Positions 1 to 40,690 of a DNA stretch of 40,690 bases are shown one piece after another. The stretch lies in IMG/VR virus record IMGVR_UViG_2541047843_000008; one strand, 5' to 3'. The DNA is from a virus. Its lineage: Duplodnaviria > Heunggongvirae > Uroviricota > Caudoviricetes. A program made the translations under genes and the position numbers. The notes below the pieces were generated by a model that saw only the letters and a program-made list of their open reading frames with translations, made no database searches and had not been told where the DNA came from. How positions within the stretch are numbered: position 1 is the stretch's first letter; the number at the start of each line of letters is the position of its first letter.

Positions 1-516
1 ATGAAATTTAAAAAATGTCTTCTGCCTGTGGCAATGTTAGCGTCATTCACTCTGGCAGGATGCCAGTCAAATGCTGATGATCATGCCGCCGATGTTTATC
101 AAACCGATCAACTGAATACCAAACAAGAAACTAAAACCGTTAATATTATTTCCATTCTTCCCGCAAAAGTTGCCGTAGACAACGCCCAAAATAAACGGAA
201 CGCACAAGCCTTCGGCGCGCTTATTGGCGCTGTCGCTGGCGGTGTTATCGGCCACAACGTCGGGTCTGGCAGCAATTCCGGAACGACGGCAGGTGCAGTT
301 GGCGGCGGAGCTGTAGGCGCGGCAGCGGGTTCTATGGTGAATGATAAAACCTTAGTGGAAGGTGTTTCTTTAACATATAAGGAAGGCACCAAAGTGTATA
401 CCTCCACCCAGGTGGGTAAAGAGTGCCAGTTTACGACAGGTTTAGCCGTTGTTATTACCACGACGTATAACGAAACGCGTATTCAGCCAAATACCAAATG
501 TCCTGAAAAGAGCTAA
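1..516 (+). CDS. Outer-membrane lipoprotein with glycine-zipper region (SlyB/Pcp-like architecture); host flank or prophage cargo
   Basis: N-terminal lipobox LAGC; Gly/Ala-rich stretch GALIGAVAGGVIGHNVG...GAVGGGAVGAAAGS. Confidence 0.55.
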   Translation: MKFKKCLLPVAMLASFTLAGCQSNADDHAADVYQTDQLNTKQETKTVNIISILPAKVAVDNAQNKRNAQAFGALIGAVAGGVIGHNVGSGSNSGTTAGAVGGGAVGAAAGSMVNDKTLVEGVSLTYKEGTKVYTSTQVGKECQFTTGLAVVITTTYNETRIQPNTKCPEKS

Positions 517-531
517 TAATCAGGAGGAGTC

Positions 532-1071
532 ATGAAGAAAGTTTTTCTTTGCGCCATCTTAGCCTCCTTAAGCTATCCGGCTATCGCCTCATCATTGCAG
601 GATCAACTCTCGGCTGTCGCAGAAGCGGAACAGCAAGGTAAAAATGAAGAGCAAAGGCAGCATGACGAATGGGTCGCGGAGCGCAACAGGGAAATCCAGC
701 AAGAGAAGCAACGTCGCGCAAACGCCCAGGCCGCGGCTAATAAAAGAGCGGCAACGGCAGCAGCGAATAAGAAAGCTCGTCAGGATAAACTGGACGCCGA
801 AGCCACTGCGGACAAAAAACGCGATCAAAGTTATGAAGATGAGCTACGTAGCTTAGAGATTCAGAAACAAAAACTGGCGCTGGCGAAAGAAGAAGCCCGC
901 GTCAAGCGCGAAAACGAATTTATCGATCAGGAACTGAAGCACAAAGCTGCGCAAACCGATGTGGTGCAATCTGAAGCTGACGCAAACAGAAATATGACTG
1001 AAGGCGGTCGCGATCTGATGAAAAGCGTGGGTAAAGCAGAAGAGAATAAATCAGATAGCTGGTTTAACTAA
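532..1071 (+). CDS. Secreted charged coiled-coil protein, function unknown
   Basis: Signal-peptide-like N-terminus MKKVFLCAILASLSYPAIAS followed by K/E/Q/A-rich low-complexity sequence; SD-like AGGAGG upstream. Confidence 0.5.
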   Translation: MKKVFLCAILASLSYPAIASSLQDQLSAVAEAEQQGKNEEQRQHDEWVAERNREIQQEKQRRANAQAAANKRAATAAANKKARQDKLDAEATADKKRDQSYEDELRSLEIQKQKLALAKEEARVKRENEFIDQELKHKAAQTDVVQSEADANRNMTEGGRDLMKSVGKAEENKSDSWFN

Positions 1072-1110
1072 ACGATGTTAGTAACTTCAAACCTATAATT
1101 CTTTAGGATA

Positions 1111-1141
1111 AAAAAACCCTCTGTAGTAACAGAGGGTTTTG
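1111..1141. terminator. Bidirectional rho-independent terminator between the flank gene and Rz
   Basis: Stem ACCCTCTG / CAGAGGGT with 6-nt loop, flanked by an A-run upstream and T-run downstream. Confidence 0.5.
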
Positions 1142-1289
1142 TTCATTCATAGTGCAGGGTCAAATCATTCCCACTCAATTATTTACGATAACCATAACCA
1201 ATTGAGTGATAACATTTTTCCAAATCTCAATTTTTCCCGTACCGTTTTATATACCGTCACCGGAAATCAGTACCATGAAAAATGCCATG

Positions 1290-1772
1290 CTATCTGGTCA
1301 AAGTGTCGTACTGTTTTTCGCAGACTCTTCCGGCTTCGGCTGCCCGGTCAGCATACTCTGCCAGTTGTCTGTTTCTCTCGAGAGATTTGCTGAGCACGTC
1401 GGCAAGCAAAACTCCGGTGTCTGCGGCTGACGACCCAGCGCCGACAATGGCGTTATACTGCCTGAGCTGCTCACGGATGGCAAAGAGTTGTTGCTGCAAC
1501 CGGCCAGCGCTAGCGGCAGCATCAAGAGCATCATTGCGCTCCTGGTCGATCCTCTGCTGAGCTTCACGTTCATTGGTCACTTTCTCCTGTTCGTAGTACT
1601 GACGAACTTTGTCTTCTTCGGCTTTGCGGTCTTCTTCCGCCTGAGCATACCCGGCATCGTACTGGCGACTGCCGTGTATATTCCAGGCAACCACTCCTGA
1701 TATGACCAGAACAGCAAGCACTGCCACGATAAGAAACTGTTTCCAGTATGCTTTTACGAATGCCCAGATCAT
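1290..1772 (-). CDS. Rz-like i-spanin (lysis protein)
   Basis: N-terminal TM segment then charged coiled-coil; last gene of lysis cassette; contains embedded out-of-frame lipoprotein ORF. Confidence 0.65.
1298..1573 (-). CDS. Rz1-like o-spanin lipoprotein embedded in Rz (true start probably an internal Met near 1534)
   Basis: Lipobox LALAGCS in alternate frame fully inside Rz; Pro-rich mature part. Confidence 0.5.
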   Translation of the reverse strand: MNVKLSRGSTRSAMMLLMLPLALAGCSNNSLPSVSSSGSITPLSALGRQPQTPEFCLPTCSANLSRETDNWQSMLTGQPKPEESAKNSTTL

Positions 1773-2398
1773 ACCGCCAGCACCTTACTGGCAGTGATGT
1801 ACCGCGCTCGCCGGTCGTCGATGCCGTTCCGGCCACCATTGATAATCAGAGTTACACGTGCAATATCGCCGGTATACTTCATGCATCCTTTGCTGGCGAA
1901 GAACCACGCCGCGCTACGAGCCGCATATCCGTCCTGCGCCAGCAGTTCAGGGCTCTCCAGCAGGTCCACTTTCAGGCCGTTTCCGCAATCACGATAGTTA
2001 TTCAAACCGGTAATCTGGATAAGTCCGCGGCCACGGTAATTCCAGCCATCGCCGGGGGCATTGTTCCCCATGCGTTTGCTGTATACCAGATTTGCGATCG
2101 CGCGCTGGCGCTCAAGTGGCAATGGTGGTTCACCAGCACGGCGCCCCAGTGCATTAGCCTGCCCCTGAGTGAGACGCCCAGCCCGAACGAAGTTAGCCAG
2201 TCCGCTGACACTGTAGTTGAAATTCTCCTGCAACCTGGTGAAGCCCCCAGACTCATGCCCGACTTGAGCAATAAACATTGCCTGATCTTCTGCTTTGCTG
2301 ATACCAAACTCTTTCATCGCAGAAGTTATATGCGAGAACCAGCGTGCGGCCAGTGCCTCGCTGATACCAGCAGCTCGCTGGAATTGTTTAATCTCCAT
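1769..2398 (-). CDS. Endolysin, glycoside hydrolase family 19 (chitinase-like lysozyme)
   Basis: GH19-type motifs QVGHESGGF and [15 protein letters not shown]; start taken at internal ATG (MEIKQF...) overlapping the upstream gene end. Confidence 0.8.
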
Positions 2399-2696
2399 GT
2401 TTAGACCTCGATACTTTAAAAATTTGAACGACGTTACCGCGCGTTTTAATAACCGCAGCCAGCATGACAGCGTTGATAATGACCTCAGATAAATCCACAG
2501 CCATTGGCGTACGTAACCAGATTGCATAGGCGACTCGAACAGGAATACTGGCCGCAGCAACAATCAGGAAATAAGCAAGCCATCCTCCCCACCTTCGATG
2601 TTGAGAGCCGTTACGCCGGAATGTGACAACGCGAATTGCTATGCCAGTGCAAATAACTGCATTAGTGATAAGCAAAAAAAACTCATGCGTTACCAT
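2388..2696 (-). CDS. Small two-TM membrane protein, putative holin/antiholin partner
   Basis: Two hydrophobic segments; sits between holin and endolysin with overlapping ends. Confidence 0.4.
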
Positions 2697-3087
2697 CGTC
2701 TTTTCTCCCCGGAATTAACTCGCGTGGATTATCGGAACGGTGATAGAGCCATATACCAATACGCACAGCGACAATTGCTGACACGAATGCGCCTGCAGAG
2801 AAAACAATCCCTTTTTCAAAAGAGTCCTGCGTGATGGTAGGGATCAGGCTGGCTATGCCGATAAGAATTGATGCTGCTGGTTTGTAAAAGAGAAGGCCGC
2901 AAAGAAAGCTGAGCATCGACAGGAGCACCCGGCGACGGATGGGGTACTCTACTGCAGAGGTAACAAAAATTACCGCCCCAGCCAAAGCCCCTAAAGCAAC
3001 CTCCGGAGGGACACCTGCAATAACTGCAGCAAGAGAACCAAAACTAAGCAACTGATTTAATTGCTCACTTGTTACTTGAGCAGACAT
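2683..3087 (-). CDS. Holin (three predicted TM segments, charged C-terminus)
   Basis: Three hydrophobic helices and basic/acidic C-terminal tail; first gene of lysis cassette. Confidence 0.6.
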   Translation of the reverse strand: MSAQVTSEQLNQLLSFGSLAAVIAGVPPEVALGALAGAVIFVTSAVEYPIRRRVLLSMLSFLCGLLFYKPAASILIGIASLIPTITQDSFEKGIVFSAGAFVSAIVAVRIGIWLYHRSDNPRELIPGRKDDGNA

Positions 3088-3366
3088 ACTTTCTCCTGTT
3101 TACTATCTATAAGCCAGTCAATTATTGATGACTAAACCCGCATAGTAAACCATATATGAATCATTATTGTTCCATATCATATATCTCAATAAAAGTACTA
3201 ATGATTTTACAGAACGAGCCAGCAGAGTGGGGGCAGTTGTACAGGAACCATAGACTTAATTTTGTATTTAATAATGCTATGGTGTAATAAACCTGAACAT
3301 GTATTTAAAATACGTACTGATTCATGATAGAATTCAAAGATAACTTTTCACCAACTCAGTTTTTGA

Positions 3367-3395
3367 TGCCCGCAATATTTTGCGGGCTTTTTTTT
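3367..3395 (+). terminator. Rho-independent terminator, plus-strand orientation only
   Basis: Stem GCCCGCAA / TTGCGGGC followed by 8 T on the plus strand; abuts the tailspike stop. Confidence 0.5.
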
Positions 3396-6300
3396 AACGT
3401 TCTTCCAGAGACTGAACCCGCTCTTTTATCTTATCCATTTCTCTGCGCTGCCATGCTGCCTCGATATAGAATAAGAGATCAGGTCTGACCCCCCATCTAG
3501 ATCCTGCTGGCGTTATTTCAACGCGCTCAATGATGTCTTCCATTACCATCACTGGATTATCATCCTCATCAACAATGATGCTCCCGTCATTATCAGTCAG
3601 CGGCATTTCCCTTTGGCCAGTAATGACGTCATCATATACTGCGGGATAATCGTCATAGCAAAGAAAGGCATAGCGGCATGTTGTGCTTTCTTCTTCCATG
3701 AGTCCGTGAGAAATAAGAACATCACGAAGTTGCTGCGCGATTACACCATGATGTATCCTCGCCCCTTCTTCCCCCTTTATAGCGACAGCGTTCAGCCATT
3801 TATAAGCGATATACCTGACGTCACCCCAGGCATCCAGCAATGCTTCGTCAGGAGAGACAGGCTCTGTCTTTAATGTTCCGTCACTGGTAACCACAGGATT
3901 GGAGCCAAGATAAACTGTCGAGAACCTGTTTCCCGGACCACCAAGAGCATTTACATTATCAAGATAAGGTTTAACATCTCCGTTCTCAAAAAGATGTTCG
4001 AGTGCGTTATATACCGCGCGACGTGGAGTACTGCTTCCGGAACCATGCAACGTTATCATTGCACCATCTGCTGAAGACGTTGTTTCACCGCCGCTAACGA
4101 TTAATCTCTGAGCGGTAACATCATCAGACGGTACTTTCTTCGCAATAATGGCGTAATTACCCTCAAGTTTGACTTCCGCGCGAACTTGTCCTGATGTACC
4201 TGCATGGACAGTCAGTGACTGGACGGCAACATCATCTGTGAAATCAACGGGTACAGGAACCGTCCTCACGCCTGACGTCGACATAAAAGTAGGAAGCGTT
4301 CTGTTAGGAGTGGCTCCGTAGACAAAATCCCTTGAAACAAATTCTTCCTGTTTAATTTTCACCCTGAAACAATACAAATCAGCCGGGTGACCATCGTGAA
4401 CATAAGGATATTTTCTGTTGTTATCCCCTATGCTCCATGGGTTTAGAAAGTCTTCCCCACCGAAAATGTAGTACAGCCAGTTGTCTTTGATACAAACTGA
4501 ACCAACACCAACCGCAGAGTTAACTATTCCGCCCTGATAAATCTGATCAGTAACATTAACCCACTCTACATTATCCAGACTCCACTCATTGACGTTAACT
4601 CTGGTCATAAATGTTCTTGGATAATTTCCTGCATAACGGTTATCAGGTTCTCCTCCTTCCCACTCACCAAATGCGCGCTCACTGCCAAAAATAATCAGCT
4701 CATCGCCAACTTTGGCAAAAGGAAGGTTTGAGTGATGAACATTATTTGGGAAGCGAAGAGAATTCCATGATGTACCTAAATCAGAGCTTCTGTGCAATGA
4801 ACTACCGGGTTGAGTACTTAATGTCCCCCTGGTCGTCAGATACAGAATGCCATCATAATATTTTACACATGGCTCAGATGCATTCGCCTCATATTCTACA
4901 GGTATGCGTCTGCGAACAAAGCTACCAGGAGAACCGAAAGCATCAGAGAAATAGAGTATCCCAAGCTCGCGTGGACCAATATCACCATTATGGTAGCCAA
5001 CAGCAAAACTGTTATCGCTAATCGTCGCAAAACTGTGAATCTCAGTAACAGGAGTGCTTCCGTCAACAAAAGAAGGAATAGTTCCAAGACTGGTTTTTCT
5101 CCATGGTGACGAGTGAAATGATGTGCCAAAACTCCAGTATCTACCCTCGTTATTCTGATCCACATCCTGGGTATTTTGCGTCGTAACTGTAAAGGTATTT
5201 TTATCAATAACAGTAGTCACCGTCATATTCCCGGTAACACCTGTAACACCAGAGTTTGAGAAGTTGACAAAATCACCAGCAAATAATCCGTGATCAGTAA
5301 TGCGAATATAAGCGACTTGCTGATTTGCTGCTTTCGTTATACCACCATAAACGCGAAGGCTGCGACTCATTGGGCGATCCCACAACTCTGCAACCTGCAG
5401 TTTATTTCCTCTCACGGTCCGCGTCTCAATTACAGCAAAAAGGCGATTTCTGACAACCCCCATACTCATGCAGTGATAGTTAACTGTGGGATAGTTTTCA
5501 TGTAAATCTGTAAGCCATTCCGGCGTTGTCCAGGTCTTCCCGTCATCTCCTGAGCGAACCCATGCAACATGGAGGTTATTTACACCATGGCGGTCTCCAG
5601 CCATAAAAGGCGCATAGATGACATTGTCATATACAAACGTTTTATCCTGCGTCCAGGCGTTGTACCACGGTGTATCTGTAATTTTAAATAACTCTCCCTG
5701 GATAAAATCTTCAGAAGCATAAAAAAGAGGCTGGCCCGGTATTCTCTCAAATAAAAAACGAGCATTTTTAAATCGACTGACATCCGGAAGAGTTGATACT
5801 TTAAAAGTAAGCCCTAATCCGTCAATTTTATAACCTGGAGATGAGGCTTCAAGGCACGCGCTTATTGCAGTGGAATCGTCATTTATACCATCACCAACAG
5901 CTCCAAAATCTTTGGGGCTAATAGCATCACGCATTTTATCCTGGAACGTTCGGTACACAGCCCCAGAACCATACTGAATAAACCAACCAAAACCACCAAC
6001 AACCCCGGCGATTGCAGCATCGACATAATTACGCATTGAGCGATTATTTACAGCGTCCTGCTCAAGTGATGGATCTGCAAGGTTAGAAATTTTGTTTTGC
6101 TTTGCATCGTAATATTTTGCAAGCAAAGATGGTTTCATCAATGCACGTCTGAACCACCCAAAACATTGCTGGATCAGCATCGTCAGGTAGTCAAAAGCAT
6201 CTTCATGCACTTCGGGGAAAAATTTTCCCTGATTGCGAAGGTCTGTCTCCTGCACTACATCAAGCACACGATCTATCGTAATTCGCCATCCAGCAGCAAG

Positions 6301-6513
6301 CGGAGACGGAAGAACAACAGAACCGCCACTATAAGTGCCCGCCCCAGTTACCGTATAACCGGTATCCAGAACCAATTCTGTTACGTTCCCGTTCAGGTCA
6401 GACACCTGAACAACCAGGTCGGATTTTTTGAAAATACGGAAGGTATACGGAAATGATGTCGTAACGCCGTTACCTGTGTATTCGTTGTGGTCAACTTCGG
6501 TTGAGACCGTCAT
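3394..6513 (-). CDS. Tailspike/tail fibre: T7 gp17-like N-terminal anchor, depolymerase domain with sialidase-type Asp-boxes (candidate endosialidase), C-terminal intramolecular chaperone (S74-like) domain
   Basis: N-terminal ~120 aa with gp17-like pattern; DFGAVGDGINDDS; Asp-boxes SGDDGKTW and SSDLGTSW; C-terminal VTSDGTLKTEP...HHGVIAQQ chaperone-like region. Confidence 0.85.
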   Translation of the reverse strand: MTVSTEVDHNEYTGNGVTTSFPYTFRIFKKSDLVVQVSDLNGNVTELVLDTGYTVTGAGTYSGGSVVLPSPLAAGWRITIDRVLDVVQETDLRNQGKFFPEVHEDAFDYLTMLIQQCFGWFRRALMKPSLLAKYYDAKQNKISNLADPSLEQDAVNNRSMRNYVDAAIAGVVGGFGWFIQYGSGAVYRTFQDKMRDAISPKDFGAVGDGINDDSTAISACLEASSPGYKIDGLGLTFKVSTLPDVSRFKNARFLFERIPGQPLFYASEDFIQGELFKITDTPWYNAWTQDKTFVYDNVIYAPFMAGDRHGVNNLHVAWVRSGDDGKTWTTPEWLTDLHENYPTVNYHCMSMGVVRNRLFAVIETRTVRGNKLQVAELWDRPMSRSLRVYGGITKAANQQVAYIRITDHGLFAGDFVNFSNSGVTGVTGNMTVTTVIDKNTFTVTTQNTQDVDQNNEGRYWSFGTSFHSSPWRKTSLGTIPSFVDGSTPVTEIHSFATISDNSFAVGYHNGDIGPRELGILYFSDAFGSPGSFVRRRIPVEYEANASEPCVKYYDGILYLTTRGTLSTQPGSSLHRSSDLGTSWNSLRFPNNVHHSNLPFAKVGDELIIFGSERAFGEWEGGEPDNRYAGNYPRTFMTRVNVNEWSLDNVEWVNVTDQIYQGGIVNSAVGVGSVCIKDNWLYYIFGGEDFLNPWSIGDNNRKYPYVHDGHPADLYCFRVKIKQEEFVSRDFVYGATPNRTLPTFMSTSGVRTVPVPVDFTDDVAVQSLTVHAGTSGQVRAEVKLEGNYAIIAKKVPSDDVTAQRLIVSGGETTSSADGAMITLHGSGSSTPRRAVYNALEHLFENGDVKPYLDNVNALGGPGNRFSTVYLGSNPVVTSDGTLKTEPVSPDEALLDAWGDVRYIAYKWLNAVAIKGEEGARIHHGVIAQQLRDVLISHGLMEEESTTCRYAFLCYDDYPAVYDDVITGQREMPLTDNDGSIIVDEDDNPVMVMEDIIERVEITPAGSRWGVRPDLLFYIEAAWQRREMDKIKERVQSLEER

Positions 6514-6617
6514 GTTAAATCTCCAGATAGTCGCAGCACCCGTTGCGCCGCATATCTGGTTATTCTATTACCTGAAAAACCACATATGGATAGATAACCC
6601 ATAAATACGAAAAGATA

Positions 6618-6632
6618 TTACCTTTCAGGTGA
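6618..6632. promoter_or_regulatory. Operator-like palindrome variant TTACCTTTCAGGTGA
   Basis: One-mismatch copy of the recurring TTACCT-N3-AGGTAA palindrome, between the tailspike start and a plus-strand moron. Confidence 0.4.
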
Positions 6633-6669
6633 TTTGCAAAACGTGCTGGATAGCAAACAAATTATTTGA

Positions 6670-6689
6670 TACTGTATATTTATACAGTT
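6670..6689. promoter_or_regulatory. LexA (SOS) box upstream of the small antirepressor-like gene
   Basis: TACTGTATATTTATACAGTT fits CTGT-N8-ACAG with AT-rich spacer; 20-40 nt upstream of the ATG candidates at 6695 and 6710. Confidence 0.6.
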
Positions 6690-6709
6690 ATTGCATGGAG
6701 AAGATTAAG

Positions 6710-6967
6710 ATGCAGCAGTATCACTATCCACTGGAAGACGGATTTACCGAAAGGATTCACACGCCGGGAGGCGTCAGGTCACTGGTGGAGGGATCGCACT
6801 TGATGAAATTACTCCGGGATCTCGATAAGGATGGATTTAATGTCGATGGCCCACTTGCCGAACTGACTGCACTGATTAACTACGTCACCAGCTCACAGAT
6901 GTCTATGCAGGATCTGCAAACACATCTCGACTATTGTGCCGAACAATTACGAAAACAAACCAGATAA
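6710..6967 (+). CDS. Small antirepressor-like protein: stand-alone paralog of the C-terminal domain of the neighbouring antirepressor (Tum-like candidate); alternative start 6695
   Basis: About 80 aa align with the C-terminus of the 7285..7941 product (e.g. [36 protein letters not shown]); GGAG 9 nt upstream of ATG. Confidence 0.5.
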   Translation: MQQYHYPLEDGFTERIHTPGGVRSLVEGSHLMKLLRDLDKDGFNVDGPLAELTALINYVTSSQMSMQDLQTHLDYCAEQLRKQTR

Positions 6968-6998
6968 GGTTTGCAATTACCAAGTGGAGTGCTTATAT

Positions 6999-7013
6999 TT
7001 ACCTTTTCGGTAA
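6999..7013. promoter_or_regulatory. Operator-like palindrome TTACCTTTTCGGTAA
   Basis: Copy of recurring TTACC-N5-GGTAA palindrome downstream of the small ant-like gene. Confidence 0.45.
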
Positions 7014-7104
7014 ATTTACATCGCACTCCTCTTGTGCCATAGTAATCGGGCACTGGCAAAATCCAGTGCCGGGATTGGTCTCCCGGATTACTAAGTGGCG
7101 CATA

Positions 7105-7127
7105 CCACGCCAGACGTGGTTTTTTTA
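7105..7127 (+). terminator. Rho-independent terminator after the small antirepressor-like gene
   Basis: Stem CCACG / CGTGG with 5-nt loop followed by 8 T. Confidence 0.5.
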
Positions 7128-7284
7128 TGCGTATAGCACAGTCATGCCAGAATTATGGTGGGCTGAATGGGGGTCCGAAAGGACGCCGGTACCACTTAGG
7201 CCGGTAAGACCAACTCCGTTCAGTTCACCACCATCTGATTGGTCTCAGCGGTGGTGATGTAATTCGCTAAGTGGAGACGCCATC

Positions 7285-7941
7285 ATGAACGCTCAACTCA
7301 TCCCCGTATTCAACGGCACTATATCTAACGAAACAGCCCTACTTTGTAATGCCCGCGATCTGCACGCTTTTTTAGGTGTTAAAAAGGTGTTTGCAGCATG
7401 GATTACAAATCGCATATCAGAATACGAATTCATTGAAAATCAAGACTATATTTTGCTTTCCAATTTGGGAAAGCAAACATCTGGTAGAGGCGGCCACAAC
7501 CGCAAAGAGTACCACCTCACCCTTGATACAGCCAAAGAGCTGGCGATGGTCGAGCGTAACGAAAAAGGTCGCCAGGTGCGACGCTACTTCATTGAATGCG
7601 AGAAACGTTTAAGACAACAAGAAACAAAAGTGGAGAAGGTCTTGTCAGGCTTCATGCCCGCCATAATGGAGGCGATCAAGCTGGAAGACAAAAAAGAATA
7701 CAGCGCCCCACTGAAGCCCGGCTACCGCAGCCTGATTCATTCGCCGTCTGGTGTTCTCGGCCTGACGGAGAACTCACTGCTGATGAATCTGCTGAACCAG
7801 TTACAGGACGACGGGCACGACGTATCGGGCGCGGCGGCGGAGCTGACCACCATGTTCTGCTACATCGTCGGTGTGAGCAAATGCCTGCGTGATATCCAGA
7901 CCCACGCGGAGTACATCAACGACAAGGCAGGGTTCTTCTGA
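7285..7941 (+). CDS. Antirepressor-like protein (N-terminal Ant-type domain plus C-terminal domain shared with 6710..6967)
   Basis: N-terminus resembles phage antirepressor N-terminal domains as recalled; SD GGAGA upstream; C-terminal paralogy seen directly. Confidence 0.6.
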
Positions 7942-7949
7942 CGGGCGGT

Positions 7950-7972
7950 GGCACAGGGATGTGCCTTTAAAT
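7950..7972 (+). terminator. Putative terminator after antirepressor gene
   Basis: Stem GGCACA / TGTGCC with GGGA loop followed by TTTAAATAATT. Confidence 0.4.
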
Positions 7973-8013
7973 AATTCTGTACAGATTGCAGACCGGGGGT
8001 GAATAGCGTACTA

Positions 8014-8028
8014 TTACCTTAAAGGTAA
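8014..8028. promoter_or_regulatory. Operator palindrome TTACCTTAAAGGTAA upstream of the two-gene cassette
   Basis: Perfect TTACCT-N3-AGGTAA palindrome 43 nt upstream of the ATG at 8071. Confidence 0.5.
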
Positions 8029-8070
8029 ACCTGTTTTTATTTTATACCTGTAACTTACCGGAGATTAAAG

Positions 8071-8397
8071 ATGACAAAACTTGGATTCGTGATGAGAGGT
8101 CCGGTAAGAAGCGGAACTCATGCAAAGCGTAGCAAGAGTCGTATTTTTACTGGTAAGGTTGTAGCACGTAAATCAGCTATTGGCTCGTTCAATAGTGAAA
8201 ATGCGGCATTGCGCCATATTTTTATCAGCACAAAGCCAAGAGCATCCGCTGATGTGCATACAATGTCTATTCCTATCACAAAGAATATCAAGCGGATAAA
8301 AAAGCTCTCATCTGCAGAATCAAAAGAGATATCTTTCCGCCAGCTTAACTCATTAGAAACGCATATGAAGGAAGAGGAATTCGATGTTTTTGAGTGA
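8071..8397 (+). CDS. Hypothetical basic protein, first gene of unassigned two-gene cassette
   Basis: ATG with GGAG SD; K/R/S-rich N-terminus; AT-rich moron-like composition. Confidence 0.5.
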   Translation: MTKLGFVMRGPVRSGTHAKRSKSRIFTGKVVARKSAIGSFNSENAALRHIFISTKPRASADVHTMSIPITKNIKRIKKLSSAESKEISFRQLNSLETHMKEEEFDVFE

Positions 8398-8896
8398 GTA
8401 TAGCGGGAAGGTTATACCTACTGGTGAGTTTAAAACTGATGACTTTCTGATTTCGCTAAAAGATGCTTTTAAACAACACTGGCGTCATGGTCATCATCCT
8501 GATCTGGGAAAAGATACTCTTTTTGAAAGACCAGACGAAGTATTAGGCTTCCATCTCAGAAAGGTTCATGTCAATATTGGTGAATATGCATCATATTCAT
8601 ACTCATGTACTGAACAGTGTTGGGATGAGTGGTCATATGGATTGATTGATGAACAAGGAAATTACAGGCCAAAACCAACCAGTAACGCATATCTCATATA
8701 TGCAGTCAATGAAATAAGAGATGCAGCCTTACTAGCTTATTGGGACCCGCCCGCACACACCAAAGCTAACGCAAAAGTTTGGATGGATTCCGTATTGAAT
8801 TTCACAAAATTATTTCATGAACGAACGAATACAGCTCCACTTAGTAGAAATGTTTATCCGTGGGATTATTCGTACAAATCCAAAAAGCCTGCATAG
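8384..8896 (+). CDS. Hypothetical protein, second gene of cassette (His-rich segment HWRHGHHPD)
   Basis: ORF overlaps upstream gene end by 14 nt (translational coupling); no recognisable family. Confidence 0.5.
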   Translation: MFLSEYSGKVIPTGEFKTDDFLISLKDAFKQHWRHGHHPDLGKDTLFERPDEVLGFHLRKVHVNIGEYASYSYSCTEQCWDEWSYGLIDEQGNYRPKPTSNAYLIYAVNEIRDAALLAYWDPPAHTKANAKVWMDSVLNFTKLFHERTNTAPLSRNVYPWDYSYKSKKPA

Positions 8897-8977
8897 TAGT
8901 TTTTTATGGACGAAACAAAAGTCAGTGCTACACTCATTGACGCCACATTGAGGTGGCTTATAGATGGAAATGTCACA

Positions 8978-9139
8978 ATGAAAAAAGCATTTGCTGCACT
9001 GTTCGTTTTGTTGTCTCTGGTAGCTTCAACTCAGGCCTTTGCCGGTCGTTGTCAGCACGACAGCGACACTGCTGCTGACGGCTCACGCTGCGGTGGGCGT
9101 TCTGCGGATTCCCGCCCAGGCGGCGGTGGCATTCGTTAA
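8978..9139 (+). CDS. Small secreted Cys-containing peptide (signal peptide MKKAFAALFVLLSLVASTQAFA)
   Basis: Internal ATG begins a canonical signal peptide; about 30-aa mature part with 2 Cys and a Gly-rich tail. Confidence 0.4.
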   Translation: MKKAFAALFVLLSLVASTQAFAGRCQHDSDTAADGSRCGGRSADSRPGGGGIR

Positions 9140-9161
9140 AAACAAGGCCGCGAAAGCGGCC
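9136..9161 (-). terminator. Rho-independent terminator for the minus-strand membrane gene
   Basis: Stem GGCCGC / GCGGCC with GAAA loop; U-run on the minus-strand side (TTGTTTTT). Confidence 0.5.
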
Positions 9162-9170
9162 TGTGACATG

Positions 9171-9467
9171 TCACGTCCCTTTTCTGAATGATAGCCATTC
9201 GAAAAATGATGACATTCCACCGCAGACAATAGCAAAGATGATCCCACCAAAGAAGAGAAGGCCAGCCTGCCACCACTCCCACCGCCATACATCCACAGCG
9301 CCAACCATACCAACAATCGCTCCAACAAATGGAATATAGCTCACGATGAAAGCAATGGGGGCTGCAATTATCCAGTGCAATCCCCACCATGATTCAAGCC
9401 CAGCCATAATTGCTGCCAACTGAAAAAGACCAACGACGATATAAACAATGAATCCTATAGCTTGCAT
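9171..9467 (-). CDS. Multi-pass inner-membrane protein immediately after the ejection-protein genes; candidate superinfection-exclusion (SieA-position) protein
   Basis: Three or four hydrophobic helices, Trp-rich; start taken at ATG preceded by AGGTG SD. Confidence 0.5.
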   Translation of the reverse strand: MQAIGFIVYIVVGLFQLAAIMAGLESWWGLHWIIAAPIAFIVSYIPFVGAIVGMVGAVDVWRWEWWQAGLLFFGGIIFAIVCGGMSSFFEWLSFRKGT

Positions 9468-9663
9468 GTAGTCACCTAATTTACCCAGTAAAAATAAGAG
9501 GCCTCCCCTCAATAAGGCTTGCAACAAGAACTACTCCCTGCACAACAAAGATGAACCAGCAAATAGCTTGAGTCTGAGGGTTAAGAAAATATTTGTAGCG
9601 GTCAATAAATAACAATCCACCAGAAATTATCACACTCAAAATAATTAAAAACACAACACTTCC

Positions 9664-12138
9664 TTATTGCGGAGTGACATCCTGTGGTCGCCACCAGTAT
9701 GTCTGGTTAAACTCTTTCTTCGAACGTTGCTCCATTTTACGCAAATAACCTGGTGAAAAATACTCCTGCATCTGGTTAAAGATCATGTGATCGAGAGCCG
9801 CCTTTAAGTACCAGAGATTCGCACCTGGCATCAGACCTTTCCCCAGCTTAACCAGATCACCACCAGTCTGCTCATTCTTCCCTTCCACAGCATTTAACGG
9901 TATGCCCTGAGCAATCTTCACTACGTCATCAACCAGACCAGCTACCGGGCCAAGCATCGACGCCAGCGCGCCGCTTCCGTACCTAGTGTGATCTGACAAT
10001 AAAAAGTCACCGTAAAGGCCAAGACCACCACCTTTCAGTAGAGCACCAAGCCAAAATTTAGCAGCATCTTCTCCTGTCATCTCGCGAGGATTACGACCAG
10101 ACGCAAGGTCGTTAAGTTGCTGCGACAAAGCGCCAAGAATGGTCGTACTGGCAATAAACGTCGCAATATATGCCGCACGCCCACCAGCCGACGGCATACC
10201 CATAGCGCGTGACCAGTGACGCATAACCACCGAGATAGGGAACGATTTAAACAGGAAAACACTTCTCGTTAATTCACCTTTCCATGTTCCACGCTGAATA
10301 CCAGAACCGGTTATCAGTTGCTCACGTGCACCCGGTGTAATAACAGCCATATCAACTTCTTCAGTTACGGCACCGAGCAGTTTACGCATTGCCTCAAATT
10401 TCACGCGTTCAGGCTCACCAAGATGTTTAACTGCTGAATCAGGGATACGCATAATGCTTTCCGGTGTCAGCATCGTATTATTACCGTTCCCCCAGTCCTC
10501 CTGTTGCGCCAGCTTCCATACGCTCCAGTCTGTGTCAGTAATCCCTTTGCTTTTCAGGATACGAAAATCAGAATCATCGAGGCTACGAAGGTCTGGTGTC
10601 CGTGACACTACTTCTCCCAGGCTTCCCATCATGGTTACGCCATAGGCGCGCTTGTGCGCATCTGACCATGCTGTAAGCCCACTGGCACGCATTACCGCCG
10701 TTGCAGCCCAACGAGACACAGACGGCCCCATATTATCCATCGCCCAGCGGTTAACGCTGCCAAGTAGAGATTCCATCGCCAGACCAGCGCGGCGCGCCCG
10801 CGCAAGTTCTGTACGGTTCGTTGGGTCCATAGCTTCAAGCTGGTTGCGGAATAACTGGTTCATTGGAAGGTTGGTAACCTTCGCAGACAGATACATGGTT
10901 CCAAGATCAGAGAACGATGACAGCAACGCGGATCCGAGTCTGCTGGCAACCAGCCAGTTGCGGATATTGTCAGACCATCGCGCGATGTGCGGATTCGCTA
11001 CAGGCTGTGTCTTTCCGGAAATAAAGTTGTACAGATTCTCTGTGTTGTTCGCCAGCCGCTCGACTTTACCGGTTTTACTCGGGTTAGCTGTTGCCGTTTC
11101 TGCCTTCACCTGATCAAGAAGAGAGCGGAAAACATGATCGGGGTTTGGGCCATATGTTTCCACCAGTGCAATATCTTTACTGATACCTTCCAGGTGACCG
11201 ACCATGATTTCCCATAGAGAGCGATCGCCATAAAGTTGCTGATATTGCAGATAGGAATCTGCATCTTTGAAATGTATCTGTCGTGATGCATTACCCCGGT
11301 TAGCACGTGCGCCGGAAATTCGCATTCCGGTATCAGTAAGCTTATTCAGCCCACCAGTAGCGATCGTGTTATAAGCCTCTCCAAGAAATGCAGACAACTC
11401 GGCATCGTTCATCAGTTGTCCATCGACTCGGGTATAATATTTGCGATCCAGCTTACCTATAACATCGCTAACCCACTTATCCTTTGATACCGCCCCAACC
11501 TTTTCCATAGAATGATGTTGAGGGAGCCCCCAGTTTTCGAGATAGCCAATGTCCCCACCAGCATCATTAAACCGGCGGCGCAGTAGCTCTGTCACTTCTC
11601 TCCACGCCTTAGCACCTTTTCTTGCTTTAGCATTGCCAGTATTTTGCCCTCGCATTTCATATACCAGGTCACGCACGCCAGCTTCATCTTCAAACAGGCC
11701 AAAAAAGCGAGGATCAACTGCTTCAAATGCCTCCTGCAATTGACTCAATGCATAATCACGAGTGGCTTTTGTTCTGGATTCAACAGAGAGGAAATTCGAT
11801 TTACCGTCTGCATTAAAAGCAATAGTACGGTTAAGAGCGCCAAGTTTCCCATCAGCCCCTTGATAGCTATTGATAAATTTATCCAATCTCTGACGTGCGG
11901 CTATAGTGAGGGCCACACGACGTTTCTTTAATGCCGCTTCTCGCTGTAATTCTTCAGATGCCAATTGTGCTGCTCGATATAGCCGCTCTGATTCGGAAAG
12001 TTGTCGCCACGACATCGGGTCATCACGAGCAATGGAGCGCATATTTCGATAAATGCGGTCTTCAATGTTCTGTATTTCTCGCGCCGTTAACATGCGCTGC
12101 GCCGCCTGCTGGACCGCTTGTATACATTCCTGTCTCAT
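9664..12138 (-). CDS. Internal virion/ejection protein (large, T7 gp15/gp16 position)
   Basis: 824 aa, translationally coupled in a run of large genes between the tail tubular genes and the tailspike. Confidence 0.65.
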   Translation of the reverse strand: MRQECIQAVQQAAQRMLTAREIQNIEDRIYRNMRSIARDDPMSWRQLSESERLYRAAQLASEELQREAALKKRRVALTIAARQRLDKFINSYQGADGKLGALNRTIAFNADGKSNFLSVESRTKATRDYALSQLQEAFEAVDPRFFGLFEDEAGVRDLVYEMRGQNTGNAKARKGAKAWREVTELLRRRFNDAGGDIGYLENWGLPQHHSMEKVGAVSKDKWVSDVIGKLDRKYYTRVDGQLMNDAELSAFLGEAYNTIATGGLNKLTDTGMRISGARANRGNASRQIHFKDADSYLQYQQLYGDRSLWEIMVGHLEGISKDIALVETYGPNPDHVFRSLLDQVKAETATANPSKTGKVERLANNTENLYNFISGKTQPVANPHIARWSDNIRNWLVASRLGSALLSSFSDLGTMYLSAKVTNLPMNQLFRNQLEAMDPTNRTELARARRAGLAMESLLGSVNRWAMDNMGPSVSRWAATAVMRASGLTAWSDAHKRAYGVTMMGSLGEVVSRTPDLRSLDDSDFRILKSKGITDTDWSVWKLAQQEDWGNGNNTMLTPESIMRIPDSAVKHLGEPERVKFEAMRKLLGAVTEEVDMAVITPGAREQLITGSGIQRGTWKGELTRSVFLFKSFPISVVMRHWSRAMGMPSAGGRAAYIATFIASTTILGALSQQLNDLASGRNPREMTGEDAAKFWLGALLKGGGLGLYGDFLLSDHTRYGSGALASMLGPVAGLVDDVVKIAQGIPLNAVEGKNEQTGGDLVKLGKGLMPGANLWYLKAALDHMIFNQMQEYFSPGYLRKMEQRSKKEFNQTYWWRPQDVTPQ

Positions 12139-12143
12139 TTAAT

Positions 12144-13946
12144 TTAACCTCTCAAGAAACACGCCACAGCGACATCAAACAGGCTGGAATCCTGTATTGC
12201 CTGCTCACTTTCCCTGTTCGCTTCATCCAGTACTTCACGCGCACTGCGCGATTGTGGATTACCATCATCATCCAGCACGGTGATTATCATGTCCGGAGAT
12301 TCAAGCAGCGAGTCTTCAGCTATACGCAGATCAATATCTCCTGCCGGATCTGCCATCATTTTTTGTTCTGTCTGTTGCAATATCTTACCGGGCTCAAAAG
12401 GAGCTACTTCGTCTGGCGTCCTGACCTCTGCTGTTTTATAGAATGAAACAGCCTGAGCATTAAGTTCACTTTCTGCCTGCTGTCGTCGTGCCAGTTCTGC
12501 TCGAGCTTCAAAAAACTGACCGCCAGGCTCGTGCGGTACCAACGCGTTACGGGAAAACTCCAGGCGTTCTTGTGCCTGCCGGATTCGTTGATCAATATCG
12601 CGAAGTCTGGCCTGTTTATCTGATCGAGCACGAGACAAAGCTTTACCGCTACCGGCTGGATCTTCTGCAAGAATTTGTGCACGCTGTTCAGTGAGATTTT
12701 CAATAATTCGTTGGCTATTAGCGATTTCAGACTGGTAAACCTGTCTATCTCCACGCGGCAAAAGCTGCGCGGCCTGTTCTTCAAGCAACCGATTTTCTAT
12801 AGCGCGCGCCGTTATTCCATCATCTACAGATGACAGAGCCTCATTAACTGCCTGAGACAGCAGACTCTTGCGCCCAGGAATTTCACTGAAAGATGCAGAC
12901 TCAACAATGCTGGCAACGTCTACAGGTCTCCCCTGGCTAACATCAGACATAGCTTTTCGCAGAGCCTGAATGTGAGAATTACGCGAAAGCACGTTGATCG
13001 GCACGCCAGGAGCAATATCAATTTCAGCATGATGAGCGGCATTCGCCGCCAGTGCAGCATCGATATCAACTGGTGAAAAATTTGGTGTGCTTGTAGACTC
13101 GCCGCGAGAGTTAATAAATCTGCCGACACCACCAAACGCCACCCCAAGAACAGCATCAATAGCAATTGCCTGTCGATCCAACACATCATACTGGTTAGCC
13201 ATTTCGCTATAGCCACCATCACGAAGTGTTTTTGCAGTAAGCCCACGCTGTGCCATACCGAACGCAATATTTGTACCTGCGGCATAGGCAATATCTGGCG
13301 TTGCACGTACTGCTGTTGCTGCGGCGCGTCGCACTGAACTCTCACCCGTCCGTGCAAGCTGAGCCGCCACACCTTCCGCCAGCGCACCACCAGCACGTAA
13401 CCCGAGGCTCATAGGGATCAGTGTTCCGGCACCAGCAGTAATGCCCTGCACTAATCCCGCTTCCTGCGCCGTCCTGAAATCAACACCCTGTGCTGTCAGC
13501 CGTTCAAACTCAGAAAAACCCTGTAGCGAAGTTACCGCCGCTGCACCTCCGACAGGACCACCGAGCGTTGTACCGACAACAGCCTGCCCGCCCATATCGA
13601 ACAACCCATAAAGAACCTGCCCGGCGGTTCCGGTTGTCGCGGCATCAGGCGTCAGCCGCTTAACCTGCTGCTCTGCTAGTTTTCTCTGCTCAGCAATGTA
13701 TGAAACTGAAGTGTCATTGAGCGAGGTGTTTTCGTTAACAAACTGAGCAATCGGGGATACGATTTTATCCATCCCTGCCCATAGCAACTGATCTGGCTTT
13801 GCCACCAGCCCGGAGTACAAACCAGACAATGCCGCTCCTACAGCATTGTCGAAAAAACCAACATCGCTGTTAAAGCCAACTGGATTTGATGCTGCTTCGT
13901 CAAGCTGCTGATTCTGGTTTACTGGATTAAGGCCAAAGTAACTCAT
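12144..13946 (-). CDS. Internal virion/ejection protein
   Basis: 600 aa, Ala/Gly-rich N-terminal half and coiled-coil C-terminal half; same operon position. Confidence 0.6.
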   Translation of the reverse strand: MSYFGLNPVNQNQQLDEAASNPVGFNSDVGFFDNAVGAALSGLYSGLVAKPDQLLWAGMDKIVSPIAQFVNENTSLNDTSVSYIAEQRKLAEQQVKRLTPDAATTGTAGQVLYGLFDMGGQAVVGTTLGGPVGGAAAVTSLQGFSEFERLTAQGVDFRTAQEAGLVQGITAGAGTLIPMSLGLRAGGALAEGVAAQLARTGESSVRRAAATAVRATPDIAYAAGTNIAFGMAQRGLTAKTLRDGGYSEMANQYDVLDRQAIAIDAVLGVAFGGVGRFINSRGESTSTPNFSPVDIDAALAANAAHHAEIDIAPGVPINVLSRNSHIQALRKAMSDVSQGRPVDVASIVESASFSEIPGRKSLLSQAVNEALSSVDDGITARAIENRLLEEQAAQLLPRGDRQVYQSEIANSQRIIENLTEQRAQILAEDPAGSGKALSRARSDKQARLRDIDQRIRQAQERLEFSRNALVPHEPGGQFFEARAELARRQQAESELNAQAVSFYKTAEVRTPDEVAPFEPGKILQQTEQKMMADPAGDIDLRIAEDSLLESPDMIITVLDDDGNPQSRSAREVLDEANRESEQAIQDSSLFDVAVACFLRG

Positions 13947-16456
13947 TGCGGAATATCTCCGGAGAATCTCTGACGCTTCTGTGTCAGATCAAGAACAACA
14001 GGAGAACCATCATCTTTCAGCAGATAACCAGTACCAAGTTTCACCAGGTACTGACTATCGCCGTAACTTTGCAAACCATACTGACCAGGCGGTGTTTTTA
14101 TCCCAGAGCCGACAACTTGTTCATTCCAAGTCTGATTAACCTGCTTATCGAATTGCTCTGCAGACATTCCCCACGGCAAAAGGACATTCCCCATTCCGTT
14201 ATAGTCATGCACGCCACCTGTAGCTACGTTAACAGCCTGTTTCCAGACATCATTGTCAATTTCGCCTGATACCACGCCTTTTTTCGCCATCACACCAGCG
14301 TAATAATCCTTTGCGATCTCGTATGCCATTGATGCCCCCTGAGCGTCACCAGCAAATGCATCCTTCACCATGTCAGAAAACTCAAGGCGAAGATCAGCAT
14401 CTTTAGGCATCGGAATACCTTTCGCATCATCAGTACCTTTACGAGCCGCCGCGCCAGCAAGAATTGTCTGCGCAGCGGTTTCAGGAGACACGGAAACATC
14501 CGGATTAAACCAGTTTTTTTCTGCCAAAATACCACCTGGCTTATCCATCAGTATCCCGGCAACGGCAGCAGATGGAGCGTTGGCACTGATCTGCTGTAGT
14601 GCTGACATATACACCTGCCCACCACCAGTGCTCTGCCTGATGGTATCGAGATATGCTGCCTGTTGGGAAACGGGCGCATCACGAAAGAAAACACCGATCT
14701 GATTGGCCTCGTCTTTGGAAAAGAACGTCAGTGGAGTGCCATATGACTTAGCAAGGTCACTGACCTGAGCAGCACGCAAGGCAACGCTCTGTCCAAAGTT
14801 ATCCTTATTGCTCATGTCGATAGGCTTTGTCTGTCCGGCGGCAAGAGAGAACTGTACAGGATCAGCCTGTCGCTGCTTTATCACCTGACTTGCAGCCGAC
14901 ACAACGTTGTCATAAAGAGCGGCTCGTGCCGCATAACCCTCCCCTGTCTCACCAGTATCCGGGCGTAATTGCTCAACATATGCTGTAATGCTGCTTGTCG
15001 GCATGTTGCGGAAAGAGCCTATATACTGTCCGGCGATTTGCGTATTTCTGAACTCGGTATATCGCAGGTTTCCTTCTCTTACTCCATAAGCTGCAATAAA
15101 ATCAGCCTCACCAGGTGGGTTAGGAAATTCAACGCCACGCATATACGCAGCTGTCGCATCGCGAACCTGGCTGTCAATCATCGTTTTATATTCAGCCTGC
15201 TGCTGCCGACGCAGTTGATCCGCCTGTCGCATAAAACTTGCCTGCGCCTCAGGAGATGCCGCATCGAATGCTGCATTACCGGTATAGCGTTTGGTGTTGG
15301 TTGGAATTGTTGATAAACCAAGTGCTGCACTGACACCAGCAGTTAACTGCTGATCACTGTATGGCTGGCTACCGTTCTCATGATGGATAATGGCTGCACA
15401 AAGCGCCTTCAGGGTATCAGGATTAGATGCATCGAGAGGCTCATCAGCAGAAACGCCAAGTTGTTCGCACACTGCTTTGATATACGACATAGTGTCATTT
15501 TTATCAGCAGGCGGTGCCCAGCGATTAATTATCTCGCTGACGGTATCAATACCCTGCCTCTGATACGACATCAGGTTCCGCCCTAATGCACGAATCCCGT
15601 GTTCAGGTGTTTCGAATTTAGCAAATCGACCATCATCACCGGTCTGGCCTACCCACGGATTAGTTTTGCTGTATTCGAGATTTCCTGGGTTATTGTTGCG
15701 TATGCCACGGGCACGCTCGGAAGAGTCACTATCTGCTACAGCACGGCGAGCTCCAGCAGCAGTATCACTTAACTCGCCATTACTTTGGATGAATGCGGTC
15801 GCATTGTTTGCCGACCACTGGGACAATGCAGCATCAGCAACCTTCTCTTTAAACTCGATTTTCTTGGCCTGGATTTGCTCGTTGCTCCAGCCATGTGCAA
15901 CACCGTACTCCTCAATTTGCTGGAAAGTTTGTTTGTTAGCCAATACGTATGCGGCGTTGTCGCCATACAATGCTGCGGCATTTTTACCATTGTTCAGCAG
16001 TGTCGCCTGAAACTGGCCTTCTTCGTAGGCATTAATTTGCCCTATCTCGTGTCGCCCGGCCTGCGTAGTGAACTGAATGCGCTGCTGCTGCGCCTGCTGC
16101 ATGAAAGCATTACGAGCCTGTTCATCCGGCAGCGACATAGCCAGTTGTTCGACCTGAGCATCAAACTGCTGCGTATACTCATGGCCTTTTCCAATAGCAT
16201 TTTTCCCTTTCAGGTTAAGCAATCCTGTTTCAGGATTATTCAGCAGATCGCTGCTTATCTGACTGAGGTTAAGAGATGCCTCCTGAGCCAGAGCGATATT
16301 GGCACGCTGTTTTGCCTGCCCCAAAACATCAATTGCCTCTGTCCCTGCCCGAACAAAAGCATCACCAATACCTTGCTGAGAAAACGTCTGCAAGCCTGCT
16401 GACTGAACTCCACGACTCTCAACCTGACGTCCGGATACTGTTGGTACGACTGGCAT
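13943..16456 (-). CDS. Internal virion protein with a conserved-looking GIRNNNPGNLEY segment (possible cell-wall-active domain)
   Basis: Start at ATG 16456 overlapping upstream stop (TAATG), GGAGG SD; motif at about 15300-15750. Confidence 0.65.
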   Translation of the reverse strand: MPVVPTVSGRQVESRGVQSAGLQTFSQQGIGDAFVRAGTEAIDVLGQAKQRANIALAQEASLNLSQISSDLLNNPETGLLNLKGKNAIGKGHEYTQQFDAQVEQLAMSLPDEQARNAFMQQAQQQRIQFTTQAGRHEIGQINAYEEGQFQATLLNNGKNAAALYGDNAAYVLANKQTFQQIEEYGVAHGWSNEQIQAKKIEFKEKVADAALSQWSANNATAFIQSNGELSDTAAGARRAVADSDSSERARGIRNNNPGNLEYSKTNPWVGQTGDDGRFAKFETPEHGIRALGRNLMSYQRQGIDTVSEIINRWAPPADKNDTMSYIKAVCEQLGVSADEPLDASNPDTLKALCAAIIHHENGSQPYSDQQLTAGVSAALGLSTIPTNTKRYTGNAAFDAASPEAQASFMRQADQLRRQQQAEYKTMIDSQVRDATAAYMRGVEFPNPPGEADFIAAYGVREGNLRYTEFRNTQIAGQYIGSFRNMPTSSITAYVEQLRPDTGETGEGYAARAALYDNVVSAASQVIKQRQADPVQFSLAAGQTKPIDMSNKDNFGQSVALRAAQVSDLAKSYGTPLTFFSKDEANQIGVFFRDAPVSQQAAYLDTIRQSTGGGQVYMSALQQISANAPSAAVAGILMDKPGGILAEKNWFNPDVSVSPETAAQTILAGAAARKGTDDAKGIPMPKDADLRLEFSDMVKDAFAGDAQGASMAYEIAKDYYAGVMAKKGVVSGEIDNDVWKQAVNVATGGVHDYNGMGNVLLPWGMSAEQFDKQVNQTWNEQVVGSGIKTPPGQYGLQSYGDSQYLVKLGTGYLLKDDGSPVVLDLTQKRQRFSGDIPQ

Positions 16457-17001
16457 TATAATCCTCCGGGTAATCTGGTTCCTGCTGCTGCCCCGATTGG
16501 CGCAGGAGTGCTTTGAGTAAACGGACTCCACGTCCCACCAAACATCTGGTACGCACCGTATGCCTTCAGAGGCGCAGTGAGCAATGTTGTTGCTGCTCCC
16601 ACATTCCCCTGTTTACGGGCTGAACTGGCTTCTGCTTTATAGTTGGCAGCCTGAACCTGATAACCGTAAGCCTCGCGTTGCGCGTTATTCACCGTCGTCA
16701 GCGAATCAAGAGCGCCAAACTGGGCAGTGTCGCCAAATATATCCAGCGCGTTACCGGTAGATAAATCGGCGCCGGTCGCCCCCATTGTCGCCGCCTGTGT
16801 ACCAAGCCGCTGTCGGGTCTCTCTGCGCCGTTGCTCAGCTTCAGCGTTACCTCTGTTTATTGCATCATTTGCCTGAGCTGTGGCTATATCTGCGTTCGCT
16901 TCTGCAACCTTCGAGACATACTTTCCCTGTTGGTACTGGGTGTATGCCTGAATGCCACTCATGGCGAGCATTGCGCCACCAGCAATAACCGGATCGCACA
17001 T
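16456..17001 (-). CDS. Internal virion protein, T7 gp14-like
   Basis: About 180 aa, starts MC..., Ala/Gln-rich, C-terminal APIGAAAGT end similar to the T7 gp14 pattern as recalled. Confidence 0.55.
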   Translation of the reverse strand: MCDPVIAGGAMLAMSGIQAYTQYQQGKYVSKVAEANADIATAQANDAINRGNAEAEQRRRETRQRLGTQAATMGATGADLSTGNALDIFGDTAQFGALDSLTTVNNAQREAYGYQVQAANYKAEASSARKQGNVGAATTLLTAPLKAYGAYQMFGGTWSPFTQSTPAPIGAAAGTRLPGGL

Positions 17002-17465
17002 TATTTTCTCTCCATGTGAAATCTGTGGAAATTAAGACCAAGAGCACCATAAGGCGCGGCTTCTTCAAGCCTGAATCCAAGCCAGTGCAGCCATGCTTTG
17101 GCAACATGGTTTCGCTCGTCGACGTAGTTTTCCAGGCGCGGATAAACTGCCAGCATCTGCTGCAATACAGGGAGGCAGTGGCGAAGAAATGTCTTCTGAT
17201 ATTTTTCAATACGGCTGGTTCCTACCAGCCAGGGCGTACCATTGCCACCGATCATTGACGCCGGAGATACGCCAAACATGGTTACCAGTTCTCCGTTCGC
17301 AAATCCTGACCAGGCCATAGTCGCAGTACGCAGACCAACACGCAGCGCATCTTCGGTAGTCATCAGTGATACCGCATACAGTTCGTCAATATCAGCCTGA
17401 CGAACATCCGGCAAAATCATCTGAAGATGCTCTTCGGTTGCGGGAATAATTTGAACATCGACCAT
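17001..17465 (-). CDS. Virion-associated protein (T7 gp13 position), function unknown
   Basis: 154 aa, translationally coupled between the tail tubular B-like and gp14-like genes. Confidence 0.4.
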   Translation of the reverse strand: MVDVQIIPATEEHLQMILPDVRQADIDELYAVSLMTTEDALRVGLRTATMAWSGFANGELVTMFGVSPASMIGGNGTPWLVGTSRIEKYQKTFLRHCLPVLQQMLAVYPRLENYVDERNHVAKAWLHWLGFRLEEAAPYGALGLNFHRFHMERK

Positions 17466-19936
17466 CAGAATCCCCCAACAGTAAGGCGAGGAATAACGGC
17501 AAGAACAGACAGCGGCAACGGATCAAGCTGACGGATTTTTACACGTCCGTTTTTGCCCCAGTTACTGTCCAGTTTCACTTCTACTTTTCCGGTAGCATCA
17601 TCAACAGGATCATCGTAGAACTCGAATTCACGCTGTGGATATTCGTACCATTTACCGCCGGGCGTAGTCGCCCAGATGCCGCGACTGGCATTCACAACCA
17701 GAGTAACGGACGGGATCACCTGTTTTTTGTCCAGCAGCGTTTCCTGTCCGTTAATGTTGATATCCAGTGTTTCGAATTCAGCAGTTATTGGCAGGCCGAT
17801 GTGCACAACAGCCCCAGGTGATTCCAGCGTGACGGCACCTCCGGAAACCACTTTCTGTGGTTCCACGTTCGCATCAGAGAGGATGTTTACGGTCTGGCCT
17901 TCAAGATGAGACAAGCCGCCAAATGTCCGGCGCGCCATCTGCCAGTTCGTGGTGGCCACATTCCTGAGGGATGGCGGGACGTTCCTGTTAGCACGAACCA
18001 CTACAGCGGTATTGCTGGTTACAGAAATAATGTCGCAACGTAATTCTTTTGACACCTCATCGCCAGTATCAGGATCAGTTCCGGTATAAGGGAACTGTAG
18101 TTGCGCGCCGACATCACTACTGGTGAAGTACGCACCACCAGAAACACTGATTGTATATTCCGCGCAGTAATCCCATTCGCCAGAACCACCAGTGATGGTC
18201 ATCGTTCTGTCAGACGTATTTCTTCCATCATAGCTAAGGCCAGAATCAACAAAGAAAGCATCTTCATCGCTGGTAAATAAACGGCTGGACAGTCGCTCGA
18301 TGTATCTCACTGTTTGCCCGTTAACGGTTCGGTTAATGACGAAATACACCGCATCTTCATTGCCTTCGCTGATACTGCATGTGCTTTCATATTTTCCGGT
18401 ACTGGACTGTGGTGCCCATGCAAAAACCTGTTGATCACGCAAATAGGTCATCACCAGTAATTTACCGTCATCACGAATGCAGAAGGCGCTGGAGTAAGGG
18501 ACTATCGAGAAGCACCAGTCAACAATGCTGTGCTTCTGAAAAAGATGATTGGCAAGGATGGTCAGGTCGTTCCCCTGATAGCCGTCAACATCGAATGAGT
18601 AGGCCAGATCACGGACAACGCTGCCTTTCTCCTGGACGAACAGAGCAATATTCGCCACGGCAATTGGTGGGACATTGCTCGAGCCATTTGATCCCTGAGA
18701 GCTGAATGCAAATGATGATGGGGTAAGCACTTTGTTCTGGTCGCCAGTGATGACGTACTCACCTCCGGAAGTCAGCGCCACCAGCGAACCAACATCAATC
18801 AGGTGACGGATCTCATTAACCTGACGCCCGGCATAGGTGTAGATAATTCTGTCGTCATCCTGCGTAGGATTGCTTTTGCCAAAATCCTTATAATCCCCAG
18901 TACGGCTGGCCCAGATAGTCTGAGGGAACGCAGTCGATGCGGCGAAGTAAAGACGCTGTTGATAATAAACAACAGTGCCAGGATAACCATTAACACTGTT
19001 CCAGGCATATTTAGCCCATTTATAGCTGGCATTATCCTCGCCCACGACCTGCGAAGGGATATAGGAAATCACCTCGGCAGTTGCAGTAGTTCCATTTGCA
19101 GCAGTGATACGGGCAATGCCAAAACCACTGTGCAGATATTCCCACTCAATGCCAGTATCATCATCACCGGATCCGCCCCAGCCATCCCATGATGTGCCTT
19201 CTGTATGCGAAGGGCGCAAAGTACCTGTTTTGCCTGCTGTAACGGCGCGATAGTAGTTACTGTCTGCACGGCGAATATCGCCAATCGACGTACTCTTACT
19301 GGTTTCCCATACCGGCACAGAATCCACTGCAGGCTGTTCCAGATAGAACAATTTGCCTACCTGCTCCGCGCCAAAAATAGAGGCGCTTGCCGTTAACGTA
19401 ATTGTCCCGGTGCTGGCGCTGGCATAAACCGTCAATGACTCATCAATATTGATATCTTCAAATGGCCCGTTCTTCGTTACCACATCAACCAGTTGCCAGT
19501 TGTCATGCGCATAGCGACGCAACTCTTTCGGCGGGTATGCCGGATGAACAAGCGTAAGCACGTCTGCGCTTTGCGTGAATTTAATTCGGAACAGATCGGC
19601 TTCAGTATATGGCGTGGCAATTTCATAAATAACATTGCTGCTGTTCAGCACCAACGCACCATCTTTGATAACGCGCATGTACTGGTGTCCGAACTCCAGA
19701 GCATAGGTCTGAACCGTCGAGAACTGGAACGGGATCAGGCGGCATTTCCGATTTGGGTATTTGGCGGCACCGACAAAACGCGTACCAGGTCGATTCTCAA
19801 CGCCGCCATACTGCCGCACGATAAAGTTATCGCACTTGCGCAATGCCACCTGGTACTTCGCCATGTCGATACGTCCGTACAACGACGGTCCAATCTCACC
19901 ACCAGCAAAGCTGGGCTGGATCCAACTGATAGCCAT
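17465..19936 (-). CDS. Tail tubular protein B-like (nozzle), T7 gp12 position
   Basis: 823 aa directly after the gp11-like gene; size and position match T7 gp12. Confidence 0.6.
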   Translation of the reverse strand: MAISWIQPSFAGGEIGPSLYGRIDMAKYQVALRKCDNFIVRQYGGVENRPGTRFVGAAKYPNRKCRLIPFQFSTVQTYALEFGHQYMRVIKDGALVLNSSNVIYEIATPYTEADLFRIKFTQSADVLTLVHPAYPPKELRRYAHDNWQLVDVVTKNGPFEDINIDESLTVYASASTGTITLTASASIFGAEQVGKLFYLEQPAVDSVPVWETSKSTSIGDIRRADSNYYRAVTAGKTGTLRPSHTEGTSWDGWGGSGDDDTGIEWEYLHSGFGIARITAANGTTATAEVISYIPSQVVGEDNASYKWAKYAWNSVNGYPGTVVYYQQRLYFAASTAFPQTIWASRTGDYKDFGKSNPTQDDDRIIYTYAGRQVNEIRHLIDVGSLVALTSGGEYVITGDQNKVLTPSSFAFSSQGSNGSSNVPPIAVANIALFVQEKGSVVRDLAYSFDVDGYQGNDLTILANHLFQKHSIVDWCFSIVPYSSAFCIRDDGKLLVMTYLRDQQVFAWAPQSSTGKYESTCSISEGNEDAVYFVINRTVNGQTVRYIERLSSRLFTSDEDAFFVDSGLSYDGRNTSDRTMTITGGSGEWDYCAEYTISVSGGAYFTSSDVGAQLQFPYTGTDPDTGDEVSKELRCDIISVTSNTAVVVRANRNVPPSLRNVATTNWQMARRTFGGLSHLEGQTVNILSDANVEPQKVVSGGAVTLESPGAVVHIGLPITAEFETLDININGQETLLDKKQVIPSVTLVVNASRGIWATTPGGKWYEYPQREFEFYDDPVDDATGKVEVKLDSNWGKNGRVKIRQLDPLPLSVLAVIPRLTVGGF

Positions 19937-20544
19937 CAGGACAACCTCGCAATGGTAAACTCGTCAACCGGTGGCTGTGGTTCCTGTGATTCATTCTGGC
20001 TATGCGAGCCAGCACTAAGAATCACGCGATTGTACATATTGAGAGCAAATGTACCGAGATCCGCATTCCCAGTCAGCGCCATGTTAATGGCTGCCGCAAG
20101 ACGCCAGGCCAGCGCCTCCATAAAAATGGCATCAAACATGTTTACATCTGAAACGCGAGAGACATACTTGAGCCATGCCTGAGGCTGGTCTGTGTAGATC
20201 AACTTTCCTGTTCCGTTGGTGTCTGCACCAACTTCGTACTGAACGCGCATTGCTGCTGTTGGATTGCGTACACCAGGAAGCATAATTTCAGTAATGCGCA
20301 GACAATCTGACGGGTACTGGTACGCATATTCCCAGTCAGGCGGTGGATTGCTCGTATCTGCAAGCGCCACGCGTTTGGTAGCAAAGTTCCAGTCAAAATC
20401 AGAAAGCACAGCATCACGGCAGGCCTCAAAGTGCAGCGAACATTCCCCCGCTTCCTTGCTGGCTTCCGTCAGGCTGTTAATGCTGCGGCTGTTGCCAATA
20501 TTGGACAGCGCACGATTACAGATCTCTACTACAGAGGCCATCAC
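19936..20544 (-). CDS. Tail tubular protein A-like (adaptor), T7 gp11 position
   Basis: 202 aa directly before the gp12-like gene with overlapping stop/start. Confidence 0.5.
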   Translation of the reverse strand: MMASVVEICNRALSNIGNSRSINSLTEASKEAGECSLHFEACRDAVLSDFDWNFATKRVALADTSNPPPDWEYAYQYPSDCLRITEIMLPGVRNPTAAMRVQYEVGADTNGTGKLIYTDQPQAWLKYVSRVSDVNMFDAIFMEALAWRLAAAINMALTGNADLGTFALNMYNRVILSAGSHSQNESQEPQPPVDEFTIARLS

Positions 20545-20864
20545 TCACCTCCGTTACCGTACAGAGTTTCAGCCGCTGATTTTTCTACATCCCCGGAAAC
20601 AGGAGCGATCGCCATATCAGTGATCTGCAGATCGGCGCTGCGATTAACACCATCGTCAGTTTCTCTGGCAGACAGGCCTCGAATAACAGCCTTTGCAGTT
20701 ATCATCACTTCTGTTCCGACGCCCTGAGGTTGCGCCTTCAGCTTATTCAATGTGTCGTTATTAAGAGTGATGCACAGCCCCCACGGGTATTCATCGCGAG
20801 TTCTGGTTTCTCCGCTCTCATCCTGGTAGCTGTCAGTGCCGGTTTTGAGGTTTACGAGTTCCAT
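20541..20864 (-). CDS. Hypothetical virion protein
   Basis: ATG with AGGAG SD immediately after a GC-rich hairpin. Confidence 0.4.
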   Translation of the reverse strand: MELVNLKTGTDSYQDESGETRTRDEYPWGLCITLNNDTLNKLKAQPQGVGTEVMITAKAVIRGLSARETDDGVNRSADLQITDMAIAPVSGDVEKSAAETLYGNGGE

Positions 20865-20880
20865 ATACACTCCTGCAATA

Positions 20881-20896
20881 AAGGGGCCGAAGCCCC
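20881..20896 (-). other. Intra-operon stem-loop (AGGGGC / GCCCCT, UUCG loop in the transcript) after head genes
   Basis: Perfect 6-bp GC stem with tetraloop followed by UUAUUG and then SD/ATG of the next gene. Confidence 0.45.
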
Positions 20897-20914
20897 TTGT
20901 CTGATCCGCGAGGC

Positions 20915-21259
20915 TTACACGCCCAGTTCTTTACGCTTATCTGCGATCTTCTCGCGGAGCGTTTCGGCTTTGGCGTTATGGTGTGGCTTCTCGTTAAAGA
21001 GCAATTCGTACTCTTCACGGAGCTTATCCAGTTCACCATCATCTGACACGTCGTTGATGATTTTGGTGCTGGTTGCTGCCATTGACACCTTTCCTGCAAC
21101 TTTTGCTTTTGCCTGTCTGGCTGCATCGTTAACAGGTTCCAGTGCGCTACCAGGCTCACCTTCGTATTCGATTTCTGCCCCCTCCGGCCACAGAGTGTTA
21201 TGGATATGAGAGAGGCGCAGAACGCGGTATCTTGGTTTCTCACCTGACATCGATATCAC
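20915..21259 (-). CDS. Hypothetical head-associated protein
   Basis: ORF in structural operon, coiled-coil C-terminus. Confidence 0.4.
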   Translation of the reverse strand: MISMSGEKPRYRVLRLSHIHNTLWPEGAEIEYEGEPGSALEPVNDAARQAKAKVAGKVSMAATSTKIINDVSDDGELDKLREEYELLFNEKPHHNAKAETLREKIADKRKELGV

Positions 21260-21260
21260 C

Positions 21261-21698
21261 TTAACCAGTTACTTTTGAGCGGATCGGATACGGCGTATTG
21301 GCATCAACATCAAGACTGATACCAGCAGTGAATTCGCCAGCCGTTAGTGGGCCAGTTGCGACGGAGTAGTTAACACGCAGATATCGCTGAACACCGGCAG
21401 GCACCTTTGCAGAAACAACTCGTTTACCTGCTGTCAGGGCGGTCTTTGCCAGTGCGCCACTATCATAAATAGTGGTCCATGAGCTGTTATTCTCACTCGT
21501 CTGCAACTGGATGTTTACAGTTGCATCACCGCTTGCTGCGGCGGCTGTGTTAACCAGCGCCCAAAACTCAAGCGGGTAACCCACGCCGATATCACGACGT
21601 TTTCCGTCAATTGGACCGAGATCGATTACGTCAGTAGAAGCCGCGGTATTCGTAACCGCCTGAGCTTCGGAGAACATCAACAGTTTGTCGGTGATCAT
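21261..21698 (-). CDS. Hypothetical virion structural protein (possible capsid decoration)
   Basis: 145 aa, Thr/Ser/Ala-rich beta-type composition, directly after the capsid gene. Confidence 0.45.
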   Translation of the reverse strand: MITDKLLMFSEAQAVTNTAASTDVIDLGPIDGKRRDIGVGYPLEFWALVNTAAAASGDATVNIQLQTSENNSSWTTIYDSGALAKTALTAGKRVVSAKVPAGVQRYLRVNYSVATGPLTAGEFTAGISLDVDANTPYPIRSKVTG

Positions 21699-21713
21699 CT
21701 TCTTTCTCCATTA

Positions 21714-21733
21714 GTGGGTCTGTTACGACCCAC
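21714..21733 (-). other. Stem-loop (GTGGGTC / GACCCAC) between capsid and next gene
   Basis: 7-bp inverted repeat with 6-nt loop, followed on the minus strand by GGAG and ATG. Confidence 0.4.
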
Positions 21734-21749
21734 AGGTTAATAACAGGCG

Positions 21750-22742
21750 TTACACCACGCGGGCTTCTGTTTCCAGAAGCGCATCAGTTTCACGGATTGG
21801 TACACCACGGAATGAAGTCCACCACTCGCCTTCTGTCTCTTTTACGCTGATAGCCAGAGATGTTTTCTCCAGAGACTGCAGATCAAGAGCCTGGCCTACA
21901 GTGCGGTTCATGTAGAACACCGGGCGGCCCATGCCACGGTTTGGAATGCGATGTAGTGCTTTAACCATCAACTTCGCAATATTTGCGGCAGAGGATGGTT
22001 CTGAAAGATTGCTGACATCGATGTTTGCAATGCGAACAACATAACGCCAGTCACGCAGAGCAAGTCCGTTATCCCATTTGTAATGGGTGCGATAGCCTTC
22101 GTACTTGCCGCCATTAGCATCTTCCAGTGTCACCTGGCCTTTATCTTCCATCTGGATGCCAGCCTTCTGCCCTTTCGGGAAGATGCCATGCACGGTGTTT
22201 TCGCCCCACACCACTAACCAGATTGAGGTGTTATCTGTACCCGTGCCACCAGCATCAATGATGTTCTGAGCATTACCCGCAGACAGGCTGGAATAGCGGG
22301 AGGACAGTCCCATAAACTGCTGAGGGTTAACGCTGGAATCACCATAAAACAGCGTCTGCGCCATCTGCTGATTCATCGCTTCAATAAATGCGCGGTCTTC
22401 AGACAGGCGGAATTCGGCGGTATTGCCGTTCAGATCAGCCAGTGACTTATCGACTTCCGCATAGGTTTCCAGCATGCCAACGGAATCGGTTACCTGCACT
22501 GTGGTTGATTTGCTTGGCTGTACGCCATAGTTCAGCAAACGCCAGGTAGCTGAAGGTAAACCAGAACGAATGGTGGTTCGGTGTCCGGTAGGAAGGTTCC
22601 CTTCGACAAAAGGCATATCCTGAAGGATCGGGTTAGTTTGACCGAGAAGCTCGATAATCTTATCGACTTTCCCGTTTTGATCGACGCGCTTACCCCAGTC
22701 AGCCAGCGTTAGCGCAGTTAAGCCTTTAACAGCCATTGTCAT
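21750..22742 (-). CDS. Major capsid protein
   Basis: 330 aa immediately after the scaffold gene; classic portal-scaffold-capsid order. Confidence 0.7.
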   Translation of the reverse strand: MTMAVKGLTALTLADWGKRVDQNGKVDKIIELLGQTNPILQDMPFVEGNLPTGHRTTIRSGLPSATWRLLNYGVQPSKSTTVQVTDSVGMLETYAEVDKSLADLNGNTAEFRLSEDRAFIEAMNQQMAQTLFYGDSSVNPQQFMGLSSRYSSLSAGNAQNIIDAGGTGTDNTSIWLVVWGENTVHGIFPKGQKAGIQMEDKGQVTLEDANGGKYEGYRTHYKWDNGLALRDWRYVVRIANIDVSNLSEPSSAANIAKLMVKALHRIPNRGMGRPVFYMNRTVGQALDLQSLEKTSLAISVKETEGEWWTSFRGVPIRETDALLETEARVV

Positions 22743-22750
22743 TTCCTCTC

Positions 22751-23452
22751 TTATTTGCCATAGAGCACTTCGGCCGCACTACGCTGGCCTTCATTACCAC
22801 CGGTGACCATGCCATCTTCAGACATCGCCTTTCCGATTTTCACGAACGTTTTGACCAGATCAGGGTGATTACCCAGCCCGGTGGTGTTCAGATATTCTTT
22901 GAGTTCAGGTGTCCCGAACTGGTCAAGCGCACGCTGTGCGGCGCTAAGGTTAGAAATCAACTTGTCGCCACCGATTTCTTTGTCGGCTTTTACATCCGCA
23001 GCCCACTGCTCGGTTGTTTTCTGCCAGGCTTCTGCCTGGCGCTGCTGAACACCTGCCAGAATCTTCGGATAAGCATCAACCAGCTTTTGCGCTTGCTCGT
23101 TGGTCAGGTTTAGTTCTCGCGCCACCGGCTCGAATTCCTTCAACGCTTCTGTATCCAGCTCTACGCCTTCGGCAGCCTGAAACTCGTACTTTTCAGGCGC
23201 ACCCTCTGGTTTATCGCCGTCCTTTTTTTCATCCTGCTTATCGTTTTCAGGCTTTTTGTCATCAGCAGGTTTATCGCCATCAGCAACAGGTTGTGGCTTA
23301 TCACCTTCCTGTTGTGATGGATCACCAACTGGAGCAGGGTTATCACCTGCAGGCGCTGACGGTTCTGACGCAGCCGGAGCTGCTCCACCATCGACTGGTT
23401 GCTCATTGCAAAGACGGCGATACAGCAAACGCTCAAATAAATTCATGATCAC
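22751..23452 (-). CDS. Scaffolding protein
   Basis: Acidic, Pro/Asp/Lys-rich low-complexity N-terminal half and helical C-terminal half, between portal and capsid. Confidence 0.6.
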   Translation of the reverse strand: MIMNLFERLLYRRLCNEQPVDGGAAPAASEPSAPAGDNPAPVGDPSQQEGDKPQPVADGDKPADDKKPENDKQDEKKDGDKPEGAPEKYEFQAAEGVELDTEALKEFEPVARELNLTNEQAQKLVDAYPKILAGVQQRQAEAWQKTTEQWAADVKADKEIGGDKLISNLSAAQRALDQFGTPELKEYLNTTGLGNHPDLVKTFVKIGKAMSEDGMVTGGNEGQRSAAEVLYGK

Positions 23453-23745
23453 TCCTGTTCACTGGCCTCTTTGGCCATCTTCAAATACTGTTCAGGGCAA
23501 TGCGCCATAACGCGCTGAAACAGTTCCAGCGCCAGATTGCGTTGCCCCTCATTAAATGCCATTGCCATAGCATCCATCGGAGAGATAGCGGAAAACACCC
23601 GGCCTTTCTCCAGCACCGACCAGACAACGCGACGCCCCTGTTCACTGCTCATGACAAAGCGAATGTCATCAATTTCACGCTGCTCCATGTCACGTTGCTT
23701 ACGGGCGTTTTCTTCTTTCAGTTGATCGTCTTCGTAATCTGTCAT
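23449..23745 (-). CDS. Hypothetical protein between portal and scaffold
   Basis: 98 aa, overlapping start/stop with neighbours. Confidence 0.4.
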   Translation of the reverse strand: MTDYEDDQLKEENARKQRDMEQREIDDIRFVMSSEQGRRVVWSVLEKGRVFSAISPMDAMAMAFNEGQRNLALELFQRVMAHCPEQYLKMAKEASEQE

Positions 23746-25421
23746 TGTGATTGCCCACCCTGACCACTAACTGCATTCGCCATAGCTGACAAAACACTCG
23801 GATCCGAAGTTTTAGCTTCGCTTAGCGTCTTGGCGCCCTGTGCCGCCGCCATCCCCATCGCCATCATTTGTTGCTGCTGTTGCTGCTGTGCCCGTTGCTG
23901 GCGAGCCTGCTCAACCTGTTCCTGCGGAACAATGACGGTTGGAGACACTCCGGACATATCAGCGAATGCATCGATCGCCTGATCAACGTTGAGTTTGTCG
24001 AGAGCTTCTGGTTTCGCTTGCGCAAGTTGACCAATGAAGTTAACCGTGGACGCCAGACTGGACAGGCCGATAGACTTCTGCGCCTGAGCCATGACGGAAA
24101 TGTATTCGACCTTCAGGGGCATACCTTCCATCACGTCTGGCGGTGGCGGCAGCATGTTTTTACGCACCATCATCGAGAAAGAGCGGTCAATGAGAGGATT
24201 AAGACATTCGTCGTTCAGACGCTCCAGAACCGGCCCCAACATCAGAAGTTTTTCTTCTTTCATTTCGATCACCGCTTCAACAGGCATCGAGCGGGTATTG
24301 ATGTTCTGCAACATCATGAACAGATCGACAAAGTAGGCGCTGTTAATGATTTGACGAGTGTCCTGAATGTCTGCCACCAAATCTGCTGTACTGGGGTTAA
24401 CCAGATAAGCAGGCCTGAAACCATCCTGACCAGTAATCTGATCGATATACGTGATGTCGCCAGGAAGAAGGGAGGCACGCTGATTCTTGAGGGAAGTCGG
24501 AGCAACCATCGGCGGATTGGTGGCTTTATCAATCAACTGCGACTTGCGCTTCTGGAGAAGCTGCAATGCCTTAACAGGTCCAAGCGCCAGCATACCCGGG
24601 CATGATGATCCATAAACATCTTCGCCGTTAACTTCCCAGCGCGGAGCCATAATTGGAAACTCATCGAATCCGGACTCACGCAACAACTTGTCGTTATCGC
24701 CACCAACCTCGTAATAAACCGATTTGAATGGCTTGTTCTTGCTATCCAGCTTCGATGTATCGCGGTCAATGTTCGGGTAAACCGAATGCATCACTTCAAT
24801 CCACTTCTCGTAGGTTCCGCTTTCCCACATGCTTTTTACGGATTCGCTGACGTTATTTAGCCCGAACTCCTGAACAAGCTGACGAACAGTCATAGAGAAC
24901 TTGCGAAAACAGGTGTCCACACTGCCACGAGGTGAGTTAGCCAGGTAGTAACTGCCTATCGGGAATGGCATTGTGCGAATGATGTCCTCGTCATCCTCCA
25001 GCACTGCCATTGCACCAGTGCTGTATGTGCCGAGGCTTCCGTATAACTGCGGCAGCGACTGATAGAGATTCGACTTATTGAACATATCGTTCATGCGGTT
25101 CTGCACCGCCTCAAGCCACAACTTAACAGGGCCATAATCCATCATTTCAGGATCTGGCGTAGCCAGGCGAAACCACGGACGCGCGGGGCTTGTGATGCCT
25201 GACATCATGCCGCTGGCGAGAGTGCGCGCCGCCATAGTCCCGGTCGAATCAATAATGCGTGTATTGCGTCGATCGTTACGGTTGGCCTCAGAAGTCAGAA
25301 AGCGGGAACCACGCGGGTTGATGTAATCACTCAACTCGCGCCAGTGCGGCTCGAACGACTGACGCTCGCTTTCAAGTTGTGCGAACTGTTTGTTCAATCG
25401 CTCTTTAGTTGTTTCCGCCAT
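23742..25421 (-). CDS. Portal (head-tail connector) protein, T7 gp8-like
   Basis: 559 aa; Gln/Met/Ala-rich C-terminal tail as in T7 gp8 as recalled; GGAG SD. Confidence 0.8.
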   Translation of the reverse strand: MAETTKERLNKQFAQLESERQSFEPHWRELSDYINPRGSRFLTSEANRNDRRNTRIIDSTGTMAARTLASGMMSGITSPARPWFRLATPDPEMMDYGPVKLWLEAVQNRMNDMFNKSNLYQSLPQLYGSLGTYSTGAMAVLEDDEDIIRTMPFPIGSYYLANSPRGSVDTCFRKFSMTVRQLVQEFGLNNVSESVKSMWESGTYEKWIEVMHSVYPNIDRDTSKLDSKNKPFKSVYYEVGGDNDKLLRESGFDEFPIMAPRWEVNGEDVYGSSCPGMLALGPVKALQLLQKRKSQLIDKATNPPMVAPTSLKNQRASLLPGDITYIDQITGQDGFRPAYLVNPSTADLVADIQDTRQIINSAYFVDLFMMLQNINTRSMPVEAVIEMKEEKLLMLGPVLERLNDECLNPLIDRSFSMMVRKNMLPPPPDVMEGMPLKVEYISVMAQAQKSIGLSSLASTVNFIGQLAQAKPEALDKLNVDQAIDAFADMSGVSPTVIVPQEQVEQARQQRAQQQQQQQMMAMGMAAAQGAKTLSEAKTSDPSVLSAMANAVSGQGGQSQ

Positions 25422-25435
25422 TTCAATGACTCCGG

Positions 25436-25642
25436 TTACTGACCAAGCAGCGTTTTACCGCTGGTATTAGCGGTTGATGTGTCACCCTGAGAACCGGTAA
25501 GCAGCGTAGAACTACGACCAGCAGCAGCGCGACGGCGACGAGTTTCTTCGTCGCGGGCATCAACAACGGCGGCATCCTGCTCCTGTGGTGCTGCCTGAAC
25601 TTCTGGTGTTGCAGGCACTGACGGTGAGCTACCCATGCACAT
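25436..25642 (-). CDS. Small hypothetical protein preceding portal
   Basis: ATG with a GGAGTCATTGA translation-initiation region that is duplicated in front of the portal gene. Confidence 0.4.
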   Translation of the reverse strand: MCMGSSPSVPATPEVQAAPQEQDAAVVDARDEETRRRRAAAGRSSTLLTGSQGDTSTANTSGKTLLGQ

Positions 25643-25710
25643 ATCAATGACTCCGTACGCAATTAAATTATTACCAATTTAACCACATATGATTTATTTA
25701 TCGTAGATAG

Positions 25711-25747
25711 TTGACATTTAACGCACGAATTATTACCTTTCAGGTAA
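25711..25747. promoter_or_regulatory. Promoter-like region (TTGACA) with operator palindrome TTACCTTTCAGGTAA upstream of tRNA moron and portal operon
   Basis: TTGACA hexamer at about 25711-25716; perfect palindrome at about 25733-25747. Confidence 0.5.
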
Positions 25748-26069
25748 GCAAATGGTTCATTCCGGTTATTAACCTGACTGGCTTGTCGTTAAATTGAACA
25801 GGTGGAGTGAGCTTTTATTTTGAGCAGTACGGCGTATGGCACATGCGCCGATAGCGGTCTGGATACGTTTAAGGGGCACCCTCCCTTGCTCGGGCAAACG
25901 AACCAGGTAGCCGGAATGTGCAAGTCGAGCGGTTTTATTCCGCGCACGGGGATTCACCATCCCGGCGATTCGGTGTGACGCCTCGGAAGAGACGAGGGTA
26001 CAACGATGAGAGCATTTATGGAGCCGCGACAAAGTGTGGTGCCTTAACAGGCTAAGTGCTCTCAGCGTT

Positions 26070-26146
26070 GTGGCATTAGCTCAGTCGGACAGAGCAACCG
26101 CCTTCTAAGCGGTTGGTCGCAGGTTCGAATCCTGCATGCCACGCCA
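26070..26146 (+). tRNA. tRNA-Arg (anticodon UCU, reads AGA), phage-encoded
   Basis: Cloverleaf read by hand: acceptor GTGGCAT/ATGCCAC, D-arm GCTC..GAGC, anticodon loop CUUCUAA, T-arm GCAGGTTCGAATCCTGC, discriminator G, CCA end. Confidence 0.9.
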
Positions 26147-26189
26147 GAATCACGCCTAAGGACCGTGATGCCAGAAGTTCCAGGTGCTT

Positions 26190-26232
26190 GGCGGTGATGG
26201 TTTCCCTTGAAGGACTATCACCGCCCTTTTTA
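26190..26232 (+). terminator. Rho-independent terminator after the tRNA
   Basis: 9-bp stem GGCGGTGAT / ATCACCGCC followed by CTTTTTA. Confidence 0.5.
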
Positions 26233-26349
26233 CAGCAGGACGCCATTGCGATGACTTCATGCTGTAAACCAGTACAGCCACGGAAGGCATAACTCATTGC
26301 TTCCAGTTCGCCCGGTTCGCAGGGCATTTTTTTAAGGTGAGATTAGACT

Positions 26350-26721
26350 ATGAGTGAAAAAGACATTGAATCTGAAATTCAGGCTAAAGGTTTAGCCGCG
26401 CCGCGCGTTACGCCAGACCATATCGAGAGCATTATTGCTCAGGAGGCATATTTCACAGCAGAAGATGGTGCCTTTGGCGTAGCCATAAAAGCGAAACATA
26501 CTGGCGGAGAGGTAAACTACCAGCCGCACGAATCACTTTCTCTGCTGACGTTCTGCGTCCTGGTGCTGCGCAACGGCTTCACCGTCACCGGAGAGAGCGC
26601 CTGTGCAAGCCCGGAAAACTTTGATGCAGAAATTGGTCGGAAGATTGCCCGACAGAATGCTGTAAACAAAATCTGGATGCTCGAAGGTTACTTGCTGAAG
26701 CAGAAGTTAAGCGAGCAATAA
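26350..26721 (+). CDS. Hypothetical moron protein downstream of the tRNA
   Basis: ATG with AAGGTGAG SD; opposite strand to the flanking packaging and head genes. Confidence 0.55.
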   Translation: MSEKDIESEIQAKGLAAPRVTPDHIESIIAQEAYFTAEDGAFGVAIKAKHTGGEVNYQPHESLSLLTFCVLVLRNGFTVTGESACASPENFDAEIGRKIARQNAVNKIWMLEGYLLKQKLSEQ

Positions 26722-26741
26722 CACCGTGACATATCACAAAC

Positions 26742-26768
26742 AGCCAGCCTATGAGCTGGCTTTGTTTT
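26742..26768. terminator. Putative terminator between moron gene and terminase large subunit
   Basis: Stem AGCCAGC / GCTGGCT with 6-nt loop followed by TTGTTTT. Confidence 0.45.
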
Positions 26769-26811
26769 ATCCTCATCAGAGGATATCAACAACATTATCC
26801 CCTCAAGCGGA

Positions 26812-28287
26812 TTAAGCATAGGGATCGTAATCTGTAATGGCCCTTCCCTGCTGGCTTTGCTGTCCTGGTATATTTATGCGTTTCGAGACCGGGAAAGCAA
26901 ACGTCAGCAGTAGCGCATCGCCTTTACCCGGCGAACGCCCAAGCCGCTCCTTGATATCTTCCTTCGGTTCGATAACGATTTTACCGTCCACTCGAACTTT
27001 GTACTCTGCCGCCGACAGGTCGTCCGCTGTTTCCTGGTCATCCAGCATGCCGCCCAGCCTCAGCCATGTCTTGCATGAGTTGAACATCTCCCCACGCTTG
27101 TTGAGCATCTGCGGGTCAGTAGACGCGCCACCGAACGGAACAAGTTGCCATGTACGACCCCAGCCGTCACCGATTGACTTCAAACCGGTTCCGTAACCGA
27201 AGTCGATGAACACCGCGTCAGCCTGATACTGGTCTTCAAAGTCAGCGATACGCTTCGCCATAATCAGATCGTCGGTAGTCTTGTTGCCAGTCCACAGCAC
27301 CTTACTGTGTAGCCCCTGCCGCAGGTATATCACAGCGTCATCAACGCCGGAGTATGCCGGGTCAACGCCGATTATCACCGGAGCATGTGCAACCTGCGCA
27401 GCGGTTACCACCCGTTTCATTGCCTCGTCAGTAAGACCGGTAGGGATAAACTGCAATTCAGATGCATCAGGGAATATGCCACGCACACGGATTTTAACGA
27501 AGTCGCTGTCTTCCCCGTAGTCATCAACCCATTTCTGCAACTGCTGTTTGTTGGTACCTTCCACCGTCCGACTGTCAATCTGCGCAGTTTTCCAGCGGTG
27601 TTTATACTTGCGGAAACATTCACGGAAACGTCCGGTATTACGCGTCGGGTTTCCGAACGCCACCCAGATAATCTCAGTGTCTTCGTCCGTTAGCGCACCT
27701 TCGGCAACTTCCCACACCAGATCCGCAATGTTCGACGCTTCATCAAACACCACGATGATGCGTTTGCGCTCGTTGTGTAGTCCGGCGAACGCCTCAGTGT
27801 TGTGCTCAGACCAGGGTATTGCGTCAGCACGCCACCGCTTGTCGTGCCCAGGGTCATTGCTGTACATCGCGGTAGCGGTACAGGTAAACCAGTCTTTCGT
27901 GATAGCAAGGTTCGACCACTTGATAATTTCCGGCCAGGTCTTCGTTCGTAGCTGGTTGTCGGTGTTGGCGGTCACCACGACCTTACAATCCTCGCAAGTG
28001 GACATGCCCCAGTTGATCAGCATTGAGATGAATGCGGATTTACCAATACCGTGACCAGAAGCACGTGCCAGCATAAGCGGCTGATATCTCGTCTCTGGAT
28101 TCTGCAGGTGATCACGTATCTCTCGGAACGCATCGGCCTGCCACTGACGTGGACCGGTGGCATGTGCCAGTTCAGTACCCTCTTCCCCCCACGGGAACGC
28201 ATAGAGGGCATAGCCAAGCGGATCGTGAGTGAACCCTGCAATATCCTCGATCAACTGCTCTTCAGGAGATAACGCTGTATCTGTCAC
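26812..28287 (-). CDS. Terminase large subunit
   Basis: 491 aa; Walker A-like ASGHGIGKS; acidic nuclease-type C-terminal half; GTG start overlapping the TerS stop. Confidence 0.9.
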   Translation of the reverse strand: MTDTALSPEEQLIEDIAGFTHDPLGYALYAFPWGEEGTELAHATGPRQWQADAFREIRDHLQNPETRYQPLMLARASGHGIGKSAFISMLINWGMSTCEDCKVVVTANTDNQLRTKTWPEIIKWSNLAITKDWFTCTATAMYSNDPGHDKRWRADAIPWSEHNTEAFAGLHNERKRIIVVFDEASNIADLVWEVAEGALTDEDTEIIWVAFGNPTRNTGRFRECFRKYKHRWKTAQIDSRTVEGTNKQQLQKWVDDYGEDSDFVKIRVRGIFPDASELQFIPTGLTDEAMKRVVTAAQVAHAPVIIGVDPAYSGVDDAVIYLRQGLHSKVLWTGNKTTDDLIMAKRIADFEDQYQADAVFIDFGYGTGLKSIGDGWGRTWQLVPFGGASTDPQMLNKRGEMFNSCKTWLRLGGMLDDQETADDLSAAEYKVRVDGKIVIEPKEDIKERLGRSPGKGDALLLTFAFPVSKRINIPGQQSQQGRAITDYDPYA

Positions 28288-28880
28288 TGATTACCATCCT
28301 GACGTTCTTTGAGTCGCTTCCTGGCTGCTGCTATGCGATCAGCAATTGTCACATTCACATTAACATCCAGACGTTCTTTGAACGCGTTGACATCAACATG
28401 CTTACCAATCAGCTCAAGGTTCTTCACCTTGTCAGGCCATTTAATTTTTTTGAGGATTGTCTCTATCGAATCCTCGTTCATGTTCATGATGGTCGATGAC
28501 AGATCAAAGCCACTAAGCGTAGTGCGCCAGATTTTCGGCCACTCGCGGATTGGCTTAAGGCTCCCATCGTCGTTGAGGATGTCGATCACGTCCATCTGGT
28601 CGATCTCCACCAGGCGCATGAGAACGTAATCAGCACTGACGCGCATTCGTTTGTTGCGCTCCTCCATCAACTCGGCAATCCGTTTTTGAATGCGTTCATC
28701 GCGCATCATGACACTGGCTTTAACTGCCGCTGTATTTGGGGAGAATCCTGCGTTAATCGCTGCCTGAGTCTGGTTTTCAGGCGTTTTGATGTATGACTGG
28801 CAATAAGCCTCCTGCATTGCTGTTAGTGGCTTAAATTGCGTTGATTTGCGTTTATAGGTTTTAGGTTCAGCAGGCATCAT
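28284..28880 (-). CDS. Terminase small subunit
   Basis: KPLTAMQEAYCQSYIKTPENQTQAAINAGFS matches the common terminase small subunit N-terminal HTH pattern; start taken at internal ATG after a terminator. Confidence 0.7.
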   Translation of the reverse strand: MMPAEPKTYKRKSTQFKPLTAMQEAYCQSYIKTPENQTQAAINAGFSPNTAAVKASVMMRDERIQKRIAELMEERNKRMRVSADYVLMRLVEIDQMDVIDILNDDGSLKPIREWPKIWRTTLSGFDLSSTIMNMNEDSIETILKKIKWPDKVKNLELIGKHVDVNAFKERLDVNVNVTIADRIAAARKRLKERQDGNQ

Positions 28881-28887
28881 AACCACC

Positions 28888-28916
28888 GTGGTAATAGTTA
28901 CCGTTGTGGTAATAGT
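28888..28916. repeat. Tandem direct repeat GTGGTAATAGT x2 in the terminase leader
   Basis: Two 11-bp copies 18 bp apart, between an upstream terminator and the TerS start. Confidence 0.5.
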
Positions 28917-28931
28917 ACCATGCAAAATAAA

Positions 28932-28955
28932 GCCGCCATAGTTGGCGGCAGTATT
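28932..28955 (-). terminator. Rho-independent terminator separating nin-like genes from the packaging/late operon
   Basis: Stem GCCGCCA / TGGCGGC with 4-nt loop, U-run (UUUAUUUUG) on the minus-strand side. Confidence 0.5.
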
Positions 28956-29188
28956 CAAAGTCCATCAAATTCATCGTAAAAACTCTCGTCAAGATACCCT
29001 TCCCATTTACCGCGAATGAAAATTACATCCTCGCCGCAAGGGTGCTGACTGTCGATAACTATATCCCTCCTGGCGCAACCATACTTATGCATGAGAAATT
29101 TAACCTCTTTCGGAAAATTTGCTGAGTTATCTCTCATATCTTCAAGGTCGTAGCGTATTTTTGGCATAACACCTTCGTGACATGTCAC
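28955..29188 (-). CDS. Hypothetical protein
   Basis: 77-aa ORF in nin-like block. Confidence 0.4.
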   Translation of the reverse strand: MTCHEGVMPKIRYDLEDMRDNSANFPKEVKFLMHKYGCARRDIVIDSQHPCGEDVIFIRGKWEGYLDESFYDEFDGL

Positions 29189-29526
29189 ACTATTAATTTC
29201 GTTTCATGCCAGCCTTTGGTCACCCAGCATTGCGAGTCACCATTACACGGGCATGAATTAACTGGAACTCTCTCGCCGCACTTACCGCAACGTTTTCTGC
29301 TGATCGATTTTATACGCCCGCGCACGCGTGCATCATCCTGGCGGATCAGTAACGCTATATACTCACCAAATTCGTAAGGCGCACGCCCGGGGCGACGCGT
29401 GGCACAGTTACGCTCCAGCATTTCAATTTCCTGAGCATCAAGCACAATCTCCAGTTTACGCACACCAGATGCAGCTTGTCTGGCTCTCTGAGCGGCTTTG
29501 CGCTCTGCTGCTGATTTAGCCATCAA
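29185..29526 (-). CDS. Hypothetical Cys-rich (zinc-finger-like) protein
   Basis: CGKCG...CPCNGDSQC cluster; basic N-terminus. Confidence 0.4.
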   Translation of the reverse strand: MMAKSAAERKAAQRARQAASGVRKLEIVLDAQEIEMLERNCATRRPGRAPYEFGEYIALLIRQDDARVRGRIKSISRKRCGKCGERVPVNSCPCNGDSQCWVTKGWHETKLIV

Positions 29527-29797
29527 TATTCACCTTTATCGCGAACACCTTTACCGGTTTATCGCCGAAGTGCGGATGTGTGATTGTCTTGATTTCATAT
29601 CCGTCATACGGGACGTCAATTCTGCGGCTGGAATCGTCGCGCTTCGGATATCCCTTTGTGATAATCAGGCGGTCATACTCGCGGAACATAATTCGCTTAT
29701 TCCAGTAGTCATTACACAGGCGATACTCTTCCGTTTTCTCTCCGCGAATCATGGCATCGAAGTATTCACCTTTAACGGCAAGTTGCAGGTTAGCCAC
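29516..29797 (-). CDS. ASCH/PUA-like (DUF3850-type) small protein
   Basis: N-terminal LAVKGEYFDAMIRGEKTEEYR resembles the ASCH-domain start. Confidence 0.45.
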   Translation of the reverse strand: MANLQLAVKGEYFDAMIRGEKTEEYRLCNDYWNKRIMFREYDRLIITKGYPKRDDSSRRIDVPYDGYEIKTITHPHFGDKPVKVFAIKVNIDG

Positions 29798-29880
29798 GAC
29801 CTTCCTCCTTTGGCTTGTGAATTTGTATCGTCATGCCGCTTTGAGTGGTGACTACAACGACAGAACCAGGCTGAAGACTG

Positions 29881-30078
29881 TTAAGATTGAATGCTTCGTA
29901 AAACGAAGCCAAGGCCAGCGCTTTTTTTATTCTTTCGGTTCCACCAACGCCATCCATTGCTACAGGCTACACTGACAATCCACTGTCCACTCCTGTAAGC
30001 CATATAAAACCAGATGAGCAAAACCTGAATGAATGCTATCCAGTCAATAATCGTATATTTCGCGAAGGAGACCATCAA
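29881..30078 (-). CDS. Small putative membrane protein
   Basis: 65 aa with one hydrophobic segment; start overlaps upstream stop. Confidence 0.3.
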   Translation of the reverse strand: MMVSFAKYTIIDWIAFIQVLLIWFYMAYRSGQWIVSVACSNGWRWWNRKNKKSAGLGFVLRSIQS

Positions 30079-30509
30079 TTAACCTCCTGCGGCGGTTCCG
30101 GTAGAGGCATCCAGTACAAGGCGTTCCCTAACCACGATAAAGTGCCGTCGCTCAACTCCACGTATTCCCCTTGTACCTGTCCTGCCATATACTCGCCGTG
30201 CTTTGAATAAATTAAAATCCAATCATCTTGAGGGGGCATTCGCTCACTACAGCTTATCCAACCATCCGGAGTTACCGGATAGTTGCCCGACAGCTCGTTC
30301 AACTTGTAAGTTTGGCTTACAGGTTCTGCACTATCAGCTTCGCGCCGCTTCTGTAGCTCTGCTGCCATCGCTCTCACGACTTCAACTGGTGCCCTTGCAG
30401 CAAACTCTATGTTGGTGATCAGCTCATTAAGATATTGCTCGCCTGGATACTGTTTCTTATCGGTTATAGTGGTCATATCACTCTCCTTTGATGCGAATGC
30501 CTGTTGCAA
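30075..30509 (-). CDS. DUF551-type phage protein
   Basis: C-terminal WISCSERMP...W...Y pattern typical of DUF551 as recalled. Confidence 0.5.
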   Translation of the reverse strand: MQQAFASKESDMTTITDKKQYPGEQYLNELITNIEFAARAPVEVVRAMAAELQKRREADSAEPVSQTYKLNELSGNYPVTPDGWISCSERMPPQDDWILIYSKHGEYMAGQVQGEYVELSDGTLSWLGNALYWMPLPEPPQEVN

Positions 30510-31026
30510 TGCTGTTTATGATGCTGTCAGTGCATGGGGTAGAAAGCTGGGCATCTCCAGCAATTTTCATGACCTCAACATCTGCATATCGAATACCGAG
30601 GTGTATCAGACCGGCTATGCCTGACTTAAGCCGAGCATTTTCCATAAATAGAACTTTTGCCCGCTGTTTTTCTGCTTCAAGCTCAACGCGCAGCTTCCCT
30701 ACCGTTAGCGCAATATCCTCGTTCTCCTTGTCGCGGGATTTTATGTATTGCTGGTTTCTTTCCCGTTCATCCAGTAGTGCCAGCGCAACATTTGGATTAA
30801 AGGCAGCAATAAATTCAGCGTTTGCGTAAGCCTGAGCATCTGTTTCAACCAGGCAGTTAACATGACATTCTGCAATCACGCCACCGGGTTCTCCTTTCCA
30901 TTTTTGGCAAACAAAAACTCCTGTTAAATTGCCGTGCTGGTTAACAGATGTATGCCCTACGATGTAGCTCCCTTTCGTTGCCTTTTCTGCCGCATCACGC
31001 AGTGCCTGATAATTAATTTCGCTCAC
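30478..31026 (-). CDS. Ead/Ea22-like protein
   Basis: N-terminus MSEINYQALRDAAEKAT resembles Ead/Ea22-like prophage proteins; coiled-coil middle. Confidence 0.45.
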   Translation of the reverse strand: MSEINYQALRDAAEKATKGSYIVGHTSVNQHGNLTGVFVCQKWKGEPGGVIAECHVNCLVETDAQAYANAEFIAAFNPNVALALLDERERNQQYIKSRDKENEDIALTVGKLRVELEAEKQRAKVLFMENARLKSGIAGLIHLGIRYADVEVMKIAGDAQLSTPCTDSIINSIATGIRIKGE

Positions 31027-31247
31027 TCTTCATCCTCCAAGTCGGCAACGGCGTCCATCACATCAGAACCGCGAATAACCTCAAAAGCACGGCAGGCCAT
31101 TTGAAATACCAGTTGCTCTTGCGGGTGAGGAGACTCCCAATATTTGAAGCCTGGGCGATGCGTGTACCCCATCATTGAATAAAAATCACCAGCAAGCTTA
31201 ATCGCGGCATCGACAAGCTCTCTGTTAGTCATTCTTTTTCCGCTCAC
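31023..31247 (-). CDS. Hypothetical protein
   Basis: 74-aa ORF with coupled start/stop. Confidence 0.35.
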   Translation of the reverse strand: MSGKRMTNRELVDAAIKLAGDFYSMMGYTHRPGFKYWESPHPQEQLVFQMACRAFEVIRGSDVMDAVADLEDEE

Positions 31248-31539
31248 TGGCTGCCTCCTTTACTGGGCTTTCGAATGTATCAAACTCAAACAACTTAACT
31301 ACGTCATCAAACAGGACATAATCGCCATCAGAATCTTCAGTCATGTCAGCGCCACAATCCTGACCGAACGAGTCACAACCATCCATATCAAGCTCGTATC
31401 GCTTGAGTTTTGCGATATTTGATAAATTCAGCGCCAGTACAGCAAGGTCATAAACCTCATCAGCGGTATACCCGGCACCATGCCCATACATTTCAATACG
31501 GGATATGATTTCTTCTACACGTTGTTTTGTGATCGTCAT
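31225..31539 (-). CDS. Hypothetical acidic protein
   Basis: 104-aa ORF in nin-like block. Confidence 0.35.
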   Translation of the reverse strand: MTITKQRVEEIISRIEMYGHGAGYTADEVYDLAVLALNLSNIAKLKRYELDMDGCDSFGQDCGADMTEDSDGDYVLFDDVVKLFEFDTFESPVKEAASERKKND

Positions 31540-31952
31540 TTTTGCTCACCTTCCTGTTCTTCCAGAAAAATACGCATAGCCTCAAGCATCTCTTCGGTAT
31601 CATACGGAGACAGCTTGTCACGCAGGATGTGTTCAATGCTGTTAATGAACTTGCGGATTGCTTTGCGTTCAATTTCAGCCAGGAAAGCGTCGGTGGCTGG
31701 GGTTTCCGTGAAGTTGTCCTCCCAACCGTAGTACTCCTGACGACAGAAGTTATTAAATTCCTTCTCCGACTGTTTAAGCCCAGCATTCTCCGCTGCCAGC
31801 GCATTAGCACGCACCAGTTGCACTTCCAGTTGCGTTGCCAAATCGCTGATCAGCTTTGCCACACTGCGCATATCAACGGCACCACATTCTGCGTTCAGTT
31901 CCGAAGCCATCTCATGCCCGGCGGCAACTAACCCTTTGATATTACTTTCCAT
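31536..31952 (-). CDS. Hypothetical protein
   Basis: 138-aa ORF in nin-like block. Confidence 0.4.
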   Translation of the reverse strand: MESNIKGLVAAGHEMASELNAECGAVDMRSVAKLISDLATQLEVQLVRANALAAENAGLKQSEKEFNNFCRQEYYGWEDNFTETPATDAFLAEIERKAIRKFINSIEHILRDKLSPYDTEEMLEAMRIFLEEQEGEQK

Positions 31953-32013
31953 CTTTACCCTCGCTTATCCACATAACTTATTGATTACATTGATAACTAA
32001 AAAGATCGTCGAT

Positions 32014-32358
32014 TCAGAACTCTTCGATGTTCCAGCCGCCACCTGCTTTCTTTGGTTTAACCGTTACCCCGATGATTCGGAACGGATACTGATCTGCGGC
32101 GACTTTGGTTTTCACCCTGGCGTCGTCGGTCCAGAAACCTTTCACTTCGTGCAGTTCCATCTCTCCGGTGGCGAGCATCACAGCGAAATCTGGCGTATAG
32201 AACGTGTTGTCAGCTAACCGCAGCTTGATACCCTCGAATCGATACCAGGCGATTTCCCCTGCACGTTTACGCAGCTCAAGGTGCTGGCAATACGCAGATT
32301 CAGTTTTGTTCATCTGGCCTGTTTTGAGTCGACCAAGAGCCTGTATCTGTTTTCTCAT
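32014..32358 (-). CDS. DUF1064-type phage protein (nuclease-fold family)
   Basis: 114 aa with the AYCQHLELRKRAGEI...FYTPDF...HEVKG pattern. Confidence 0.55.
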   Translation of the reverse strand: MRKQIQALGRLKTGQMNKTESAYCQHLELRKRAGEIAWYRFEGIKLRLADNTFYTPDFAVMLATGEMELHEVKGFWTDDARVKTKVAADQYPFRIIGVTVKPKKAGGGWNIEEF

Positions 32359-32361
32359 GAT

Positions 32362-32438
32362 TTACCTCTGAGGTAATTAAAAACCACATAAGACATGAAA
32401 TCAATAGAGTTTACAATATTTTGTTACCTAACAGGTAA
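32362..32438. promoter_or_regulatory. Regulatory hub: two TTACCT-N3-AGGTAA palindromes (about 32362-32376 and 32424-32438) flanking an AACCACATA element
   Basis: Two perfect palindromes about 62 bp apart between the P-like stop and the DUF1064 start. Confidence 0.5.
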
Positions 32439-32475
32439 TTATCGAGGCGTAAAAAAATGCGCTATCGCGCTGGTA

Positions 32476-33252
32476 TTACTTGATAAATCCTGCCGCCTTT
32501 CCCCGCCTGTATTCCTCCATCAGCCACTGCGCCGGTGTTATTCCCCCAAGGGTGGCGGCGTTAGGCATGCACCCGAAACTTCGCCCTGGTGGATGGTAAA
32601 CGTCTCTCCCTGTGTCCGGAGGTGTACTCATGGGCTCTGGCTTTGCCTGTATGCTGATCACCGGATCGGGTATCTGCTGTCCGGAAGCCACCTTTTTCGC
32701 CCAATCATCGAGCAGCCTGCGCGCGTGTTTCTCAACCTCACTCTCGCTAAGCTGGCGCTGATACATTGCACGACGGGTATCACATACGACCCAGTACATA
32801 ACCGGATGCCGCCACGGGAATCTTTCGGGACCACCAGGATATAAACTTTTTTCCTTGCTGTACCGGTGAAACTCCGCCATCACATCGTCAATGGTGACGC
32901 CAAGAACCATCTTGCTGTCTTTGCACCACTTGATGAATTGCCCTGGCGACGGCCAGAACGGAGATTCACTGGCGCGGGCGTGGCGCATACCAGCGTTAAC
33001 CTGTTCCATTGTAGTGATCCCATTCTCCAGAAACGCAAGCATCCATTGCTTACGGAATTCATTAAGTTTGTTCTGCTCCCTTATGGTCGAAACGCTTGCA
33101 GGAAATGCAGCCTGTAACTGGACAAATAGTTCATTGAAAATTCTAGCAACCTGCTCCTTTTTGCCATTGCTGTCACGCCGCTCTTCATGCACAGCAACAC
33201 CATGCTCACGTAAGCGATCGTACTCATTGAGAAGTTCTGGAGTTGATTTCAT
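32476..33252 (-). CDS. Replication protein P-like (DnaB helicase loader)
   Basis: Long colinear similarity to lambda P as recalled: FPAS...NEFRKQW.LAF.ENGITTMEQVNAGMR.AR...PF.PSPGQF..WC. Confidence 0.8.
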   Translation of the reverse strand: MKSTPELLNEYDRLREHGVAVHEERRDSNGKKEQVARIFNELFVQLQAAFPASVSTIREQNKLNEFRKQWMLAFLENGITTMEQVNAGMRHARASESPFWPSPGQFIKWCKDSKMVLGVTIDDVMAEFHRYSKEKSLYPGGPERFPWRHPVMYWVVCDTRRAMYQRQLSESEVEKHARRLLDDWAKKVASGQQIPDPVISIQAKPEPMSTPPDTGRDVYHPPGRSFGCMPNAATLGGITPAQWLMEEYRRGKAAGFIK

Positions 33253-34066
33253 CCCACACCCCTTCTATCCAGTCAGTGTTATTCCAGTCAAGCTCATCGC
33301 TTTTCCCGGCATTTTTTGATTTTCCCCTGATATGATTTACGTGCCTGGCGAATTTTTGTTCCCACTGAACCTGCGTGAACACTTTGCCCTCAGCCATCCA
33401 GTAATCCCGGAATGCAGCAAGTTCAGCAGGTGTAAATTCCGGTTCCGGCAGGGCCGTTCCCCACAGCGCAGCACGCCGCCGAAAATCTGGCGACGGTAGC
33501 CAGCCATCTGTCATCGGAAATTTCCCGATGGGTTCACTCAGGCCATCCAGAAATTCAGGTTCTGCCACCTGCAACGGCGTACTGTTCGCTTCACTGGTCG
33601 GAGCACCCTCGCGCACGTGCGCTATGTGTGGGGTTTTATATATATCTTCCTCTTCCTCTGGTAACTCCTTTTGTAACGCTGTTGGCGTTACTTTTTGCGT
33701 TACTCGTTTTCGATGCTCTGCCACTCTTCTATTCGTAAGTGCACGTTTTTTCGATGATTCTCCATTATGTCGCTCAAAGTTTGGAAGAATTAGTTTGCCG
33801 TCATGATAAGCAAGCCATCCGACGCTAATGAGGGCGTCAGCAAATCCTGTAATAAAAGCGAGTCTATCAAGTACTCCTTTTGTAACGCTGCCAGCGTTAC
33901 CGTCTATTGTTTGCTGGTCAGCCCATGCCCATATACGAACCAGCTTTCCAAGAACAGCATCTGGATCAATACCCAGAATTTCTGCTATCTGAAAAATTTC
34001 AGGTTTATCAGGAGTGATAACTTCAACCTTAATCCAGCTGCTTGCCATAGGTTTCCCCTCTTGCAC
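33224..34066 (-). CDS. Replication initiator (O-like position), with internal origin-like repeats; start may be internal ATG near 34048
   Basis: Directly upstream of and coupled to the P-like gene; contains two copies of a 27-bp palindromic element. Confidence 0.55.
   Translation of the reverse strand: MQEGKPMASSWIKVEVITPDKPEIFQIAEILGIDPDAVLGKLVRIWAWADQQTIDGNAGSVTKGVLDRLAFITGFADALISVGWLAYHDGKLILPNFERHNGESSKKRALTNRRVAEHRKRVTQKVTPTALQKELPEEEEDIYKTPHIAHVREGAPTSEANSTPLQVAEPEFLDGLSEPIGKFPMTDGWLPSPDFRRRAALWGTALPEPEFTPAELAAFRDYWMAEGKVFTQVQWEQKFARHVNHIRGKSKNAGKSDELDWNNTDWIEGVWDEINSRTSQ
33665..33900. repeat. Two copies of a 27-bp element CTCCTTTTGTAACGCTGnnnGCGTTAC (palindrome GTAACGC-N5-GCGTTAC) plus an extra half-site; candidate origin iterons
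   Basis: Copies at about 33665-33691 and 33874-33900 lie in two different reading frames of the same gene; extra GCGTTAC at about 33696-33702. Confidence 0.55.
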
Positions 34067-34241
34067 TCTTTAGTGCACAAGCAAATTCATTACGATGGCG
34101 GTTGGCGCTATTCATTGCACATTCAACACATGTTCCGTTCAGAACATACCTTTCAGAGAGATGGCCGTGACGGCACCGCTTTCCTGTGAAATAGCGATTT
34201 AACCCGGCTTTTGCGGCCTCCATTCTGGTTACTATCTTCAA
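34029..34241 (-). CDS. Small Cys/His-containing protein between Cro-like and O-like genes (cII-position regulator candidate)
   Basis: CRHGH...CVEC motif; non-ATG start in ORF track, internal ATG near 34223. Confidence 0.35.
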   Translation of the reverse strand: MKIVTRMEAAKAGLNRYFTGKRCRHGHLSERYVLNGTCVECAMNSANRHRNEFACALKSARGETYGKQLD

Positions 34242-34340
34242 TTTTTCCGCCCCTTTTTGTTATTGATATTGGCTATTTTGCACAATTGGAAAATTTGATC
34301 AACCAGATTTGGTTTTTTATTACCTTTGAGGTACGAATAG

Positions 34341-34368
34341 ATATGAAAAGACCGCCGGGTGGCGGTCT
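34341..34368 (-). terminator. Rho-independent terminator immediately downstream of the Cro-like gene (tR1-like position)
   Basis: 8-bp stem AGACCGCC / GGCGGTCT with GGGT loop; U-run on the minus-strand side. Confidence 0.5.
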
Positions 34369-34389
34369 ACAGAGGGTTGTAGCTGGATA

Positions 34390-34620
34390 TCATGAGTAGA
34401 AGAAGTATGCCAGTTCTGCTTTTGAGCGCAGCCATTGTCTTGTTTTACAGGCTTTAAAAAGCCCATTCATCAATACCTTACCTGGCATTTTGCGCTTGCC
34501 TGTTAAGTGAGTCTGGATATAGTGACTCGTCGTTCCGGCTTCCTGTGCGAAGGCTTCACGCTCATCCGGAGTAAGTGCAAGCCAGTGCTTTTTGAAATCG
34601 AAATGTCCGTTATCGCTCAT
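34390..34620 (-). CDS. Cro-like HTH regulator
   Basis: 76 aa, HTH-like segment, divergent from the repressor gene across the operator cluster. Confidence 0.55.
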   Translation of the reverse strand: MSDNGHFDFKKHWLALTPDEREAFAQEAGTTSHYIQTHLTGKRKMPGKVLMNGLFKACKTRQWLRSKAELAYFFYS

Positions 34621-34656
34621 AGCTATTGCCTGATATTTATTTCAGATAATAAATAT

Positions 34657-34720
34657 TCACCCATAAGGTAACAAAAATCAAGGATAGTTACCTATGAGGT
34701 GCATTTACCTGTTGGGTAAT
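34657..34720. promoter_or_regulatory. Immunity-region operator cluster: three TTACC-N5-GGTAA-type palindromes between the divergent Cro-like and repressor genes
   Basis: TCACCCATAAGGTAA, TTACCTATGAGGTGC, TTACCTGTTGGGTAA at about 34657-34671, 34688-34702, 34706-34720. Confidence 0.55.
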
Positions 34721-34774
34721 ATTGCTTTAAATTGAATCATCTACTGATTCATATATGAGGCGATTTTCCAGAAA

Positions 34775-35359
34775 ATGAAAAGTATCCAGGACGTCCGCAG
34801 GCAAAATCTCAACGACTTGATCGACCGTGAATTCAATGGTGTTCAGACGCGGATGGCAGAAAAACTTGGAACTCAGGCAAATCTGGTAAACCGCTGGGCT
34901 CTTGGCAAGAAGGTTATCGGCGACCAGGTTGCACGAAAAATTGAAGCTGCCGCCAATAAACCCCGTAACTGGCTTGATATTGATCGTTCGCTTTCTCAGG
35001 AGGGTTTTCAGCCTGTCGGCCCGAGCGATATAGGTCAGCTGGCGGCTCACAATCTGGAACGCTGGATGAGCGAAAGCCGCGACCTTTCAACACAGGGAAA
35101 ACTTCACCGCGCATCCGGCGTCGCCCAGGTGACAATCAGCCGCCTGTTAAACAATGAGGTCAGCGTTTCCATTTCCACCCTGGAGAATGTTGCATCCGCA
35201 TTCGGGCGTCACGGATATGAACTACTGATTCACCCGCACGACCCTGCGACTATCAACTATGACCGCTCACGCTACGCATTGTTACCCGAAACCGAGAAAG
35301 CAAAGATCGAAAGTTACATTGAATTTGTCATCAACCAGAACGAAAAAAGCAAACAATAA
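34775..35359 (+). CDS. Repressor candidate with two XRE-type HTH domains and no LexA-like autocleavage domain
   Basis: HTH-like segments VQTRMAEKLGTQANLVNRWALGKK and LHRASGVAQVTISRLLNNEVSVSISTLENVASAFG; own terminator downstream. Confidence 0.6.
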   Translation: MKSIQDVRRQNLNDLIDREFNGVQTRMAEKLGTQANLVNRWALGKKVIGDQVARKIEAAANKPRNWLDIDRSLSQEGFQPVGPSDIGQLAAHNLERWMSESRDLSTQGKLHRASGVAQVTISRLLNNEVSVSISTLENVASAFGRHGYELLIHPHDPATINYDRSRYALLPETEKAKIESYIEFVINQNEKSKQ

Positions 35360-35380
35360 AACTATATTTTTCAGTAAGTA

Positions 35381-35406
35381 AGCCGCCTCATGGCGGCTTT
35401 TTTATT
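35381..35406 (+). terminator. Rho-independent terminator after repressor gene
   Basis: Stem AGCCGCC / GGCGGCT with 5-nt loop followed by 7 T. Confidence 0.6.
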
Positions 35407-35416
35407 GCCAGATAGA

Positions 35417-35493
35417 TTACCTTACGGGTAATTTTTTTAACTCATATCTATTGACACCAAACCAAATAAGCATAATTATTACCTCAACGGTAA
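35417..35493. promoter_or_regulatory. Early (PL-like) promoter region with TTGACA flanked by two operator palindromes
   Basis: TTACCTTACGGGTAA (about 35417-35431), TTGACA (about 35451-35456), AT-rich -10 candidates, TTACCTCAACGGTAA (about 35479-35493). Confidence 0.55.
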
Positions 35494-35512
35494 CAGACCG
35501 AGGTAACAAGTT

Positions 35513-35665
35513 ATGCAGTGGAAAATCATCAACGGTTGGTACTGCGTTACTGCATGCGGATTCATGAGCTGGAAGTTCCGCACCTTACAGGAAGGCATTA
35601 AGTGGGCTTTCGTCAGCAAAGAAGCTCGCGATGTAGCCAACGATAACGAGATATGGGAGGGCTGA
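35513..35665 (+). CDS. Small 50-aa Trp/Cys-containing ORF, first in early operon (below the ORF-track size cutoff)
   Basis: ATG right after the operator; MQWKIINGWYCVTACGF...; stop overlaps next gene's SD. Confidence 0.3.
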   Translation: MQWKIINGWYCVTACGFMSWKFRTLQEGIKWAFVSKEARDVANDNEIWEG

Positions 35666-35667
35666 TA

Positions 35668-35967
35668 ATGAACGTTAATCAGCAGAAAAATCTTCAAAAA
35701 ATCATGCTGGCATTCGACAAGGACTACCGCCTGTCAGAACAGCTATATGACCGACAAGTTGAACTGATTGAGAGCATCCGACTTCATCAACTGTCCTCAA
35801 CTTTCGACGTTGTAACAGGCAAAGGCGTTCGTCAGGAAGTGCTGGAGGCTGCTAAAGACAGCCCTGAGTTCGAAGAACTGATAGATTCCTACCGGCGCGA
35901 GGCAATGGCAATTATCGCCCGCTGGGATCTGGCGGATCGGATTGATGGGCAGAGGGAAGCGGCATGA
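35668..35967 (+). CDS. Hypothetical early protein upstream of exonuclease (position of Gam/Abc-type anti-nuclease)
   Basis: 100 aa, GGGAGGG SD; function unassigned. Confidence 0.45.
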   Translation: MNVNQQKNLQKIMLAFDKDYRLSEQLYDRQVELIESIRLHQLSSTFDVVTGKGVRQEVLEAAKDSPEFEELIDSYRREAMAIIARWDLADRIDGQREAA

Positions 35968-36863
35968 TGCAGAACGCTGGAATCATGGATAGAACAAAAT
36001 ACATCGGAGGAAGCGATGTTGCAGGGATTCTTGGAATTAGCCCATGGCGCACCCCGCTTGAGGTTTATCTGGATAAGGTCCAGCCACGTGTCAAACCAGT
36101 AGACCCAAGCAAGCAGAAAGTTTTCACGCGTGGCCAGCGTATGGAGCCATACGTAATAGACCTGCTTTCTGAGGAAACAGGGATGGAAATCGTTCATCGC
36201 GGAAACCGCTATATCCACCGTGATTACGATTTTATTGCAGCTGAGATCGATGCAGAAGCAGCGTCAGGCGAGAACATTGAGATCAAAACAGTTAGTCCGT
36301 TCAAAGCCAAAGAATGGGGAGAAATCCAGACAGATGCAATTCCTGTGCATTACACGGCCCAGGCCATGCACGGGTTGATGGTTACAAACAAACAGGTATG
36401 CGTTTTCGGTGTGCTTATCGGTGGCGACGACTTCCGAATCTATCGGGTTGAGCGTGATGAAGAAACTATCCAGGCGATCTTAGAAAAAGAAATCGCTTTC
36501 TGGGACCGAGTGAAAAATCTTAACCCGCCGGAAGCTACCAGCGTAAGCGATGTATCGCTGATGTTTGAGAAAGATGCCGGGACAAGTATCGAGGCTGACG
36601 GAAAGGCACTCGCACTATTCAACGATCTACGAGACATGAAGTCACGCAGAAAATCACTGGAAGAAGAAATAGCTATATCAGAAGAGAAGCTGAAGATGTA
36701 CATGCAAGAGCACTCAGTCCTGACCCTGGACGGAAAGCCGCTCTGCACATGGAAATCTCAGATCAGCAACAGATTCGACCAGAAGCTATTCCAGTCAGTA
36801 CACCCTGAGTTATTCGAAAAATTCAAAACAACAACGACACAACGCGTCTTCAGAATGAAGTAA
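35964..36863 (+). CDS. Recombination exonuclease, YqaJ/RecE-like
   Basis: N-terminal YIGGSDVAGILGISPWRTPLEVY resembles YqaJ-type viral recombinase domain; paired with RecT. Confidence 0.7.
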   Translation: MMQNAGIMDRTKYIGGSDVAGILGISPWRTPLEVYLDKVQPRVKPVDPSKQKVFTRGQRMEPYVIDLLSEETGMEIVHRGNRYIHRDYDFIAAEIDAEAASGENIEIKTVSPFKAKEWGEIQTDAIPVHYTAQAMHGLMVTNKQVCVFGVLIGGDDFRIYRVERDEETIQAILEKEIAFWDRVKNLNPPEATSVSDVSLMFEKDAGTSIEADGKALALFNDLRDMKSRRKSLEEEIAISEEKLKMYMQEHSVLTLDGKPLCTWKSQISNRFDQKLFQSVHPELFEKFKTTTTQRVFRMK

Positions 36864-36872
36864 GGAGAAAAA

Positions 36873-37895
36873 ATGTCTATCAATGCACTTAAGGCAGCGG
36901 CTACCGGTAACCAAGTTGCACATCATAATGAGAAACCAACAACTCTGGCCGGACTTCTGGCAGACCCAAAAATTAAAGCTCAGATGGCTTTGGCACTTCC
37001 AAAGCACATGACAGCAGACCGTCTGGCGCGCATAGCAACCACAGAGATCCGAAAGGTTCCAAAACTTGCATCATGCGACCAAGCCAGCTTCCTGGGGGCA
37101 ATTATGCAATGTGCCCAATTGGGTCTTGAACCAGGCGGAGCTCTTGGACACGCTTACCTGATACCGTTCGACAAACGCCAGAAAGTAAATGGAAGATGGG
37201 AAACCGTATCTACAGAAGCACAGCTGATTATCGGCTATCGCGGAATGATTGACCTTGCCCGCCGCTCTGGGCAGATCCTGAGTATCTCGGCTCGTACCGT
37301 ACATACAAACGACAAATTCAGCTACTCATACGGCCTGGAAGAAACGCTCGAGCATTTACCTTGCGAAACAGGTGACCGCGGAGAATTAACGCACGTTTAC
37401 GCCGTTGCACGACTGAAAGATGGCGGAGTCCAATTTGAAGTTATGAGCCGGGCAGACATTGAGAAAGTTCGTGCACTGAGCAAAGCCGGTAGCAGTGGCC
37501 CATGGGTTGATCACTTCGATGAGATGGCTAAAAAAACAGTAATTCGCCGACTATTCAAATATCTTCCTGTTTCTATTGAAATGCAGAAGGCTGTTGTTAT
37601 GGATGAGCGCGCTGAAGCTGGACTTAGCCAAGATAACGCAGCTGTTATCACTGGTGAATATTCCGTAGTTGACGATGAGCGTCAACACCTGTCGCCAATT
37701 TCAGATTCAGAACGAGAAGAAGCTCGAGAATATATCATCGCGATACTTAATAGCCTGGATCCATCTGCTGAAGATGCAAAAACGATGTTCAAGCGCGCTG
37801 AAAATGAGATTAACACCATGGCTGAAAAGCTCGGTGATGAATATCACCAAAAATTCATGATGACGCTTAACGATATGCGTCCAGAATTCGAGTAA
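36873..37895 (+). CDS. recT: RecT-family single-strand annealing protein
   Basis: Central conserved-looking block SCDQASFLGAIMQCAQLGLEPG...AYLIPF typical of RecT; AGGAG SD. Confidence 0.85.
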   Translation: MSINALKAAATGNQVAHHNEKPTTLAGLLADPKIKAQMALALPKHMTADRLARIATTEIRKVPKLASCDQASFLGAIMQCAQLGLEPGGALGHAYLIPFDKRQKVNGRWETVSTEAQLIIGYRGMIDLARRSGQILSISARTVHTNDKFSYSYGLEETLEHLPCETGDRGELTHVYAVARLKDGGVQFEVMSRADIEKVRALSKAGSSGPWVDHFDEMAKKTVIRRLFKYLPVSIEMQKAVVMDERAEAGLSQDNAAVITGEYSVVDDERQHLSPISDSEREEAREYIIAILNSLDPSAEDAKTMFKRAENEINTMAEKLGDEYHQKFMMTLNDMRPEFE

Positions 37896-37944
37896 CCACC
37901 ACCGCGGTGCCACACGCGCCGCACTGCAACCAAGAGAGGTATTT

Positions 37945-38193
37945 ATGAAAGGTGCATTAGGTAAGAAGGAACTCCTGGCGGTGGTGCCACTGTCATGGAG
38001 CACTATCGACCGTATGGAGCGCGCAGGGGAATTTCCTAAACGCTGGTATATCACTGACAAACGCTGCGCATGGAACCGTGACGAAGTTGAGCGTTGGCTT
38101 GATGAACGTCAGGCAGCAAGCCCGGCAGAGTTCCAGGGTAAAAAACCTCCTGTTCAGCAACGTGTATATCGTCCCGTGAGCAACGCTGCATGA
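37945..38193 (+). CDS. AlpA-family regulator/excisionase-like protein
   Basis: LSWSTIDRMERAGEFPKRWYITDKRCAWNRDEVERWL matches the AlpA/Xis-type HTH pattern. Confidence 0.65.
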   Translation: MKGALGKKELLAVVPLSWSTIDRMERAGEFPKRWYITDKRCAWNRDEVERWLDERQAASPAEFQGKKPPVQQRVYRPVSNAA

Positions 38194-38302
38194 GTGCGCT
38201 GCTAAGGCACTGGATCAAATGGTCAGGATGGTACTTATTCCTGGCCTCTGTTTCAGCATGGCTTTATCTGCTGGCATTAATTTTCAGAGAGGGTTGGATT
38301 AA

Positions 38303-38602
38303 GTGAGAAAGTTAAGCCGACTTGAAAAATATCACATGAATAAGGTTTCAATGCGCAGTCCGTCAAAGATTGTCGCCGTTACTCCTGCGGCGATAGAGAT
38401 CGAAAAACGCGCGATTGAAAGAGAGAAAAAAGGGCAGTTCCGCATTGCCGCTCACCTTTGGCTTCAGTGTATGGATGTTGCTTCTGGTGATGTTGAGCGT
38501 GCAAGGATCGCGGTTCGCAGGGACCAATGTATCACAAAAGGTAACGGCCTTCGCCGTGGAGACTATAGCGGTATAGGATGTTGCGGGGTGGTTTATGACT
38601 AA
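38303..38602 (+). CDS. PerC-like transcriptional regulator candidate (start may be ATG near 38336)
   Basis: Segment KKGQFRIAAHLWLQCMD resembles the PerC-family core as recalled. Confidence 0.45.
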   Translation: MRKLSRLEKYHMNKVSMRSPSKIVAVTPAAIEIEKRAIEREKKGQFRIAAHLWLQCMDVASGDVERARIAVRRDQCITKGNGLRRGDYSGIGCCGVVYD

Positions 38603-39245
38603 GAAATACACACTAATCTATGCAGATCCACCCTGGGTATACCGGGACAAAGCCGCAGATGGTAATCGCGGTGCCGGTTTTAAATATCCAGTTATGAGTG
38701 TGCTGGATATCTGCCGCCTTCCTGTGTGGGATTTGACCGCTGAAAACTGTCTGTTGGCCATGTGGTGGGTGCCAACACAACCACTCGAAGCACTAAAAGT
38801 TGTTGAAGCCTGGGGATTTCGTCTGATGACGATGAAGGGCTTCACGTGGATAAAATGTGGTAGTCGACAACCAGATAAACTGGTTATGGGTATGGGACAC
38901 ATGACTCGCGCCAATAGTGAAGATTGCCTGTTTGCGGTAAAGGGAAAACTACCTACGCGCATTAATGCAGGGATCGTTCAGTCATTTACCGCACCGCGGC
39001 TTGAGCATTCAAGAAAGCCAGATATCGTTCGTGAAAAACTTGTGCAATTATTAGGCGATGTTTCTCGCATTGAACTGTTCGCCCGCCAGACGTCTCATGG
39101 CTTCGATGTTTGGGGTAATCAGTGCGAAGACCCGGCAGTGCAACTACACCCTGGATACGCGTTGGATATTGGCGGATTAACAAATGCATTCAGCAATGCT
39201 CCGCTGTCACCAACAGACATCCAGGGGCGAGAGCGTGCTGCATGA
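38595..39245 (+). CDS. DNA N6-adenine methyltransferase, MT-A70 family
   Basis: Catalytic DPPW motif (LIYADPPWVY). Confidence 0.85.
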   Translation: MTKKYTLIYADPPWVYRDKAADGNRGAGFKYPVMSVLDICRLPVWDLTAENCLLAMWWVPTQPLEALKVVEAWGFRLMTMKGFTWIKCGSRQPDKLVMGMGHMTRANSEDCLFAVKGKLPTRINAGIVQSFTAPRLEHSRKPDIVREKLVQLLGDVSRIELFARQTSHGFDVWGNQCEDPAVQLHPGYALDIGGLTNAFSNAPLSPTDIQGRERAA

Positions 39246-39436
39246 ACAGGGCATCACCAGCAGATTTAAGAAAATGCCTTGAAACTGCAAACATGCTTGC
39301 ACACAGCGGGATCAGGTTTGTTCCAATTCCCGCTGTCACTGATGCTGAATTTGCAACACTGTCAGCAATATTCGAAAACAAAATTGAATCACTGGCAGCA
39401 GAAGCAGAGATGGAAGAAAATCAGCAGAACTATTAA
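39242..39436 (+). CDS. Hypothetical small protein
   Basis: ATG overlapping the methyltransferase stop; 64 aa. Confidence 0.4.
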   Translation: MNRASPADLRKCLETANMLAHSGIRFVPIPAVTDAEFATLSAIFENKIESLAAEAEMEENQQNY

Positions 39437-39439
39437 ACG

Positions 39440-40690
39440 TTATTCCCCCGCCATCCACTTCTCAAACTTCGACGGGGAGAACGGAATCAGATCCGTATGC
39501 TCCCCGTCAATCCATGAATCAATCATATCGGCCCACTGCTGCAACATGTAGGCGCGCTGTCTGGCGTATTCCGCTTTGTTATATACGGCGCGCACACCTT
39601 TCTGCTCATGTGCCAGAGCCTTTTCAATCCAGTCTGAAGGATAACCAGCCTCATGCAACAACGTACTGGCTGTACGGCGCATATCGTGTACGGTGAAGCC
39701 CTGAATATGCTCACCATCTTCATTTATTATTTTCACCGTTCTGTCGATCAGAGAGTTCAGCGCGGCATTAGATAATGGCTTCCGGAAATTGTAACGACCA
39801 GGAACCAGATATTCACTTCCACCAGCGCACATCTGCAACCCGACCAATATATCCTGTGCCTGTTTAGGCAGGTAAATAACGTGCGCCCGGCTTCCCTTCA
39901 TGCGGTCTGGAGGAATTGTCCATGTCCATTTTTTAAAATCTATTTCATCCCACGTTGCATTGGTGAATTCGCCCTTACGAACCATAGTGATAAGCACCAG
40001 TTTTAAAGCCATTTTCATAGTGCCCATAGCACCAATGGCATCCAGCGTGCGGAAGAACAGGCCAATTTCTTCTGGTGTCAGTGTTCGCTCTCGTGGTTTA
40101 AATATGGCGATAGACGAAGGTTTAATGTCAGCCGCAGGATTAAACAAACCATGACCACGGTCATTGGCGTGACGGTATACGCTACTGATGATCTCCCTGG
40201 CCTGCACTGCTGTTGCCCGACCACCGCGTTCGACAATCCGGTCACACAAATCACGAACCATCGATGTGGTAATTTCAGCCATCATTTTGTTGCCAAGAAC
40301 CGGAAGTATGTCACGGTCGATCACCGCCTGCTTCATTGCGCGGGTACTGTCAGCCAGGATGACGTGTTTCATATAACTGTCGGTATGTACCGCAAACGTC
40401 TCGGCACCACGAATCTTTTTGATACCGTCACGTTTAGCCGCAGCCGGTGACTGGCCTGCTTTAAGCAGCTTCTTTGCAGCAATCAGTTCTTCTCGCGCTT
40501 CTGCCAGGCTGATACCGTCACGCCCATACTGCCCGATTACCAGTGTTTCGCGGCGACCGTTGATACGGTAGTCATAGCGAAACGAGACCGTGCCTGACGT
40601 AAGCACAGCTACATACAGCCCGTCACGATCGGAGACCTTGTACAGTTTGTCCTGCGGCTTGAGGTTTTTTAATTTTGTATCGGTAAGCAC
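39440..40690 (-). CDS. int: Tyrosine integrase (P4/IntA-like); start coincides with window edge
   Basis: N-terminus MLTDTKLKNLKPQDKLYKVSDRDGLYV typical of this integrase family; C-terminal catalytic region with R...HDMRRT...Y pattern. Confidence 0.9.
   Translation of the reverse strand: MLTDTKLKNLKPQDKLYKVSDRDGLYVAVLTSGTVSFRYDYRINGRRETLVIGQYGRDGISLAEAREELIAAKKLLKAGQSPAAAKRDGIKKIRGAETFAVHTDSYMKHVILADSTRAMKQAVIDRDILPVLGNKMMAEITTSMVRDLCDRIVERGGRATAVQAREIISSVYRHANDRGHGLFNPAADIKPSSIAIFKPRERTLTPEEIGLFFRTLDAIGAMGTMKMALKLVLITMVRKGEFTNATWDEIDFKKWTWTIPPDRMKGSRAHVIYLPKQAQDILVGLQMCAGGSEYLVPGRYNFRKPLSNAALNSLIDRTVKIINEDGEHIQGFTVHDMRRTASTLLHEAGYPSDWIEKALAHEQKGVRAVYNKAEYARQRAYMLQQWADMIDSWIDGEHTDLIPFSPSKFEKWMAGE

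Follow-up and report, generated by a model that had tools for sequence, protein, structure and literature searches.

A candidate anti-late transcription unit between the tailspike and holin genes of an epsilon15-like prophage of K1 Escherichia coli

Why does a transcription terminator that faces the plus strand lie in a stretch of DNA with a minus-strand gene on either side? The locus that raises this question is part of the window, the whole 40.7-kb stretch of DNA analyzed here, which is an epsilon15-like (Uetakevirus) prophage of K1 Escherichia coli. A first-pass annotation made from the sequence alone had described an AT-rich spacer of about 300 bp between minus-strand holin and tailspike genes (Table 1), and had proposed that a small RNA or micro-protein is transcribed there against the late operon. 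The description of the spacer was borne out. It measures 306 bp (positions 3088 to 3393) and has a GC content of 33%, compared with ∼47% in its flanks, and no gene is annotated within it in phage vB_EcoP_ZX5 or in the seven E. coli genomes that were opened.

The spacer is 98.7% identical in vB_EcoP_ZX5 and was found at 97 to 99% identity in 72 of 5,426 complete E. coli genomes, always beside an endosialidase gene. Named carriers include IHE3034, APEC O1, APEC O18, CE10 (O7:K1), IAI39, and VR50, and several of the carrying strains are labeled K1 in their records. In the hit tables for the 72 genomes, the tailspike coding sequence was the only one listed beneath the match; spacer searches otherwise returned only near-identical, endosialidase-linked copies. 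Two spacer copies each were present in NZ_CM142769.1, NZ_CM142779.1, and NZ_CP070111.1, which suggests that each of these three chromosomes carries two related endosialidase prophages.

Table 1. Observed and predicted features of the tailspike-to-holin interval and its flanks, in window coordinates
Feature	Position	Strand	Description
Holin-family membrane protein, 134 aa	2683..3087	minus	PHROG 198; first gene of the lysis cassette
Holin upstream leader, family-conserved	3088..3165	minus	Ends at the CCATATATG palindrome
ORF, 43 aa, judged non-coding	3156..3287	plus	No Shine-Dalgarno sequence; start-loss and nonsense alleles
Module-specific segment	3166..3438		AT-rich DNA, terminator, and last ∼15 tailspike codons
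Candidate sigma-70 promoter	3305..3333	plus	TTAAAA-17-TAGAAT with TGn extended −10 (TGATAGAAT); 9/12 consensus matches
Predicted non-coding RNA, 56 nt	3340..3395	plus	28-nt unstructured 5′ part ending in UUUUUGAU, hairpin, U8
Terminator hairpin	3368..3387	plus	GCCCGCAA-TATT-TTGCGGGC; 8-bp stem (6 GC pairs), 4-nt loop
T8 tract (terminator U-tail)	3388..3395	plus	Covers the last 2 nt of the opposite-strand tailspike stop codon
Endosialidase tailspike, 1039 aa	3394..6513	minus	Epsilon15-type N terminus, intramolecular-chaperone C terminus

The terminator hairpin and its variation

The strong hairpin with an 8-T run that the first-pass annotation had assigned to the plus strand only was upheld by folding, by a pattern scan, and by shuffling. 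As RNA, the hairpin together with the T8 tract has a folding energy of −15.6 kcal/mol (z = −4.4 to −4.7 relative to shuffles). A scan of both strands of the window that required a stem of 8 bp or more, 6 or more GC pairs in it, and a following run of 8 or more T's recovered a single site, 3368 to 3395, and dinucleotide-preserving shuffles of the window yielded an equal terminator in 0 of 300 cases. The T8 tract is the only run of eight T's on the plus strand of the window. Viewed from the minus strand, the stem has A8 before it and AUCAAAAAC after it, and thus the terminator is predicted to work in one direction only, rightward. The sequence hallmarks of intrinsic termination (a GC-rich stem, a short loop, and, directly afterward, a U-tract of at least 6) are all found at 3368 to 3395, and on its upstream side the terminator adjoins U5GAU, not an A-tract. 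Judged by its sequence, this element is a genuine, strong, one-directional Rho-independent terminator for the plus strand. No terminator for the minus strand was found within the spacer.

A gapped pattern that fits this locus matched 21 viral contigs, all with the same 71-nt spacing, and the exact terminator pattern, searched in viral contigs and in GTDB species genomes, returned only unrelated look-alikes in distant bacteria beyond this locus.

To describe natural variation, we compared 27 copies of the spacer, which represent 19 haplotypes and are 97 to 99% identical. Apart from its closing pair, which was G-C in 2 copies and A·C in 25, the stem was the same in every copy, and the length of the T-run ranged from 7 to 9. 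The candidate promoter was likewise invariant (27 of 27). Since the copies are so similar, retention of promoter, stem, and T-run proves nothing about function. Of the 27 copies, 7 had TATT as the loop (3376 to 3379) and 20 had AATA, the exact reverse complement of TATT, a difference that looks like one inversion of the palindrome's loop rather than two independent substitutions. The same TATT/AATA split tracks a C/T split at position 3417. Between copies, the spacer diverged by 0.3 to 2.9%, compared with 0.13 to 0.53% for the adjoining tailspike gene.

The conversion slot and its module boundaries

On its left side, the spacer begins with DNA that belongs to the family as a whole. The holin leader could be aligned with epsilon15, phiV10, TL-2011b, Tyrion, and BUCT554, with homology stopping near 3165; on these alignments, the end of the leader marks the left boundary of an exchangeable tailspike/conversion module. 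A minus-strand promoter-like site, TTTACT-17-AATAAT, is located within the leader at 3149 to 3121. To the right of the boundary, searches of phages, the 5,426 E. coli genomes, GTDB species genomes, and fetched Uetakevirus loci (the last by blastn) found no relatives of the segment from 3166 to 3438 outside the prophage lineage.

The right end of this segment lies inside the tailspike gene. This gene shares 99% identity with its endosialidase counterpart in CUS-3, a P22-like phage, and the identity ends near 3438. A mosaic junction is visible at ∼3423 to 3438, in the 3′ end of the tailspike gene, beyond which the two sequences are unrelated. The break in identity at this point indicates that the body of the endosialidase has been exchanged between two phage genera. 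We considered CUS-3 as the source of the spacer itself and rejected it: the homology stops ∼45 nt inside the gene, and no such hairpin is present in CUS-3. Downstream of its endosialidase gene, CUS-3 carries neuO on the same strand.

Comparison of related phages suggests what the interval is for. From the gene content of its relatives, the interval from tailspike to holin is the lysogenic-conversion slot of the genus, and the spacer of the window occupies this position, between the tailspike gene and a holin-family gene. Slot length varied from 111 to 3126 bp among 80 IMG/VR loci. In this slot, the anti-late strand, opposite to that of the late genes, encodes an O-antigen-ligase-family protein and the alpha-polymerase inhibitor (gp21/gp22) in epsilon15, oac in phiV10, an O-antigen acetylase in Tyrion, and gtrABC in BUCT554; anti-late cargo was also present in many of the 80 IMG/VR loci. 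In TL-2011b, PAS61, and phiv142-3, the cargo lies on the late strand. Given the anti-late cargo of these relatives, a plus-strand transcription unit at this place would be the family norm and no anomaly. In epsilon15, phiV10, Tyrion, and BUCT554, a TGn-extended −10 element is positionally conserved 27 to 38 nt before the start of the cargo. The same four phages carry a hairpin at the junction with the tailspike gene, in which the T-run lies on the tailspike strand, whereas in the window it lies on the opposite strand.

The slot of the window is of the short kind. No glycan-modifying or polymerase-affecting gene was detected in it, and it holds no intact ORF of at least 60 aa. Among the sampled short slots without ORFs (111 to 428 bp), only that of the window has a strong anti-late terminator, which suggests an element peculiar to the endosialidase module and points to rightward transcription in the spacer. 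By the same token, no unit comparable to that of the window was found in other short slots of the family, so that a small RNA (sRNA) encoded here would be without comparative support. Three other IMG/VR loci (L064, L083, and L087) have AT-rich slots of 406, 325, and 354 bp, respectively, with no ORF of at least 60 aa except for a 63-aa frame in L087, and their tailspikes share the intramolecular-chaperone type of C terminus at 31 to 39% identity. Most modules of the O-antigen type carry conversion genes, unlike those of the chaperone type.

The candidate promoter and the predicted RNA

We asked what a plus-strand transcript ending at 3395 could encode. The first-pass annotation had placed an ORF of 42 codons at about 3156 to 3284; a plus-strand ORF is indeed present, with a slightly different extent and length (Table 1). 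This ORF lacks a Shine-Dalgarno sequence. Among the 27 copies, a G-to-A change at 3158 destroys its ATG in one, and a G-to-A change at 3230 converts the TGG codon of W25 to a TGA stop in four. It matched no PHROG, and a search of 5.8 billion proteins gave a single hit, which was the same locus. We therefore judge the ORF to be non-coding, and the micro-protein that had been offered as one of two options is essentially excluded. The rest of that proposal fared better: the plus-strand terminator stands without an annotated gene, and an anti-late unit is normal for the family.

The best plus-strand promoter candidate, on which a tool-based scan and a rough position-weight scan agreed, is the site at 3305 to 3333, located 34 nt ahead of the hairpin. 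With the rough matrix, its score ranked second among 81,318 window positions; as a positive control, the matrix also picked out the promoter of isrK, which ends 7 nt short of this Rfam-confirmed RNA (at 7050). In dinucleotide shuffles of the AT-rich region from 3166 to 3360, however, an equal score arose in 5.9% of cases (p about 0.06). A near-palindrome, ATGTATTTAAAATACGT, overlaps the −35 element of the candidate promoter at 3300 to 3316 and could be an operator. It falls within a stretch of 107 nt (3231 to 3337) that shows zero variation among the 27 copies, which by a rough estimate is borderline unusual.

From this promoter and the terminator end at 3395, we predict a transcript that starts near 3340 and is 56 nt long. 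The first-pass annotation had anticipated ∼100 to 250 nt, a length at odds with the position of the sole good plus-strand promoter. The predicted RNA corresponds to NC_017628.1 2884191-2884246 (plus strand) in IHE3034 and to NC_008563.1 2741487-2741542 (plus strand) in APEC O1. An Hfq-binding module consists of a terminator hairpin, a long 3′ poly(U), and a U-rich stretch before the hairpin (Ishikawa 2012 and Otaka 2011, as cited in PMC4104026), and the predicted RNA shows this layout in its sequence (UUUUUGAU, hairpin, U8). A conserved seed, as expected of an Hfq-dependent sRNA, was not found: two positions of the putative seed vary among the copies, 3352 (C in 13, A in 14) and 3358 (where only the window has A). 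In all, 6 of the roughly 15 variable sites of the spacer fall within the body of the predicted RNA, these two among them.

Searches for family members and targets gave largely negative results. No Rfam family reached threshold on positions 2600 to 3900 at E ≤ 10, where sub-threshold hits to tsr26, RprA, Esr41, RyhB, and GcvB were driven by the terminator. Potential targets of the 28-nt 5′ region, sought in 112 translation-start regions of the window, were no better than those of shuffled seeds, and pairing of this region with isrK, C4, the holin leader, and the start regions of ant and the tailspike gene was likewise at the level of shuffled seeds. In the literature, no expression data were found for this prophage or locus, and the ZX5 paper is silent on the spacer.

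Considering the terminator together with its surroundings, most likely it belongs to an anti-late unit that fills the conversion (moron) slot of this K1-specific epsilon15-like prophage. Tentatively, and with somewhat less than even confidence, we propose that this miniature unit yields a non-coding RNA of ∼56 nt. The predicted extended −10 promoter would set the start of transcription near 3340, and the RNA would end in the U-tail at 3395; its 28-nt unstructured 5′ region, U-rich stretch, hairpin, and U8 would give it the layout of Hfq-binding sRNAs and of AsxR and AgvB. That the promoter fires and the RNA accumulates is what we infer from the sequence. Several lines of evidence argue for this proposal: the promoter candidate scores second best in the window; the TGn-extended −10 element is in the style of the relatives, with a terminator following here in place of an ORF; the one-way terminator is far beyond chance; the slot is an anti-late conversion slot; the upstream flank of the hairpin is U-rich; AsxR and AgvB set a precedent for sRNAs in moron sites; and the prophage already carries isrK and C4. 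The frequency with which shuffles match the promoter score, the variability of the RNA body, and the lack of an Rfam family and of an in-phage target weaken it.

How such an RNA might act is a matter of speculation. The predicted RNA would cover no more of the tailspike gene than 2 nt of its stop codon; the rest of its length would face 3′ untranslated or intercistronic RNA. In cis, its perfect complementarity to the late transcript just past the tailspike stop codon might lead to RNase III cleavage, or its transcription might collide with late read-through into the holin genes. In trans, it might act on host RNAs. It is a long shot that in K1 members the slot holds a 56-nt Hfq-type sRNA instead of a receptor-modifying enzyme, and that this sRNA would bring about conversion or protection from superinfection either as an anti-sRNA or through host messages, such as those of genes for capsule or sialic acid.

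The closest precedents are AsxR and AgvB, sRNAs of 51 to 60 nt from prophages of enterohemorrhagic E. coli (EHEC) that were confirmed by Northern blotting, sit in moron insertion sites convergent with the late operon, and are built from a variable 5′ end and a terminator (Tree et al. 2014, PMC4104026). The predicted RNA resembles them in its length of 56 nt, its unstructured 5′ part followed by a terminator, its position in a conversion slot, and its anti-late orientation, but has no sequence or structure homology to either. Covariance models for AsxR (RF02703) and AgvB (RF02702), which cover a conserved 3′ region of ∼42 nt, gave no hit on positions 2600 to 3900 at E ≤ 10; as a positive control, the Rfam AsxR model detected its RNA in phage 933W, 3′ of stx2B in the anti-late moron arrangement, at 88 bits. 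The settings differ as well: AsxR and AgvB belong to lambdoid phages and a slot downstream of PR′, whereas the window is a Uetakevirus with a slot between tailspike and holin. If real, the RNA would represent a type of RNA that has been described before in other prophages.

Other known systems are more distant. Lambda OOP and P22 sar are short antisense RNAs with their own promoter and an intrinsic terminator, directed against a phage operon; OOP overlaps the end of the cII coding sequence, and sar overlaps the ribosome-binding site of ant. The predicted RNA is similarly short, opposed to an operon, and potentially able to act on a complementary message in an RNase III-dependent manner. In contrast to OOP and sar, it would overlap just the end of a stop codon and intergenic RNA, and it is not homologous to them. 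With the conversion cassettes of epsilon15, phiV10, BUCT554, and Tyrion, the unit shares the slot, the anti-late orientation, a predicted extended −10 element, and AT-richness, but it has no protein cargo, its promoter is not positionally homologous, and the T-run at its junction lies on the opposite strand. A weak covariance-model likeness to Esr41 (RF02676) stems from the terminator and U-tail; with 21.3 bits where the gathering score is 102, the predicted RNA is not a member of that family.

Alternative explanations and other elements of the prophage

A serious rival, which ranks second after the 56-nt sRNA and which we regard as unlikely but well short of dismissible, is that of a relic: a conversion cassette that lost its coding part, or the recombination that brought the endosialidase gene into this phage, would have left behind the terminator and perhaps the promoter, nothing functional would be made today, and any transcripts would be noise. 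Modules are often exchanged in this slot, as its range of lengths and its many AT-rich versions without ORFs attest, and the segment from 3166 to 3438 is bounded by two recombination junctions. The greater variability of the spacer relative to its flanks and the nonsense and start-loss alleles of the 43-aa ORF also fit a relic, in so young a lineage conservation is no argument for function, and ZX5 lysogeny had no detectable host phenotype (PMC9782041). Three points speak against a relic. Across phages, E. coli and GTDB genomes, Uetakevirus loci, and viral contigs, no cargo-bearing relative was found that ends in the terminator of the window; a clean deletion that left a top-ranked promoter 34 nt before the strongest terminator of the window would be a coincidence; and the U-rich 5′ flank resembles that of an sRNA terminator, not that of an mRNA terminator.

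It is improbable, in our assessment, that the transcript is instead a longer plus-strand RNA of about 110 to 280 nt, which would start at a weaker promoter further left and end at 3395, as the first-pass annotation had envisaged. Promoter-like sites do exist at 3256 to 3283, 3125 to 3153, and 3076 to 3106, and the cargo promoter of the relatives lies nearer to the holin gene. However, the scores of these sites (6.9 to 8.0) are at the background level of AT-rich DNA, for which the best site in shuffles averages 8.9; the fold of the 313-nt plus strand is ordinary (z = −1.5); and the cargo-promoter region of the family is not conserved in the window.

Somewhat less probable again is a role as an insulator, in which the terminator would make no product and would only block spurious plus-strand transcription of the spacer from entering the 3.1-kb tailspike gene antisense. 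Such a role would suit the many promoter-like sites on both strands of this AT-rich DNA and the placement of the terminator exactly at the tailspike stop codon. Yet most other short slots of the family lack such a terminator, and in the cargo-bearing relatives the junction hairpin faces the tailspike strand, so that antisense read-through is evidently tolerated.

The hairpin might also act on the late, minus-strand RNA as a 3′ stabilizer or processing signal for the tailspike message, with the T8 tract being incidental. Its minus-strand fold is equally good (−15.0 kcal/mol), it starts 6 nt past the tailspike stop codon in the minus-strand sense, and hairpins occur at the same junction in the relatives. 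Their T-run is on the tailspike strand, whereas the window has A8 there, and a perfect T8 on the other strand is hardly incidental; we therefore consider this explanation very improbable as an alternative, although a late-RNA role is compatible with the 56-nt sRNA. Least credible of all is translation of the 43-aa ORF from an mRNA that ends at the terminator: one gene caller did predict the ORF once, but its ATG lies in the CCATATATG palindrome, which is conserved across the family for other reasons, and the signal, allele, and homology data given above speak against it.

If the 56-nt RNA is real, very short prophage sRNAs in moron sites would extend from the lambdoid phages of EHEC to another genus, one harbored by extraintestinal K1 E. 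coli, among them neonatal meningitis, avian pathogenic, and urinary strains, and the locus would provide a concrete case for the question of whether a conversion slot can hold RNA cargo. If it is a relic, module swapping leaves behind promoter and terminator debris, a possible source of new sRNAs. In either event, the general understanding of these phages would be unchanged.

Two noncoding RNAs were detected elsewhere in the prophage at Rfam gathering level: the Hfq-binding RNA isrK (7050 to 7126, plus strand, 67.7 bits) and the C4 antisense RNA (7151 to 7235, plus strand, 61.2 bits). Both lie directly upstream of an antirepressor ORF (7285..7941), and the arrangement looks like an immunity module of the P1/P7 c4-ant or Gifsy isrK-anrP type. 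They are part of a plus-strand block (6629 to 8896) that comprises a 112-aa ORF, isrK, C4, the antirepressor, and two more ORFs, and that splits the structural late genes (28958 to 9664, minus strand) from the tailspike and lysis genes (6513 to 1290, minus strand). A minus-strand terminator-like site is located at 9162 to 9145. Given this site and the plus-strand block, the tailspike and lysis genes may form a separate operon. At or near the end of the prophage, between the spanin gene and a host-like gene (532..1071; DUF5384 in the TL-2011b record), we observed a bidirectional terminator-like hairpin (1115 to 1138) with an A-run, a stem, and a T-run on both strands. Within the late-gene region, the anti-late strand carries a tRNA gene (26070 to 26143, plus strand, 73 bits).

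Follow-up and report, generated by a model that had tools for sequence, protein, structure and literature searches.

A mosaic endosialidase-type tailspike gene with a CUS-3-like cassette in an epsilon15-like prophage, probably of Escherichia coli K1

Introduction

Which host polysaccharide would the tailspike of a temperate Escherichia coli podovirus attack, and where did its receptor-destroying part come from? These questions are raised by a viral DNA of 40,690 nt (IMG/VR record IMGVR_UViG_2541047843_000008), analysed over its whole length and called the window here, in which a first-pass annotation made from the letters alone had noted a long open reading frame (ORF) with sialidase-like motifs and proposed a candidate endosialidase against the K1 capsule. 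The K1 polysialic acid capsule is a main virulence factor of E. coli causing neonatal meningitis and other extraintestinal infections. Endosialidases are standard reagents for the detection or removal of polysialic acid and are candidate anti-virulence agents (PMC5380687). The ORF almost certainly codes for a receptor-destroying tailspike, which belongs to a temperate podovirus of the epsilon15-like (Uetakevirus) type integrated in E. coli K1. Sequence comparison supports its reading as a GH58 endosialidase tailspike against K1 polysialic acid, composed of an anchor, an Asp-box propeller, and a self-cleaving chaperone.

Results

The window is a Uetakevirus prophage

The window showed ~98% identity to vB_EcoP_ZX5, a Uetakevirus, along the greater part of its length, including the structural, lysis, and integrase modules. 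It carried a full set of Uetakevirus modules, collinear with those of this viable phage, while several accessory and early-gene segments were replaced. A 17-bp att core (positions 1163-1179), the same as the one described for ZX5, phiV10, and epsilon15, lies at the guaA site and adjoins host yfgH-yfgI. The window represents a Uetakevirus (epsilon15-like) prophage integrated at the guaA attachment site, of the same phage type and with the same att core as ZX5, whose host is K1. The virion had been called T7-like in the first-pass annotation; the taxonomy of the ~98%-identical phage and the capsid protein, which belongs to the epsilon15 GP7 family, make it epsilon15-like instead. Only the portal (T7 gp8 Pfam family), the adaptor/nozzle layout, and the tailspike anchor are remotely T7-related.

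Positions 1-1162 were initially taken as phage DNA because of a PHROG match labelled 'DNA methyltransferase' and 97% identity to the record of phage TL-2011b. This assignment was rejected, as the stretch is host yfgH-yfgI, is 100% identical to K1 strain IHE3034, and ends at the att core. These 1162 nt are the only host DNA in the window, and the identity of the flank to IHE3034 suggests that the window's own host has the K1 capsule type. No heptanucleotide array of a neuO-like contingency locus was detected in a tandem-repeat scan of the window, in contrast to CUS-3, in which neuO adjoins the endosialidase gene. The accessory ORFs that were scanned included no acyltransferase, and PADLOC found no defence systems in the accessory ORFs.

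Gene integrity and domain organization

The tailspike gene is a single, intact, uninterrupted ORF ending with a TAA stop codon at 3394-3396 (Table 1), and showed 99.5% nucleotide identity to E. coli genes annotated as 'endosialidase catalytic beta-propeller domain-containing protein'. The hairpin past its stop codon lies between the gene and the lysis cassette and has a T-run on the plus strand only. Many E. coli prophages are cryptic, and the homologue in strain 23CRST038 is broken by an IS3 element; a relic gene in a defective prophage, from which no working tailspike is made, is nevertheless extremely improbable, given the intact ORF with its ribosome-binding site, the conservation of all functional residues checked, and the complete set of modules shared with ZX5, whose cassette differs at one residue.

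Table 1. Features of the tailspike gene and of its predicted docking partners in the window
Feature	Position	Strand	Basis
Endosialidase tailspike gene, 1039 aa + stop codon	3394..6513	-	ORF list
GGAG ribosome-binding site, 7 nt 5' of tailspike ATG	6521..6524	-	Direct sequence reading
Virion anchor, residues 1-204	5902..6513	-	Epsilon15-like (Uetakevirus) tailspike type; PHROG tail families, E down to 8.5e-139
N-terminal extension domain, residues 205-271	5701..5901	-	Pfam PF12218 (End_N_terminal), E 5.9e-32
Predicted catalytic six-bladed beta-propeller, residues 272-721	4351..5700	-	Pfam PF12217 (End_beta_propel), E 1.7e-232
Asp-box 1, SGDDGKTW (residues 321-328)	5530..5553	-	Aligns with endoNF SGDDGQTW
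Beta-barrel inserted in propeller, residues 383-465	5119..5367	-	Pfam PF12195 (End_beta_barrel), E 3.2e-46
Asp-box 2, SSDLGTSW (residues 576-583)	4765..4788	-	Aligns with endoNF SRDIGQTW
Stalk domain, residues 722-876, ends at T876	3886..4350	-	Pfam PF12219 (End_tail_spike), E 8.4e-78
Intramolecular chaperone / Peptidase S74, residues 877-1039 (163 aa)	3397..3885	-	Pfam PF13884
Endosialidase cassette, 2393 nt, 99.4% DNA identity to CUS-3 gene	3423..5815	-	Megablast vs CP000711
GC-rich hairpin, 7 nt past tailspike stop codon	3368..3387	.	Terminator scan + sequence
Tail nozzle protein, 823 aa	17465..19936	-	PDB 8ck1_A 'Tail Nozzle', E 8e-218
Tail adaptor ('connector') protein, 202 aa	19936..20544	-	PDB 8ck1_E 'Connector Protein', E 2.9e-26; PHROG tail protein

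The observation of the ORF and its motifs was confirmed, as all five motifs cited earlier are present in the tailspike: DFGAVGDGINDDS at residues 202-214, VTSDGTLKTEP at residues 875-885, HHGVIAQQ at residues 921-928, and two Asp-boxes, whose starts are 255 aa apart (about 260 aa in the first-pass annotation) and which are the only matches to the pattern S-x-D-x-G-x-x-[WFY] in the protein. Each of the two is aligned with an Asp-box of endoNF, an endosialidase of solved structure (HMMER; PDB 1v0e/3gvl, E = 0), so that they are not chance motifs and were rightly taken as signs of a sialidase propeller.

Searches against GH58 endosialidases and the Peptidase_S74 model, proposed as a check on the candidate endosialidase, gave matches above the curated Pfam cut-offs for End_N_terminal, End_beta_propel, End_beta_barrel, End_tail_spike, and Peptidase_S74. 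The propeller match spans the full model (1-367), and residues 205-876 matched the endoNF crystal chains 1v0e/3gvl with E = 0. A pectate-lyase-like beta-helix depolymerase, in place of a sialidase, had been conceivable from the GAVGDGxxDD motif common in such depolymerases and from a Pfam Pect-lyase_RHGA_epim match at residues 201-221 (E 0.035, 14.3 bits vs a cut-off of 27). This match is sub-threshold and only 21 residues long, the same stretch belongs to the End_N_terminal domain (E 5.9e-32), and the next 450 residues match the endosialidase propeller (E 1.7e-232) and the endoNF crystal structures; the beta-helix reading is refuted.

EndoNF (gp17 of the lytic phage K1F; 1V0E, 3GVL, 3GW6) has the same domain order from N-terminal extension to chaperone, and showed 61.8% identity to tailspike residues 196-1039. 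Conservation extends to the catalytic residues, the two Asp-boxes, and the dyad of Ser and Lys. EndoNF lacks a 7-residue loop found at residues 482-488 of the tailspike. The endoNF active-site residues H350, R549, E581, R596, and R647 (PMC12632334) correspond to H309, R515, E547, R562, and R613, all conserved and all within the propeller. Together with the domain and structure matches, this conservation upheld the candidate endosialidase.

C-terminal chaperone and predicted cleavage site

The C-terminal ~160 aa had been read as a chaperone, and the S74 domain bears this out. Its Pfam match covers residues 877-937 (E 1.7e-10, 41.4 bits vs a cut-off of 22), and the chaperone structure 3GW6 matched residues 757-1038 (E 1.9e-93). 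Self-cleavage of endoNF depends on the S911/K916 dyad, assisted by R897 of the stalk (PMC8326128); the equivalent residues S877, K882, and R863 are conserved, and R863 is invariant in the alignment (A1). EndoNF N912 and G956 were reported to be essential for chaperone domain function. G956 is conserved as G923, while the position of N912 is occupied by Asp (D878), as it is in CUS-3 and in MYRF, a processed ICA-domain protein (D579).

The alignment to the processed endoNF crystal chain (1v0e/3gvl) stops at ...NPVVT, i.e. T876. On the basis of this C-terminus, the cleavage of T5 pb1 at Thr1263-Ser1264, and the MYRF cleavage product, which stops just before the catalytic Ser, cleavage most probably falls on the bond T876|S877 (nt 3886|3885). 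Release had been expected around TS|DG. The predicted site does lie there, next to a conserved dyad, but the bond would be one residue earlier than S877|D878. The tailspike of the marine podovirus Carin-1 likewise lacks its C-terminal domain D4 in the mature protein (PMC13317679).

N-terminal anchor and docking partners

The anchor is common to tailspikes of epsilon15/phiV10-type Uetakevirus phages, with 94.6% identity to phage HEMP4 over residues 1-203 and 69% to the phiV10-type E. coli O157 typing phage 10 over residues 1-165 (tblastn). The tailspike genes of these phages occupy the same genome position, upstream of the lysis cassette. Likeness to the window protein stops after the anchor; in epsilon15 gp20, receptor binding is the task of an O-antigen endorhamnosidase that has an esterase domain. 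The anchor also matched Carin-1 tailspike Dpo31/Dpo36 (8CK1, 28LX) residues 1-184 (E 1.6e-32), and homology to the N-terminal attachment region was found over 1-211 with E 1.1e-35; the Carin-1 tailspike has another catalytic domain, whose substrate is the host exopolysaccharide (PMC13317679).

Residues 1-204 matched T7 gp17 in BLASTP only by a 22-residue motif (134-155 vs 128-149, E 0.044), and a single-sequence PDB search with the anchor found no T7 chain. Phage_T7_tail (PF03906) scored 16.6 bits on the tailspike, below the 25.2 cut-off (E 0.0064), and its best stretch covered residues 135-161 only. With these direct searches showing little or nothing, profiles were needed. A profile built from nine diverse anchors aligned with T7/K1F gp17 over residues 9-153 vs 8-148 (hhalign probability 91%, E 1e-6, 134 aligned columns), and retrieved the T7 gp17 N-terminal chains from PDB (7boz/7ey9, E 1.3e-4). 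These results support remote homology of the anchor to the N-terminal domain of T7 gp17 over ~140 residues, with presumably the same tail-attachment role, rather than membership of the PF03906 family. The T7 gp17-like pattern noted earlier is thus real at profile level, but weak and below the family cut-off. T7 gp17 itself is a fibre without enzymatic activity. The anchor of K1F gp17 is, in contrast to that of the window tailspike, of the genuine T7 gp17 family (PF03906, E 3.7e-17) and is accompanied by a Tail_spike_N domain.

The adaptor and nozzle proteins of the window are homologous to those of Carin-1, and the Carin-1 tail structure 8CK1 also contains the tailspike whose N-terminus matches the anchor. 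In the Carin-1 virion map, the tailspike N-terminal domain D1 is located at the virion base (PMC13317679). The adaptor and nozzle are probable docking partners of the anchor.

We infer the docking geometry, enzymatic activity, and self-cleavage of the tailspike as follows. Residues 1-204 would fix the trimer to the tail adaptor/nozzle, and residues 205-876 would act as a GH58 endosialidase made up of the N-terminal extension, the six-bladed beta-propeller with inserted beta-barrel, and the stalk. Residues 877-1039 would drive stalk folding and trimerisation, and would then remove themselves via the Ser877-Lys882 dyad with the assistance of Arg863, most likely at T876|S877.

A cassette almost identical to the CUS-3 endosialidase

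CUS-3, a P22-like podovirus, is likewise temperate and infects E. coli K1. The GenBank entry for CUS-3 siaK1 lists endo-alpha-sialidase activity with direct assay evidence (PMID 16689790). Megablast aligned query positions 30-2422 with the CUS-3 sequence (CP000711), and residues 234-1025 of the tailspike were ~99% identical to the CUS-3 endosialidase, with 6 differences in 792 residues (448/450 identities in the propeller) and the same catalytic and chaperone residues. Differences are frequent up to residue 233, and only one (266) occurs later in the N-terminal extension domain, which places the 5' recombination joint at residues 233/234, inside this domain. The last 14 residues diverge, and the N-terminus of SiaK1 is a P22-type head-binding domain, whereas that of the window tailspike is the epsilon15-type anchor. 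By these comparisons the gene is a mosaic, in which a Uetakevirus anchor is joined to a 2.4-kb cassette that hardly differs from the endosialidase gene of P22-like CUS-3.

At least seven of the complete genomes contain both prophages; in one of these, IHE3034, they are ~166 kb apart. K1 lysogens would therefore be a natural site for tailspike module exchange. We tentatively consider that the cassette may have moved between CUS-3-like (P22-type) and Uetakevirus prophages in a doubly lysogenic K1 cell, by crossovers in short conserved stretches, at residues 233/234 on one side and within the last 14 chaperone codons on the other, a route that is possible but somewhat less than an even chance. 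Substitutions at residues 266, 826, 866, and 891 split the Uetakevirus-borne from the CUS-3-borne cassettes in all sequences compared. They account for four of the six residues at which the two IHE3034 copies differ. This consistent separation points to one past transfer. Ongoing gene conversion between co-resident cassettes was also considered and is unsupported, as the four substitutions separate the lineages even within IHE3034.

Distribution and capsule type of the hosts

The K1 endosialidase tailspike is common: of 5426 complete E. coli genomes, 72 have the full-length gene. All 60 tailspike-carrying genomes checked also had neuS, the gene of the K1 polysialyltransferase, and in each of them a neuS fragment appended to the query found exactly one extra matching place; the 60 cases are not independent of one another phylogenetically, since ExPEC lineages related to each other make up many of them. 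Among the 5426 genomes only 329 carry neuS, and at least 60 of these have the tailspike gene. ZX5 can both form plaques on a strain of type O87:H52:K1 and lysogenise it.

A GH58 endosialidase preferring another substrate, such as O-acetylated polysialic acid or the K92 polymer of alternating alpha-2,8/2,9 linkages, is very unlikely. The propeller is only ~70% identical to that of endoNF (312/443), the O-acetyltransferase gene neuO adjoins the same cassette in CUS-3, and neuS is only 80-90% identical in 14 of the 329 neuS-positive genomes, which could represent a different type of sialic-acid capsule. Against this, every named endoNF catalytic residue is conserved, the cassette is almost that of the assayed CUS-3 enzyme (6/792 residues differ), ZX5, with one cassette difference, infects a strain typed K1, and 311 of the 329 neuS matches, counted over all neuS-positive genomes, share 99% identity or more with UTI89 neuS. 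The K1 capsule proposed earlier as the target agrees with the conserved GH58 features and with the near-identical copies in K1 hosts.

Discussion

The tailspike of the window is already known, through GenBank annotation and the 2022 description of vB_EcoP_ZX5, in which the tailspike was divided into an N-terminus like that of the T7 tail, an endosialidase, and a chaperone of the endosialidase (PMC9782041). The ZX5 protein has equal length and the same three-part architecture, with 99.5% identity in DNA and protein, and differs from the window gene by a few substitutions, one of them within the 792-residue cassette. As the same protein of a near-identical phage has been described, the tailspike is ordinary, and the window gives confirmation, not discovery. 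Nor is such an enzyme in a temperate phage the unusual combination that it had been thought to be, since CUS-3 has the same enzyme and ZX5 the same published architecture. Besides CUS-3, a second family of temperate podoviruses, the epsilon15-like phages, has a K1 endosialidase, and the gene is a clean case of tailspike module exchange across unrelated phage chassis.

Domain architecture, active site and predicted cleavage of the tailspike

The tailspike gene (3394..6513, minus strand) is one unbroken ORF of 1039 amino acids with a ribosome-binding GGAG 7 nt 5′ of its ATG, and the ORFs that overlap it on both strands are all short (≤ 119 aa). The motifs cited in the first-pass annotation were all present in the protein (Table), and the pattern S-x-D-x-G-x-x-[WFY] matched only the two Asp-boxes, both of which align with the Asp-boxes of endoNF, the gp17 endosialidase of the lytic phage K1F. 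Five Pfam families exceeded their curated cut-offs, in the order found in phage endosialidases. The crystal chains of endoNF (1V0E, 3GVL and mutants) matched residues 205-876 (E = 0), and the stalk-plus-chaperone structure 3GW6 matched residues 757-1038 (E 1.9e-93). Functional residues were mapped through an alignment of the tailspike, K1F gp17 and SiaK1, the endosialidase of the temperate P22-like K1 phage CUS-3. The catalytic or substrate-binding residues H350, R549, E581, R596 and R647 of endoNF (PMC12632334) correspond to H309, R515, E547, R562 and R613 of the tailspike, all five being conserved. The Pfam and structure matches identify the central domain as a sialidase and place an S74 domain behind it; together with the conserved catalytic residues, they bear out the sialidase fold proposed earlier and support its active site.

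The Ser-Lys dyad S911/K916 of endoNF and its assisting R897 (PMC8326128) map to S877, K882 and R863, and G956 maps to G923. The position of endoNF N912 is occupied by D878 in the tailspike, likewise by Asp in CUS-3, and by Asp (D579) in the processed domain of MYRF. Peptidase_S74, 3GW6 and the conserved S877/K882/R863 uphold the proposed self-cleaving C-terminal chaperone, the cleavage itself being predicted; at the level of sequence, fold, active site and chaperone are thus each supported by direct tests. Release had been placed at TS|DG. The processed endoNF crystal chains end in ...NPIVT, which aligns with ...NPVVT876 of the tailspike, the equivalent cleavage in T5 pb1 is at the Thr1263-Ser1264 bond (PMC4690869), and the processed MYRF product ends directly before the catalytic serine (PMC3742443). 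By these analogies the scissile bond is expected at T876|S877, shifted by one residue towards the N-terminus from the earlier placement, and cleavage there would free a fragment of 163 residues.

This reading of the tailspike is correct and already known. ORF7 of vB_EcoP_ZX5 (ZX5), a temperate epsilon15-like Uetakevirus, was described as having a T7-like tail N-terminus, an endosialidase middle and a C-terminal endosialidase intramolecular chaperone (Pathogens 2022, PMC9782041), and its protein is 99.5% identical to the tailspike. RefSeq names genomic copies endosialidase-domain proteins. CUS-3, whose GenBank record carries a 2006 reference (PMID 16689790), has the same enzyme and is likewise temperate and a podovirus of E. 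coli K1, so the combination is not the unusual one that the first-pass annotation took it to be.

Table. Features of the tailspike, the tail hub, the host flank and the IHE3034 loci
Feature	Location	Match
End_N_terminal	tailspike residues 205-271	Pfam E 5.9e-32
End_beta_propel	tailspike residues 272-721	Pfam E 1.7e-232
End_beta_barrel (inserted)	tailspike residues 383-465	Pfam E 3.2e-46
End_tail_spike	tailspike residues 722-876	Pfam E 8.4e-78
Peptidase_S74	tailspike residues 877-937	Pfam E 1.7e-10
Motif DFGAVGDGINDDS	tailspike residues 202-214	
Asp-box SGDDGKTW	tailspike residues 321-328	
Asp-box SSDLGTSW	tailspike residues 576-583	
Motif VTSDGTLKTEP	tailspike residues 875-885	
Motif HHGVIAQQ	tailspike residues 921-928	
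Adaptor, 202 aa	19936-20544	8CK1 'Connector Protein', E 2.9e-26
Nozzle, 823 aa	17465-19936	8CK1 'Tail Nozzle', E 8e-218
yfgH, glycine-zipper lipoprotein	1-516	
yfgI, DUF5384	532-1071	
IHE3034 tailspike, CUS-3-like	NC_017628.1, 2,715,108-2,718,053	
IHE3034 tailspike, Uetakevirus	NC_017628.1, 2,884,245-2,887,364	

N-terminal anchor and tail hub

Judged by sequence comparison, residues 1-204 (the anchor) are the attachment region of epsilon15-like tailspikes. PHROG tail families match it with E down to 8.5e-139, identity is 94.6% to phage HEMP4 over residues 1-203 and 67-71% to phiV10-type and related phages over residues ~1-166, and the N-terminus of Dpo31/Dpo36 (PDB 28LX/8CK1), the tailspike of the marine Cobetia podovirus Carin-1, also matches (E 1.1e-35). 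The T7 gp17-like N-terminus noted previously holds as remote homology and not as family membership: the anchor scored 16.6 bits against the T7 gp17 Pfam family, below the cut-off of 25.2, and BLASTP against T7 gp17 recovered only a 22-residue motif. A profile of nine diverse anchors, from E. coli, Pseudomonas, Xylella, Pelagibacter, Microcystis and Bordetella phages and a metagenomic podovirus, gave a 134-column alignment with T7/K1F gp17 (hhalign probability 91%, E 1e-6) and retrieved T7 gp17 N-terminal PDB chains (E 1.3e-4) and two further 'tail fiber protein' chains (E 8.5e-6). At this profile level the distant relationship is real.

Because the adaptor and nozzle proteins match their 8CK1 counterparts, we infer on good grounds that the anchor docks to the adaptor/nozzle. 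The capsid protein belongs to the epsilon15 GP7 family and the portal (23742-25421) to the T7 gp8 Pfam family; therefore, the 'T7-like virion' of the first-pass annotation is only remotely true, and epsilon15-like is the correct description. Given the nozzle match between this E. coli prophage and a marine Cobetia phage, and a portal of the T7 gp8 family, the epsilon15-like tail hub seems widely conserved across distant hosts.

Prophage identity, insertion site and accessory regions

The window contains an integrated prophage. From 1163 to 40690 it is ~98% identical to ZX5 except for several replaced segments, and the 17-bp att core known from ZX5, phiV10 and epsilon15 occurs once, at 1163-1179, exactly where ZX5 homology starts. 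Positions 1-1162, with yfgH and yfgI, are host chromosome, 100% identical to the K1 strain IHE3034, which carries the same prophage at the same place beside yfgH/yfgI. The yfgH product is labelled 'DNA methyltransferase' in PHROG, and the phage TL-2011b record holds the yfgH-yfgI stretch (97% identity); each seems to be a case of host flank taken into phage databases.

The segments without a megablast match to ZX5 (7263-7663, 7967-8899, 9176-9663, 28976-29174, 29524-31782 and 35968-37891) are mosaic replacements of accessory and early-region genes, with ORFs 35964-36863 and 36873-37895 occupying the place of the RecE/RecT-like genes of ZX5. The low-GC (0.39) region 8071-8896 contains two overlapping plus-strand ORFs of 108 and 170 aa and may be a toxin-antitoxin moron: the 170-aa ORF has a sub-threshold YafO-toxin Pfam match (E 9.5e-4, 19.7 bits, cut-off 25), and the IHE3034 counterpart region has an annotated YafO-family toxin. 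PADLOC found nothing in the accessory ORFs. The prophage also carries a tRNA-Arg gene (anticodon TCT; 26070-26146, plus strand), located between its terminase and portal regions.

Anti-repressor (Ant) family genes at 6629-7941 are divergent from the tailspike gene, and an ant gene likewise adjoins the tailspike gene of CUS-3. The capsule-modifying neuO follows the tailspike gene in CUS-3, whereas none follows it here. Between the tailspike stop codon and a holin-like gene lies a 306-nt non-coding gap (3088-3393); its GC-rich hairpin (3368-3387) has a T-run on the plus strand only and would therefore be no canonical terminator for the tailspike transcript. In E. coli 23CRST038 (NZ_AP045810.1, 3,431,589-3,436,021), an IS3-family element interrupts the homologous tailspike gene.

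Tailspike carriers and the K1 capsule

The full-length tailspike gene was found in 72 of 5426 complete E. coli genomes, and neuS, the K1 polysialyltransferase gene (query from the UTI89 kps cluster), in 329. For co-carriage, 600 nt of neuS was appended to the tailspike query and matching places were compared per genome. Each of the 60 listed carriers gained exactly one matching place, and the total rose from 692 to 1021, a rise of 329 that fits the neuS count. All 60 checked carriers were neuS-positive against a 6% background, the genomes representing non-independent lineages; despite this relatedness, the direction of the association is unambiguous. The ZX5 host was typed O87:H52:K1. Several carrier records are named O7:K1, O1:K1:H7 or O2:K1:H7. 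In 14 of the 329 neuS-positive genomes, the gene was just 80-90% identical to that of UTI89; these may have a different sialic-acid capsule type, e.g. K92.

Mosaic endosialidase cassette and double lysogeny

The CUS-3 endosialidase gene is 99.4% identical in DNA to positions 3423-5815. Over residues 234-1025, the 2.4-kb endosialidase-plus-chaperone cassette, 6 of 792 positions differ, with sharp divergence everywhere before residue 234 and across the 14 C-terminal residues. The End_N_terminal domain, and not the edge of the anchor, contains the 5′ joint; the stretch 204-233 resembles endosialidases but closely matches neither CUS-3 nor HEMP4.

Among the 60 listed carriers, at least seven also have the CUS-3-type head-binding segment (≥ 99.8% identity, called exact). 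The IHE3034 version of this second locus comprises a complete CUS-3-like module (intS, a neuO-type acyltransferase, a 981-aa tailspike and ant). The Uetakevirus prophage is ~166 kb away, and each of the two has one cassette copy; these cassettes differ at 6 residues. Substitutions at residues 266, 826, 866 and 891 split all Uetakevirus-borne from all CUS-3-borne copies compared, and among these copies, including the IHE3034 pair, there was no sign of ongoing homogenisation. The simplest reading is a single past transfer of the cassette. Module exchange among K1 phages was already described (Stummeyer 2006, as summarised in PMC5380687), with a P22 head-binding domain in CUS-3 and a T7 anchor in K1F; the present gene is the same exchange on a third chassis.

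Follow-up and report, generated by a model that had tools for sequence, protein, structure and literature searches.

The phages epsilon15, phiV10 and SPC32H form a group of model podoviruses for structure, serotype conversion and reporter-phage diagnostics, of whose regulation the Rep-Ant switch alone has been studied. The late genes of well-studied phages are positively controlled, and regulatory factors are known to have sites inside sigma-70 promoters, as exemplified in lambda by the Q-binding element, which lies between -35 and -10, in T4 by the MotA box at -30, and by spacer operators of the MerR type. The GenBank record of epsilon15 (AY150271.2) carries protein_bind features labelled "repressor" upstream of TerS, gp3/portal, the tailspike gene and the gene that follows the replication module, as well as at PL. 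Rep of the SPC32H type is a tetramer with two pairs of DNA-binding domains and binds DNA in this tetrameric form (PMC9638917). In phage ZX5, Rep overproduction cut the holin and endolysin mRNA by more than 99.9%, in a paper that defines no operators (PMC9782041). Every late promoter of P1 carries a conserved inverted repeat bound by Lpa, the lpa gene itself being under a C1 operator and situated just upstream of the packaging genes (PMC10695390).

The window, meaning the whole stretch of 40,690 nucleotides that was analysed (IMG/VR record IMGVR_UViG_2541047843_000008), shares 96-99% identity across most of its length with the Escherichia phages ZX5, TL-2011b, HEMP4 and phiV10 (the ZX5 genome being 98-99% identical) and about 80% with Enterobacter phage Tyrion; because of its identity to those phages, it is regarded as a phiV10/epsilon15-like (Uetakevirus) prophage. 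The parts of its layout that matter here are as follows.

1290-3087, minus strand: lysis cassette (Pfam: holin, glycoside hydrolase 19, DUF2514), comprising the Rz-like gene (1290-1772), the endolysin gene (1769-2563) and the holin gene (2683-3087), all by Pfam
3394-6513, minus strand: tailspike gene
9664-25642, minus strand: portal-to-tail operon
about 26812-28877, minus strand: TerS/TerL
34390-34620, minus strand: cro-like gene, in the immunity region
34775-35359, plus strand: rep, in the immunity region, encoding the repressor, with full-length homology to SPC32H Rep (PDB 5D50)

The comparison of the window Rep with PDB 5D50 gave E = 3.5e-42 over the full length. The protein contains two HTH regions and is 43% identical to the epsilon15 repressor, with an invariant recognition helix, NLVNRW. 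An Rfam scan of the whole window returned tRNA, isrK and C4 only, and no family at any copy of the motif described below. The window further contains a P1-type C4 antisense RNA/antirepressor module, and it encodes PerC-like and AlpA-like proteins.

The palindrome TTACCT-N3-AGGTAA was matched 15 times in the window at two mismatches or fewer, against 0.8 expected, and TTACC and GGTAA are, as judged from the sequence, the two halves of the 15-bp Rep operator TTACC-N5-GGTAA. The operators are distributed as listed.

34657-34719: OR, three operators between the cro-like gene and rep, with no motif copy
35417-35431 and 35479-35493: two operators flanking PL (TTGACA-N17-AATTAT)
28880-28894 (TAACCACCGTGGTAA) and 28898-28912: tandem operators upstream of TerS, 18 bp apart
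6618-6632: TTACCTTTCAGGTGA, the distal full operator of the tailspike region, between the tailspike gene and a LexA-controlled small antirepressor gene
25733-25747: TTACCTTTCAGGTAA, the distal full operator of the portal region
32362-32376: TTACCTCTGAGGTAA, the proximal operator of the DUF1064 operon, covering the start site and the Shine-Dalgarno sequence of the DUF1064 gene
32424-32438: TTACCTAACAGGTAA, the distal operator of the DUF1064 operon, 62 bp from the proximal one
6999, 8014 and 34320: starts of the remaining operators

The rightward promoter TTGATT-N17-GAATAT holds one of the OR operators in its spacer. The epsilon15 features at 12-27, 2931-2947, 19895-19911 and 35906-35922 are orthologous to the window operators at 28898, 25733, 6618 and 32424, respectively, and thus mark the four places named in the first-pass annotation discussed next. 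A first-pass annotation of this DNA had pointed to a TTACC/GGTAA half-site next to a recurring sequence upstream of late operons; the location of the half-site was correct but its novelty was not, for it is half of the repressor operator already annotated in epsilon15, and this part of the composite is already known biology. The half-sites beside the motif are perfect 5-mers of the operator (A)TTACC-N5-GGTAA(T), an inverted repeat of 15-17 bp. The element AACCAC-CGT-GGTAA before TerS, which had been presented as a relative of the motif, turned out to be a degenerate operator of the tandem pair and not a motif copy, and epsilon15 12-27 is annotated 'repressor'; the pair lies between a terminator (28932-28949, minus strand) and TerS.

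The sequence recurring beside the half-sites, AACCACATAWG, was indeed found at 6578-6588, 25681-25691 and 32382-32392, exactly three times and always on the plus strand. The half-sites claimed for these copies are TTACC at 6568-6572, TTACC at 25671-25675 and GGTAA at 32372-32376, each exactly 5 nt from the motif, and each of the three has in addition a full operator 40-52 bp to its right. Enrichment over shuffled sequence was borne out, there being eight matches at one mismatch or fewer against 1.3 expected, a number that none of 100 shuffles reached. The combination TGGTT-N5-(TTACC/GGTAA) occurs five times (0.115 expected; at most two in 200 first-order Markov simulations); four of these are intergenic regulatory copies, and the fifth, at about 19477-19491 within a coding sequence, is probably due to chance. 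With a position weight matrix built solely from other phages and a threshold of 13 bits, the window yielded 10 hits, against 1.0 expected, at seven loci, all of them intergenic and four of them (3148, 6958, 34301 and 35460) additional to the three first listed.

3148-3161, minus strand: lysis copy, ATTCATATATGGTT, 21.6 bits
6578-6591, minus strand: tailspike copy, ATCCATATGTGGTT in the gene sense (AACCACATATG on the plus strand), 22.1 bits with the matrix from other phages
6958-6971, plus strand: antirepressor-promoter copy, AACCAGATAAGGTT, abutting the -35
25681-25694, minus strand: portal copy, AATCATATGTGGTT in the gene sense, 21.8 bits
32382-32395, minus strand: DUF1064-operon copy, TGTCTTATGTGGTT, in the promoter spacer
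34301-34314: copy after the cro terminator, AACCAGATTTGGTT, the best palindromic copy, with 0 mismatches
35460-35473, plus strand: PL copy, AACCAAATAAGCAT, of half strength, filling the promoter spacer

A Rep operator or half-site stands 5 nt away from six of the seven copies, the lysis copy being the exception. In the reverse direction, a matrix built from the window recovered the portal, tailspike, lysis, after-cro and ruvC sites of epsilon15, and in Tyrion the same five together with the antirepressor promoter and PL; the scans showed no motif at OR or upstream of TerS in the window, epsilon15 or Tyrion. The description of the motif as lying upstream of late entry points thus holds for the tailspike, the portal and also the lysis genes, which had been missed, but it is too narrow, since copies are found at the PL, after-cro and antirepressor promoters as well.

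When the window was set beside epsilon15, SPC32H, Tyrion, BUCT554 and Klebsiella phages (alignments A1 and A2) and beside about 80 related viral contigs, AACCACATAWG proved to be the stronger of two arms together with the AT-rich centre of a 14-bp palindrome that is imperfect, A[T/A][C/T]CATAT[G/A]TGGTT. Positions C4, T8, G11, G12, T13 and T14 are essentially invariant across 35 instances representing 33 distinct sequences. Tyrion contains a perfect palindrome, AACCATATATGGTT, the after-cro copy reads AACC[A/G]NAT[A/T]TGGTT in many contigs, and the stronger arm of the palindrome changes side between orthologous sites. Three consistent differences set the motif apart from the Rep operator: it has an invariant GGTT in place of GGTA, its centre is kept as ATAT/ATAA whereas that of the operator is free, and its arms are spaced as ACC-N6-GGT instead of ACC-N5-GGT. 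The motif is therefore a distinct element, and its interpretation as a degenerate or decayed Rep operator was rejected. Orthologous copies are kept in Salmonella, Enterobacter and Klebsiella relatives with diverged flanks; in six to seven phages, whose hosts span four genera, the intergenic DNA has diverged except for conserved islands formed by the motif, by GGTAAT and by the -10.

Several familiar identities were also considered and rejected. An invariant C or G at key positions is incompatible with the motif being a sigma-70 -35 or -10, nor is it an extended -10, and a by-eye comparison revealed no fit to DnaA box, CRP/FNR, sigma-54, PhoP, NrdR or MqsA-type sites. The 14-bp palindrome is not annotated in AY150271.2. 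Full-text literature searches for the motif and operator strings returned unrelated primers only, and nothing on the palindrome or its interlock with Rep half-sites was found in the accessible literature. The palindrome and the interlock are thus provisionally considered new, with the proviso that a published footprint might already explain the motif.

The position of the motif within promoters was evaluated with hexamers that are our own assignments among alternatives, chosen from sequence and conservation. Three late promoters, those of lysis, tailspike and portal, combine the best-scoring motif copies with a recognisable -10 and no -35 at 16-18 nt. At the tailspike, the core CATATnnGGTT of the motif is invariant in seven phages (alignment A2), as is GGTAAT, which contains the half-site (6568-6572, GGTAA in the gene sense); TGGTT together with this half-site has the 5-N5-5 format of an operator. 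The candidate -10, TAGAAT (6562-6567, minus strand), is conserved in the seven phages (TAAACT in BUCT554), and the assignment is a putative one. The -35 position reads TCCATA, which is unusable. A plus-strand promoter at this site, TAGATA-N17-GATATT, was discarded as it is not kept in other phages, and an inverted repeat of 6551-6561 with 6578-6588 is confined to E. coli phages.

Six phages share an almost unchanged block of about 28 nt that includes the portal copy (alignment A1), and the half-site of this copy (25671-25675) again reads GGTAA in the gene sense, 5 nt from the motif. The -10 assigned here, TAATTT, is weak, and a consensus scanner gave no hexamers at the portal promoter. At both tailspike and portal, the lack of a -35 follows from an invariant C in the position of the -35 G. 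A conserved promoter of opposite orientation, TTGACA (25712-25717)-N17-TACCTT, reads towards tRNA-Arg, and its -10 is overlapped by the distal operator of the portal region; GTCAA and its distance to this operator are invariant in six phages. The lysis copy is followed directly by a -10, TACTAT (3142-3147), and no Rep operator lies within about 250 bp of it in the window. Its orthologues at 24748 in epsilon15 and 24745 in Tyrion (again AACCATATATGGTT) are both followed by TATTGT, the epsilon15 copy having no adjoining half-site, and the -35 position in the window and its relatives reads ACAATA, GTAATT or ATTGCA.

The other four copies occur at promoters with usable -35 elements. The DUF1064-operon promoter consists of TTGATT (32399-32404), 3 nt, TGTCTTATGTGGTT and the -10 TTTAAT (32376-32381); cTATTGA, the 17-nt spacing and TGGTT are kept in four diverged sequence types of about 80 viral contigs. 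At PL, the motif fills the spacer between TTGACA (35451-35456) and AATTAT (35474-35479), Tyrion having AACCATATATGGAT at the same place and epsilon15 no copy there. The copy at 6958 abuts the -35 of TTGCAA (6971-6976)-N17-TATATT (6994-6999), a promoter serving the isrK/C4 RNA and a BRO-type antirepressor; a half-site, TTACC (6977-6981), and the operator at 6999-7013 follow, and the Tyrion orthologue is AACCACATAAGGTT. The copy at 34301 is 5 nt from the operator at 34320-34334 and overlaps a candidate -35, TTGATC (34297-34302, minus strand).

Three arrangements can accordingly be distinguished. In the first, a -35 is followed by 3 nt, the 14-mer and the -10 (PL and the DUF1064-operon promoter, lysis being alike but without a recognisable -35). 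In the second, the motif is followed by 5 nt (variable at the tailspike, conserved at the portal), GGTAA and the -10. In the third, the motif abuts or overlaps the -35, as in the after-cro (TTGATC) and isrK/C4-antirepressor (TTGCAA) promoters. Relative to the assigned -10, the motif centres lie at -19.5 for lysis, at -29.5 for tailspike and portal, and at about -41 for the copies over the -35. These centres, approximately -19.5, -29.5 and -41, differ by roughly one helical turn, a regularity that depends on the chosen hexamers and is to be read with caution. The proposal of a late or middle promoter/activator site can be kept insofar as the motif is a shared cis-regulatory element and the -35-less late promoters fit an activator; the restriction to late or middle promoters has to be given up.

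Our leading interpretation, held tentatively and somewhat short of even confidence, is that the composite may be a two-part promoter module in which a Rep half-site is joined to a palindrome for a second, dimeric phage regulator acting as a late activator. The two elements, the constant distance between them, their occurrence across the genome and their conservation are observed directly, and from these we infer the promoter hexamers, the direction of regulation and the identity of the protein involved. The palindrome would be read by a second dimeric regulator, most probably encoded by the phage and under the control of Rep. At the lysis, tailspike and portal promoters it would take the place of the -35 or spacer and recruit or position RNA polymerase, as Lpa does in P1, and Rep at the half-site or operator 5 bp away would block the same stretch in the lysogen and so exclude the second regulator. 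The weaker spacer copies at PL and the DUF1064-operon promoter would serve shut-off or autoregulation. As an activator of late promoters, the second regulator would compete or cooperate with Rep. A Rep-controlled positive factor acting on the motif is suggested by the -35-less late promoters and by the lysis promoter, which has no operator, yet whose transcripts are abolished by Rep overproduction in ZX5. A more specific version, in which the hybrid TGGTT-N5-GGTAA would constitute a distributed Uetakevirus switch with activator and repressor competing for 15 bp at each late promoter, is unlikely.

One candidate binder of the motif, by its position only, is the 112-aa product of the gene (29188-29523) that directly precedes TerS. 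It belongs to PHROG 536 (N15 gp46-like), annotated no further than 'transcriptional regulator', and its homologues are all named 'hypothetical', one of them being located in the early operon of a P2-like Yersinia phage. Sequence searches of this protein against Pfam, NCBIfam and PDB were negative; its AlphaFold model, of moderate confidence (pLDDT 68), has a beta-alpha-alpha N-terminus and matched no fold in PDB. No homologue of P1 Lpa was found in the window by tblastn, nothing scoring below E = 3, and the comparison of the 112-aa protein with Lpa gave E = 22.

Several points count against the activator and the second regulator: the varying register of the motif would suit a steric repressor at least as well, four of the seven copies belong to promoters whose -35 is usable, the window has no Lpa homologue, and the constant 5-bp gap to the Rep half-site speaks for a connection with Rep itself.

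The main rival, somewhat unlikely in our estimation, is that the palindrome is an auxiliary Rep operator with repression as its only function, one domain pair of the tetramer sitting on the canonical operator and the other on the palindrome or on TGGTT-N5-GGTAA, which overlaps the core promoter. Repression would thereby reach promoters that have their single full operator 50-62 bp upstream; a full operator at -60 to -80 could not repress alone. Rep binds DNA as a tetramer (PMC9638917) and the window Rep is homologous; the 5-nt gap to a Rep operator or half-site is constant in six of seven copies, the two centres are 19.5 bp apart, which is close to the 17-18 bp separating the tandem operators at OR and TerS, and TGGTT-N5-GGTAA has the operator format. 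The motif always lies over the -35 or the spacer, where a steric block would tolerate a variable register. This reading has difficulty, however, with the consistency of GGTT, the AT centre and the 6-nt spacing, since a weak operator should drift, and with the lysis copies, of which that in the window has neither operator nor half-site and that in epsilon15 no adjoining half-site. OR and TerS function without the motif. Moreover, the only alternative reading head of Rep, its second (C-terminal) HTH, has a poorly conserved recognition helix that varies among phages sharing the motif, and is disfavoured as its reader.

Improbable, though less readily set aside than what follows, is a site for the Cro-like protein as a lytic-phase repressor or modulator beside Rep sites, analogous to OM-OR of TP901-1, which sets a precedent for repressor and Cro-like sites in one operator (PMC7250872). 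This protein of 76 aa is encoded by the first gene of the rightward early promoter PR, and the window, epsilon15 and Tyrion, which share the motif, agree at 100% in its HTH; its recognition helix is unlike that of Rep and could read a different sequence, and the cro terminator is immediately followed by the best palindromic copy. Nevertheless, there is no copy at OR, where Cro must act, and in Psychrobacter phage pOW20-A a distant Cro is found beside ATACCT-N3-AGGTAT operators, which suggests that proteins of this kind read Rep-type operators. A purely repressive lytic-phase protein also cannot silence the operator-less lysis promoter in the lysogen. Apart from a small number of weak partial matches, homologues of the Cro-like protein and of Rep occur in this phage group and a single Psychrobacter phage only, so no independent lineage is available for co-variation of protein and motif.

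More doubtful still is the view that no dedicated factor is involved, the motif being core-promoter sequence of the -35 or spacer, a CA/TA/TG hinge for Rep looping between operators 50-62 bp apart, or a host site such as that of IHF. The motif does lie in the interval of an operator pair 62 bp apart at PL and at the DUF1064 promoter, and in that of an operator and a half-site at the tailspike (50 bp) and at the portal (61 bp); the epsilon15 record places IHF sites in the same intergenic regions, next to some of the repressor sites. Yet the AACC/GGTT arms are conserved and not the flexible centre alone, and spacer sequence is normally not conserved across genera. Sigma-70 hexamers are excluded by two invariant bases, a C where a -35 would have its G and a G where a -10 would have its T. 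Upon inspection, no IHF match (WATCAANNNNTTR) was seen among all motif copies, and the IHF features of epsilon15 adjoin the motif without covering it.

Leader-peptide control through the pentapeptides MWFFR and MWLNW, which the first-pass annotation had also entertained, can be practically discounted: both mini-ORFs exist as described (ATG TGG TTT TTC AGG TAA, 6585 to 6568 on the minus strand, and ATG TGG TTA AAT TGG TAA), but with the spacing fixed, a G at the variable position of the motif suffices to create them, the TAA of GGTAA supplying the stop at a constant distance. ATG is present in no more than 14 of the 35 instances (33 different sequences), ATA stands in its place in the tailspike copies of epsilon15, Tyrion and BUCT554, and there is no Shine-Dalgarno sequence. 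Given the likeliest -10, the motif probably lies upstream of the transcription start, and no terminator-like site was found between motif and gene starts.

Returning to the two-part module, a second element interlocked with a Rep half-site predicts where late transcripts start, which bases to mutate and a second DNA-binding protein, and the motif could improve the annotation of a very common class of enterobacterial prophages. The predicted starts are close to 6555 for the tailspike, 25658 for the portal operon and 3135 for lysis, these three being expected late, and close to 32371 for DUF1064. Were the activator reading true, it would represent an unrecognised late-gene activator in Uetakeviruses, that is, in epsilon15, phiV10, SPC32H and hundreds of enterobacterial prophages; were the auxiliary Rep site true instead, it would show a tetrameric repressor reaching core promoters from a distant operator.

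Among known systems, the Rep operators of epsilon15 and SPC32H (AY150271.2; Rep-Ant, PDB 5D50/5D4Z) consist of the same palindrome as those of the window, which encodes a homologous Rep. The places are shared too, with three copies at rep/cro-like and others at PL, at TerS, at the portal, at the tailspike and at the gene that follows replication, and a LexA-controlled small antirepressor lies by the tailspike gene in both. Annotation and accessible literature for epsilon15 and SPC32H cover the operator only, whereas the palindrome 5 bp away belongs to a different sequence class. OM-OR of TP901-1 (CI + MOR) resembles the composite in uniting an operator with sites of a second small HTH protein in a fixed and conserved topology (PMC7250872), but it is situated in the switch region and represses cI, whereas OR of the window lacks the motif, whose copies are scattered elsewhere in the genome. 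The Q, MotA and MerR systems have a factor site that replaces the -35 or lies between -35 and -10, as in the window; the latter, however, encodes no homologue of Q, MotA/AsiA or MerR, and its spacers are of the normal 16-17 bp. Finally, the window differs from P1 in having no Lpa homologue, in the sequence and length of the motif, in its varying register (-19.5 or -29.5), in carrying copies at early promoters, and in the absence of the motif upstream of TerS, the P1 element being present at every late promoter. Still, the late promoters of P1, with a -10, a symmetric '-22 region' and no -35 at each late unit, may be similar to those of the window as assigned here, and P1 (with lpa just upstream of pacA) and the window are alike in having a regulator gene, in the window a candidate one, before the packaging genes and a master repressor with dispersed operators.

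At the portal promoter (25664-25694), a block of approximately 28 nt around the motif, an imperfect 14-bp palindrome, was found to be nearly invariant in six phages and contains an inverted repeat of its own, TTAAATT-GGTAAT-AATTTAA. Three Klebsiella phages retain this regulatory block, with flanks that no longer align at the nucleotide level. A second promoter is directed away from the portal operon, into approximately 320 nt of non-coding DNA, with the following features in order:
25712 onward, plus strand: conserved promoter TTGACA-N17-TACCTT, its -10 element lying within an operator of the prophage repressor Rep
26070-26146, plus strand: tRNA-Arg(UCU), beyond the non-coding stretch
26076-26327, minus strand: ORF antisense to the tRNA, a "hypothetical protein" in TL-2011b
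26190-26225, plus strand: strong terminator past the tRNA
The epsilon15 record has an RNase III site annotated in the stretch equivalent to 25712-26225. The antisense ORF is probably spurious.

The tailspike promoter likewise holds an inverted repeat enclosing a GGTAAT half-site, in this case matching at 10 of 11 positions (CATATCTGGTT at 6551-6561 and AACCACATATG at 6578-6588), which is limited to E. coli phages, being absent in epsilon15, Tyrion, and the Klebsiella relatives. The 5' leader (6520-6550, minus strand) carries a conserved GC-rich hairpin, GGCGCAACGGGTGCTGC in the window and GCGCGCCGGGCGC in epsilon15, situated between the putative -10 element and the ribosome-binding site in all seven aligned phages.

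Two kinds of antirepressor determinant lie nearby, the second being a module of the P1 immI type (6971-7941, plus strand):
6672-6687: perfect LexA box CTGTATATTTATACAG, overlapping the promoter of the 85-aa ORF
6710-6967, plus strand: 85-aa ORF, PHROG 450, with a weak antirepressor match
from 6971, plus strand: Rep-controlled promoter of the immI-type module, TTGCAA-N17-TATATT
7050-7126, plus strand: isrK-like RNA, its 3' end formed by a terminator
7151-7235: C4 antisense RNA, between the isrK-like RNA and the antirepressor gene
7285-7941, plus strand: BRO/KilAC-type antirepressor gene
The LexA box is kept in seven phages, and the 85-aa ORF is orthologous in position to Ant of SPC32H, a small LexA-controlled antirepressor annotated as "ant" at that place in the SPC32H record. 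Together with the immI-type module, this ORF thus gives one prophage two different, adjacent antirepressor systems.

Directly upstream of TerS, a strong intrinsic terminator (28932-28949, minus strand) is followed by two Rep operators, which a seven-codon ORF (MVLLPQR) overlaps. Given this terminator and the lack of any recognisable promoter upstream of TerS (28877-28960, minus strand), TerS and TerL would have to be reached by read-through from the DUF1064 operon, and their expression would need some form of antitermination.

Further features concern the early region and an additional Rep operator, at which no copy of the motif accompanies the operator or its genes:
8014-8028: perfect Rep operator TTACCTTAAAGGTAA, upstream of three plus-strand ORFs
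8071-9139, plus strand: three ORFs of 108, 170, and 77 aa, function not known, flanked by the antirepressor on one side and the tail operon on the other
34060-34290, minus strand: first ORF beyond the post-cro promoter, beginning with a Cys-rich segment (CRHGH...CVEC)
This Cys-rich segment is fused to, or overlaps, the replication-initiation gene; the C-terminal part matches the primosomal protein DnaT.

Rep itself (34775-35359, plus strand) has two HTH regions: residues 21-61 form a YdaS/Cro-like HTH, and residues 106-147 an HTH_3 with a much less conserved recognition helix. The HTH_3 falls within the segment of SPC32H Rep that was crystallised as its domain for tetramerisation and Ant binding. 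The distant marine Psychrobacter phage pOW20-A encodes a Cro homologue with 49% identity over the HTH, and three copies of a related operator, ATACCT-N3-AGGTAT (L133, the pOW20-A sequence, 1395-1465), are arranged around a rightward promoter as in the window. The operator family is thus much older than the Uetakevirus genus.

Follow-up and report, generated by a model that had tools for sequence, protein, structure and literature searches.

Organization of the ant locus

The 40,690-nt stretch of DNA analyzed here (the window) carries a small antirepressor gene, ant, at the distal end of the late operon. It diverges from the tailspike gene across a 196-bp intergenic region (6514-6709) that holds both a LexA box and a probable operator of the phage repressor, Rep. 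A second and larger antirepressor gene lies downstream of ant, and the repressor gene lies far to the right in a divergent pair with a cro-like gene. The features discussed below are collected in Table 1.

Table 1. Positions of genes, RNAs, and control elements in the window
Feature	Coordinates	Strand	Basis or detail
Tailspike gene	3394-6513	minus	precedes a series of long structural genes
Probable Rep operator TTACCTTTCAGGTGA	6618-6632	none	tailspike-ant intergenic region
Candidate ant promoter	6647-6675	+	conservation; -35 TGGATA 6647-6652, -10 TACTGT 6670-6675
LexA box TACTGTATATTTATACAGTT	6670-6689	none	consensus search and weight matrix
Small antirepressor gene ant	6710-6967	+	85 aa; Shine-Dalgarno GGAG 6697-6700
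Cassette control region	6971-7043	+	promoter scan
Promoter candidate TTGCAA-17-TATATT	6971-6999	+	promoter scan
Probable Rep operator TTACCTTTTCGGTAA	6999-7013		between the two cassette promoter candidates
Promoter candidate TTTACA-17-CATAGT	7015-7043	+	promoter scan
IsrK-like RNA	7050-7126	+	Rfam isrK (RF01394), 67.7 bits, gathering 50
Predicted c4 targets in the IsrK-like RNA	a1 7075-7081; b1 7091-7098	+	complementarity to c4
Intrinsic terminator ending the IsrK-like RNA	7104-7126	+	terminator scan
c4-type antisense RNA	7151-7235	+	Rfam C4 (RF01695), 61.2 bits, gathering 45
c4 elements	loop b' CCACTTAG 7192-7199; a' AGACCAA 7207-7213	+	
Predicted downstream c4 targets	a2 TTGGTCT 7239-7245; b2 CTAAGTGG 7267-7274	+	complementarity
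Large antirepressor gene	7285-7941	+	218 aa; AntA N-terminal domain, Ant-like C-terminal domain (~137-213)
Probable Rep operator TTACCTTAAAGGTAA	8014-8028	none	ahead of ORF pair 8071-8896
Hairpin terminator common to SPC32H	9145-9162	none	terminator scan
Rep/cro-like divergent pair	near 34.4-35.4 kb		
Divergent cro-like gene	34390-34620	minus	
Three clustered probable Rep operators	34657-34719	none	between rep and the cro-like gene
Repressor gene rep	34775-35359	+	194 aa; Pfam, homology to SPC32H Rep

The window is an epsilon15/phiV10-like (Uetakevirus) prophage of E. coli. The 1.5 kb surrounding the ant locus matched Escherichia phage phiv142-3 at 98.4% identity over its full length, and matched phiV10, TL-2011b, ZX5, and other Uetakevirus (epsilon15-like) phages at 91-95% identity over approximately 70% of its length. 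The Uetakevirus-like gene content, with recombination genes for RecT and YqaJ and, at the right-hand end, an integrase gene, agrees with the nucleotide matches to phiv142-3, phiV10, TL-2011b, and ZX5. The locus is common, being found at a coverage of at least 80% in 79 of the 5426 complete E. coli genomes searched. Both PGAP and the records of E. coli phages generally call the product of the small ant gene a "hypothetical protein", and the PHROGs family to which it was assigned (phrog_450) is listed as "unknown function"; the practical value of identifying it lies in annotation.

A sequence-only reading of the window had described a small ORF of about 85 aa as a stand-alone antirepressor-domain gene, paralogous to the C-terminal domain of the antirepressor-like gene next door. 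This description was borne out in each part. The ORF encodes 85 aa, starting from an ATG that stands nine bases past the GGAG; an alternative in-frame ATG at 6695 lacks a Shine-Dalgarno sequence and is missing in Klebsiella orthologues. Its product (small Ant) aligned with residues 137-210 of the large antirepressor at 31 of 74 residues (42%, BLASTP E = 6e-16), and the term "stand-alone" is apt in that the C-terminal domain of the large protein itself matches the small-Ant family. By tblastn, small Ant was 88% identical over 83 aa to SPC32H_020, annotated "ant: anti-repressor protein" in Salmonella phage SPC32H. It was also 84% identical to epsilon15 gp19 and identical in ZX5. A phmmer search matched it to PDB 5D50 chain E, "Anti-repressor protein" (E = 4e-47), in which SPC32H Ant and Rep were crystallized together, and this SPC32H Ant was the only related protein found in the PDB search.

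Neither Pfam nor NCBIfam provided a family for small Ant, and a weak match to DUF724 was dismissed (17.6 bits against a cutoff of 38.4). A wide homologue search returned almost only stand-alone proteins of ~86 aa from Enterobacterales; fused forms were absent from that listing and were seen through PHROGs and the PDB. Compared with Salmonella and Enterobacter orthologues, ant has a dN/dS of ~0.05 at a dS of ~1.5, and small Ant is thus under strong purifying selection.

A single LexA box lies upstream of ant

The sequence-only reading had also placed a near-consensus SOS box 20-40 nt upstream of the small ORF and considered it the only LexA box in the window, and both statements were upheld. 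The box begins 40 nt and ends 20 nt before the ATG, and TACTGTATATTTATACAGTT differs from the 20-mer E. coli LexA consensus at two positions. It was the sole site in the window within three mismatches of this consensus, and none of 100 shuffled sequences yielded one. The window was also scanned with a weight matrix built from 23 known E. coli LexA operators. The box scored 27.4 bits (heterology index 1.67), higher than every operator in the training set (maximum 26.4). The runner-up reached 11.5 bits, a value equal to the median of the top scores from shuffled sequence, and the site upstream of ant is therefore the only LexA box in the window. Two further CTGT-N8-ACAG sites, at 21720 and 26262, lack an AT-rich spacer, scored at most 10.4 bits, and were rejected as LexA boxes.

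To place the box in an evolutionary context, the tailspike-ant intergenic regions of nine Uetakeviruses of Escherichia, Salmonella, Enterobacter, and Klebsiella were aligned. Outside the Klebsiella phages, in which aTGT replaces CTGT in one arm, the Escherichia, Salmonella, and Enterobacter members all retain CTGT and ACAG as arms around an 8-nt spacer that differs among them. The conservation of this non-coding element is meaningful because synonymous sites in ant are near saturation and ant is under purifying selection. The box of the window and that of SPC32H align base for base at the equivalent position. Over the 5.2 kb compared, only two positions distinguish SPC32H from SPC32N; one of these is a C-to-A change that converts ACAG to AAAG within the box and is reportedly the mutation that makes Ant constitutive. 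SPC32N is reportedly a constitutive-Ant mutant.

A consensus sigma-70 scan requiring at least 9 of 12 matches found no promoter upstream of ant. In the nine-phage alignment, however, CTGGA-A, TG, and TA...T positions are invariant, and together they outline a candidate -35 and -10 element separated by a 17-nt spacer with an extended -10 TG at 6667-6668. From this conservation we propose an extended -10 promoter for ant, of which the LexA box would cover both the -10 element and the start site.

Rep lacks an autocleavage domain and has probable operators across the window

The candidate repressor had been described as carrying two helix-turn-helix (HTH) domains and no S24 peptidase-like region, and Pfam and tblastn both agree with this. 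Pfam detected HTH_3 at residues 106-147 of Rep (E = 1e-9) and a weaker YdaS-type HTH at 21-61, with no match to Peptidase_S24. A tblastn search of all frames of the whole window with LexA and UmuD returned nothing S24-like (best E-value 3.3), and a hidden second S24 repressor elsewhere in the window was rejected.

Aligned over its full length, Rep shares 43% identity with SPC32H Rep, and the ZX5 protein is 99.5% identical to it. It also aligned throughout with PDB 5D50 chain A (E = 3.5e-42) and matched 5D4Z, "Repressor". Identity to SPC32H Rep is unevenly distributed, at 53% in the N-terminal region, 33% in the middle, and 52% in the C-terminal tail. The better conservation of the N-terminal DNA-binding region and the C-terminal tail is in line with the binding of Ant by the C-terminal domain of SPC32H Rep.

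Pattern searching revealed nine exact copies of the palindrome TTACC-N5-GGTAA in the window, against 0.03 expected, and more with one mismatch; the inverted-repeat finder, at the settings used, skipped palindromes of 5+5 nt. Three copies are clustered between rep and the cro-like gene, others lie just downstream of rep, and in SPC32H the motif clusters at the equivalent rep-cro position. Within the tailspike-ant intergenic region, the TTACC and GGTAA arms are invariant in 8 of the 9 aligned Uetakevirus regions and the spacer varies; the right arm of the window's own copy reads GGTGA. The aligned sequence in the epsilon15 GenBank record, ATTACCTTACAGGTAAT, lies upstream of gp19 and is annotated as a repressor binding site. 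Taken together, these palindromes are probably Rep operators.

A probable second antirepressor lies in an inserted, probably RNA-controlled cassette

The large antirepressor was identified by Pfam AntA (E = 4e-26) and by assignment to phrog_377, "anti-repressor Ant". Its N-terminal 137 residues align with the Ant of an Stx2a phage at 81% identity and are nearly identical to it over the first ~110, and no alignment to that protein was found beyond residue 137. Its C-terminal 80 residues instead match SPC32H Ant (5D50_E, E = 8e-14) as well as PHROG 450. The head of the fused antirepressors is common to Stx phages. By its sequence the large antirepressor is a mosaic, and the Ant-like C-terminal domain recurs on the large antirepressors of other Uetakeviruses, although it is cut short in phiV10. 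The mosaic structure and the recurrence of the domain support its interpretation as a Rep-specific module, with small Ant as the stand-alone form. A recent local duplication was rejected as the source of the paralogy, given that the paralogues are 37-42% identical and the orthologues 86-88%. The Rep-binding domain appears in two settings, by itself under LexA control or joined to an AntA or Bro-N head in genes controlled by c4 RNA, and this modular picture may help to predict which repressor a given antirepressor targets.

The sequence-only reading overlooked that this gene next door sits in a c4/IsrK-type RNA-controlled cassette of its own. Relative to SPC32H, approximately 2.2 kb (6968 to ~9140), carrying the second antirepressor and three further ORFs, separates the ant stop codon from a hairpin terminator found in both phages. 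This segment is regarded as an insertion because the hairpin terminator directly follows ant in SPC32H, and the cassette makes up its first part. Among the phages compared, the cassette is present in six (the window, phiv142-3, phiV10, TL-2011b, Tyrion, and Kp4865-1) and absent from SPC32H, epsilon15, BUCT554, and BUCT711.

The cassette opens with two promoter candidates flanking a TTACC-N5-GGTAA palindrome, an arrangement seen in all six cassette-bearing phages, where the arms are invariant and the spacer is variable. The position of this operator between the promoter candidates indicates that the cassette is probably repressed by Rep. The IsrK-like RNA that follows overlaps an Rfam c4-a1b1 match at 7037-7089, which scored 39.9 bits and is below the gathering threshold of 46.7. 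The c4-type RNA downstream of it has a fold z-score of -5.4. Two of its elements, CCACTTAG and AGACCAA, are perfectly complementary (7-8 nt) to TTGGTCT and CTAAGTGG, which occur both upstream (7075, 7091) and downstream (7239, 7267) of it, and the downstream b2 element overlaps the Shine-Dalgarno sequence GGAG (7272-7275) of the large antirepressor. Across the six cassette-bearing phages, the three copies of each pairing element covary and define four specificity types. Allele-specific covariation of this kind is a known pattern from the c4 RNAs of P1 and P7.

The cassette has in common with the P1/P7 immI region a c4 RNA, paired a1/b1 and a2/b2 elements, a b2 element placed over a ribosome-binding site, covarying specificity alleles, and an operator of the primary repressor at the cassette promoter. 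It differs from P1 immI in lacking icd, no ORF overlapping the ATG at 7285; in placing b2 over the antirepressor's own ribosome-binding site; in having an intrinsic terminator between a1/b1 and c4; and in that the AntA fusion is unrelated to P1 Ant. By analogy with P1 immI, the cassette would provide another antirepressor that carries the same Rep-binding module and is kept silent by Rep and c4.

A similar arrangement exists in the isrK-orf45(STnc1160)-anrP region of Gifsy-1, with which the cassette has in common an IsrK-type RNA and its terminator, an IsrK-complementary RNA, and an antirepressor gene. In Gifsy-1, some transcripts continue past the IsrK terminator, and the RNA lying between IsrK and the antirepressor gene is a processed species complementary to IsrK (Hershko-Shalev 2016, PMC4825925). 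Unlike Gifsy-1, the cassette has no clear equivalent of orf45 coupled to the antirepressor; that stretch holds only an ORF of 26 aa (7127-7207) and a second one, in a different frame and starting at an internal ATG, whose end at 7257 precedes the antirepressor ATG by 28 nt. The window cassette differs further in sitting behind a LexA-controlled gene and in carrying a Uetakevirus Rep operator.

Ant and Rep as the probable SOS-input arm of the phage switch

The SPC32H switch (Kim & Ryu 2013, J Virol 87:11775; Kim et al. 2016, PNAS 113:E2480) offers a direct precedent for this locus: its Ant is orthologous to small Ant and its Rep is homologous to that of the window. A review that cites Kim & Ryu 2013 summarizes the pathway as SOS-driven cleavage of LexA, synthesis of Ant, and inhibition of the repressor by protein-protein contact (PMC7380047). 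In other papers, the SPC32H Ant tetramer is described as breaking the Rep tetramer (PMC9638917), and the Rep C-terminal domain as serving both tetramerization and Ant binding (PMC9986798); the literature on the system likewise gives DNA-bound Rep as a tetramer. The two phages have in common the position of the LexA box, the divergent order of tailspike and ant at the distal end of the late operon, the operator palindrome, and the lack of an S24 region. The window differs in its E. coli host, in the divergence of Rep, which lies mostly in the middle domain, and in the insertion downstream of ant.

Sequence shows a LexA box and an ant gene, orthology to SPC32H for Ant, Rep, and the box alike, and no S24 domain; every feature of an SPC32H-type Ant/Rep/LexA switch that can be read from sequence is present in the window. 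We consider it very likely that this locus, orthologous to the Ant/Rep system of SPC32H, is the arm through which the SOS response feeds into the lysis-lysogeny switch. In the lysogen, host LexA bound over the -10 element and start site of the ant promoter would keep Ant off. Upon DNA damage, activated RecA would promote LexA self-cleavage and the 85-aa Ant would be made; Ant would then bind Rep and take it off its TTACC-N5-GGTAA operators without Rep being cleaved, and removal of Rep would allow expression of the lytic genes. The chain put forward in the sequence-only reading, which ran from LexA through a small antirepressor to inactivation of an uncleaved repressor, is supported and matches the orthologous system as described for SPC32H. 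We infer LexA binding and Ant-Rep binding in the window phage from sequence, and the latter extrapolates from SPC32H because the two Rep proteins are only 43% identical.

The significance of the LexA-Ant finding is low, since the orthologous system has already been characterized in SPC32H. Genetic and structural work has already dissected the switch of which the window holds the E. coli orthologue, and the locus is otherwise ordinary; what it adds is only the second, RNA-controlled antirepressor cassette inserted just behind ant.

The comparison to coliphage 186 Tum and the Gifsy phages that had been drawn for this locus holds for the logic of the circuit and fails for sequence relationship. 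As in 186 and Fels-2 Tum and in Gifsy GfoA/GfhA, a small antirepressor repressed by LexA is paired with a non-cleavable repressor (Shearwin 1998; Lemire 2011, PMC3121763). Small Ant has no detectable sequence kinship to the Tum/GfoA type, as judged indirectly from the Pfam, NCBIfam, and PDB searches: it has no Pfam domain above cutoff and its only PDB relative is SPC32H Ant. The likeness is therefore functional only. Tum has a DinI-like C-terminal part, and SPC32H Ant is reported by its authors to be structurally distinct from the Tum and Gifsy antirepressors.

Alternative explanations

The presence of two antirepressors raises the question of which one is the working inducer. Small ant and its box could be an inherited leftover, with the large AntA-Ant protein acting as inducer once Rep or c4 levels fall and the SOS response playing a minor part. 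The large protein bears the same Ant-like domain, and in the close relative ZX5, with its identical small Ant and nearly identical Rep, overexpression of the large antirepressor reduced lysogens from 10^9 to 10^6, or ~1000-fold (PMC9782041). This 2022 study examined only the large antirepressor and does not mention the small gene, LexA, or SPC32H (PMC9782041). A leftover would not be expected to show the low dN/dS of ant, nor a conserved LexA box that outscores every training operator. Moreover, the cassette-free phages SPC32H, epsilon15, BUCT554, and BUCT711 rely on small Ant alone, and in phiV10 it is the Ant-like C-terminus of the large protein that has been cut short while small Ant is intact. 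We therefore judge it quite unlikely that ant is a relic.

Still less probable are two readings in which ant is not the link between SOS and Rep. In classical induction, RecA would stimulate self-cleavage of the repressor and the LexA-controlled gene would serve another role. Nothing favors this beyond its standing as the textbook default for temperate phages, and it is opposed by the lack of S24 sequence in Rep and in every frame of the window; the homologous SPC32H Rep is, in the accounts cited above, inactivated by Ant and not by cleavage. We give this reading almost no weight. It is similarly improbable, to a very high degree, that the LexA box mainly serves a divergent tailspike or late promoter rather than that of ant, or that it is a chance palindrome. 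The box does lie in a shared divergent region that also holds a Rep operator, yet it is 20 nt from the ant ATG and 157 nt from the tailspike start, and the shuffled sequences and the weight-matrix score exclude chance. The aligned change in SPC32N, its position confirmed by our alignment, is also said to alter Ant expression.

Possible coupling of the two antirepressors

If ant is the SOS-input arm of the switch, its transcripts may also reach the cassette. The terminator scan detected no terminator between the ant stop codon at 6967 and the a1/b1 element, so that ant transcripts made during the SOS response would include the IsrK-like a1/b1 decoy or terminate in it. This decoy could soak up c4 and so unlock translation of the AntA-Ant fusion, while loss of Rep through Ant would open the cassette's own Rep-controlled promoter. 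Such a two-stage feed-forward circuit would join an SOS-responsive protein switch to an allele-specific RNA immunity switch, and if it exists, the four c4 specificity types of the Uetakeviruses would constitute a second, RNA-based layer of immunity, as between P1 and P7. We consider this circuit conceivable but on balance doubtful. A selected coupling between the two is disfavored by the larger distance in TL-2011b and Kp4865-1, where an additional 0.9-1.3 kb separates the cassette from ant, and by the cassette having an operator and a promoter of its own.

Rep operators and antirepressor control

The palindrome TTACC-N5-GGTAA is strongly over-represented in the window, with 9 exact copies against 0.03 expected, and sites of this type (listed in the table) are probable Rep operators at many promoters beyond rep-cro. 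The same motif is in use in SPC32H, yet the Rep protein of that phage is only 43% identical to the Rep of the window.

Features of the window (nt)
Feature	Position	Strand	Remarks
Tailspike	3394-6513	minus	complete endosialidase by domains
c4/IsrK-type RNA cassette	7037-7284		5' of large antirepressor gene
Two overlapping ORFs	8071-8397, 8384-8896	plus	3' of Rep-operator palindrome 8014-8028
Small ORF	8906-9139	plus	final gene of insertion
tRNA-Arg	26070-26146	plus	anticodon TCT
TTACC-N5-GGTAA-type sites	6618, 6999, 8014, 25733, 28898, 32362, 32424, 34657, 34688, 34705, 35417, 35479

Across six Uetakeviruses (the phage of the window and phiV10 among them), the c4 elements covary with both target pairs and fall into four specificity types. 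This covariation suggests an RNA-based hetero-immunity like that of P1 and P7 within the genus Uetakevirus.

In phiV10 (L002 4107-4459, p23/p22), the C-terminal part of the large antirepressor that resembles Ant is cut off after ...SLLMN, and p22 is a separate annotated ORF of 90 nt immediately 3' of the broken-off gene; from the sequence, the large antirepressor looks to have lost its Rep-binding module by frameshift. The antirepressor of Stx2a_WGPS6 has an AntA N-terminal domain in common with the large antirepressor of the window, but its C-terminal domain is unrelated, and the RNA 5' of the gene (L012 1365-1453) is sRNA-Xcc1 (Rfam, 69 bits) rather than isrK/c4. From this comparison with Stx2a_WGPS6, RNA controller, head domain and specificity domain appear to have been exchanged independently.

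The family of the small antirepressor Ant (6710-6967) is phrog_450, of "unknown function" in PHROGs v4, has no model in Pfam or NCBIfam, and goes by the name "hypothetical protein" in almost every E. coli record. As the family has been experimentally characterised, this is an annotation gap.

Other genes of the insertion and tailspike

Downstream of the large antirepressor gene, ORF 8384-8896 has a weak match to the YafO toxin (Pfam, E = 1e-3, below cutoff), and in two E. coli genomes a gene within the matching stretch, which may be the counterpart of this ORF, is labelled by PGAP as a "type II toxin-antitoxin system YafO family toxin". The overlapping pair may constitute a Rep-controlled toxin-antitoxin or defence moron. 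The product of the last ORF combines a signal-peptide-like segment, MKKAFAALFVLLSLVASTQAFA, with a glycine-rich tail, and is assigned to phrog_3117 with a further match to phrog_14503, "membrane associated protein".

The tailspike carries the domains End_N_terminal, End_beta_propel, End_beta_barrel and End_tail_spike and the Peptidase_S74 chaperone, and a complete endosialidase of this kind makes the K1 polysialic-acid capsule the probable target of the prophage, whereas phiV10 targets O157. SPC32H has a tRNA-Arg at the position matching that of the window.

Follow-up and report, generated by a model that had tools for sequence, protein, structure and literature searches.

The locus raises the question whether two neighbouring antirepressor-like genes of a prophage act on the same repressor, and how the second of them is controlled. 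Both genes lie in a 40,690-nucleotide stretch of phage DNA that was analysed as a whole, hereafter the window. A sequence-only reading had taken the shorter one for an SOS-responsive trigger and the longer one for a domain duplication under attenuation or antisense-type control, with P22 sar/ant as the comparator. Taking all lines of evidence together, we consider it likely that the window holds the immI-like region of an epsilon15-like (Uetakevirus) Escherichia coli prophage, that the two antirepressor genes share what, by sequence, appears to be one Rep-binding module, and that a short LexA-type antirepressor is thereby accompanied by a longer one with the same repressor-binding domain, the latter standing behind a P1-type C4/IsrK leader. 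Each part of the locus belongs to a known kind, while we found no paper describing the pairing of an SOS antirepressor with a second antirepressor under C4/IsrK control.

The short gene (6710..6967, on the plus strand like all genes, RNA elements and promoter-like sites mentioned below) encodes 85 amino acids and is an ortholog of SPC32H ant, to which it is 88% identical (tblastn). Its product matches chain E of PDB 5D50 (Kim et al. 2016; 'Anti-repressor protein') with E=4e-47 and PHROG 450 at 9e-48, and dN/dS values for the gene range from 0.04 to 0.17. No curated family in Pfam or NCBIfam covers the Ant domain, PHROG 450, labelled 'unknown function', being its sole cover. A protein database search with the Ant alignment yielded 302 matches, and the best 120 of these 302 are short Ant proteins only, with Enterobacterales as the hosts of the family. 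A motif search identified a perfect LexA box, CTGTATATTTATACAG (6672..6687), which falls on the LexA box region when aligned to SPC32H ant; in the spacer preceding the long gene (6968-7284), no LexA box of the form CTGT-N8-ACAG was found. SPC32H ant is described as being under LexA control (Kim & Ryu 2013, as cited in PMC7380047), and its product is a tetramer that binds Rep and breaks the Rep tetramer (PMC9638917). Judged by this orthology and by the conserved perfect LexA box, the earlier assignment of the short copy as the SOS trigger holds: LexA would silence the 85-aa Ant, DNA damage would permit its synthesis, and Ant would then take the Rep tetramer apart.

Rep, on which both antirepressors presumably act, is encoded at 34775..35359, and its product matches chain A of the same structure (5D50_A, 'Repressor') with E=3.5e-42. 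The window thus resembles SPC32H in its Ant ortholog, its LexA box, the TTACC-N5-GGTAA site upstream of it, the position adjacent to the tailspike gene and a homologous Rep. In contrast to SPC32H and epsilon15, which possess the short gene only, without leader or long copy, it adds a second, putatively RNA-controlled Ant-domain protein. SPC32H Ant is said in its authors' abstract to be structurally distinct. The logic of the short gene, with a LexA box, a small protein and a non-cleavable repressor, is that of Tum of phage 186 and of GfoA/GfhA of Gifsy (PMC7380047), and the Ant of these Salmonella prophages has been called homologous to Tum in the same source. The Rep of ZX5, phiV10 and phiv142-3 compares with that of epsilon15 at 42% (PMC9782041); Rep has diverged much more than Ant (42% versus 84-88%).

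The long gene (7285..7941) encodes 218 amino acids, with an AntA domain at residues 22-92 (7348-7560; Pfam AntA, 4e-26) and, after a linker, an Ant-like C-domain at residues 136-218 (7690-7938). AntA was the only domain found by the Pfam search, which gave neither P22_AR_N nor P22_AR_C. The product matches both PHROG 377 ('anti-repressor Ant', 2.8e-66) and PHROG 450 (5.7e-36), and homology of the C-domain to the solved Ant chain is established at the sequence level (residues 137-213 against 5D50_E, E=8e-14). The colinear similarity that had been noticed between the 6710..6967 product and the last ~80 residues of the 7285..7941 product was confirmed by pairwise alignment, the shared motifs pointed out at that time included. 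BLASTP of the translated stretches 6710-6964 and 7285-7938 pairs residues 2-75 of the short protein with residues 137-210 of the long one, with 31 identities in 74 positions (42%), no gaps and E=6e-16. Besides, 18 alignment columns are invariant across both paralog clades. Relatives retain the Ant-like C-domain and exchange the N-domain, for which three unrelated types, AntA, Bro-N and P22_AR_N, are found, and the C-domain occurs only in phages with an SPC32H-type Rep (32 records in the phage collection, all epsilon15-like). Such a pattern, a C-domain with three unrelated N-domains and only beside this type of Rep, fits a Rep-specificity module. On these comparisons, the long protein most likely inactivates the same Rep as the short Ant.

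Each copy had been credited with its own upstream signals, which agrees with the perfect LexA box of the short gene and with an extended -10 promoter-like site before the long one. The palindrome TTACCTTTTCGGTAA, previously described as an operator, is indeed present at 6999-7013; its motif is found in multiple copies, with clustering also between rep and cro. The motif, TTACC-N5-GGTAA, occurs at 13 sites in the window versus 0.56 expected, a count reached in none of 100 shuffles, and at 18 sites in SPC32H versus 0.68 expected; in addition, such sites flank the Rep gene, and one copy lies at 34705-34719. Upstream of the short ant promoter, a copy with one mismatch (TTACC-N5-GGTGA, 6618..6632) has a perfect ortholog in SPC32H at the same centre-to-centre distance of 54.5 bp from the LexA box. 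From this distribution, the TTACC-N5-GGTAA sites are probably Rep operators. The leader copy (6999..7013) has its centre 44 bp upstream of the 5' end inferred for IsrK, and the centre lies at -44 in 75 of the 76 related leaders and at -41 in the remaining one. Two promoter-like sites accompany it. Site A (TTGCAA-N17-TATATT, 6971..6999), proposed from the consensus scan only, has a -10 element that abuts the operator. Site B (TTTACA-N17-TGcCATAGT, 7015..7043), which carries the extended -10, has its predicted start near 7050, at position 1 of the Rfam isrK model, and is kept in most of the related leaders examined, phiV10 being without the TTTACA -35. Since the operator abuts this -35 hexamer without overlapping it, Rep could either repress or activate the leader promoter.

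Two RNAs of known families fill the leader. An IsrK-like sRNA (c4 a1b1 element, 7050..7126) matches RF01394 (isrK), terminator included, with 67.7 bits against a gathering score of 50, while the c4-a1b1 model RF03163 scores 39.9 bits, below its gathering score of 46.7. In the predicted fold, hairpin 1 (7050-7069) is followed by hairpin 2, which presents the word a1, TTGGTCT (7075-7081). The word b1, CTAAGTGG (7091-7098), also lies within the sRNA, which ends at an intrinsic terminator located by a terminator scan (stem 7104-7120, T7 run to 7127). Further downstream, a C4-type antisense RNA (7151..7235) matches RF01695 over the full model length (1-87) with 61.2 bits against a gathering score of 45. 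It folds at -41.2 kcal/mol (z=-4.8) with a long closing stem followed directly by CCA, and it carries b', CCACTTAG (7192-7199), in a hairpin loop and a', AGACCAA (7207-7213), in the multiloop. The C4 end and the long-gene ATG are just 49 nt apart, and this interval holds the words a2, TTGGTCT (7239-7245), and b2, CTAAGTGG (7267-7274). The latter overlaps, in all variants, the Shine-Dalgarno GGAG (7273-7276) situated 8 nt before the ATG at 7285, so that both elements together span 7267..7276. The leader from 7050 to 7300 folds with z=-4.6. In the minimum-free-energy fold of the whole leader, CACCACC (7226-7232) and, 17 nt further on, GGTGGTG (7250-7256) form an alternative hairpin (7226..7256) which shows a2 in its loop and cannot form together with the C4 closing stem; all of 37 leaders share an unchanged GTGGTG.

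The four spacer signals described earlier were placed correctly, whereas their separateness was not borne out, as all are parts of one C4/IsrK module. The 8-bp inverted repeat GGCACTGG-N6-CCAGTGCC (7049-7070) is IsrK hairpin 1 and the terminator is that of IsrK, whereas CACCACC supplies the 3' arm of the stem that closes C4, and its pairing with GGTGGTG is the alternative hairpin. Both isrK and C4 RNAs are present in every related locus with a long antirepressor; in SPC32H and BUCT554, which have the short gene only, an Rfam search found neither.

The words a' and b' of C4 are complementary both to a1/b1 in IsrK and to a2/b2 downstream. Leaders were gathered with loose anchors and then subjected to an unbiased search for words that occur upstream and downstream of C4 and as the reverse complement within it, which returned exactly a and b in every leader. 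Across 37 distinct leaders, four a-types and four b-types form ten combinations that are matched at all three sites, b2 being the reverse complement of b' in all ten haplotype classes; the C4 words of the phiV10 class, for instance, are ACGCCAA/CCTTTTAG. In the shuffle control, one such three-site 7-mer arose in 18 of 20000 shuffles, and the window has two such elements. Moreover, phages with identical Rep (ZX5, phiV10 and phiv142-3) have different a/b classes. At the level of sequence, the spacer is a P1/P7-type immI leader and the same module as Gifsy-1 isrK.

P1 Ant is regulated by C1, by the antisense RNA C4 and by Icd (PMC8201110), and the immI operon of P1/P7 is given as c4 - icd - ant (Citron & Schuster 1990, as cited in PMC8201110). 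As in this operon, a C4 of the same Rfam family is apparently co-transcribed in the leader of an antirepressor gene, a'/b' match a1/b1 on the upstream side and, over a ribosome-binding site, a2/b2 on the downstream side, and specificity classes differ between phages with the same main repressor; a site near the leader promoter may in addition be an operator of the main repressor, in the manner of Op51. P1 and P7 themselves belong to differing specificity classes while sharing their main repressor. In contrast to P1/P7, the present leader is without an icd ORF, its a2/b2 words lie on the antirepressor's own Shine-Dalgarno, 50 nt past C4, and a terminated sRNA carries a1/b1. The phage itself is a 40-kb integrating podovirus instead of a plasmid prophage, and the antirepressor, unlike P1 Ant, consists of AntA and the Ant-like C-domain. 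A further parallel is offered by the satellite phage P4, where the CI RNA, a processed leader RNA, pairs with the sequences seqA and seqC up- and downstream of itself; in P4, however, transcription of replication genes is thereby ended prematurely, and an antirepressor has no part in it. SeqA was named a structural homolog of IsrK by Hershko-Shalev et al. (PMC4825925).

The isrK - orf45 (STnc1160) - anrP locus of Gifsy-1 (Hershko-Shalev et al. 2016, PMC4825925), which was not treated as a C4 system in that work, has an identical architecture: IsrK with its terminator, C4 (there STnc1160/orf45), a2, GGTGGTGA, b2 over the Shine-Dalgarno and an antirepressor-like gene. The pairs G28:C162 and G31:C159, experimentally compensated in Gifsy-1 (PMC4825925), are a1:a' pairs. 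Their equivalents under the same numbering are 7077:7211 (G7077:C7211) and 7080:7208 (C7080:G7208, a flipped pair), and the helix is formed in the whole-leader fold. The IsrK work on Gifsy-1 can in this way be joined to the older C4 literature, the verified pairs being a1:a' and 'orf45' overlapping the C4 RNA. Differences are found in the a/b words, which are TTGGCGT / TCACCG in Gifsy-1, and in AnrP, an ORF6N protein without an Ant-like C-domain. The neighbours in the window are the short ant and the tailspike gene, and, unlike in Gifsy-1, no AntQ-type antiterminator gene lies immediately upstream. The reading frames differ as well. The AUG equivalent to that of orf45 (7155, A107) opens an ORF of 3 codons in the window, and across the 37 leader variants the equivalent may be missing or reach up to 53 aa, in varying frames; no icd-type or other leader ORF conserved in frame or length was found among these variants. 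A leader peptide (orf45, icd or 'Ash') was accordingly rejected as a functional element here. As the icd ORF of P1 and orf45 of Gifsy-1, which are needed for ant and anrP expression in those systems, are without a conserved counterpart in these leaders, the mode of coupling must differ.

We propose that a promoter beside the presumed Rep operator transcribes the leader, that some transcripts would end at the intrinsic terminator to give an IsrK-like sRNA with a1 and b1, and that read-through transcripts would hold the C4 antisense RNA, which may be released by RNase P and would act in trans from the same leader and the same strand as its target. Since b2 overlaps the long gene's Shine-Dalgarno, the C4 of a resident prophage would keep the long antirepressor from being translated, and IsrK, which holds the same target words, could therefore titrate C4 and lift the block. 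The long antirepressor would be made if C4 is missing, is outnumbered or belongs to a different specificity class, and the occasions may be infection of a cell without a matching C4 or the aftermath of an IsrK burst. Mutations of a1 in Gifsy-1, placed in cis, lead to more basal translation instead of less, which a pure 'IsrK sponge' picture does not predict.

The mode published for Gifsy-1 would assign the same elements other roles: a cis switch silences the read-through mRNA, IsrK acts in trans to open the orf45 ribosome-binding site, to which the antirepressor is coupled, and C4 plays no real part as a trans repressor. The window shares the RNA families and the a1:a' helix, its whole-leader fold joins a1 to a' and b1 to b' in cis in the manner of 'structure A', and the mode has experimental support in Gifsy-1 (PMC4825925). 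We nevertheless regard it as unlikely for the window, given the 3-codon, unconserved orf45 equivalent, the position of b2 over the antirepressor's own Shine-Dalgarno both here and in Gifsy-1, and the co-variation of a2/b2 with C4, for which an a1/b1 switch working purely in cis has no need. Moreover, the Gifsy-1 double mutants G28A+C162U and G31A+C159U fail to restore silence (224 and 327 units, respectively, versus 4), as would follow if a' had to pair with the unmutated a2 as well. Concerning the control proposed by the sequence-only reading, the antisense-type part with an attenuating terminator is borne out by the C4 and IsrK Rfam matches, whereas the comparator P22 sar/ant had to be given up. 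P22 immI is likewise a secondary immunity region beside the tailspike gene, with an antirepressor that is silenced in the lysogen partly by a small RNA, but P22 sar is a convergent cis-antisense RNA, which C4 is not. P22-type control would act on the long gene through such a sar RNA together with Mnt/Arc-type operators. A relative, TL-2011b, does have a true sar, detected by the same model, next to a P22_AR_N fusion to the Ant-like C-domain and in addition to the C4 module. In the window, by contrast, no RF00262 sar match was found at gathering or E<=1 thresholds, nor any convergent antisense promoter or P22_AR_N, Mnt or Arc signature. With AntA in the long protein and a C4/IsrK module that accounts for all leader elements, this control is barely credible for the long gene, and sar was rejected as already contradicted for the window.

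The preferred reading, in which the long protein is a Rep antirepressor silenced by C4, has also to be weighed against other views of the protein itself. Its C-domain might only oligomerise, building tetramers with a DNA-binding N-domain or mixed oligomers that modulate or antagonise the short Ant. Since Ant acts as a tetramer in SPC32H, conserved C-domain residues could serve oligomerisation instead of Rep contact; the 18 invariant residues may belong to the Rep interface or to the oligomer interface, and AntA and Bro-N are regarded as DNA-binding domains (PMC9782041). This view is improbable all the same, as over-expression of the ZX5 homolog, whose C-domain is 97.6% identical, disfavoured lysogeny (10^9 lysogens fell to 10^6) and lowered rep transcription (PMC9782041), and the C-domain is confined to phages with an SPC32H-type Rep whichever of the three N-domains precedes it. 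That the long copy is a decaying mosaic remnant without function would suit the phiV10 copy, which is frameshifted inside the C-domain, and the heavily recombined N-domains. However, 73 of 75 loci have an intact ORF, with C-domains that are 95-100% identical while the N-domains vary, dN/dS remains at 0.20-0.28 across genera, and the layout is kept in Escherichia, Enterobacter, Klebsiella and Citrobacter, all of which makes decay highly improbable.

Somewhat short of an even chance, we would place a wider proposal, namely that one Rep-specific 'warhead' domain has come under several independent circuits in one phage lineage. It would be free-standing under LexA, fused to AntA or Bro-N under C4/IsrK and, in some relatives, fused to P22_AR_N under sar. 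C4 would then form a second, fast-diversifying immunity layer, with P1/P7-type heteroimmunity re-created in epsilon15-like podoviruses and IsrK serving as an anti-antisense sponge. If true, a superinfecting phage of another a/b class would switch on its own long antirepressor, overcome the resident Rep and set off induction of the resident prophage, which suggests how phages that share a repressor could still break through one another's immunity. In phiV10-like E. coli prophages, the 'putative anti-immunity protein' region is, on the preferred reading, a complete P1-style immI cassette beside an SPC32H-type SOS antirepressor, and such prophages may have two induction routes, one through DNA damage and one RNA-gated. 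The ~80-aa Ant fold is also marked as a candidate portable repressor-specificity module, which may help to annotate Bro-N, AntA and P22_AR_N 'antirepressors' with uncharacterised C-termini.

Sequence related to the region is present in 867 of 5426 complete E. coli genomes, many of the matches covering the shared N-domain only. A profile scan of genome contigs with the C-domain alignment returned three loci, in Citrobacter, in Klebsiella and in a Caulobacteraceae metagenome-assembled genome, the last of which matches over 34 residues.

The window is an E. coli phage or prophage of the epsilon15-like type (Uetakevirus), and the 1.56-kb region around its two antirepressor genes shares 98.4% identity with phage phiv142-3 and 99.1% with a prophage of E. 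coli EC19. On one side of this region is a tailspike gene (3394-6513) and on the other a large virion/ejection-type gene (9664-12138), both on the minus strand, and the equivalent position in the Salmonella phage SPC32H is occupied by the characterised antirepressor gene ant. Besides, a tRNA gene lies inside the phage genome (26070-26143, 73.3 bits), and SPC32H carries a tRNA-Arg at a comparable place.

The 85-aa product of the short gene (6710-6967, plus strand) is 88% identical to SPC32H Ant and matches the 'Anti-repressor protein' of PDB entry 5D50 (chain E) over its full length (E=4e-47). A perfect CTGT-N8-ACAG box (LexA box) at 6672-6687 aligns with the corresponding SPC32H sequence, and a homolog of the main repressor Rep is encoded at 34775-35359 (E=3.5e-42 versus 5D50 chain A). 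SPC32H Ant is described as LexA-controlled and as inactivating the non-cleavable repressor Rep (Kim and Ryu, 2013, as cited in PMC7380047); acting as a tetramer itself, it breaks tetrameric Rep down to dimers (PMC9638917). The proposal that the short copy serves as the SOS trigger was thus borne out through orthology with this LexA-controlled protein, and is well supported. The short gene is under purifying selection (dN/dS 0.04-0.17), and short Ants of E. coli and Salmonella phages are 84-88% identical. Those of two Klebsiella phages (L007 and L008) carry the motif of the long-copy C-domains instead of DGFNVDGPLAE, which could reflect either gene conversion between paralogs or the ancestral state.

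Pairwise alignment confirmed that the two products are related, with 42% identity over 74 ungapped residues (BLASTP, E=6e-16). Both match PHROG 450, and residues 137-213 of the 218-aa long protein (7285-7941, plus strand) match 5D50 chain E (E=8e-14). The long protein starts with an AntA domain (residues 22-92, Pfam match 4e-26), followed by a linker and the Ant-like C-domain. Relatives have at their N-terminus either AntA, in three variants, or Bro-N, in at least five; 73 of 75 related loci agree in the C-domain at 95-100% identity, and the junction between the two parts is the exact start point of the short Ant, at YSAPLKPGY. Within the phage collection only 32 records, all epsilon15-like, carry the C-domain, which is consistent with a module dedicated to this type of Rep; the C-domain is under purifying selection as well (dN/dS 0.20-0.28). 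Across genera, short genes share 58-63% identity and C-domains 54%, while a short gene and a C-domain share about 40%; the two clades are old. The two-gene layout is also present in Enterobacter, Klebsiella, and Citrobacter prophages; SPC32H, epsilon15-type phages, and BUCT554 carry the short gene alone, and the leader is absent from them. Over-expression of the ZX5 homolog was reported to lower lysogens about 1000-fold in a study that annotates only the long protein as anti-repressor and mentions neither LexA nor an antisense RNA (PMC9782041). The finding is real and each of its components is a member of a described family, and no description of two Ant-domain proteins occurring as a pair, or of the modular C-domain, was found in the literature searched.

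Several further observations concern the long gene. Its first ~107 codons, covering the AntA domain (7281-7605), show about 91% DNA identity with antirepressor genes of Stx-converting lambdoid phages, a similarity that does not extend to the rest of the gene and that suggests that phage groups recently exchanged the N-domain. In phiV10 (4213-4418), the long antirepressor has a frameshift inside the Ant-like C-domain and is annotated as two genes, p23 and p22. TL-2011b additionally encodes a 314-aa protein (5972-6916, minus strand) that joins P22_AR_N to a C-terminus nearly identical to the Ant-like C-domain of the window, and an Rfam sar RNA (6918-6985) adjoins this gene; TL-2011b thus has three genes with an Ant domain, each controlled in a different way.

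The sequence-only reading had placed an operator palindrome, an 8-bp inverted repeat, a terminator, and a second inverted repeat in the spacer between the genes, and all four were found there. Rfam identified isrK at 7050-7126 (67.7 bits, gathering score 50) and a C4 antisense RNA at 7151-7235 (61.2 bits, gathering score 45), with the a1b1 target model slightly under its threshold at 7037-7089. The 8-bp repeat is hairpin 1 of IsrK, the terminator is the IsrK terminator, and CACCACC of the second repeat forms the 3' side of the stem that closes C4. The general idea of attenuation or antisense-type control of the long antirepressor was right, but sar was not the right analogy; the spacer holds isrK and C4. 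Leaders of this kind are found in 251 phage records, among them Stx phages, APSE-2, and one P1-sized (95-kb) phage, and the C4 and c4-a1b1 motifs are known to be common among both Proteobacteria and phages (PMC2864571). At two other related loci (L010 and L024), a C4 leader (b-type CTAGTAG) precedes a 168-aa protein with neither an Ant-like domain nor a Pfam match; the cassette can evidently drive other cargo.

Two words within IsrK recur before the long gene and are complementary to C4: a1 (7075-7081) and a2 (7239-7245) are both TTGGTCT, facing a' (7207-7213, AGACCAA), and b1 (7091-7098) and b2 (7267-7274) are both CTAAGTGG, facing b' (7192-7199, CCACTTAG). The b2 word overlaps the GGAG Shine-Dalgarno of the long gene, 8 nt before ATG 7285. 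Among relatives gathered from GenBank phages, IMG/VR (80 loci), and bacterial genomes, the leader is present in 76 of 90 loci as 37 distinct sequences, and in every one a model-blind word search picked out a and b and nothing else. Four a-types (AGACCAA, ACGCCAA, GTCTCAA, GTGCAAA) and four b-types (CCACTTAG, CCTTTTAG, CCTTTGTAG, CTACTAG) occur in ten combinations, and in each of them C4 is matched by both its upstream and its downstream words; the sole difference that recurs in b1 is a G.U wobble. One such 7-mer arose by chance in 18 of 20000 shuffles. This comparison of sequences offers strong evidence that the three-way pairing is under selection. Folded by itself, C4 adopts the structure of its Rfam family (-41.2 kcal/mol, z=-4.8). 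When the leader is folded in full, the minimum-free-energy structure (z=-4.6) joins CACCACC to GGTGGTG instead, giving a hairpin loop that exposes a2, and a1:a' and b1:b' are paired in cis.

Gifsy-1 has the same module (34131-34316 in its record), comprising isrK, C4, a2, GGTGGTGA, and a b2 that lies over the anrP GGAGG. The compensatory pairs G28A/C162U and G31A/C159U of Hershko-Shalev et al. (PMC4825925), who do not frame STnc1160/orf45 as a C4 RNA, are a1:a' pairs (G28:C162 and G31:C159) and correspond to G7077:C7211 and C7080:G7208 in the window. In the double mutants the cis helix was re-formed but silencing was incomplete (224 and 327 versus 4 units; their Table 1D), which is what pairing of C4 a' with the unmutated a2 would predict. 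The Gifsy-1 orf45 opens with the ATG on the 5' side of the C4 stem, and P1 Ant is summarised in PMC8201110 as regulated by C1, C4 RNA, and Icd. The window equivalent of orf45 is 3 codons long and no leader ORF is conserved among the variants; neither orf45-type nor P1 icd-type coupling is supported in the window. Most simply, C4 would block the antirepressor's own ribosome-binding site.

The proposed scheme is as follows: LexA would gate the short Ant, C4 from the prophage would gate translation of the long antirepressor, IsrK with the same target words could titrate C4, and the long protein would act on the same Rep via its C-domain. Since Rep is identical in ZX5, phiV10, and phiv142-3 (PMC9782041) and their C4 classes differ, P1/P7-like heteroimmunity is predicted among these phages.

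The palindrome was searched for as TTACC-N5-GGTAA with one mismatch allowed, which gave 13 sites in the window (0.56 expected) and 18 in SPC32H (0.68 expected). In both genomes the motif is concentrated between rep and cro and directly downstream of rep, with one site upstream of the short ant gene. Of 76 leaders, 75 have a site whose centre lies 44 bp before the inferred start of IsrK (-41 in the remaining one), and in all leaders examined except that of phiV10 this site directly adjoins a conserved promoter-like sequence, TTTACA-N17-TGcCATAGT. The palindrome is most likely a Rep operator analogous to P1 Op51, from which Rep could either repress or activate. The motif is the same in the window and SPC32H; the Rep common to ZX5, phiV10, and phiv142-3 is reported to be just 42% identical to that of epsilon15 (PMC9782041). 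Ten sites lie outside the antirepressor region immI (25733, 28880/28898, 32362/32424, 34320, 34657/34705, 35417/35479), often paired about 18-62 bp apart, with a two-mismatch site at 34689; this looks like a whole-genome regulon built on the presumed Rep operator, as in SPC32H.

The operator at 6999-7013 is nested in a longer inverted repeat, GGAGTGC...GCACTCC (6986-7030; RNA fold z=-4.0), that could be a short-gene terminator or an extended operator, and in phiV10 (about 3465-3505) this repeat is a perfect 18+5+18 palindrome and takes the place of the TTTACA -35. A third perfect TTACCTTAAAGGTAA site (8014-8028) lies upstream of two overlapping ORFs in 8071-8896, of 108 aa and of 170 aa (starting at 8384). 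Homologs of the latter are named YafO-family type II toxin in RefSeq, with a weak Pfam YafO match below cut-off (E=9.5e-4), and the two ORFs may form a Rep-controlled toxin-antitoxin-like moron.

Follow-up and report, generated by a model that had tools for sequence, protein, structure and literature searches.

A putative YafO-type toxin-antitoxin cassette linked to an operator motif in the accessory slot of an epsilon15/phiV10-like Escherichia coli prophage

What is the function of a small group of genes that lies, on the opposite strand, among the large structural genes of an Escherichia coli prophage? In the genome analyzed here (IMG/VR record IMGVR_UViG_2541047843_000008; the entire 40,690-nucleotide stretch is referred to as the window), open reading frames of 108, 170, and 53 amino acids (aa) between positions 8014 and 9139 are called identically in RefSeq, and their orientation is opposite to that of the large flanking genes, as a reading made from the sequence alone had stated (Table 1). 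That sequence-only reading likened the position of the island to accessory sites in P22-like and related prophages; the window belongs to an epsilon15/phiV10-like Uetakevirus and not to a P22-like phage, and a P22-like prophage (L006) also carries the same two-gene cassette. No tandem repeats were found in positions 7900 to 9300, and no Rfam family matched inside 8014 to 9139. Taking all of the evidence together, we consider it moderately probable that the locus is a mobile two-gene type II toxin-antitoxin (TA) cassette in an accessory slot, with a YafO-type toxin and a link to the phage operator. A TA module was one of several roles that had been suggested for these genes, and it is the best reading of a YafO-family RelE-fold toxin homolog with an obligate, overlapping upstream partner.

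Table 1. Features of the accessory slot and immunity region, with positions in the window
Feature	Position	Strand	Remarks
Tail fiber gene	3394-6513	-	Large gene flanking the island
ant promoter (P_ant), TTGCAA-17-TATATT	about 6970-6999		9/12 consensus positions
Second perfect operator copy	6999-7013	.	Abuts -10 of the ant promoter
isrK	7050-7126		Rfam, above gathering score
C4 antisense RNA	7151-7235		Rfam, above gathering score
AntA-domain antirepressor (ant)	7285-7941		Downstream of isrK and C4 RNA
Candidate sigma-70 cassette promoter	7986-8014	+	TTGCAG (7986-7991), 17-nt spacer, TACTAT (8009-8014)
Operator palindrome TTACC-TTAAA-GGTAA (TTACCTT-A-AAGGTAA)	8014-8028	.	Perfect copy of the phage-wide motif
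Exchangeable AT-rich cassette	8030-8899	+	Limits of nonhomology to TL-2011b and phiv142-3
Putative antitoxin, basic, 108 aa, partner type A	8071-8397	+	PHROG 5933, unknown function
Putative mRNA endoribonuclease toxin, YafO family, RelE/BECR fold, 170 aa	8384-8896	+	
53-aa signal-peptide protein	8978-9139	+	PHROG 14503, "membrane associated protein", category moron
GC-rich hairpin AGGCCGC-TTTC-GCGGCCT	9145-9162	.	Separates the + strand unit from the convergent - strand 118-aa gene
118-aa membrane-protein gene	9171-9527	-	PHROG 3075
824-aa protein gene	9664-12138	-	Large gene flanking the island
cro-like gene	34390-34620	-	
O_R-like operator triple	34657-34719 (34657, 34688, 34705)	.	Between divergent cro-like and repressor genes
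HTH repressor, 194 aa, inferred palindrome binder	34775-35359	+	Pfam HTH_3; PHROG transcriptional regulator/repressor families
O_L-like operator pair	35417-35493 (35417, 35479)	.	Downstream of the repressor gene

The limits of the cassette are sharp. In blastn comparisons with phages TL-2011b and phiv142-3, homology stops exactly at 8029/8030 and restarts at 8900, and the GC content of the intervening DNA is 0.393, against 0.488 for the window, which places it in the lowest 0.4% of 870-bp windows. The claim that the island is AT-richer than its surroundings therefore holds for these 870 bp but not for the 53-aa gene, which has a GC content of 0.568. The 53-aa gene had been listed along with the two genes of the cassette; we conclude that the cassette comprises two genes and not three, because both the palindrome and the 53-aa gene lie in flanks that are conserved beside other cassettes, and the 53-aa gene persists where the cassette differs or the toxin is absent. 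Phages with other cassettes share the left flank, including the palindrome at 8014 to 8028. At the same place, TL-2011b (gp45/gp44) encodes a toxin with 33% identity (E = 2e-27; 181 aa) together with a 59-aa partner that is unrelated except for a common C-terminal module, and the two genes have a different overlap geometry. This cassette and the other YafO-like ones carried by enterobacterial podovirus prophages (PHROG 1651) lie in the slot described here and have its flanks, promoter, and operator in common with the window. The cassette is present in 69 of 5,426 E. coli genomes, with at least part of the queried stretch matched in 535. Phages may swap cassettes by way of two homology arms, namely the shared promoter/operator to the left and the 53-aa gene to the right.

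By comparison of these phages, the 53-aa gene is a conserved resident of the slot that lies outside the cassette: the identical protein is encoded in TL-2011b (gp43) and phiv142-3 (Orf11), beside other cassettes. Its description as a secreted Cys-containing peptide is consistent with our inspection, in which the protein begins MKKAFAALFVLLSLVASTQAFA/G and has a signal peptide of the classical kind that would be cleaved at an AxA site, leaving a Gly-rich mature product of 31 aa with 2 Cys. Neither NCBIfam nor PADLOC gave a meaningful match to it. A terminator scan found no terminator-like site on the + strand between 8896 and 8978, and the gene is probably cotranscribed with the cassette. The GC-rich hairpin beyond it has a stem of 7 pairs, including 6 GC pairs; it was scored on the - strand, an A-run precedes it on the + strand, and it is likely to serve as a bidirectional terminator.

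In the 170-aa protein, the HWRHGHHPD stretch is present as claimed, and the protein is indeed rich in His (8 residues) and carries 6 Trp, but the "several Cys" attributed to it were an overstatement, as there are 2. It had also been said that no family could be recognized for any of the three proteins, which does not stand for this one, already annotated as a "YafO family toxin" in RefSeq. The Pfam profile YafO_toxin (PF13957) matches it with 19.7 bits (E = 9.5e-4; profile positions 7 to 100 of 101), which is below the gathering threshold of 25 bits; the same profile matches 11 of 12 close relatives (best E = 2e-5), and a precomputed PF13957 match is present on some relatives. NCBIfam models gave no hit, and a BLASTP alignment with K-12 YafO was not significant (E = 1.6). 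In a profile-profile comparison with hhalign, 34 sequences of the phage family (in a profile built without any YafO sequences) aligned with 26 canonical YafO sequences over 109 columns with a probability of 86.9% and an E value of 4.1e-6, which provides moderate, not overwhelming, support for homology.

Structure prediction and residue conservation point in the same direction. The AlphaFold2 (AF2) model of the 170-aa protein (pLDDT, 90.8; pTM, 0.86) has a predicted RelE-like alpha/beta fold. A Foldseek search of this model against PDB and BFVD recovered nothing significant, the top match being HigB2 (E = 0.6). HigB2 of Vibrio cholerae (5mje/5jaa) and HigB1 of Mycobacterium tuberculosis (7nbu), both RelE-superfamily ribosome-dependent mRNases, have 12 to 13% identity to the phage toxin, and HigBA modules differ in having the reverse gene order, with the toxin first (PMC11980606). 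Fucose lectins recovered in a PDB sequence search with the toxin profile were rejected as spurious W-repeat matches (E > 0.3). Across the family of 170- and 181-aa proteins, G36, G42, H62, S100, Y106, and H125 are invariant and P39 is nearly so, while D44 is nearly invariant when canonical YafO is included in the alignment; all of these residues are shared with YafO, as are the motifs G-x-x-P-D, G-(K/R)-D, H-x-H, and P-x-x-H. The phage protein departs from the 132-aa YafO in its length, a Cys/Trp-rich insertion of ∼25 residues, and a C-terminal extension. On these alignments it is a divergent YafO-family, RelE/BECR-fold toxin homolog, and since the His, Asp, and Tyr residues common with YafO are conserved, it is most likely an mRNA-cleaving inhibitor of translation. 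YafO itself is an mRNA-degrading translation inhibitor (PMC8546651, PMC11980606) whose dependence on the ribosome is still debated (PMC8546651), and its Pfam family, with about 1K members, is among 13 BECR-fold type II toxin families and is encoded in the order antitoxin then toxin (PMC11980606). A search of the literature on YafO in prophage and defense contexts found no study of this subfamily.

The 108-aa partner is harder to place. It is very basic, as had been noted (pI 10.6; 21 Lys plus Arg). Conservation is found at the N terminus, where MTKLGFVMRG precedes a basic tract, and in a C-terminal helix module (...SFRQLNSLETHMKEEEFDVFE), while the middle varies. Searches of Pfam, NCBIfam, and PADLOC with this protein recovered no family, and across the libraries and papers that we searched, the partner proteins have been neither named nor assigned to a family; Pfam likewise recovered no family for the partner proteins of the TL-2011b and phiv142-3 cassettes. 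The family is narrow, with 14 clusters among 1.84 billion representatives, and an exhaustive HMMER search with its profile recovered this family, three marginal matches, and nothing else. The AF2 model (pLDDT, 56) was too poor for a fold search, with moderate confidence confined to the helix at residues 89 to 107, and the protein is predicted to be mostly disordered apart from this C-terminal helix.

The C-terminal module of ∼36 aa is common to at least four other partner types. Among 6,502 open reading frame segments, the best nonself matches to an HMM of the type A C terminus were type E (E = 0.019), type B, L057, and L041, all of which are adjacent to toxin genes, and an HMM of the pooled modules recovered held-out partners at E values of 2e-7 and 2e-3. 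At least five partner types have this module in common and are otherwise dissimilar, and each is paired with its own toxin clade; the partners appear to be built of one common C-terminal module and interchangeable N-terminal parts. No similarity to YafN, the partner of YafO in K-12, was detected for the 108-aa protein. The Phd/YefM domain (PF02604) is present in the true YafN proteins that we fetched and absent from the 108-aa protein, and the partner HMMs recovered none of 5 YafN proteins among the 6,502 segments. A resemblance of the C-terminal EEEFDVFE to DDDFNDFKE of YafN was considered and rejected (hhalign probability, <1%).

The arrangement of the two genes is typical of type II TA modules, which are small, co-oriented, adjacent or overlapping, and conserved pairs. 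The 108- and 170-aa genes, both on the + strand, overlap by 14 nt (ATGTTTTTGAGTGA) with a Shine-Dalgarno-like AGAGGA upstream, in agreement with the translational coupling proposed for them, and the order of antitoxin then toxin with overlapping genes is also that of YafN-YafO. In all six loci found through homologs of the 108-aa protein (41 to 51% identical), one of which is a P22-like prophage, the 170-aa gene comes next with the same 14-nt overlap; the same partner-toxin arrangement is found in IMG/VR loci, and the overlap is kept without exception in loci of types A and B. A scan of species-representative genomes yielded only 2 loci. Toxin and partner identities covary strongly (Mantel r = 0.93; none of 2,000 permutations was as high), and overlap, pairing, and covariation hold across 30 to 100% toxin identity. 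Two differently partnered modules can occur in one prophage, as in L019 and L023, where one of the partners is of type C. By this conservation, the 108-aa gene is an obligate, translationally overlapped upstream partner of the toxin gene.

We also considered whether the pair might not be a functional TA module at all, the 170-aa protein being a dead or repurposed RelE-fold domain, such as a ribosome- or RNA-binding factor, and the 108-aa protein an unrelated, cotranscribed binder of nucleic acids. The subthreshold Pfam score, the large insertion, and the nonsignificant Foldseek result would fit such a view, as would a partner that is basic rather than acidic overall and in which no recognizable DNA-binding or antitoxin domain was found. 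This explanation is nevertheless very improbable in our judgment, given that the 170/181-aa family strictly keeps the residues it has in common with YafO and that overlap, pairing, and covariation have been maintained over so wide a range of toxin divergence.

A second line of evidence concerns regulation. The operator-like palindrome that had been pointed out upstream of the cassette is one copy of a motif, TTACC-N5-GGTAA, that occurs 13 times in the window with at most one mismatch, against 0.56 copies expected, and none of 100 shuffled sequences reached 13. Copies cluster on both sides of the gene for a 194-aa repressor, in an O_R-like triple and an O_L-like pair, and several abut promoters. 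The candidate cassette promoter was missed by a promoter scan, having 7 matches to the 12 consensus positions. It follows a recurring layout, with a -35 element resembling TTGCA(G/T/A), a 17-nt spacer, and a -10 element that shares its final T with the start of the palindrome. The same layout is found at P_ant, at the 35479 operator, which abuts a strong promoter (TTGACA-17-AATTAT; 10 of 12 positions) of + strand early genes, and at related loci, among them L034 and L005. Where cassettes lie between unrelated flanks, the half-sites upstream of them are conserved and the spacer varies, and in some relatives the operator is followed by a second palindrome, TCAAC-N5-GTTGA, that is absent from the window. 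Type E loci have TGACG-N4-CGTCA sites. A LexA-like CTG...CAG at 7977 to 7991 was rejected on inspection, its spacer being 9 nt instead of 10.

In its enrichment, its clustering at the immunity region, and its overlap with promoters, the motif has the properties of a phage operator. The proposal that the cassette is under repressor control gains support from these results; we consider such control probable in view of the grouping of copies near the repressor gene and their position against -10 elements. At 99.5% identity, the repressor matches a region annotated "repressor" in phage vB_EcoP_ZX5, which we take to be the same gene as the ORF21 repressor of ZX5. Overexpression of the latter blocks the lytic cycle, in a study that tested the repressor in this way and did not define operators (PMC9782041), and our literature search found no paper defining the epsilon15/phiV10 operator. 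The operator is not specific to the TA cassette, as it also precedes a toxin-less cassette in phiv142-3, and classical autoregulation by the antitoxin does not follow from its presence.

Repeated intergenic copies of one repressor-site motif are also a feature of mycobacteriophage L5, whose gp71 stoperators resemble the 13 sites found here. The sites in the window differ from stoperators in that they are palindromic and, in several cases, lie directly against -10 hexamers, a placement that suggests occlusion of promoters and not orientation-dependent blocks to elongation. The cassette lies directly downstream of an immI-like unit in which, as in immI of P1/P7 and P22, an AntA-domain antirepressor gene is preceded by isrK, a c4 antisense RNA, and the a1/b1 targets of this RNA. 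Here this unit is on the opposite strand between the tail fiber gene and the large virion-protein genes, and P22 has immI and sieA in the corresponding position. In contrast to those phages, the examined part of the window showed neither mnt nor arc, its promoters bear the same motif as the surroundings of the primary repressor gene, and a TA cassette has been added downstream of ant.

Under the TA reading that we favor, transcription would probably start from the weak cassette promoter, whose -10 element abuts a perfect operator copy, and run through the 53-aa gene to the hairpin at 9145 to 9162. The 194-aa repressor is inferred to bind the cassette operator, so that in the lysogen the cassette would be kept down along with ant, its expression beginning early once the phage infects or is induced. 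Translation would begin with the 108-aa protein, and that of the toxin would be coupled to it through the 14-nt overlap; the 108-aa protein would most likely neutralize the toxin by direct binding through its amphipathic C-terminal helix module. If the repressor shut off a labile antitoxin when lysogeny is established, a classical TA module would harm new lysogens, which sits awkwardly with this reading.

The timing of expression raises the alternative that the YafO/RelE-fold protein is an early-lytic RNase under repressor control. Once infection or induction has taken place, the phage would deploy it against host mRNA, early phage mRNA, or both, for mRNA turnover or lytic exclusion, and the disordered 108-aa protein would serve as a built-in inhibitor, a stoichiometric timer, or a factor that sets specificity. 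A comparable phage enzyme is RegB of T4, an endoribonuclease that is made early and has a RelE/YoeB-like fold. An operator of the immunity region abuts the -10 element of the cassette exactly as at P_ant and 35479, the position downstream of the c4-RNA/ant unit and the lack of a PADLOC defense match are compatible with a lytic role, and the presumed cost of a repressor-silenced TA module to new lysogens adds to its appeal. We regard this alternative as unlikely: gene order, overlap, a codiversifying partner, and the occurrence of two modules in one prophage are hallmarks of selfish TA modules, and the cassette promoter may be leaky or supplemented by read-through. If it were true, the module-sharing partners would constitute a new modular class of regulators for RelE-fold nucleases.

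A TA module expressed constitutively at a low level in the lysogen could instead abort infection by heterologous phages upon depletion of the antitoxin, which corresponds to the superinfection-related role that had been proposed for the island. Modules of the RelE/ParE superfamily are documented in phage defense (PMC11980606), the cassette is AT-rich, horizontally exchanged cargo, and the slot also encodes a small membrane protein on the - strand (118 aa) and a secreted peptide of the moron class. Against such a defense or exclusion role, none of seven island proteins matched PADLOC-DB 2.0 at E ≤ 1, we found no experimental report on this YafO subfamily, and the operator placement predicts repression in lysogens; if the repressor does shut the promoter there, a lysogen-protecting moron role becomes less obvious. 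We give this explanation a small chance of being correct. The anti-defense role that had also been raised found nothing in its support, again with no PADLOC hits.

In this study, we characterized a cassette that is a variant of the known YafO/RelE kind of TA module and not a new system. It differs from YafN-YafO of E. coli K-12, which is part of the dinB operon, in being prophage-borne and placed behind a putative phage-repressor operator, and in having a partner that is not of the Phd/YefM type. The YafO toxin family is small, and the cassette belongs to a branch of it that is widespread in prophages and comes with an unnamed partner family; for the 108-aa proteins and their relatives, "putative YafO-type antitoxin" could serve as an annotation. 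The junctions at 8030 and 8900 mark a cassette-exchange site that is usable in comparative or engineering work, and the 13 motif copies provide a candidate operator map for phages of the phiV10/ZX5 type. The module could act in exclusion or abortive infection, in stabilization of the prophage, or in early-lytic RNA turnover. Its apparent wiring to the prophage repressor, instead of or besides autoregulation by an antitoxin, bears on the timing of expression of prophage TA modules and on who benefits from them.

The window is an E. coli prophage, an epsilon15/phiV10-like Uetakevirus. Homology to the related phages TL-2011b and phiv142-3 stops at 8029/8030 and restarts at 8900, and the exchangeable unit therefore consists only of two overlapping genes, encoding proteins of 108 and 170 aa. 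Between these breakpoints TL-2011b has a 59-aa ORF accompanied by a "YafO family toxin" of 181 aa; phiv142-3 lacks a toxin there and has a pair of small, unrelated ORFs. The sequence-only reading had placed three ORFs on the strand opposite their large neighbors, preceded by an operator palindrome; the palindrome is present, and the ORFs fit its description and agree with the three in the RefSeq annotation. It had also grouped the 53-aa gene with a two-gene cassette; on sequence comparison this gene and the palindrome are conserved flanks outside the exchangeable unit, the 53-aa protein being unchanged beside the differing cassettes of TL-2011b and phiv142-3. The accompanying description of all three genes as AT-richer than their surroundings applies to 8030-8899 (GC of 0.393 versus 0.488 for the window, in the bottom 0.4% of segments of this length) but not to the GC-rich 53-aa gene (0.568). 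The DNA of the latter (8978-9139) also matches HEMP4 and EC.W1-9, and its secreted product (mature part GRCQHDSDTAADGSRCGGRSADSRPGGGGIR, with 2 Cys) bears the PHROG label "membrane associated protein." Among 5,426 complete E. coli genomes, 69 contain the whole 7950-9200 stretch, cassette included, and 535 match at least part of it. The space separating the cassette from the 824-aa gene encodes two small hydrophobic proteins, possibly sie-like membrane proteins, whose genes run toward the cassette terminator.

Coordinates of the cassette, its neighbors, and predicted regulatory elements in the window and in related IMG/VR loci (L numbers)
Feature	Position	Strand	Remarks
1,039-aa tail fiber gene	3394-6513	-	
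Small ORF	6629-6967	+	PHROG 450 and 15539
ant promoter	6970-6999		In immI-like unit
c4 a1/b1 target match	7037-7089		Rfam 39.9 bits, below threshold of 46.7
isrK	7050-7126		Rfam 67.7 bits, above gathering threshold
C4 antisense RNA	7151-7235		Rfam 61.2 bits, above gathering threshold
AntA-domain antirepressor (Ant)	7285-7941		
Hairpin GGCACA-GGGA-TGTGCC, then TTTAAATAATT	7950-7965		Directly after ant stop codon
Palindrome TTACCTT-A-AAGGTAA	8014-8028		
108-aa ORF	8071-8397	+	14-nt overlap with 170-aa ORF
170-aa ORF	8384-8896	+	14-nt overlap with 108-aa ORF
53-aa ORF	8978-9139	+	N terminus MKKAFAALFVLLSLVASTQAFA then G; signal peptide by reading
Hairpin	9145-9162		Predicted transcript end
118-aa small hydrophobic protein	9171-9527	-	PHROG 3075, unknown function
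57-aa small hydrophobic protein	9481-9654	-	
824-aa protein gene	9664-12138	-	Virion-protein gene
194-aa HTH regulator	34775-35359		
TTACC-N5-GGTAA sites	6618, 6999, 8014, 25733, 28880, 28898, 32362, 32424, 34320, 34657, 34688, 34705, 35417, 35479		
TGACG-N4-CGTCA	L042, L044, L045, L046, L050		About 35 nt upstream of partner gene
TCAAC-N5-GTTGA	L028, L034, L035, L037		About 20-35 nt upstream of partner start codon
Second toxin gene	L019 ~1478-1924; L023 ~1527-2012; L041 ~1683-2150	-	

The sequence-only reading recognized no family for the 170-aa protein, but a toxin label is already present in RefSeq, and profiles identify a homolog in the YafO branch. YafO is an mRNA-degrading toxin whose ribosome dependence is under debate (PMC8546651; PMC11980606). 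The Pfam model YafO_toxin (PF13957) aligns over nearly its full length (E value of 9.5e-4), with a score of 19.7 bits that falls below the 25-bit cut-off for formal membership, and it matches 11 of 12 family members (best E value of 2e-5). Alignment with hhalign of 34 phage-type proteins (from the 170-aa clade, the TL-2011b clade of 181-aa proteins, and intermediates) to a separately assembled set of 26 canonical YafO proteins of 131-134 aa gave a probability of 86.9% and an E value of 4.1e-6 over 109 columns; in this alignment the phage proteins differ by an insertion of ~25 residues (YASYSYSCTEQCWDEWSYGLIDEQGNYR) and by an extended C terminus. Canonical residues kept in the window protein are G36, P39, G42, D44, H62, S100, Y106, and H125; pairwise BLASTP with K-12 YafO was not significant. 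AlphaFold2 modeled the protein confidently from 60 sequences (pLDDT of 90.8, pTM of 0.86). Foldseek searches with this model ranked HigB2 first but at a nonsignificant E value of 0.6 and returned no match in BFVD, and a profile search against solved structures found none related by sequence. The protein contains 8 His, 6 Trp, and only 2 Cys, where several Cys had been claimed. With homology to YafO found at the profile level and the BECR/RelE fold also found, we assign the protein, from profiles and a predicted structure, to that fold as a divergent member of the YafO branch.

The 108-aa protein has a pI of 10.6, with 10 K/R and no acidic residues at positions 1-35 and an acidic C terminus. 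It had no match in Pfam, NCBIfam, or PADLOC, and its sole family match was to PHROG 5933 (unknown function). When 1.84 billion representatives were searched exhaustively with its profile, just 14 proteins were recovered (9 at E < 1e-10). The family has conserved ends (N-terminal MTKLGFVMRG plus a basic tract, and C-terminal ELSFRMLNSLEDRMKEEEFDAFE) enclosing a variable, indel-rich middle; AlphaFold2 predicts disorder except for a helix at 89-107. At all loci located by way of homologs (41-51% identity) a 170-aa gene comes next and the 14-nt overlap is kept, including in a P22-like prophage and at one locus with quite different neighbors. Across 78 IMG/VR loci with YafO-like toxins, the upstream proteins (59 to about 150 aa) form at least five partner types, A to E, of which the 108-aa protein is type A. 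Each type pairs with a toxin clade of its own, and identities among toxins track those among partners (Mantel r of 0.93, with none of 2,000 permutations as high). The last ~36 residues align almost without gaps across all types. When an HMM of type A alone was run against 6,502 ORF segments, its best nonself matches were other toxin-adjacent partners, with type E (E value of 0.019) ahead of type B and the partners at L057 and L041, and a pooled HMM recovered partners outside its training set (L041, 2e-7; L057, 2e-3). A C-terminal likeness to YafN was noticed and then failed profile testing. Some related prophages (L019, L023, and L041) contain two modules whose partners belong to different types, which argues for insulated pairs; the window has a single module. 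The second YafO-like toxin gene is 32-46% identical and lies within the same island but on the other strand, accompanied on that strand in L019 and L023 by a type C-like partner ORF (...ISRRMFARTAEDMAQELYDDAE).

Toxin-antitoxin pairs with unfamiliar antitoxins are common. For the 108-aa protein the best reading is a cognate antitoxin belonging to a modular family not described before. Mechanistically, the cassette would most likely be a type II pair, in which the antitoxin would be made first, toxin translation would be coupled through the gene overlap, and the YafO-type mRNase would be kept inactive by the C-terminal helix of its partner, the element predicted to neutralize it. Transcription probably extends across the 53-aa gene as far as the hairpin beyond it.

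The palindrome ahead of the cassette belongs to a wider network. Allowing one mismatch, the window contains 13 copies of TTACC-N5-GGTAA, 9 exact and 4 with a single mismatch, where 0.56 would be expected, and none of 100 shuffles reached 13; the site at 34688 is an additional two-mismatch copy. Every copy is intergenic or at a gene start, including those immediately 5' of two genes, one for the terminase small subunit and one resolvase-like. The 194-aa HTH regulator gene is separated from a divergent cro-like gene by an O_R-like triple (34657, 34688, 34705), and an O_L-like pair (35417, 35479) lies just downstream of the regulator gene. The copy at 35479 adjoins a TTGACA-17-AATTAT promoter, that at 6999 the -10 of the ant promoter, and that at 8014 a TACTAT located 17 nt after TTGCAG; the scattered arrangement recalls the "stoperators" of L5. 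The regulator is 99.5% identical to a region annotated "repressor" in phage vB_EcoP_ZX5, whose ORF21 repressor blocks the lytic cycle when overexpressed (PMC9782041). Upstream of cassettes in related loci the half-sites are kept and the spacer and flanks vary, and the palindrome also precedes the toxin-less phiv142-3 cassette. Type E loci have a different palindrome, TGACG-N4-CGTCA, and no TTACC sites, which fits a phage backbone of different immunity specificity. We infer from these patterns that TTACC-N5-GGTAA is the predicted operator of the prophage repressor and a property of the slot, not of the toxin-antitoxin pair, in which case lysogens probably repress the cassette along with ant. 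In type B loci and in one type A locus, L028, the TTACC operator is followed by a second palindrome, TCAAC-N5-GTTGA; in the window (8030-8055) it is degenerate or missing. It might be the pair's own operator.

Directly upstream of the cassette is an immI-like unit, a P1/P7-type immI in a Uetakevirus. The ant promoter and the Ant gene bracket the c4 target match, isrK, and the C4 RNA, and the Rfam scan gave no family match within the cassette. The small ORF ahead of the unit shares its PHROG families with the C-terminal part of Ant (about residues 135-216), is a stand-alone copy of that domain, and is preceded by the one-mismatch operator copy at 6618. The hairpin after ant overlaps a promoter-like match (7948-7975) and is conserved in both TL-2011b and phiv142-3; it may act as a weak terminator that splits ant from the cassette promoter.

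The biological role of the cassette is complicated by this apparent repressor control, which fits poorly with a constitutive abortive-infection module protecting the lysogen. It is also a poor fit for addiction through a labile antitoxin, because shut-off at the establishment of lysogeny would free the toxin. Repressor control suits an early function after infection or induction, itself an improbable reading.

Literature searches found no paper on the YafO-like prophage subfamily or on the operator. What is new is the partner family with one module in common, the precise cassette junctions, and the way in which the cassette appears to be wired to the operator network of the phage repressor; the palindromes provide a candidate operator map for phiV10/ZX5-type phages.

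Follow-up and report, generated by a model that had tools for sequence, protein, structure and literature searches.

SieA of phage P22 is an inner-membrane protein with three transmembrane segments that blocks DNA injection, and escape from it comes about through mutations in gp16 and gp20 (PMC10883804). A second precedent is gp15 of HK97, a small exclusion protein of the inner membrane that is derived from YebO, encoded inside the late operon and expressed by the prophage (PMC3594210). For Uetakeviruses, our literature search found no exclusion studies beyond O-antigen modification. A preliminary description of the window (the whole stretch of DNA analysed, 40,690 nucleotides) had drawn attention to a gene for a 98-aa membrane protein next to the ejection-protein genes, and had proposed from its position that it is a functional analogue of sieA. 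The window is an E. coli prophage of the Uetakevirus (epsilon15/phiV10-like) type. The comparisons reported here establish the 98-aa gene and a 57-aa gene upstream of it as accessory cargo in a hypervariable slot for envelope proteins at the 3' end of the late operon.

Gene order compared with P22, HK97 and T4

The gene order of P22 does recur in the window, where the last ejection gene, a small membrane gene, an antirepressor gene and the tailspike gene follow one another. The 98-aa protein also resembles SieA in its gene's place beside the last ejection gene, in having some three hydrophobic segments and in its predicted location in the inner membrane. The likeness stops at orientation, promoter and homology. 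In P22, sieA and gene 16 are on opposite strands, and sieA, with a promoter of its own, precedes the mnt/arc/ant genes and the tailspike, whereas the 98-aa and 57-aa genes lie on the late-operon strand, 9-13 nt from their upstream ORFs, and show no promoter-like site. SieA has 162-164 residues, and its comparison by BLASTP with the 98-aa protein gave E = 20; as the two share no Pfam, NCBIfam or PADLOC family either, homology was rejected. SieA-type genes are confined to P22-like phages, in contrast to the 98-aa family, which is broad and not phage-specific. The positional argument for a sieA analogue is weaker than first stated. In orientation, the analogue of sieA is a convergent 53-aa gene and not the 98-aa gene; this 53-aa gene is followed in the plus-strand block by a YafO-like gene, its 108-aa partner and a Bro-N gene.

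HK97 gp15 is the closer organisational model. Both are late-strand genes for small proteins, set among the late structural genes of a temperate enterobacterial phage; both are variably present among relatives, and the members of both families are mostly or also found in bacteria outside phages (PMC3594210). With this precedent, late-strand position and non-phage relatives no longer count as objections to an exclusion function. The 98-aa gene is indeed a late-operon moron with bacterial non-phage homologues, which is a likeness of organisation and not of membership: the YebO family gave no match for the 98-aa protein, and Pfam at E up to 1 gave only a weak holin match. The gp15 moron has its own promoter and is expressed in lysogens, whereas no promoter-like site was found for the 98-aa gene. 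In addition, gp15 has a single transmembrane helix, compared with three to four helices in the 98-aa protein. T4 Imm, one of several small membrane proteins that block injection, resembles the 98-aa protein as a small multi-helix protein of the inner membrane for which expression in lytic growth is plausible, but it comes from another phage type and another gene context; the Pfam model Imm_superinfect did not match the 98-aa protein at E up to 1.

The late operon and its two terminal genes

Escherichia phage phiv142-3 and many E. coli chromosomes match positions 8900-9900 of the window at 99-100 % identity, and the annotated relatives are the Uetakeviruses epsilon15, phiV10 and SPN1S. The prophage adjoins yfgI in RefSeq. 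All its late genes are on the minus strand (Table 1), and those upstream of the cassette are internal-virion or ejection genes. The last of them encodes an 824-aa protein that matches PHROG 684 ('virion structural protein', E = 0) and is syntenic with epsilon15 gp17 and phiV10p20; an SLT domain is found in the Cronobacter counterpart, placed by synteny, of the gp15-like protein. Homologues of T7 gp14-16 in epsilon15 are given in a review of ejection proteins (PMC8954989). The small membrane ORFs follow the last internal-virion gene on the same strand, just as first described.

Table 1. Features of the window discussed in the text, in order of position.
Feature	Coordinates	Strand	Basis or remark
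Lysis cassette	1290..3087		Complete: two holin-family genes, GH19 endolysin, spanin; 6 kb from the 98-aa gene, tailspike in between
Overlapping 108-aa and 170-aa genes	8071-8896	+	
53-aa signal-peptide protein	8978..9139	+	PHROG 14503 'membrane associated protein'
Rho-independent terminator of the late operon	9145..9162	-	AGGCCGC-TTTC-GCGGCCT then TTGTTTTT
12-bp perfect palindrome GTGACATGTCAC	9163..9174	.	Overlaps 98-aa stop codon; conserved slot edge
98-aa Trp-rich, Gly-rich multi-helix membrane protein gene	9171..9467	-	ORF list, omega, AF2, family alignment; ATG at 9467, TGA stop at 9173..9171
57-aa two-helix membrane ORF	9481..9654	-	ORF list; GTG start at 9654, SD AAGGAAG, stop at 9483..9481
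gp17-like 824-aa internal virion (ejection) protein gene	9664..12138	-	PHROG 684, synteny; stop codon at 9666..9664
Internal proteins, 862 aa + 600 aa + 824 aa	16531..9664	-	
T7_gp14-family core protein	17001..16456	-	T7_gp14 family match
tRNA-Arg(TCT) + Phage_gp49_66 family gene island	26070-26721	+	Between large-terminase and portal genes
Small terminase	28958..28284	-	Pfam Terminase_2

The 57-aa ORF opens 9 nt after the gp17-like stop codon, and the ATG of the 98-aa gene comes 13 nt after the end of the 57-aa ORF, with the Shine-Dalgarno sequence AGGTGA 4 nt 5' of it. In the comparison with Klebsiella phage BUCT711, synonymous and non-synonymous changes number 44 and 8 in the 98-aa frame (omega 0.022) and 18 and 15 in the 57-aa frame (omega 0.17), while frames other than the coding ones give omega above 1; both ORFs are therefore real genes, kept by purifying selection. 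The possible upstream peptide of about 58 aa with a GTG start, noted earlier on the same strand, is accordingly genuine, with a corrected length of 57 aa. NCBI annotates both products as 'hypothetical protein' in some genomes. In RefSeq the 57-aa ORF goes unannotated in the arrangement seen in the window, and the same protein is annotated in other genomes. The GenBank entry of phiv142-3 gives the 98-aa gene as Orf12 with a TTG start and 118 aa, overlapping the 57-aa ORF. We reject this start, because the homologues all begin at MQAIG and the extension is broken by a stop codon in the Klebsiella phage.

The 98-aa product is identical to RefSeq WP_001147904.1, an accession that our literature search found mentioned in no paper; orf12 is not discussed in the main text or in one supplementary file of the phiv142-3 qRT-PCR study. 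The protein matches PHROG 3075 over its full length (residues 1-98 on positions 1-98, E = 1.6e-54); no function is assigned to this PHROG, and the match is thus uninformative as to mechanism. The earlier account of a multi-pass, Trp-rich hydrophobic protein with a good Shine-Dalgarno sequence holds. Eight of the 98 residues are Trp (8.2 %) and 13 are Gly, GRAVY is 1.24, and the transmembrane prediction suggested at that stage gives three hydrophobic segments by hydropathy (about 1-23, 33-57 and 71-85) and, in an AlphaFold2 model with pLDDT 91, four helices (2-28, 32-42, 46-59 and 65-97). Helices 2 and 3 of the model may cross the membrane or form a re-entrant hairpin. From the positive-inside rule, the basic C-terminus is probably cytoplasmic. 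Glycine-zipper-like motifs read directly from the sequence (G49xxxG53xxG56) would point to helices that pack closely or to an oligomer.

The 57-aa protein has two hydrophobic segments by hydropathy, and its ORF has a GC content of 36.8 %, against 49.5 % for the gp17-like gene. Homologues with 67-98 % identity occur in E. coli, Citrobacter, Klebsiella, Salmonella and Enterobacter, always directly 3' of a gp17-like gene and with or without the 98-aa gene; the next gene may be the 98-aa gene, a lipoprotein gene (Salmonella Muenchen) or the gene for a 92-aa membrane protein (K. oxytoca). Homology with phiV10p21 or epsilon15 gp18 was rejected for want of any BLASTP alignment, and the likeness to these two is confined to position and two-helix architecture. 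Searches of Pfam, NCBIfam and PADLOC with the 57-aa and 98-aa ORFs gave nothing above threshold.

A hypervariable slot for envelope proteins

The slot in which the cassette lies runs from the 3' end of the gp17-like gene to a palindrome plus terminator, and both of these edges are conserved. We surveyed IMG/VR loci with the palindrome plus terminator, together with loci already collected, using the gp17-like C-terminus as anchor. Eight alternative contents were found among the 86 loci listed, with counts that depend on the search pattern, cover these loci and are not frequencies: the 57-aa plus 98-aa genes of the window (37 loci), a 46-aa peptide with two transmembrane segments (15), a 137-aa lipoprotein (15), a small transmembrane ORF plus a 126-aa lipoprotein (9), a 104-aa transmembrane protein (3), a 56-aa ORF plus a 92-aa protein with two transmembrane segments (3), a 102-aa secreted protein with a signal peptide plus the 98-aa protein (3), and epsilon15 gp18, of 64 aa and two transmembrane segments (1). 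A ninth content, from Cronobacter prophages collected separately, is a 99-aa homologue alone, which begins 1 nt after the upstream gene. The products of all nine contents are membrane proteins, lipoproteins or secreted proteins, and the alternative cassettes have no known function in Pfam and PHROGs. Two unrelated lipoproteins were seen in the slot of other E. coli and Salmonella prophages, one of 126-127 aa (lipobox LVGC) and one of 137 aa (LISAC). In IAI39, where the gp17-like gene is truncated and an IS3 transposase gene lies at the truncated end, the slot lipoprotein gene nevertheless remains annotated.

Between the same gp17-like 3' end and the palindrome plus terminator, phiV10 and SPN1S carry only the 46-aa two-helix ORF. 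In phiV10 this ORF stands in place of the 57-aa and 98-aa genes between flanks that are 99.3 % identical over the matched part; the corresponding identity of the gp17-like 3' end in SPN1S is 86 %. The full two-gene cassette is present in 204 of 5426 complete E. coli genomes (about 4 %), among them that of ETEC H10407 (NC_017633, 2851328-2852093). Judged by the Juhala/Hendrix definition of a moron, presence or absence is polymorphic between collinear phages (phiV10, the eight contents among the 86 loci listed, and Cronobacter). In base composition the 57-aa ORF is AT-rich, and the 98-aa ORF, at 46.5 % GC, lies near the phage average of 48.8 %. The terminator is the conserved one of the operon, and no sigma-70-like site of at least 9/12 was found. 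Such an envelope-only hot-spot with nine contents is typical of exclusion or conversion loci. We regard the anatomy of the two-gene cassette and of the slot as secure, with high confidence.

Spread of the 98-aa gene

The 57-aa and 98-aa genes are independent units, since each occurs without the other, and an obligatory pair was accordingly rejected. The 57-aa gene travels with the gp17-like gene, while the 98-aa gene is separately mobile and has been taken up by temperate phages of Enterobacterales. In podophages of Cronobacter, Salmonella, Klebsiella and Yersinia, it follows the last internal-virion gene without the 57-aa gene. In a lambdoid (siphophage) prophage it comes after the GpJ and tail-fibre genes, beside dinI and the host gene pepN, and a metagenomic prophage has a copy near the integrase; in both settings the neighbours bear no relation to the 57-aa ORF. 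The copies that Klebsiella plasmids carry are located inside integrated Uetakevirus prophages. Identity of the homologues is about 50 % across families of Enterobacterales. Other morons flank the gene, namely a Bro-N antirepressor, YafO-like or HicAB toxin modules and a secreted peptide. In three lineages other than that of the window it adjoins the upstream late-strand gene, with a gap of 1 nt in Cronobacter and 8 nt in Klebsiella. As the 98-aa gene abuts the upstream late-strand gene in Cronobacter and Klebsiella, late co-transcription is the default.

On the plus strand, the product of the 170-aa gene is a YafO-family type II toxin in RefSeq, and its Pfam match to YafO_toxin is sub-threshold (E = 9.5e-4); with the overlapping 108-aa gene it forms a candidate toxin-antitoxin pair. 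At the equivalent place, Cronobacter prophages and a Klebsiella plasmid-borne prophage carry HicA/DUF1902. The 53-aa gene, which is convergent with the 98-aa gene and whose product is a 'transmembrane anchored protein' in some RefSeq genomes, occurs together with the terminator in other phages as well, for example TL-2011b.

A membrane domain found beyond phages

Word-indexed searches returned about 50-80 clusters of the 98-aa family, all named 'hypothetical'. An exhaustive profile search returned 739 clusters when E was limited to 1e-3 and 309 when it was limited to 1e-10. Matches at species level include Microvirga, Thermoflexus, Desulfovibrio and Buttiauxella, and in Buttiauxella the copy is on the chromosome, with umuDC-like and yejM-like genes on either side as judged by eye from the translations of the flanking ORFs. 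The domain also occurs fused to DUF805, RDD, MORN repeats and zinc ribbons, and once as a four-fold tandem repeat. Conserved in the family are Q16, A19, G23, W27, G29, Y44-x-P46, G49, G53, G56-A57, W61/W63/W65, Q67-A68 and L71-F72, of which Q16, P46, G53, G56-A57 and W63 are invariant in the alignment. This pattern of small and polar residues would fit tight helix packing.

No Pfam, NCBIfam or PADLOC model covers the domain. A sequence search of the PDB with the family profile found nothing, Foldseek of the model against the PDB gave no significant match (best E = 3.9, with K+ channel pores at the top), and Foldseek against BFVD likewise gave nothing significant. In Microvirga and another alphaproteobacterium, the gene after a distant homologue in each case encodes a small membrane product, a protein or a domain, in which the motif YGYYxxLRIV is conserved; this product may be a conserved partner of the 98-aa homologue outside phages.

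Terminator, palindrome and promoter signals

The terminator hairpin (9162..9145) with its T-run has a dG of -17.2 kcal/mol and a z of -2.6. The preliminary description had taken it for the cassette's own terminator. It is strong and not private to the cassette: it is bidirectional, shared with the convergent 53-aa gene, and it is the conserved end of the operon, kept in every Uetakevirus examined and annotated as a terminator at the corresponding place in phiV10 and epsilon15. An internal terminator between the ORFs was considered and rejected. The only match, at 9511..9495 within the 57-aa ORF, scores weakly (z +0.9) and lacks conservation, so the gp17-like gene and the 57-aa and 98-aa ORFs form one unit up to the operon terminator.

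The palindrome GTGACATGTCAC abuts the terminator hairpin and contains the TGA of the 98-aa gene. Every Uetakevirus locus has a single copy adjoining the slot terminator, irrespective of the slot content, and the palindrome is conserved there in epsilon15, SPN1S, phiV10 and the Cronobacter and Klebsiella phages. The window has three copies (9163-9174, 26726-26737 and 29177-29188), two exact and one with a single mismatch (GTGACATATCAC), against an estimated expectation of well under 0.01 for an exact 12-mer in 40 kb. One copy precedes the late-operon terminator at the operon's 3' end, another marks the 5' border of the small-terminase gene cluster, and a third lies directly ahead of the terminator of a plus-strand island. 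The tRNA-Arg island closes with the palindrome variant and its own terminator. A role as the epsilon15 repressor operator was rejected, the annotated operators being ATTACC-N4-GGTAAT. The palindrome may be a regulator-binding site or a recombination boundary.

A promoter scan of the window found no sigma-70-like site of at least 9/12 5' of the cassette, and scans of the window and of two independent contexts were uninformative. Reading the sequence, we noticed an extended -10-like element, TGTGATAAT, at 9634..9626 on the minus strand in the 5' part of the 57-aa ORF, which is only partly conserved in Klebsiella relatives. It could be the source of a lysogen transcript for the 98-aa gene, or it may be a by-product of AT-rich coding sequence.

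Possible functions of the 98-aa protein

The reading that we rank first, tentatively and as one more apt to fail than to hold, is that the 98-aa protein excludes superinfecting phages at the inner membrane, as HK97 gp15 and P22 SieA do. It is ranked first because an envelope-only hot-spot beside antirepressor and toxin modules most resembles exclusion or conversion loci. Purifying selection, the membrane character of the products, the mobility of the 98-aa gene across phage types and the HK97 gp15 precedent also speak for it. The protein would insert in the cytoplasmic membrane as a compact, glycine-packed helical bundle, with its basic C-terminal tail inside the cell and the Trp-rich WRWEWWQ loop at the periplasmic interface, and it would disturb the step at which the genome of an incoming phage crosses the membrane; it might act in the lysogen, during late lytic growth, or in both. 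Several observations count against exclusion: there is no SieA homology, no Pfam, NCBIfam or PADLOC match above threshold and no promoter-like site, late co-transcription is the default, and the omega of 0.02, the identity of about 50 % across families and the distant chromosomal and fused relatives fit a generic membrane role equally well. A wider proposal, in which the recombination-prone slot of Uetakeviruses trades unrelated envelope proteins as devices for exclusion or protection of progeny and the 98-aa protein founds a new class of DNA-entry blockers of the inner membrane, recruited from the large bacterial domain family, we consider unlikely.

Such a generic role could be that of a host-physiology factor in the membrane, of the lysogenic-conversion kind, which would keep the ancestral activity of the domain, for instance as an oligomeric channel or a homeostasis or stress module, and be of direct benefit to the lysogen or the infected cell. 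The spread of the domain outside phages (739 clusters), the chromosomal Buttiauxella copy, the fusions to DUF805, RDD, MORN and zinc ribbons, the four-fold tandem repeat, the extreme conservation with invariant Gln, Gly, Pro and Trp positions and the glycine-zipper-like motifs all speak for it. We nevertheless hold it to be somewhat unlikely: functional annotation is absent throughout the family, the closest Foldseek matches, to K+ channel pore domains, fall well short of significance (E above 3), and the alternation of unrelated envelope proteins in the slot would be left unexplained. Expression from the end of the late transcript would also suit a lysis accessory of holin-like, antiholin or pinholin type that tunes the timing of lysis. 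The cassette is co-oriented and tightly packed with the gp17-like gene, with no terminator in between, and the protein shares its size, helix number, hydrophobic Gly-rich helices and late-operon location with class-V holins (Phage_holin_5_2, Hol44), to which it has a weak Pfam match (E = 0.027). That match was rejected as an assignment, as it scores 15.2 bits against a gathering cut-off of 29.2 and recurs in only 3 of 25 family members. The gene is not beside the endolysin gene, the phage has its own holins in a complete lysis cassette 6 kb away, phiV10, SPN1S and epsilon15 have no 98-aa gene, and the family is present in non-phage contexts, all of which makes a lysis function quite improbable.

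Membrane effectors are common in defence systems, and a small, oligomerisation-prone membrane protein in a moron island with a YafO-like toxin module might be a toxic pore-former for abortive infection, which would collapse the membrane potential on sensing a superinfecting phage. With no PADLOC match and no conserved sensor partner, the up- and downstream partners differing in every context, this is very unlikely. Least credible of all is a component of the virion or ejectosome, or an assembly factor for the internal core proteins. Its appeal is that in podophages of five lineages (E. coli, Cronobacter, Salmonella, Klebsiella and Yersinia) the gene comes straight after the three large genes for internal virion proteins, with a gap of only 1 nt in Cronobacter. 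However, phiV10 and SPN1S do without the gene behind gp17-like 3' ends that are 99.3 % and 86 % identical over the matched part, and the gene is absent from epsilon15 as well; it also occurs in a siphophage and in non-phage genomes, and a protein with a GRAVY of 1.24 would be insoluble in the capsid.

To conclude, the cassette is an ordinary kind of object, a set of phage accessory membrane genes, with an unusually clean slot architecture, and the slot is found in a common prophage group of E. coli, Salmonella and Klebsiella. Should exclusion prove false, the 98-aa gene would be one more conserved hypothetical membrane protein; even then, the anatomy of the slot and the corrected gene starts would serve annotation. 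Should superinfection exclusion prove true, the slot would provide about nine unrelated and very small candidate entry blockers, which would help to explain what limits the host range of phages used in therapy and typing, phiV10 among them, and a membrane domain of hundreds of clusters with no Pfam model would gain its first function.
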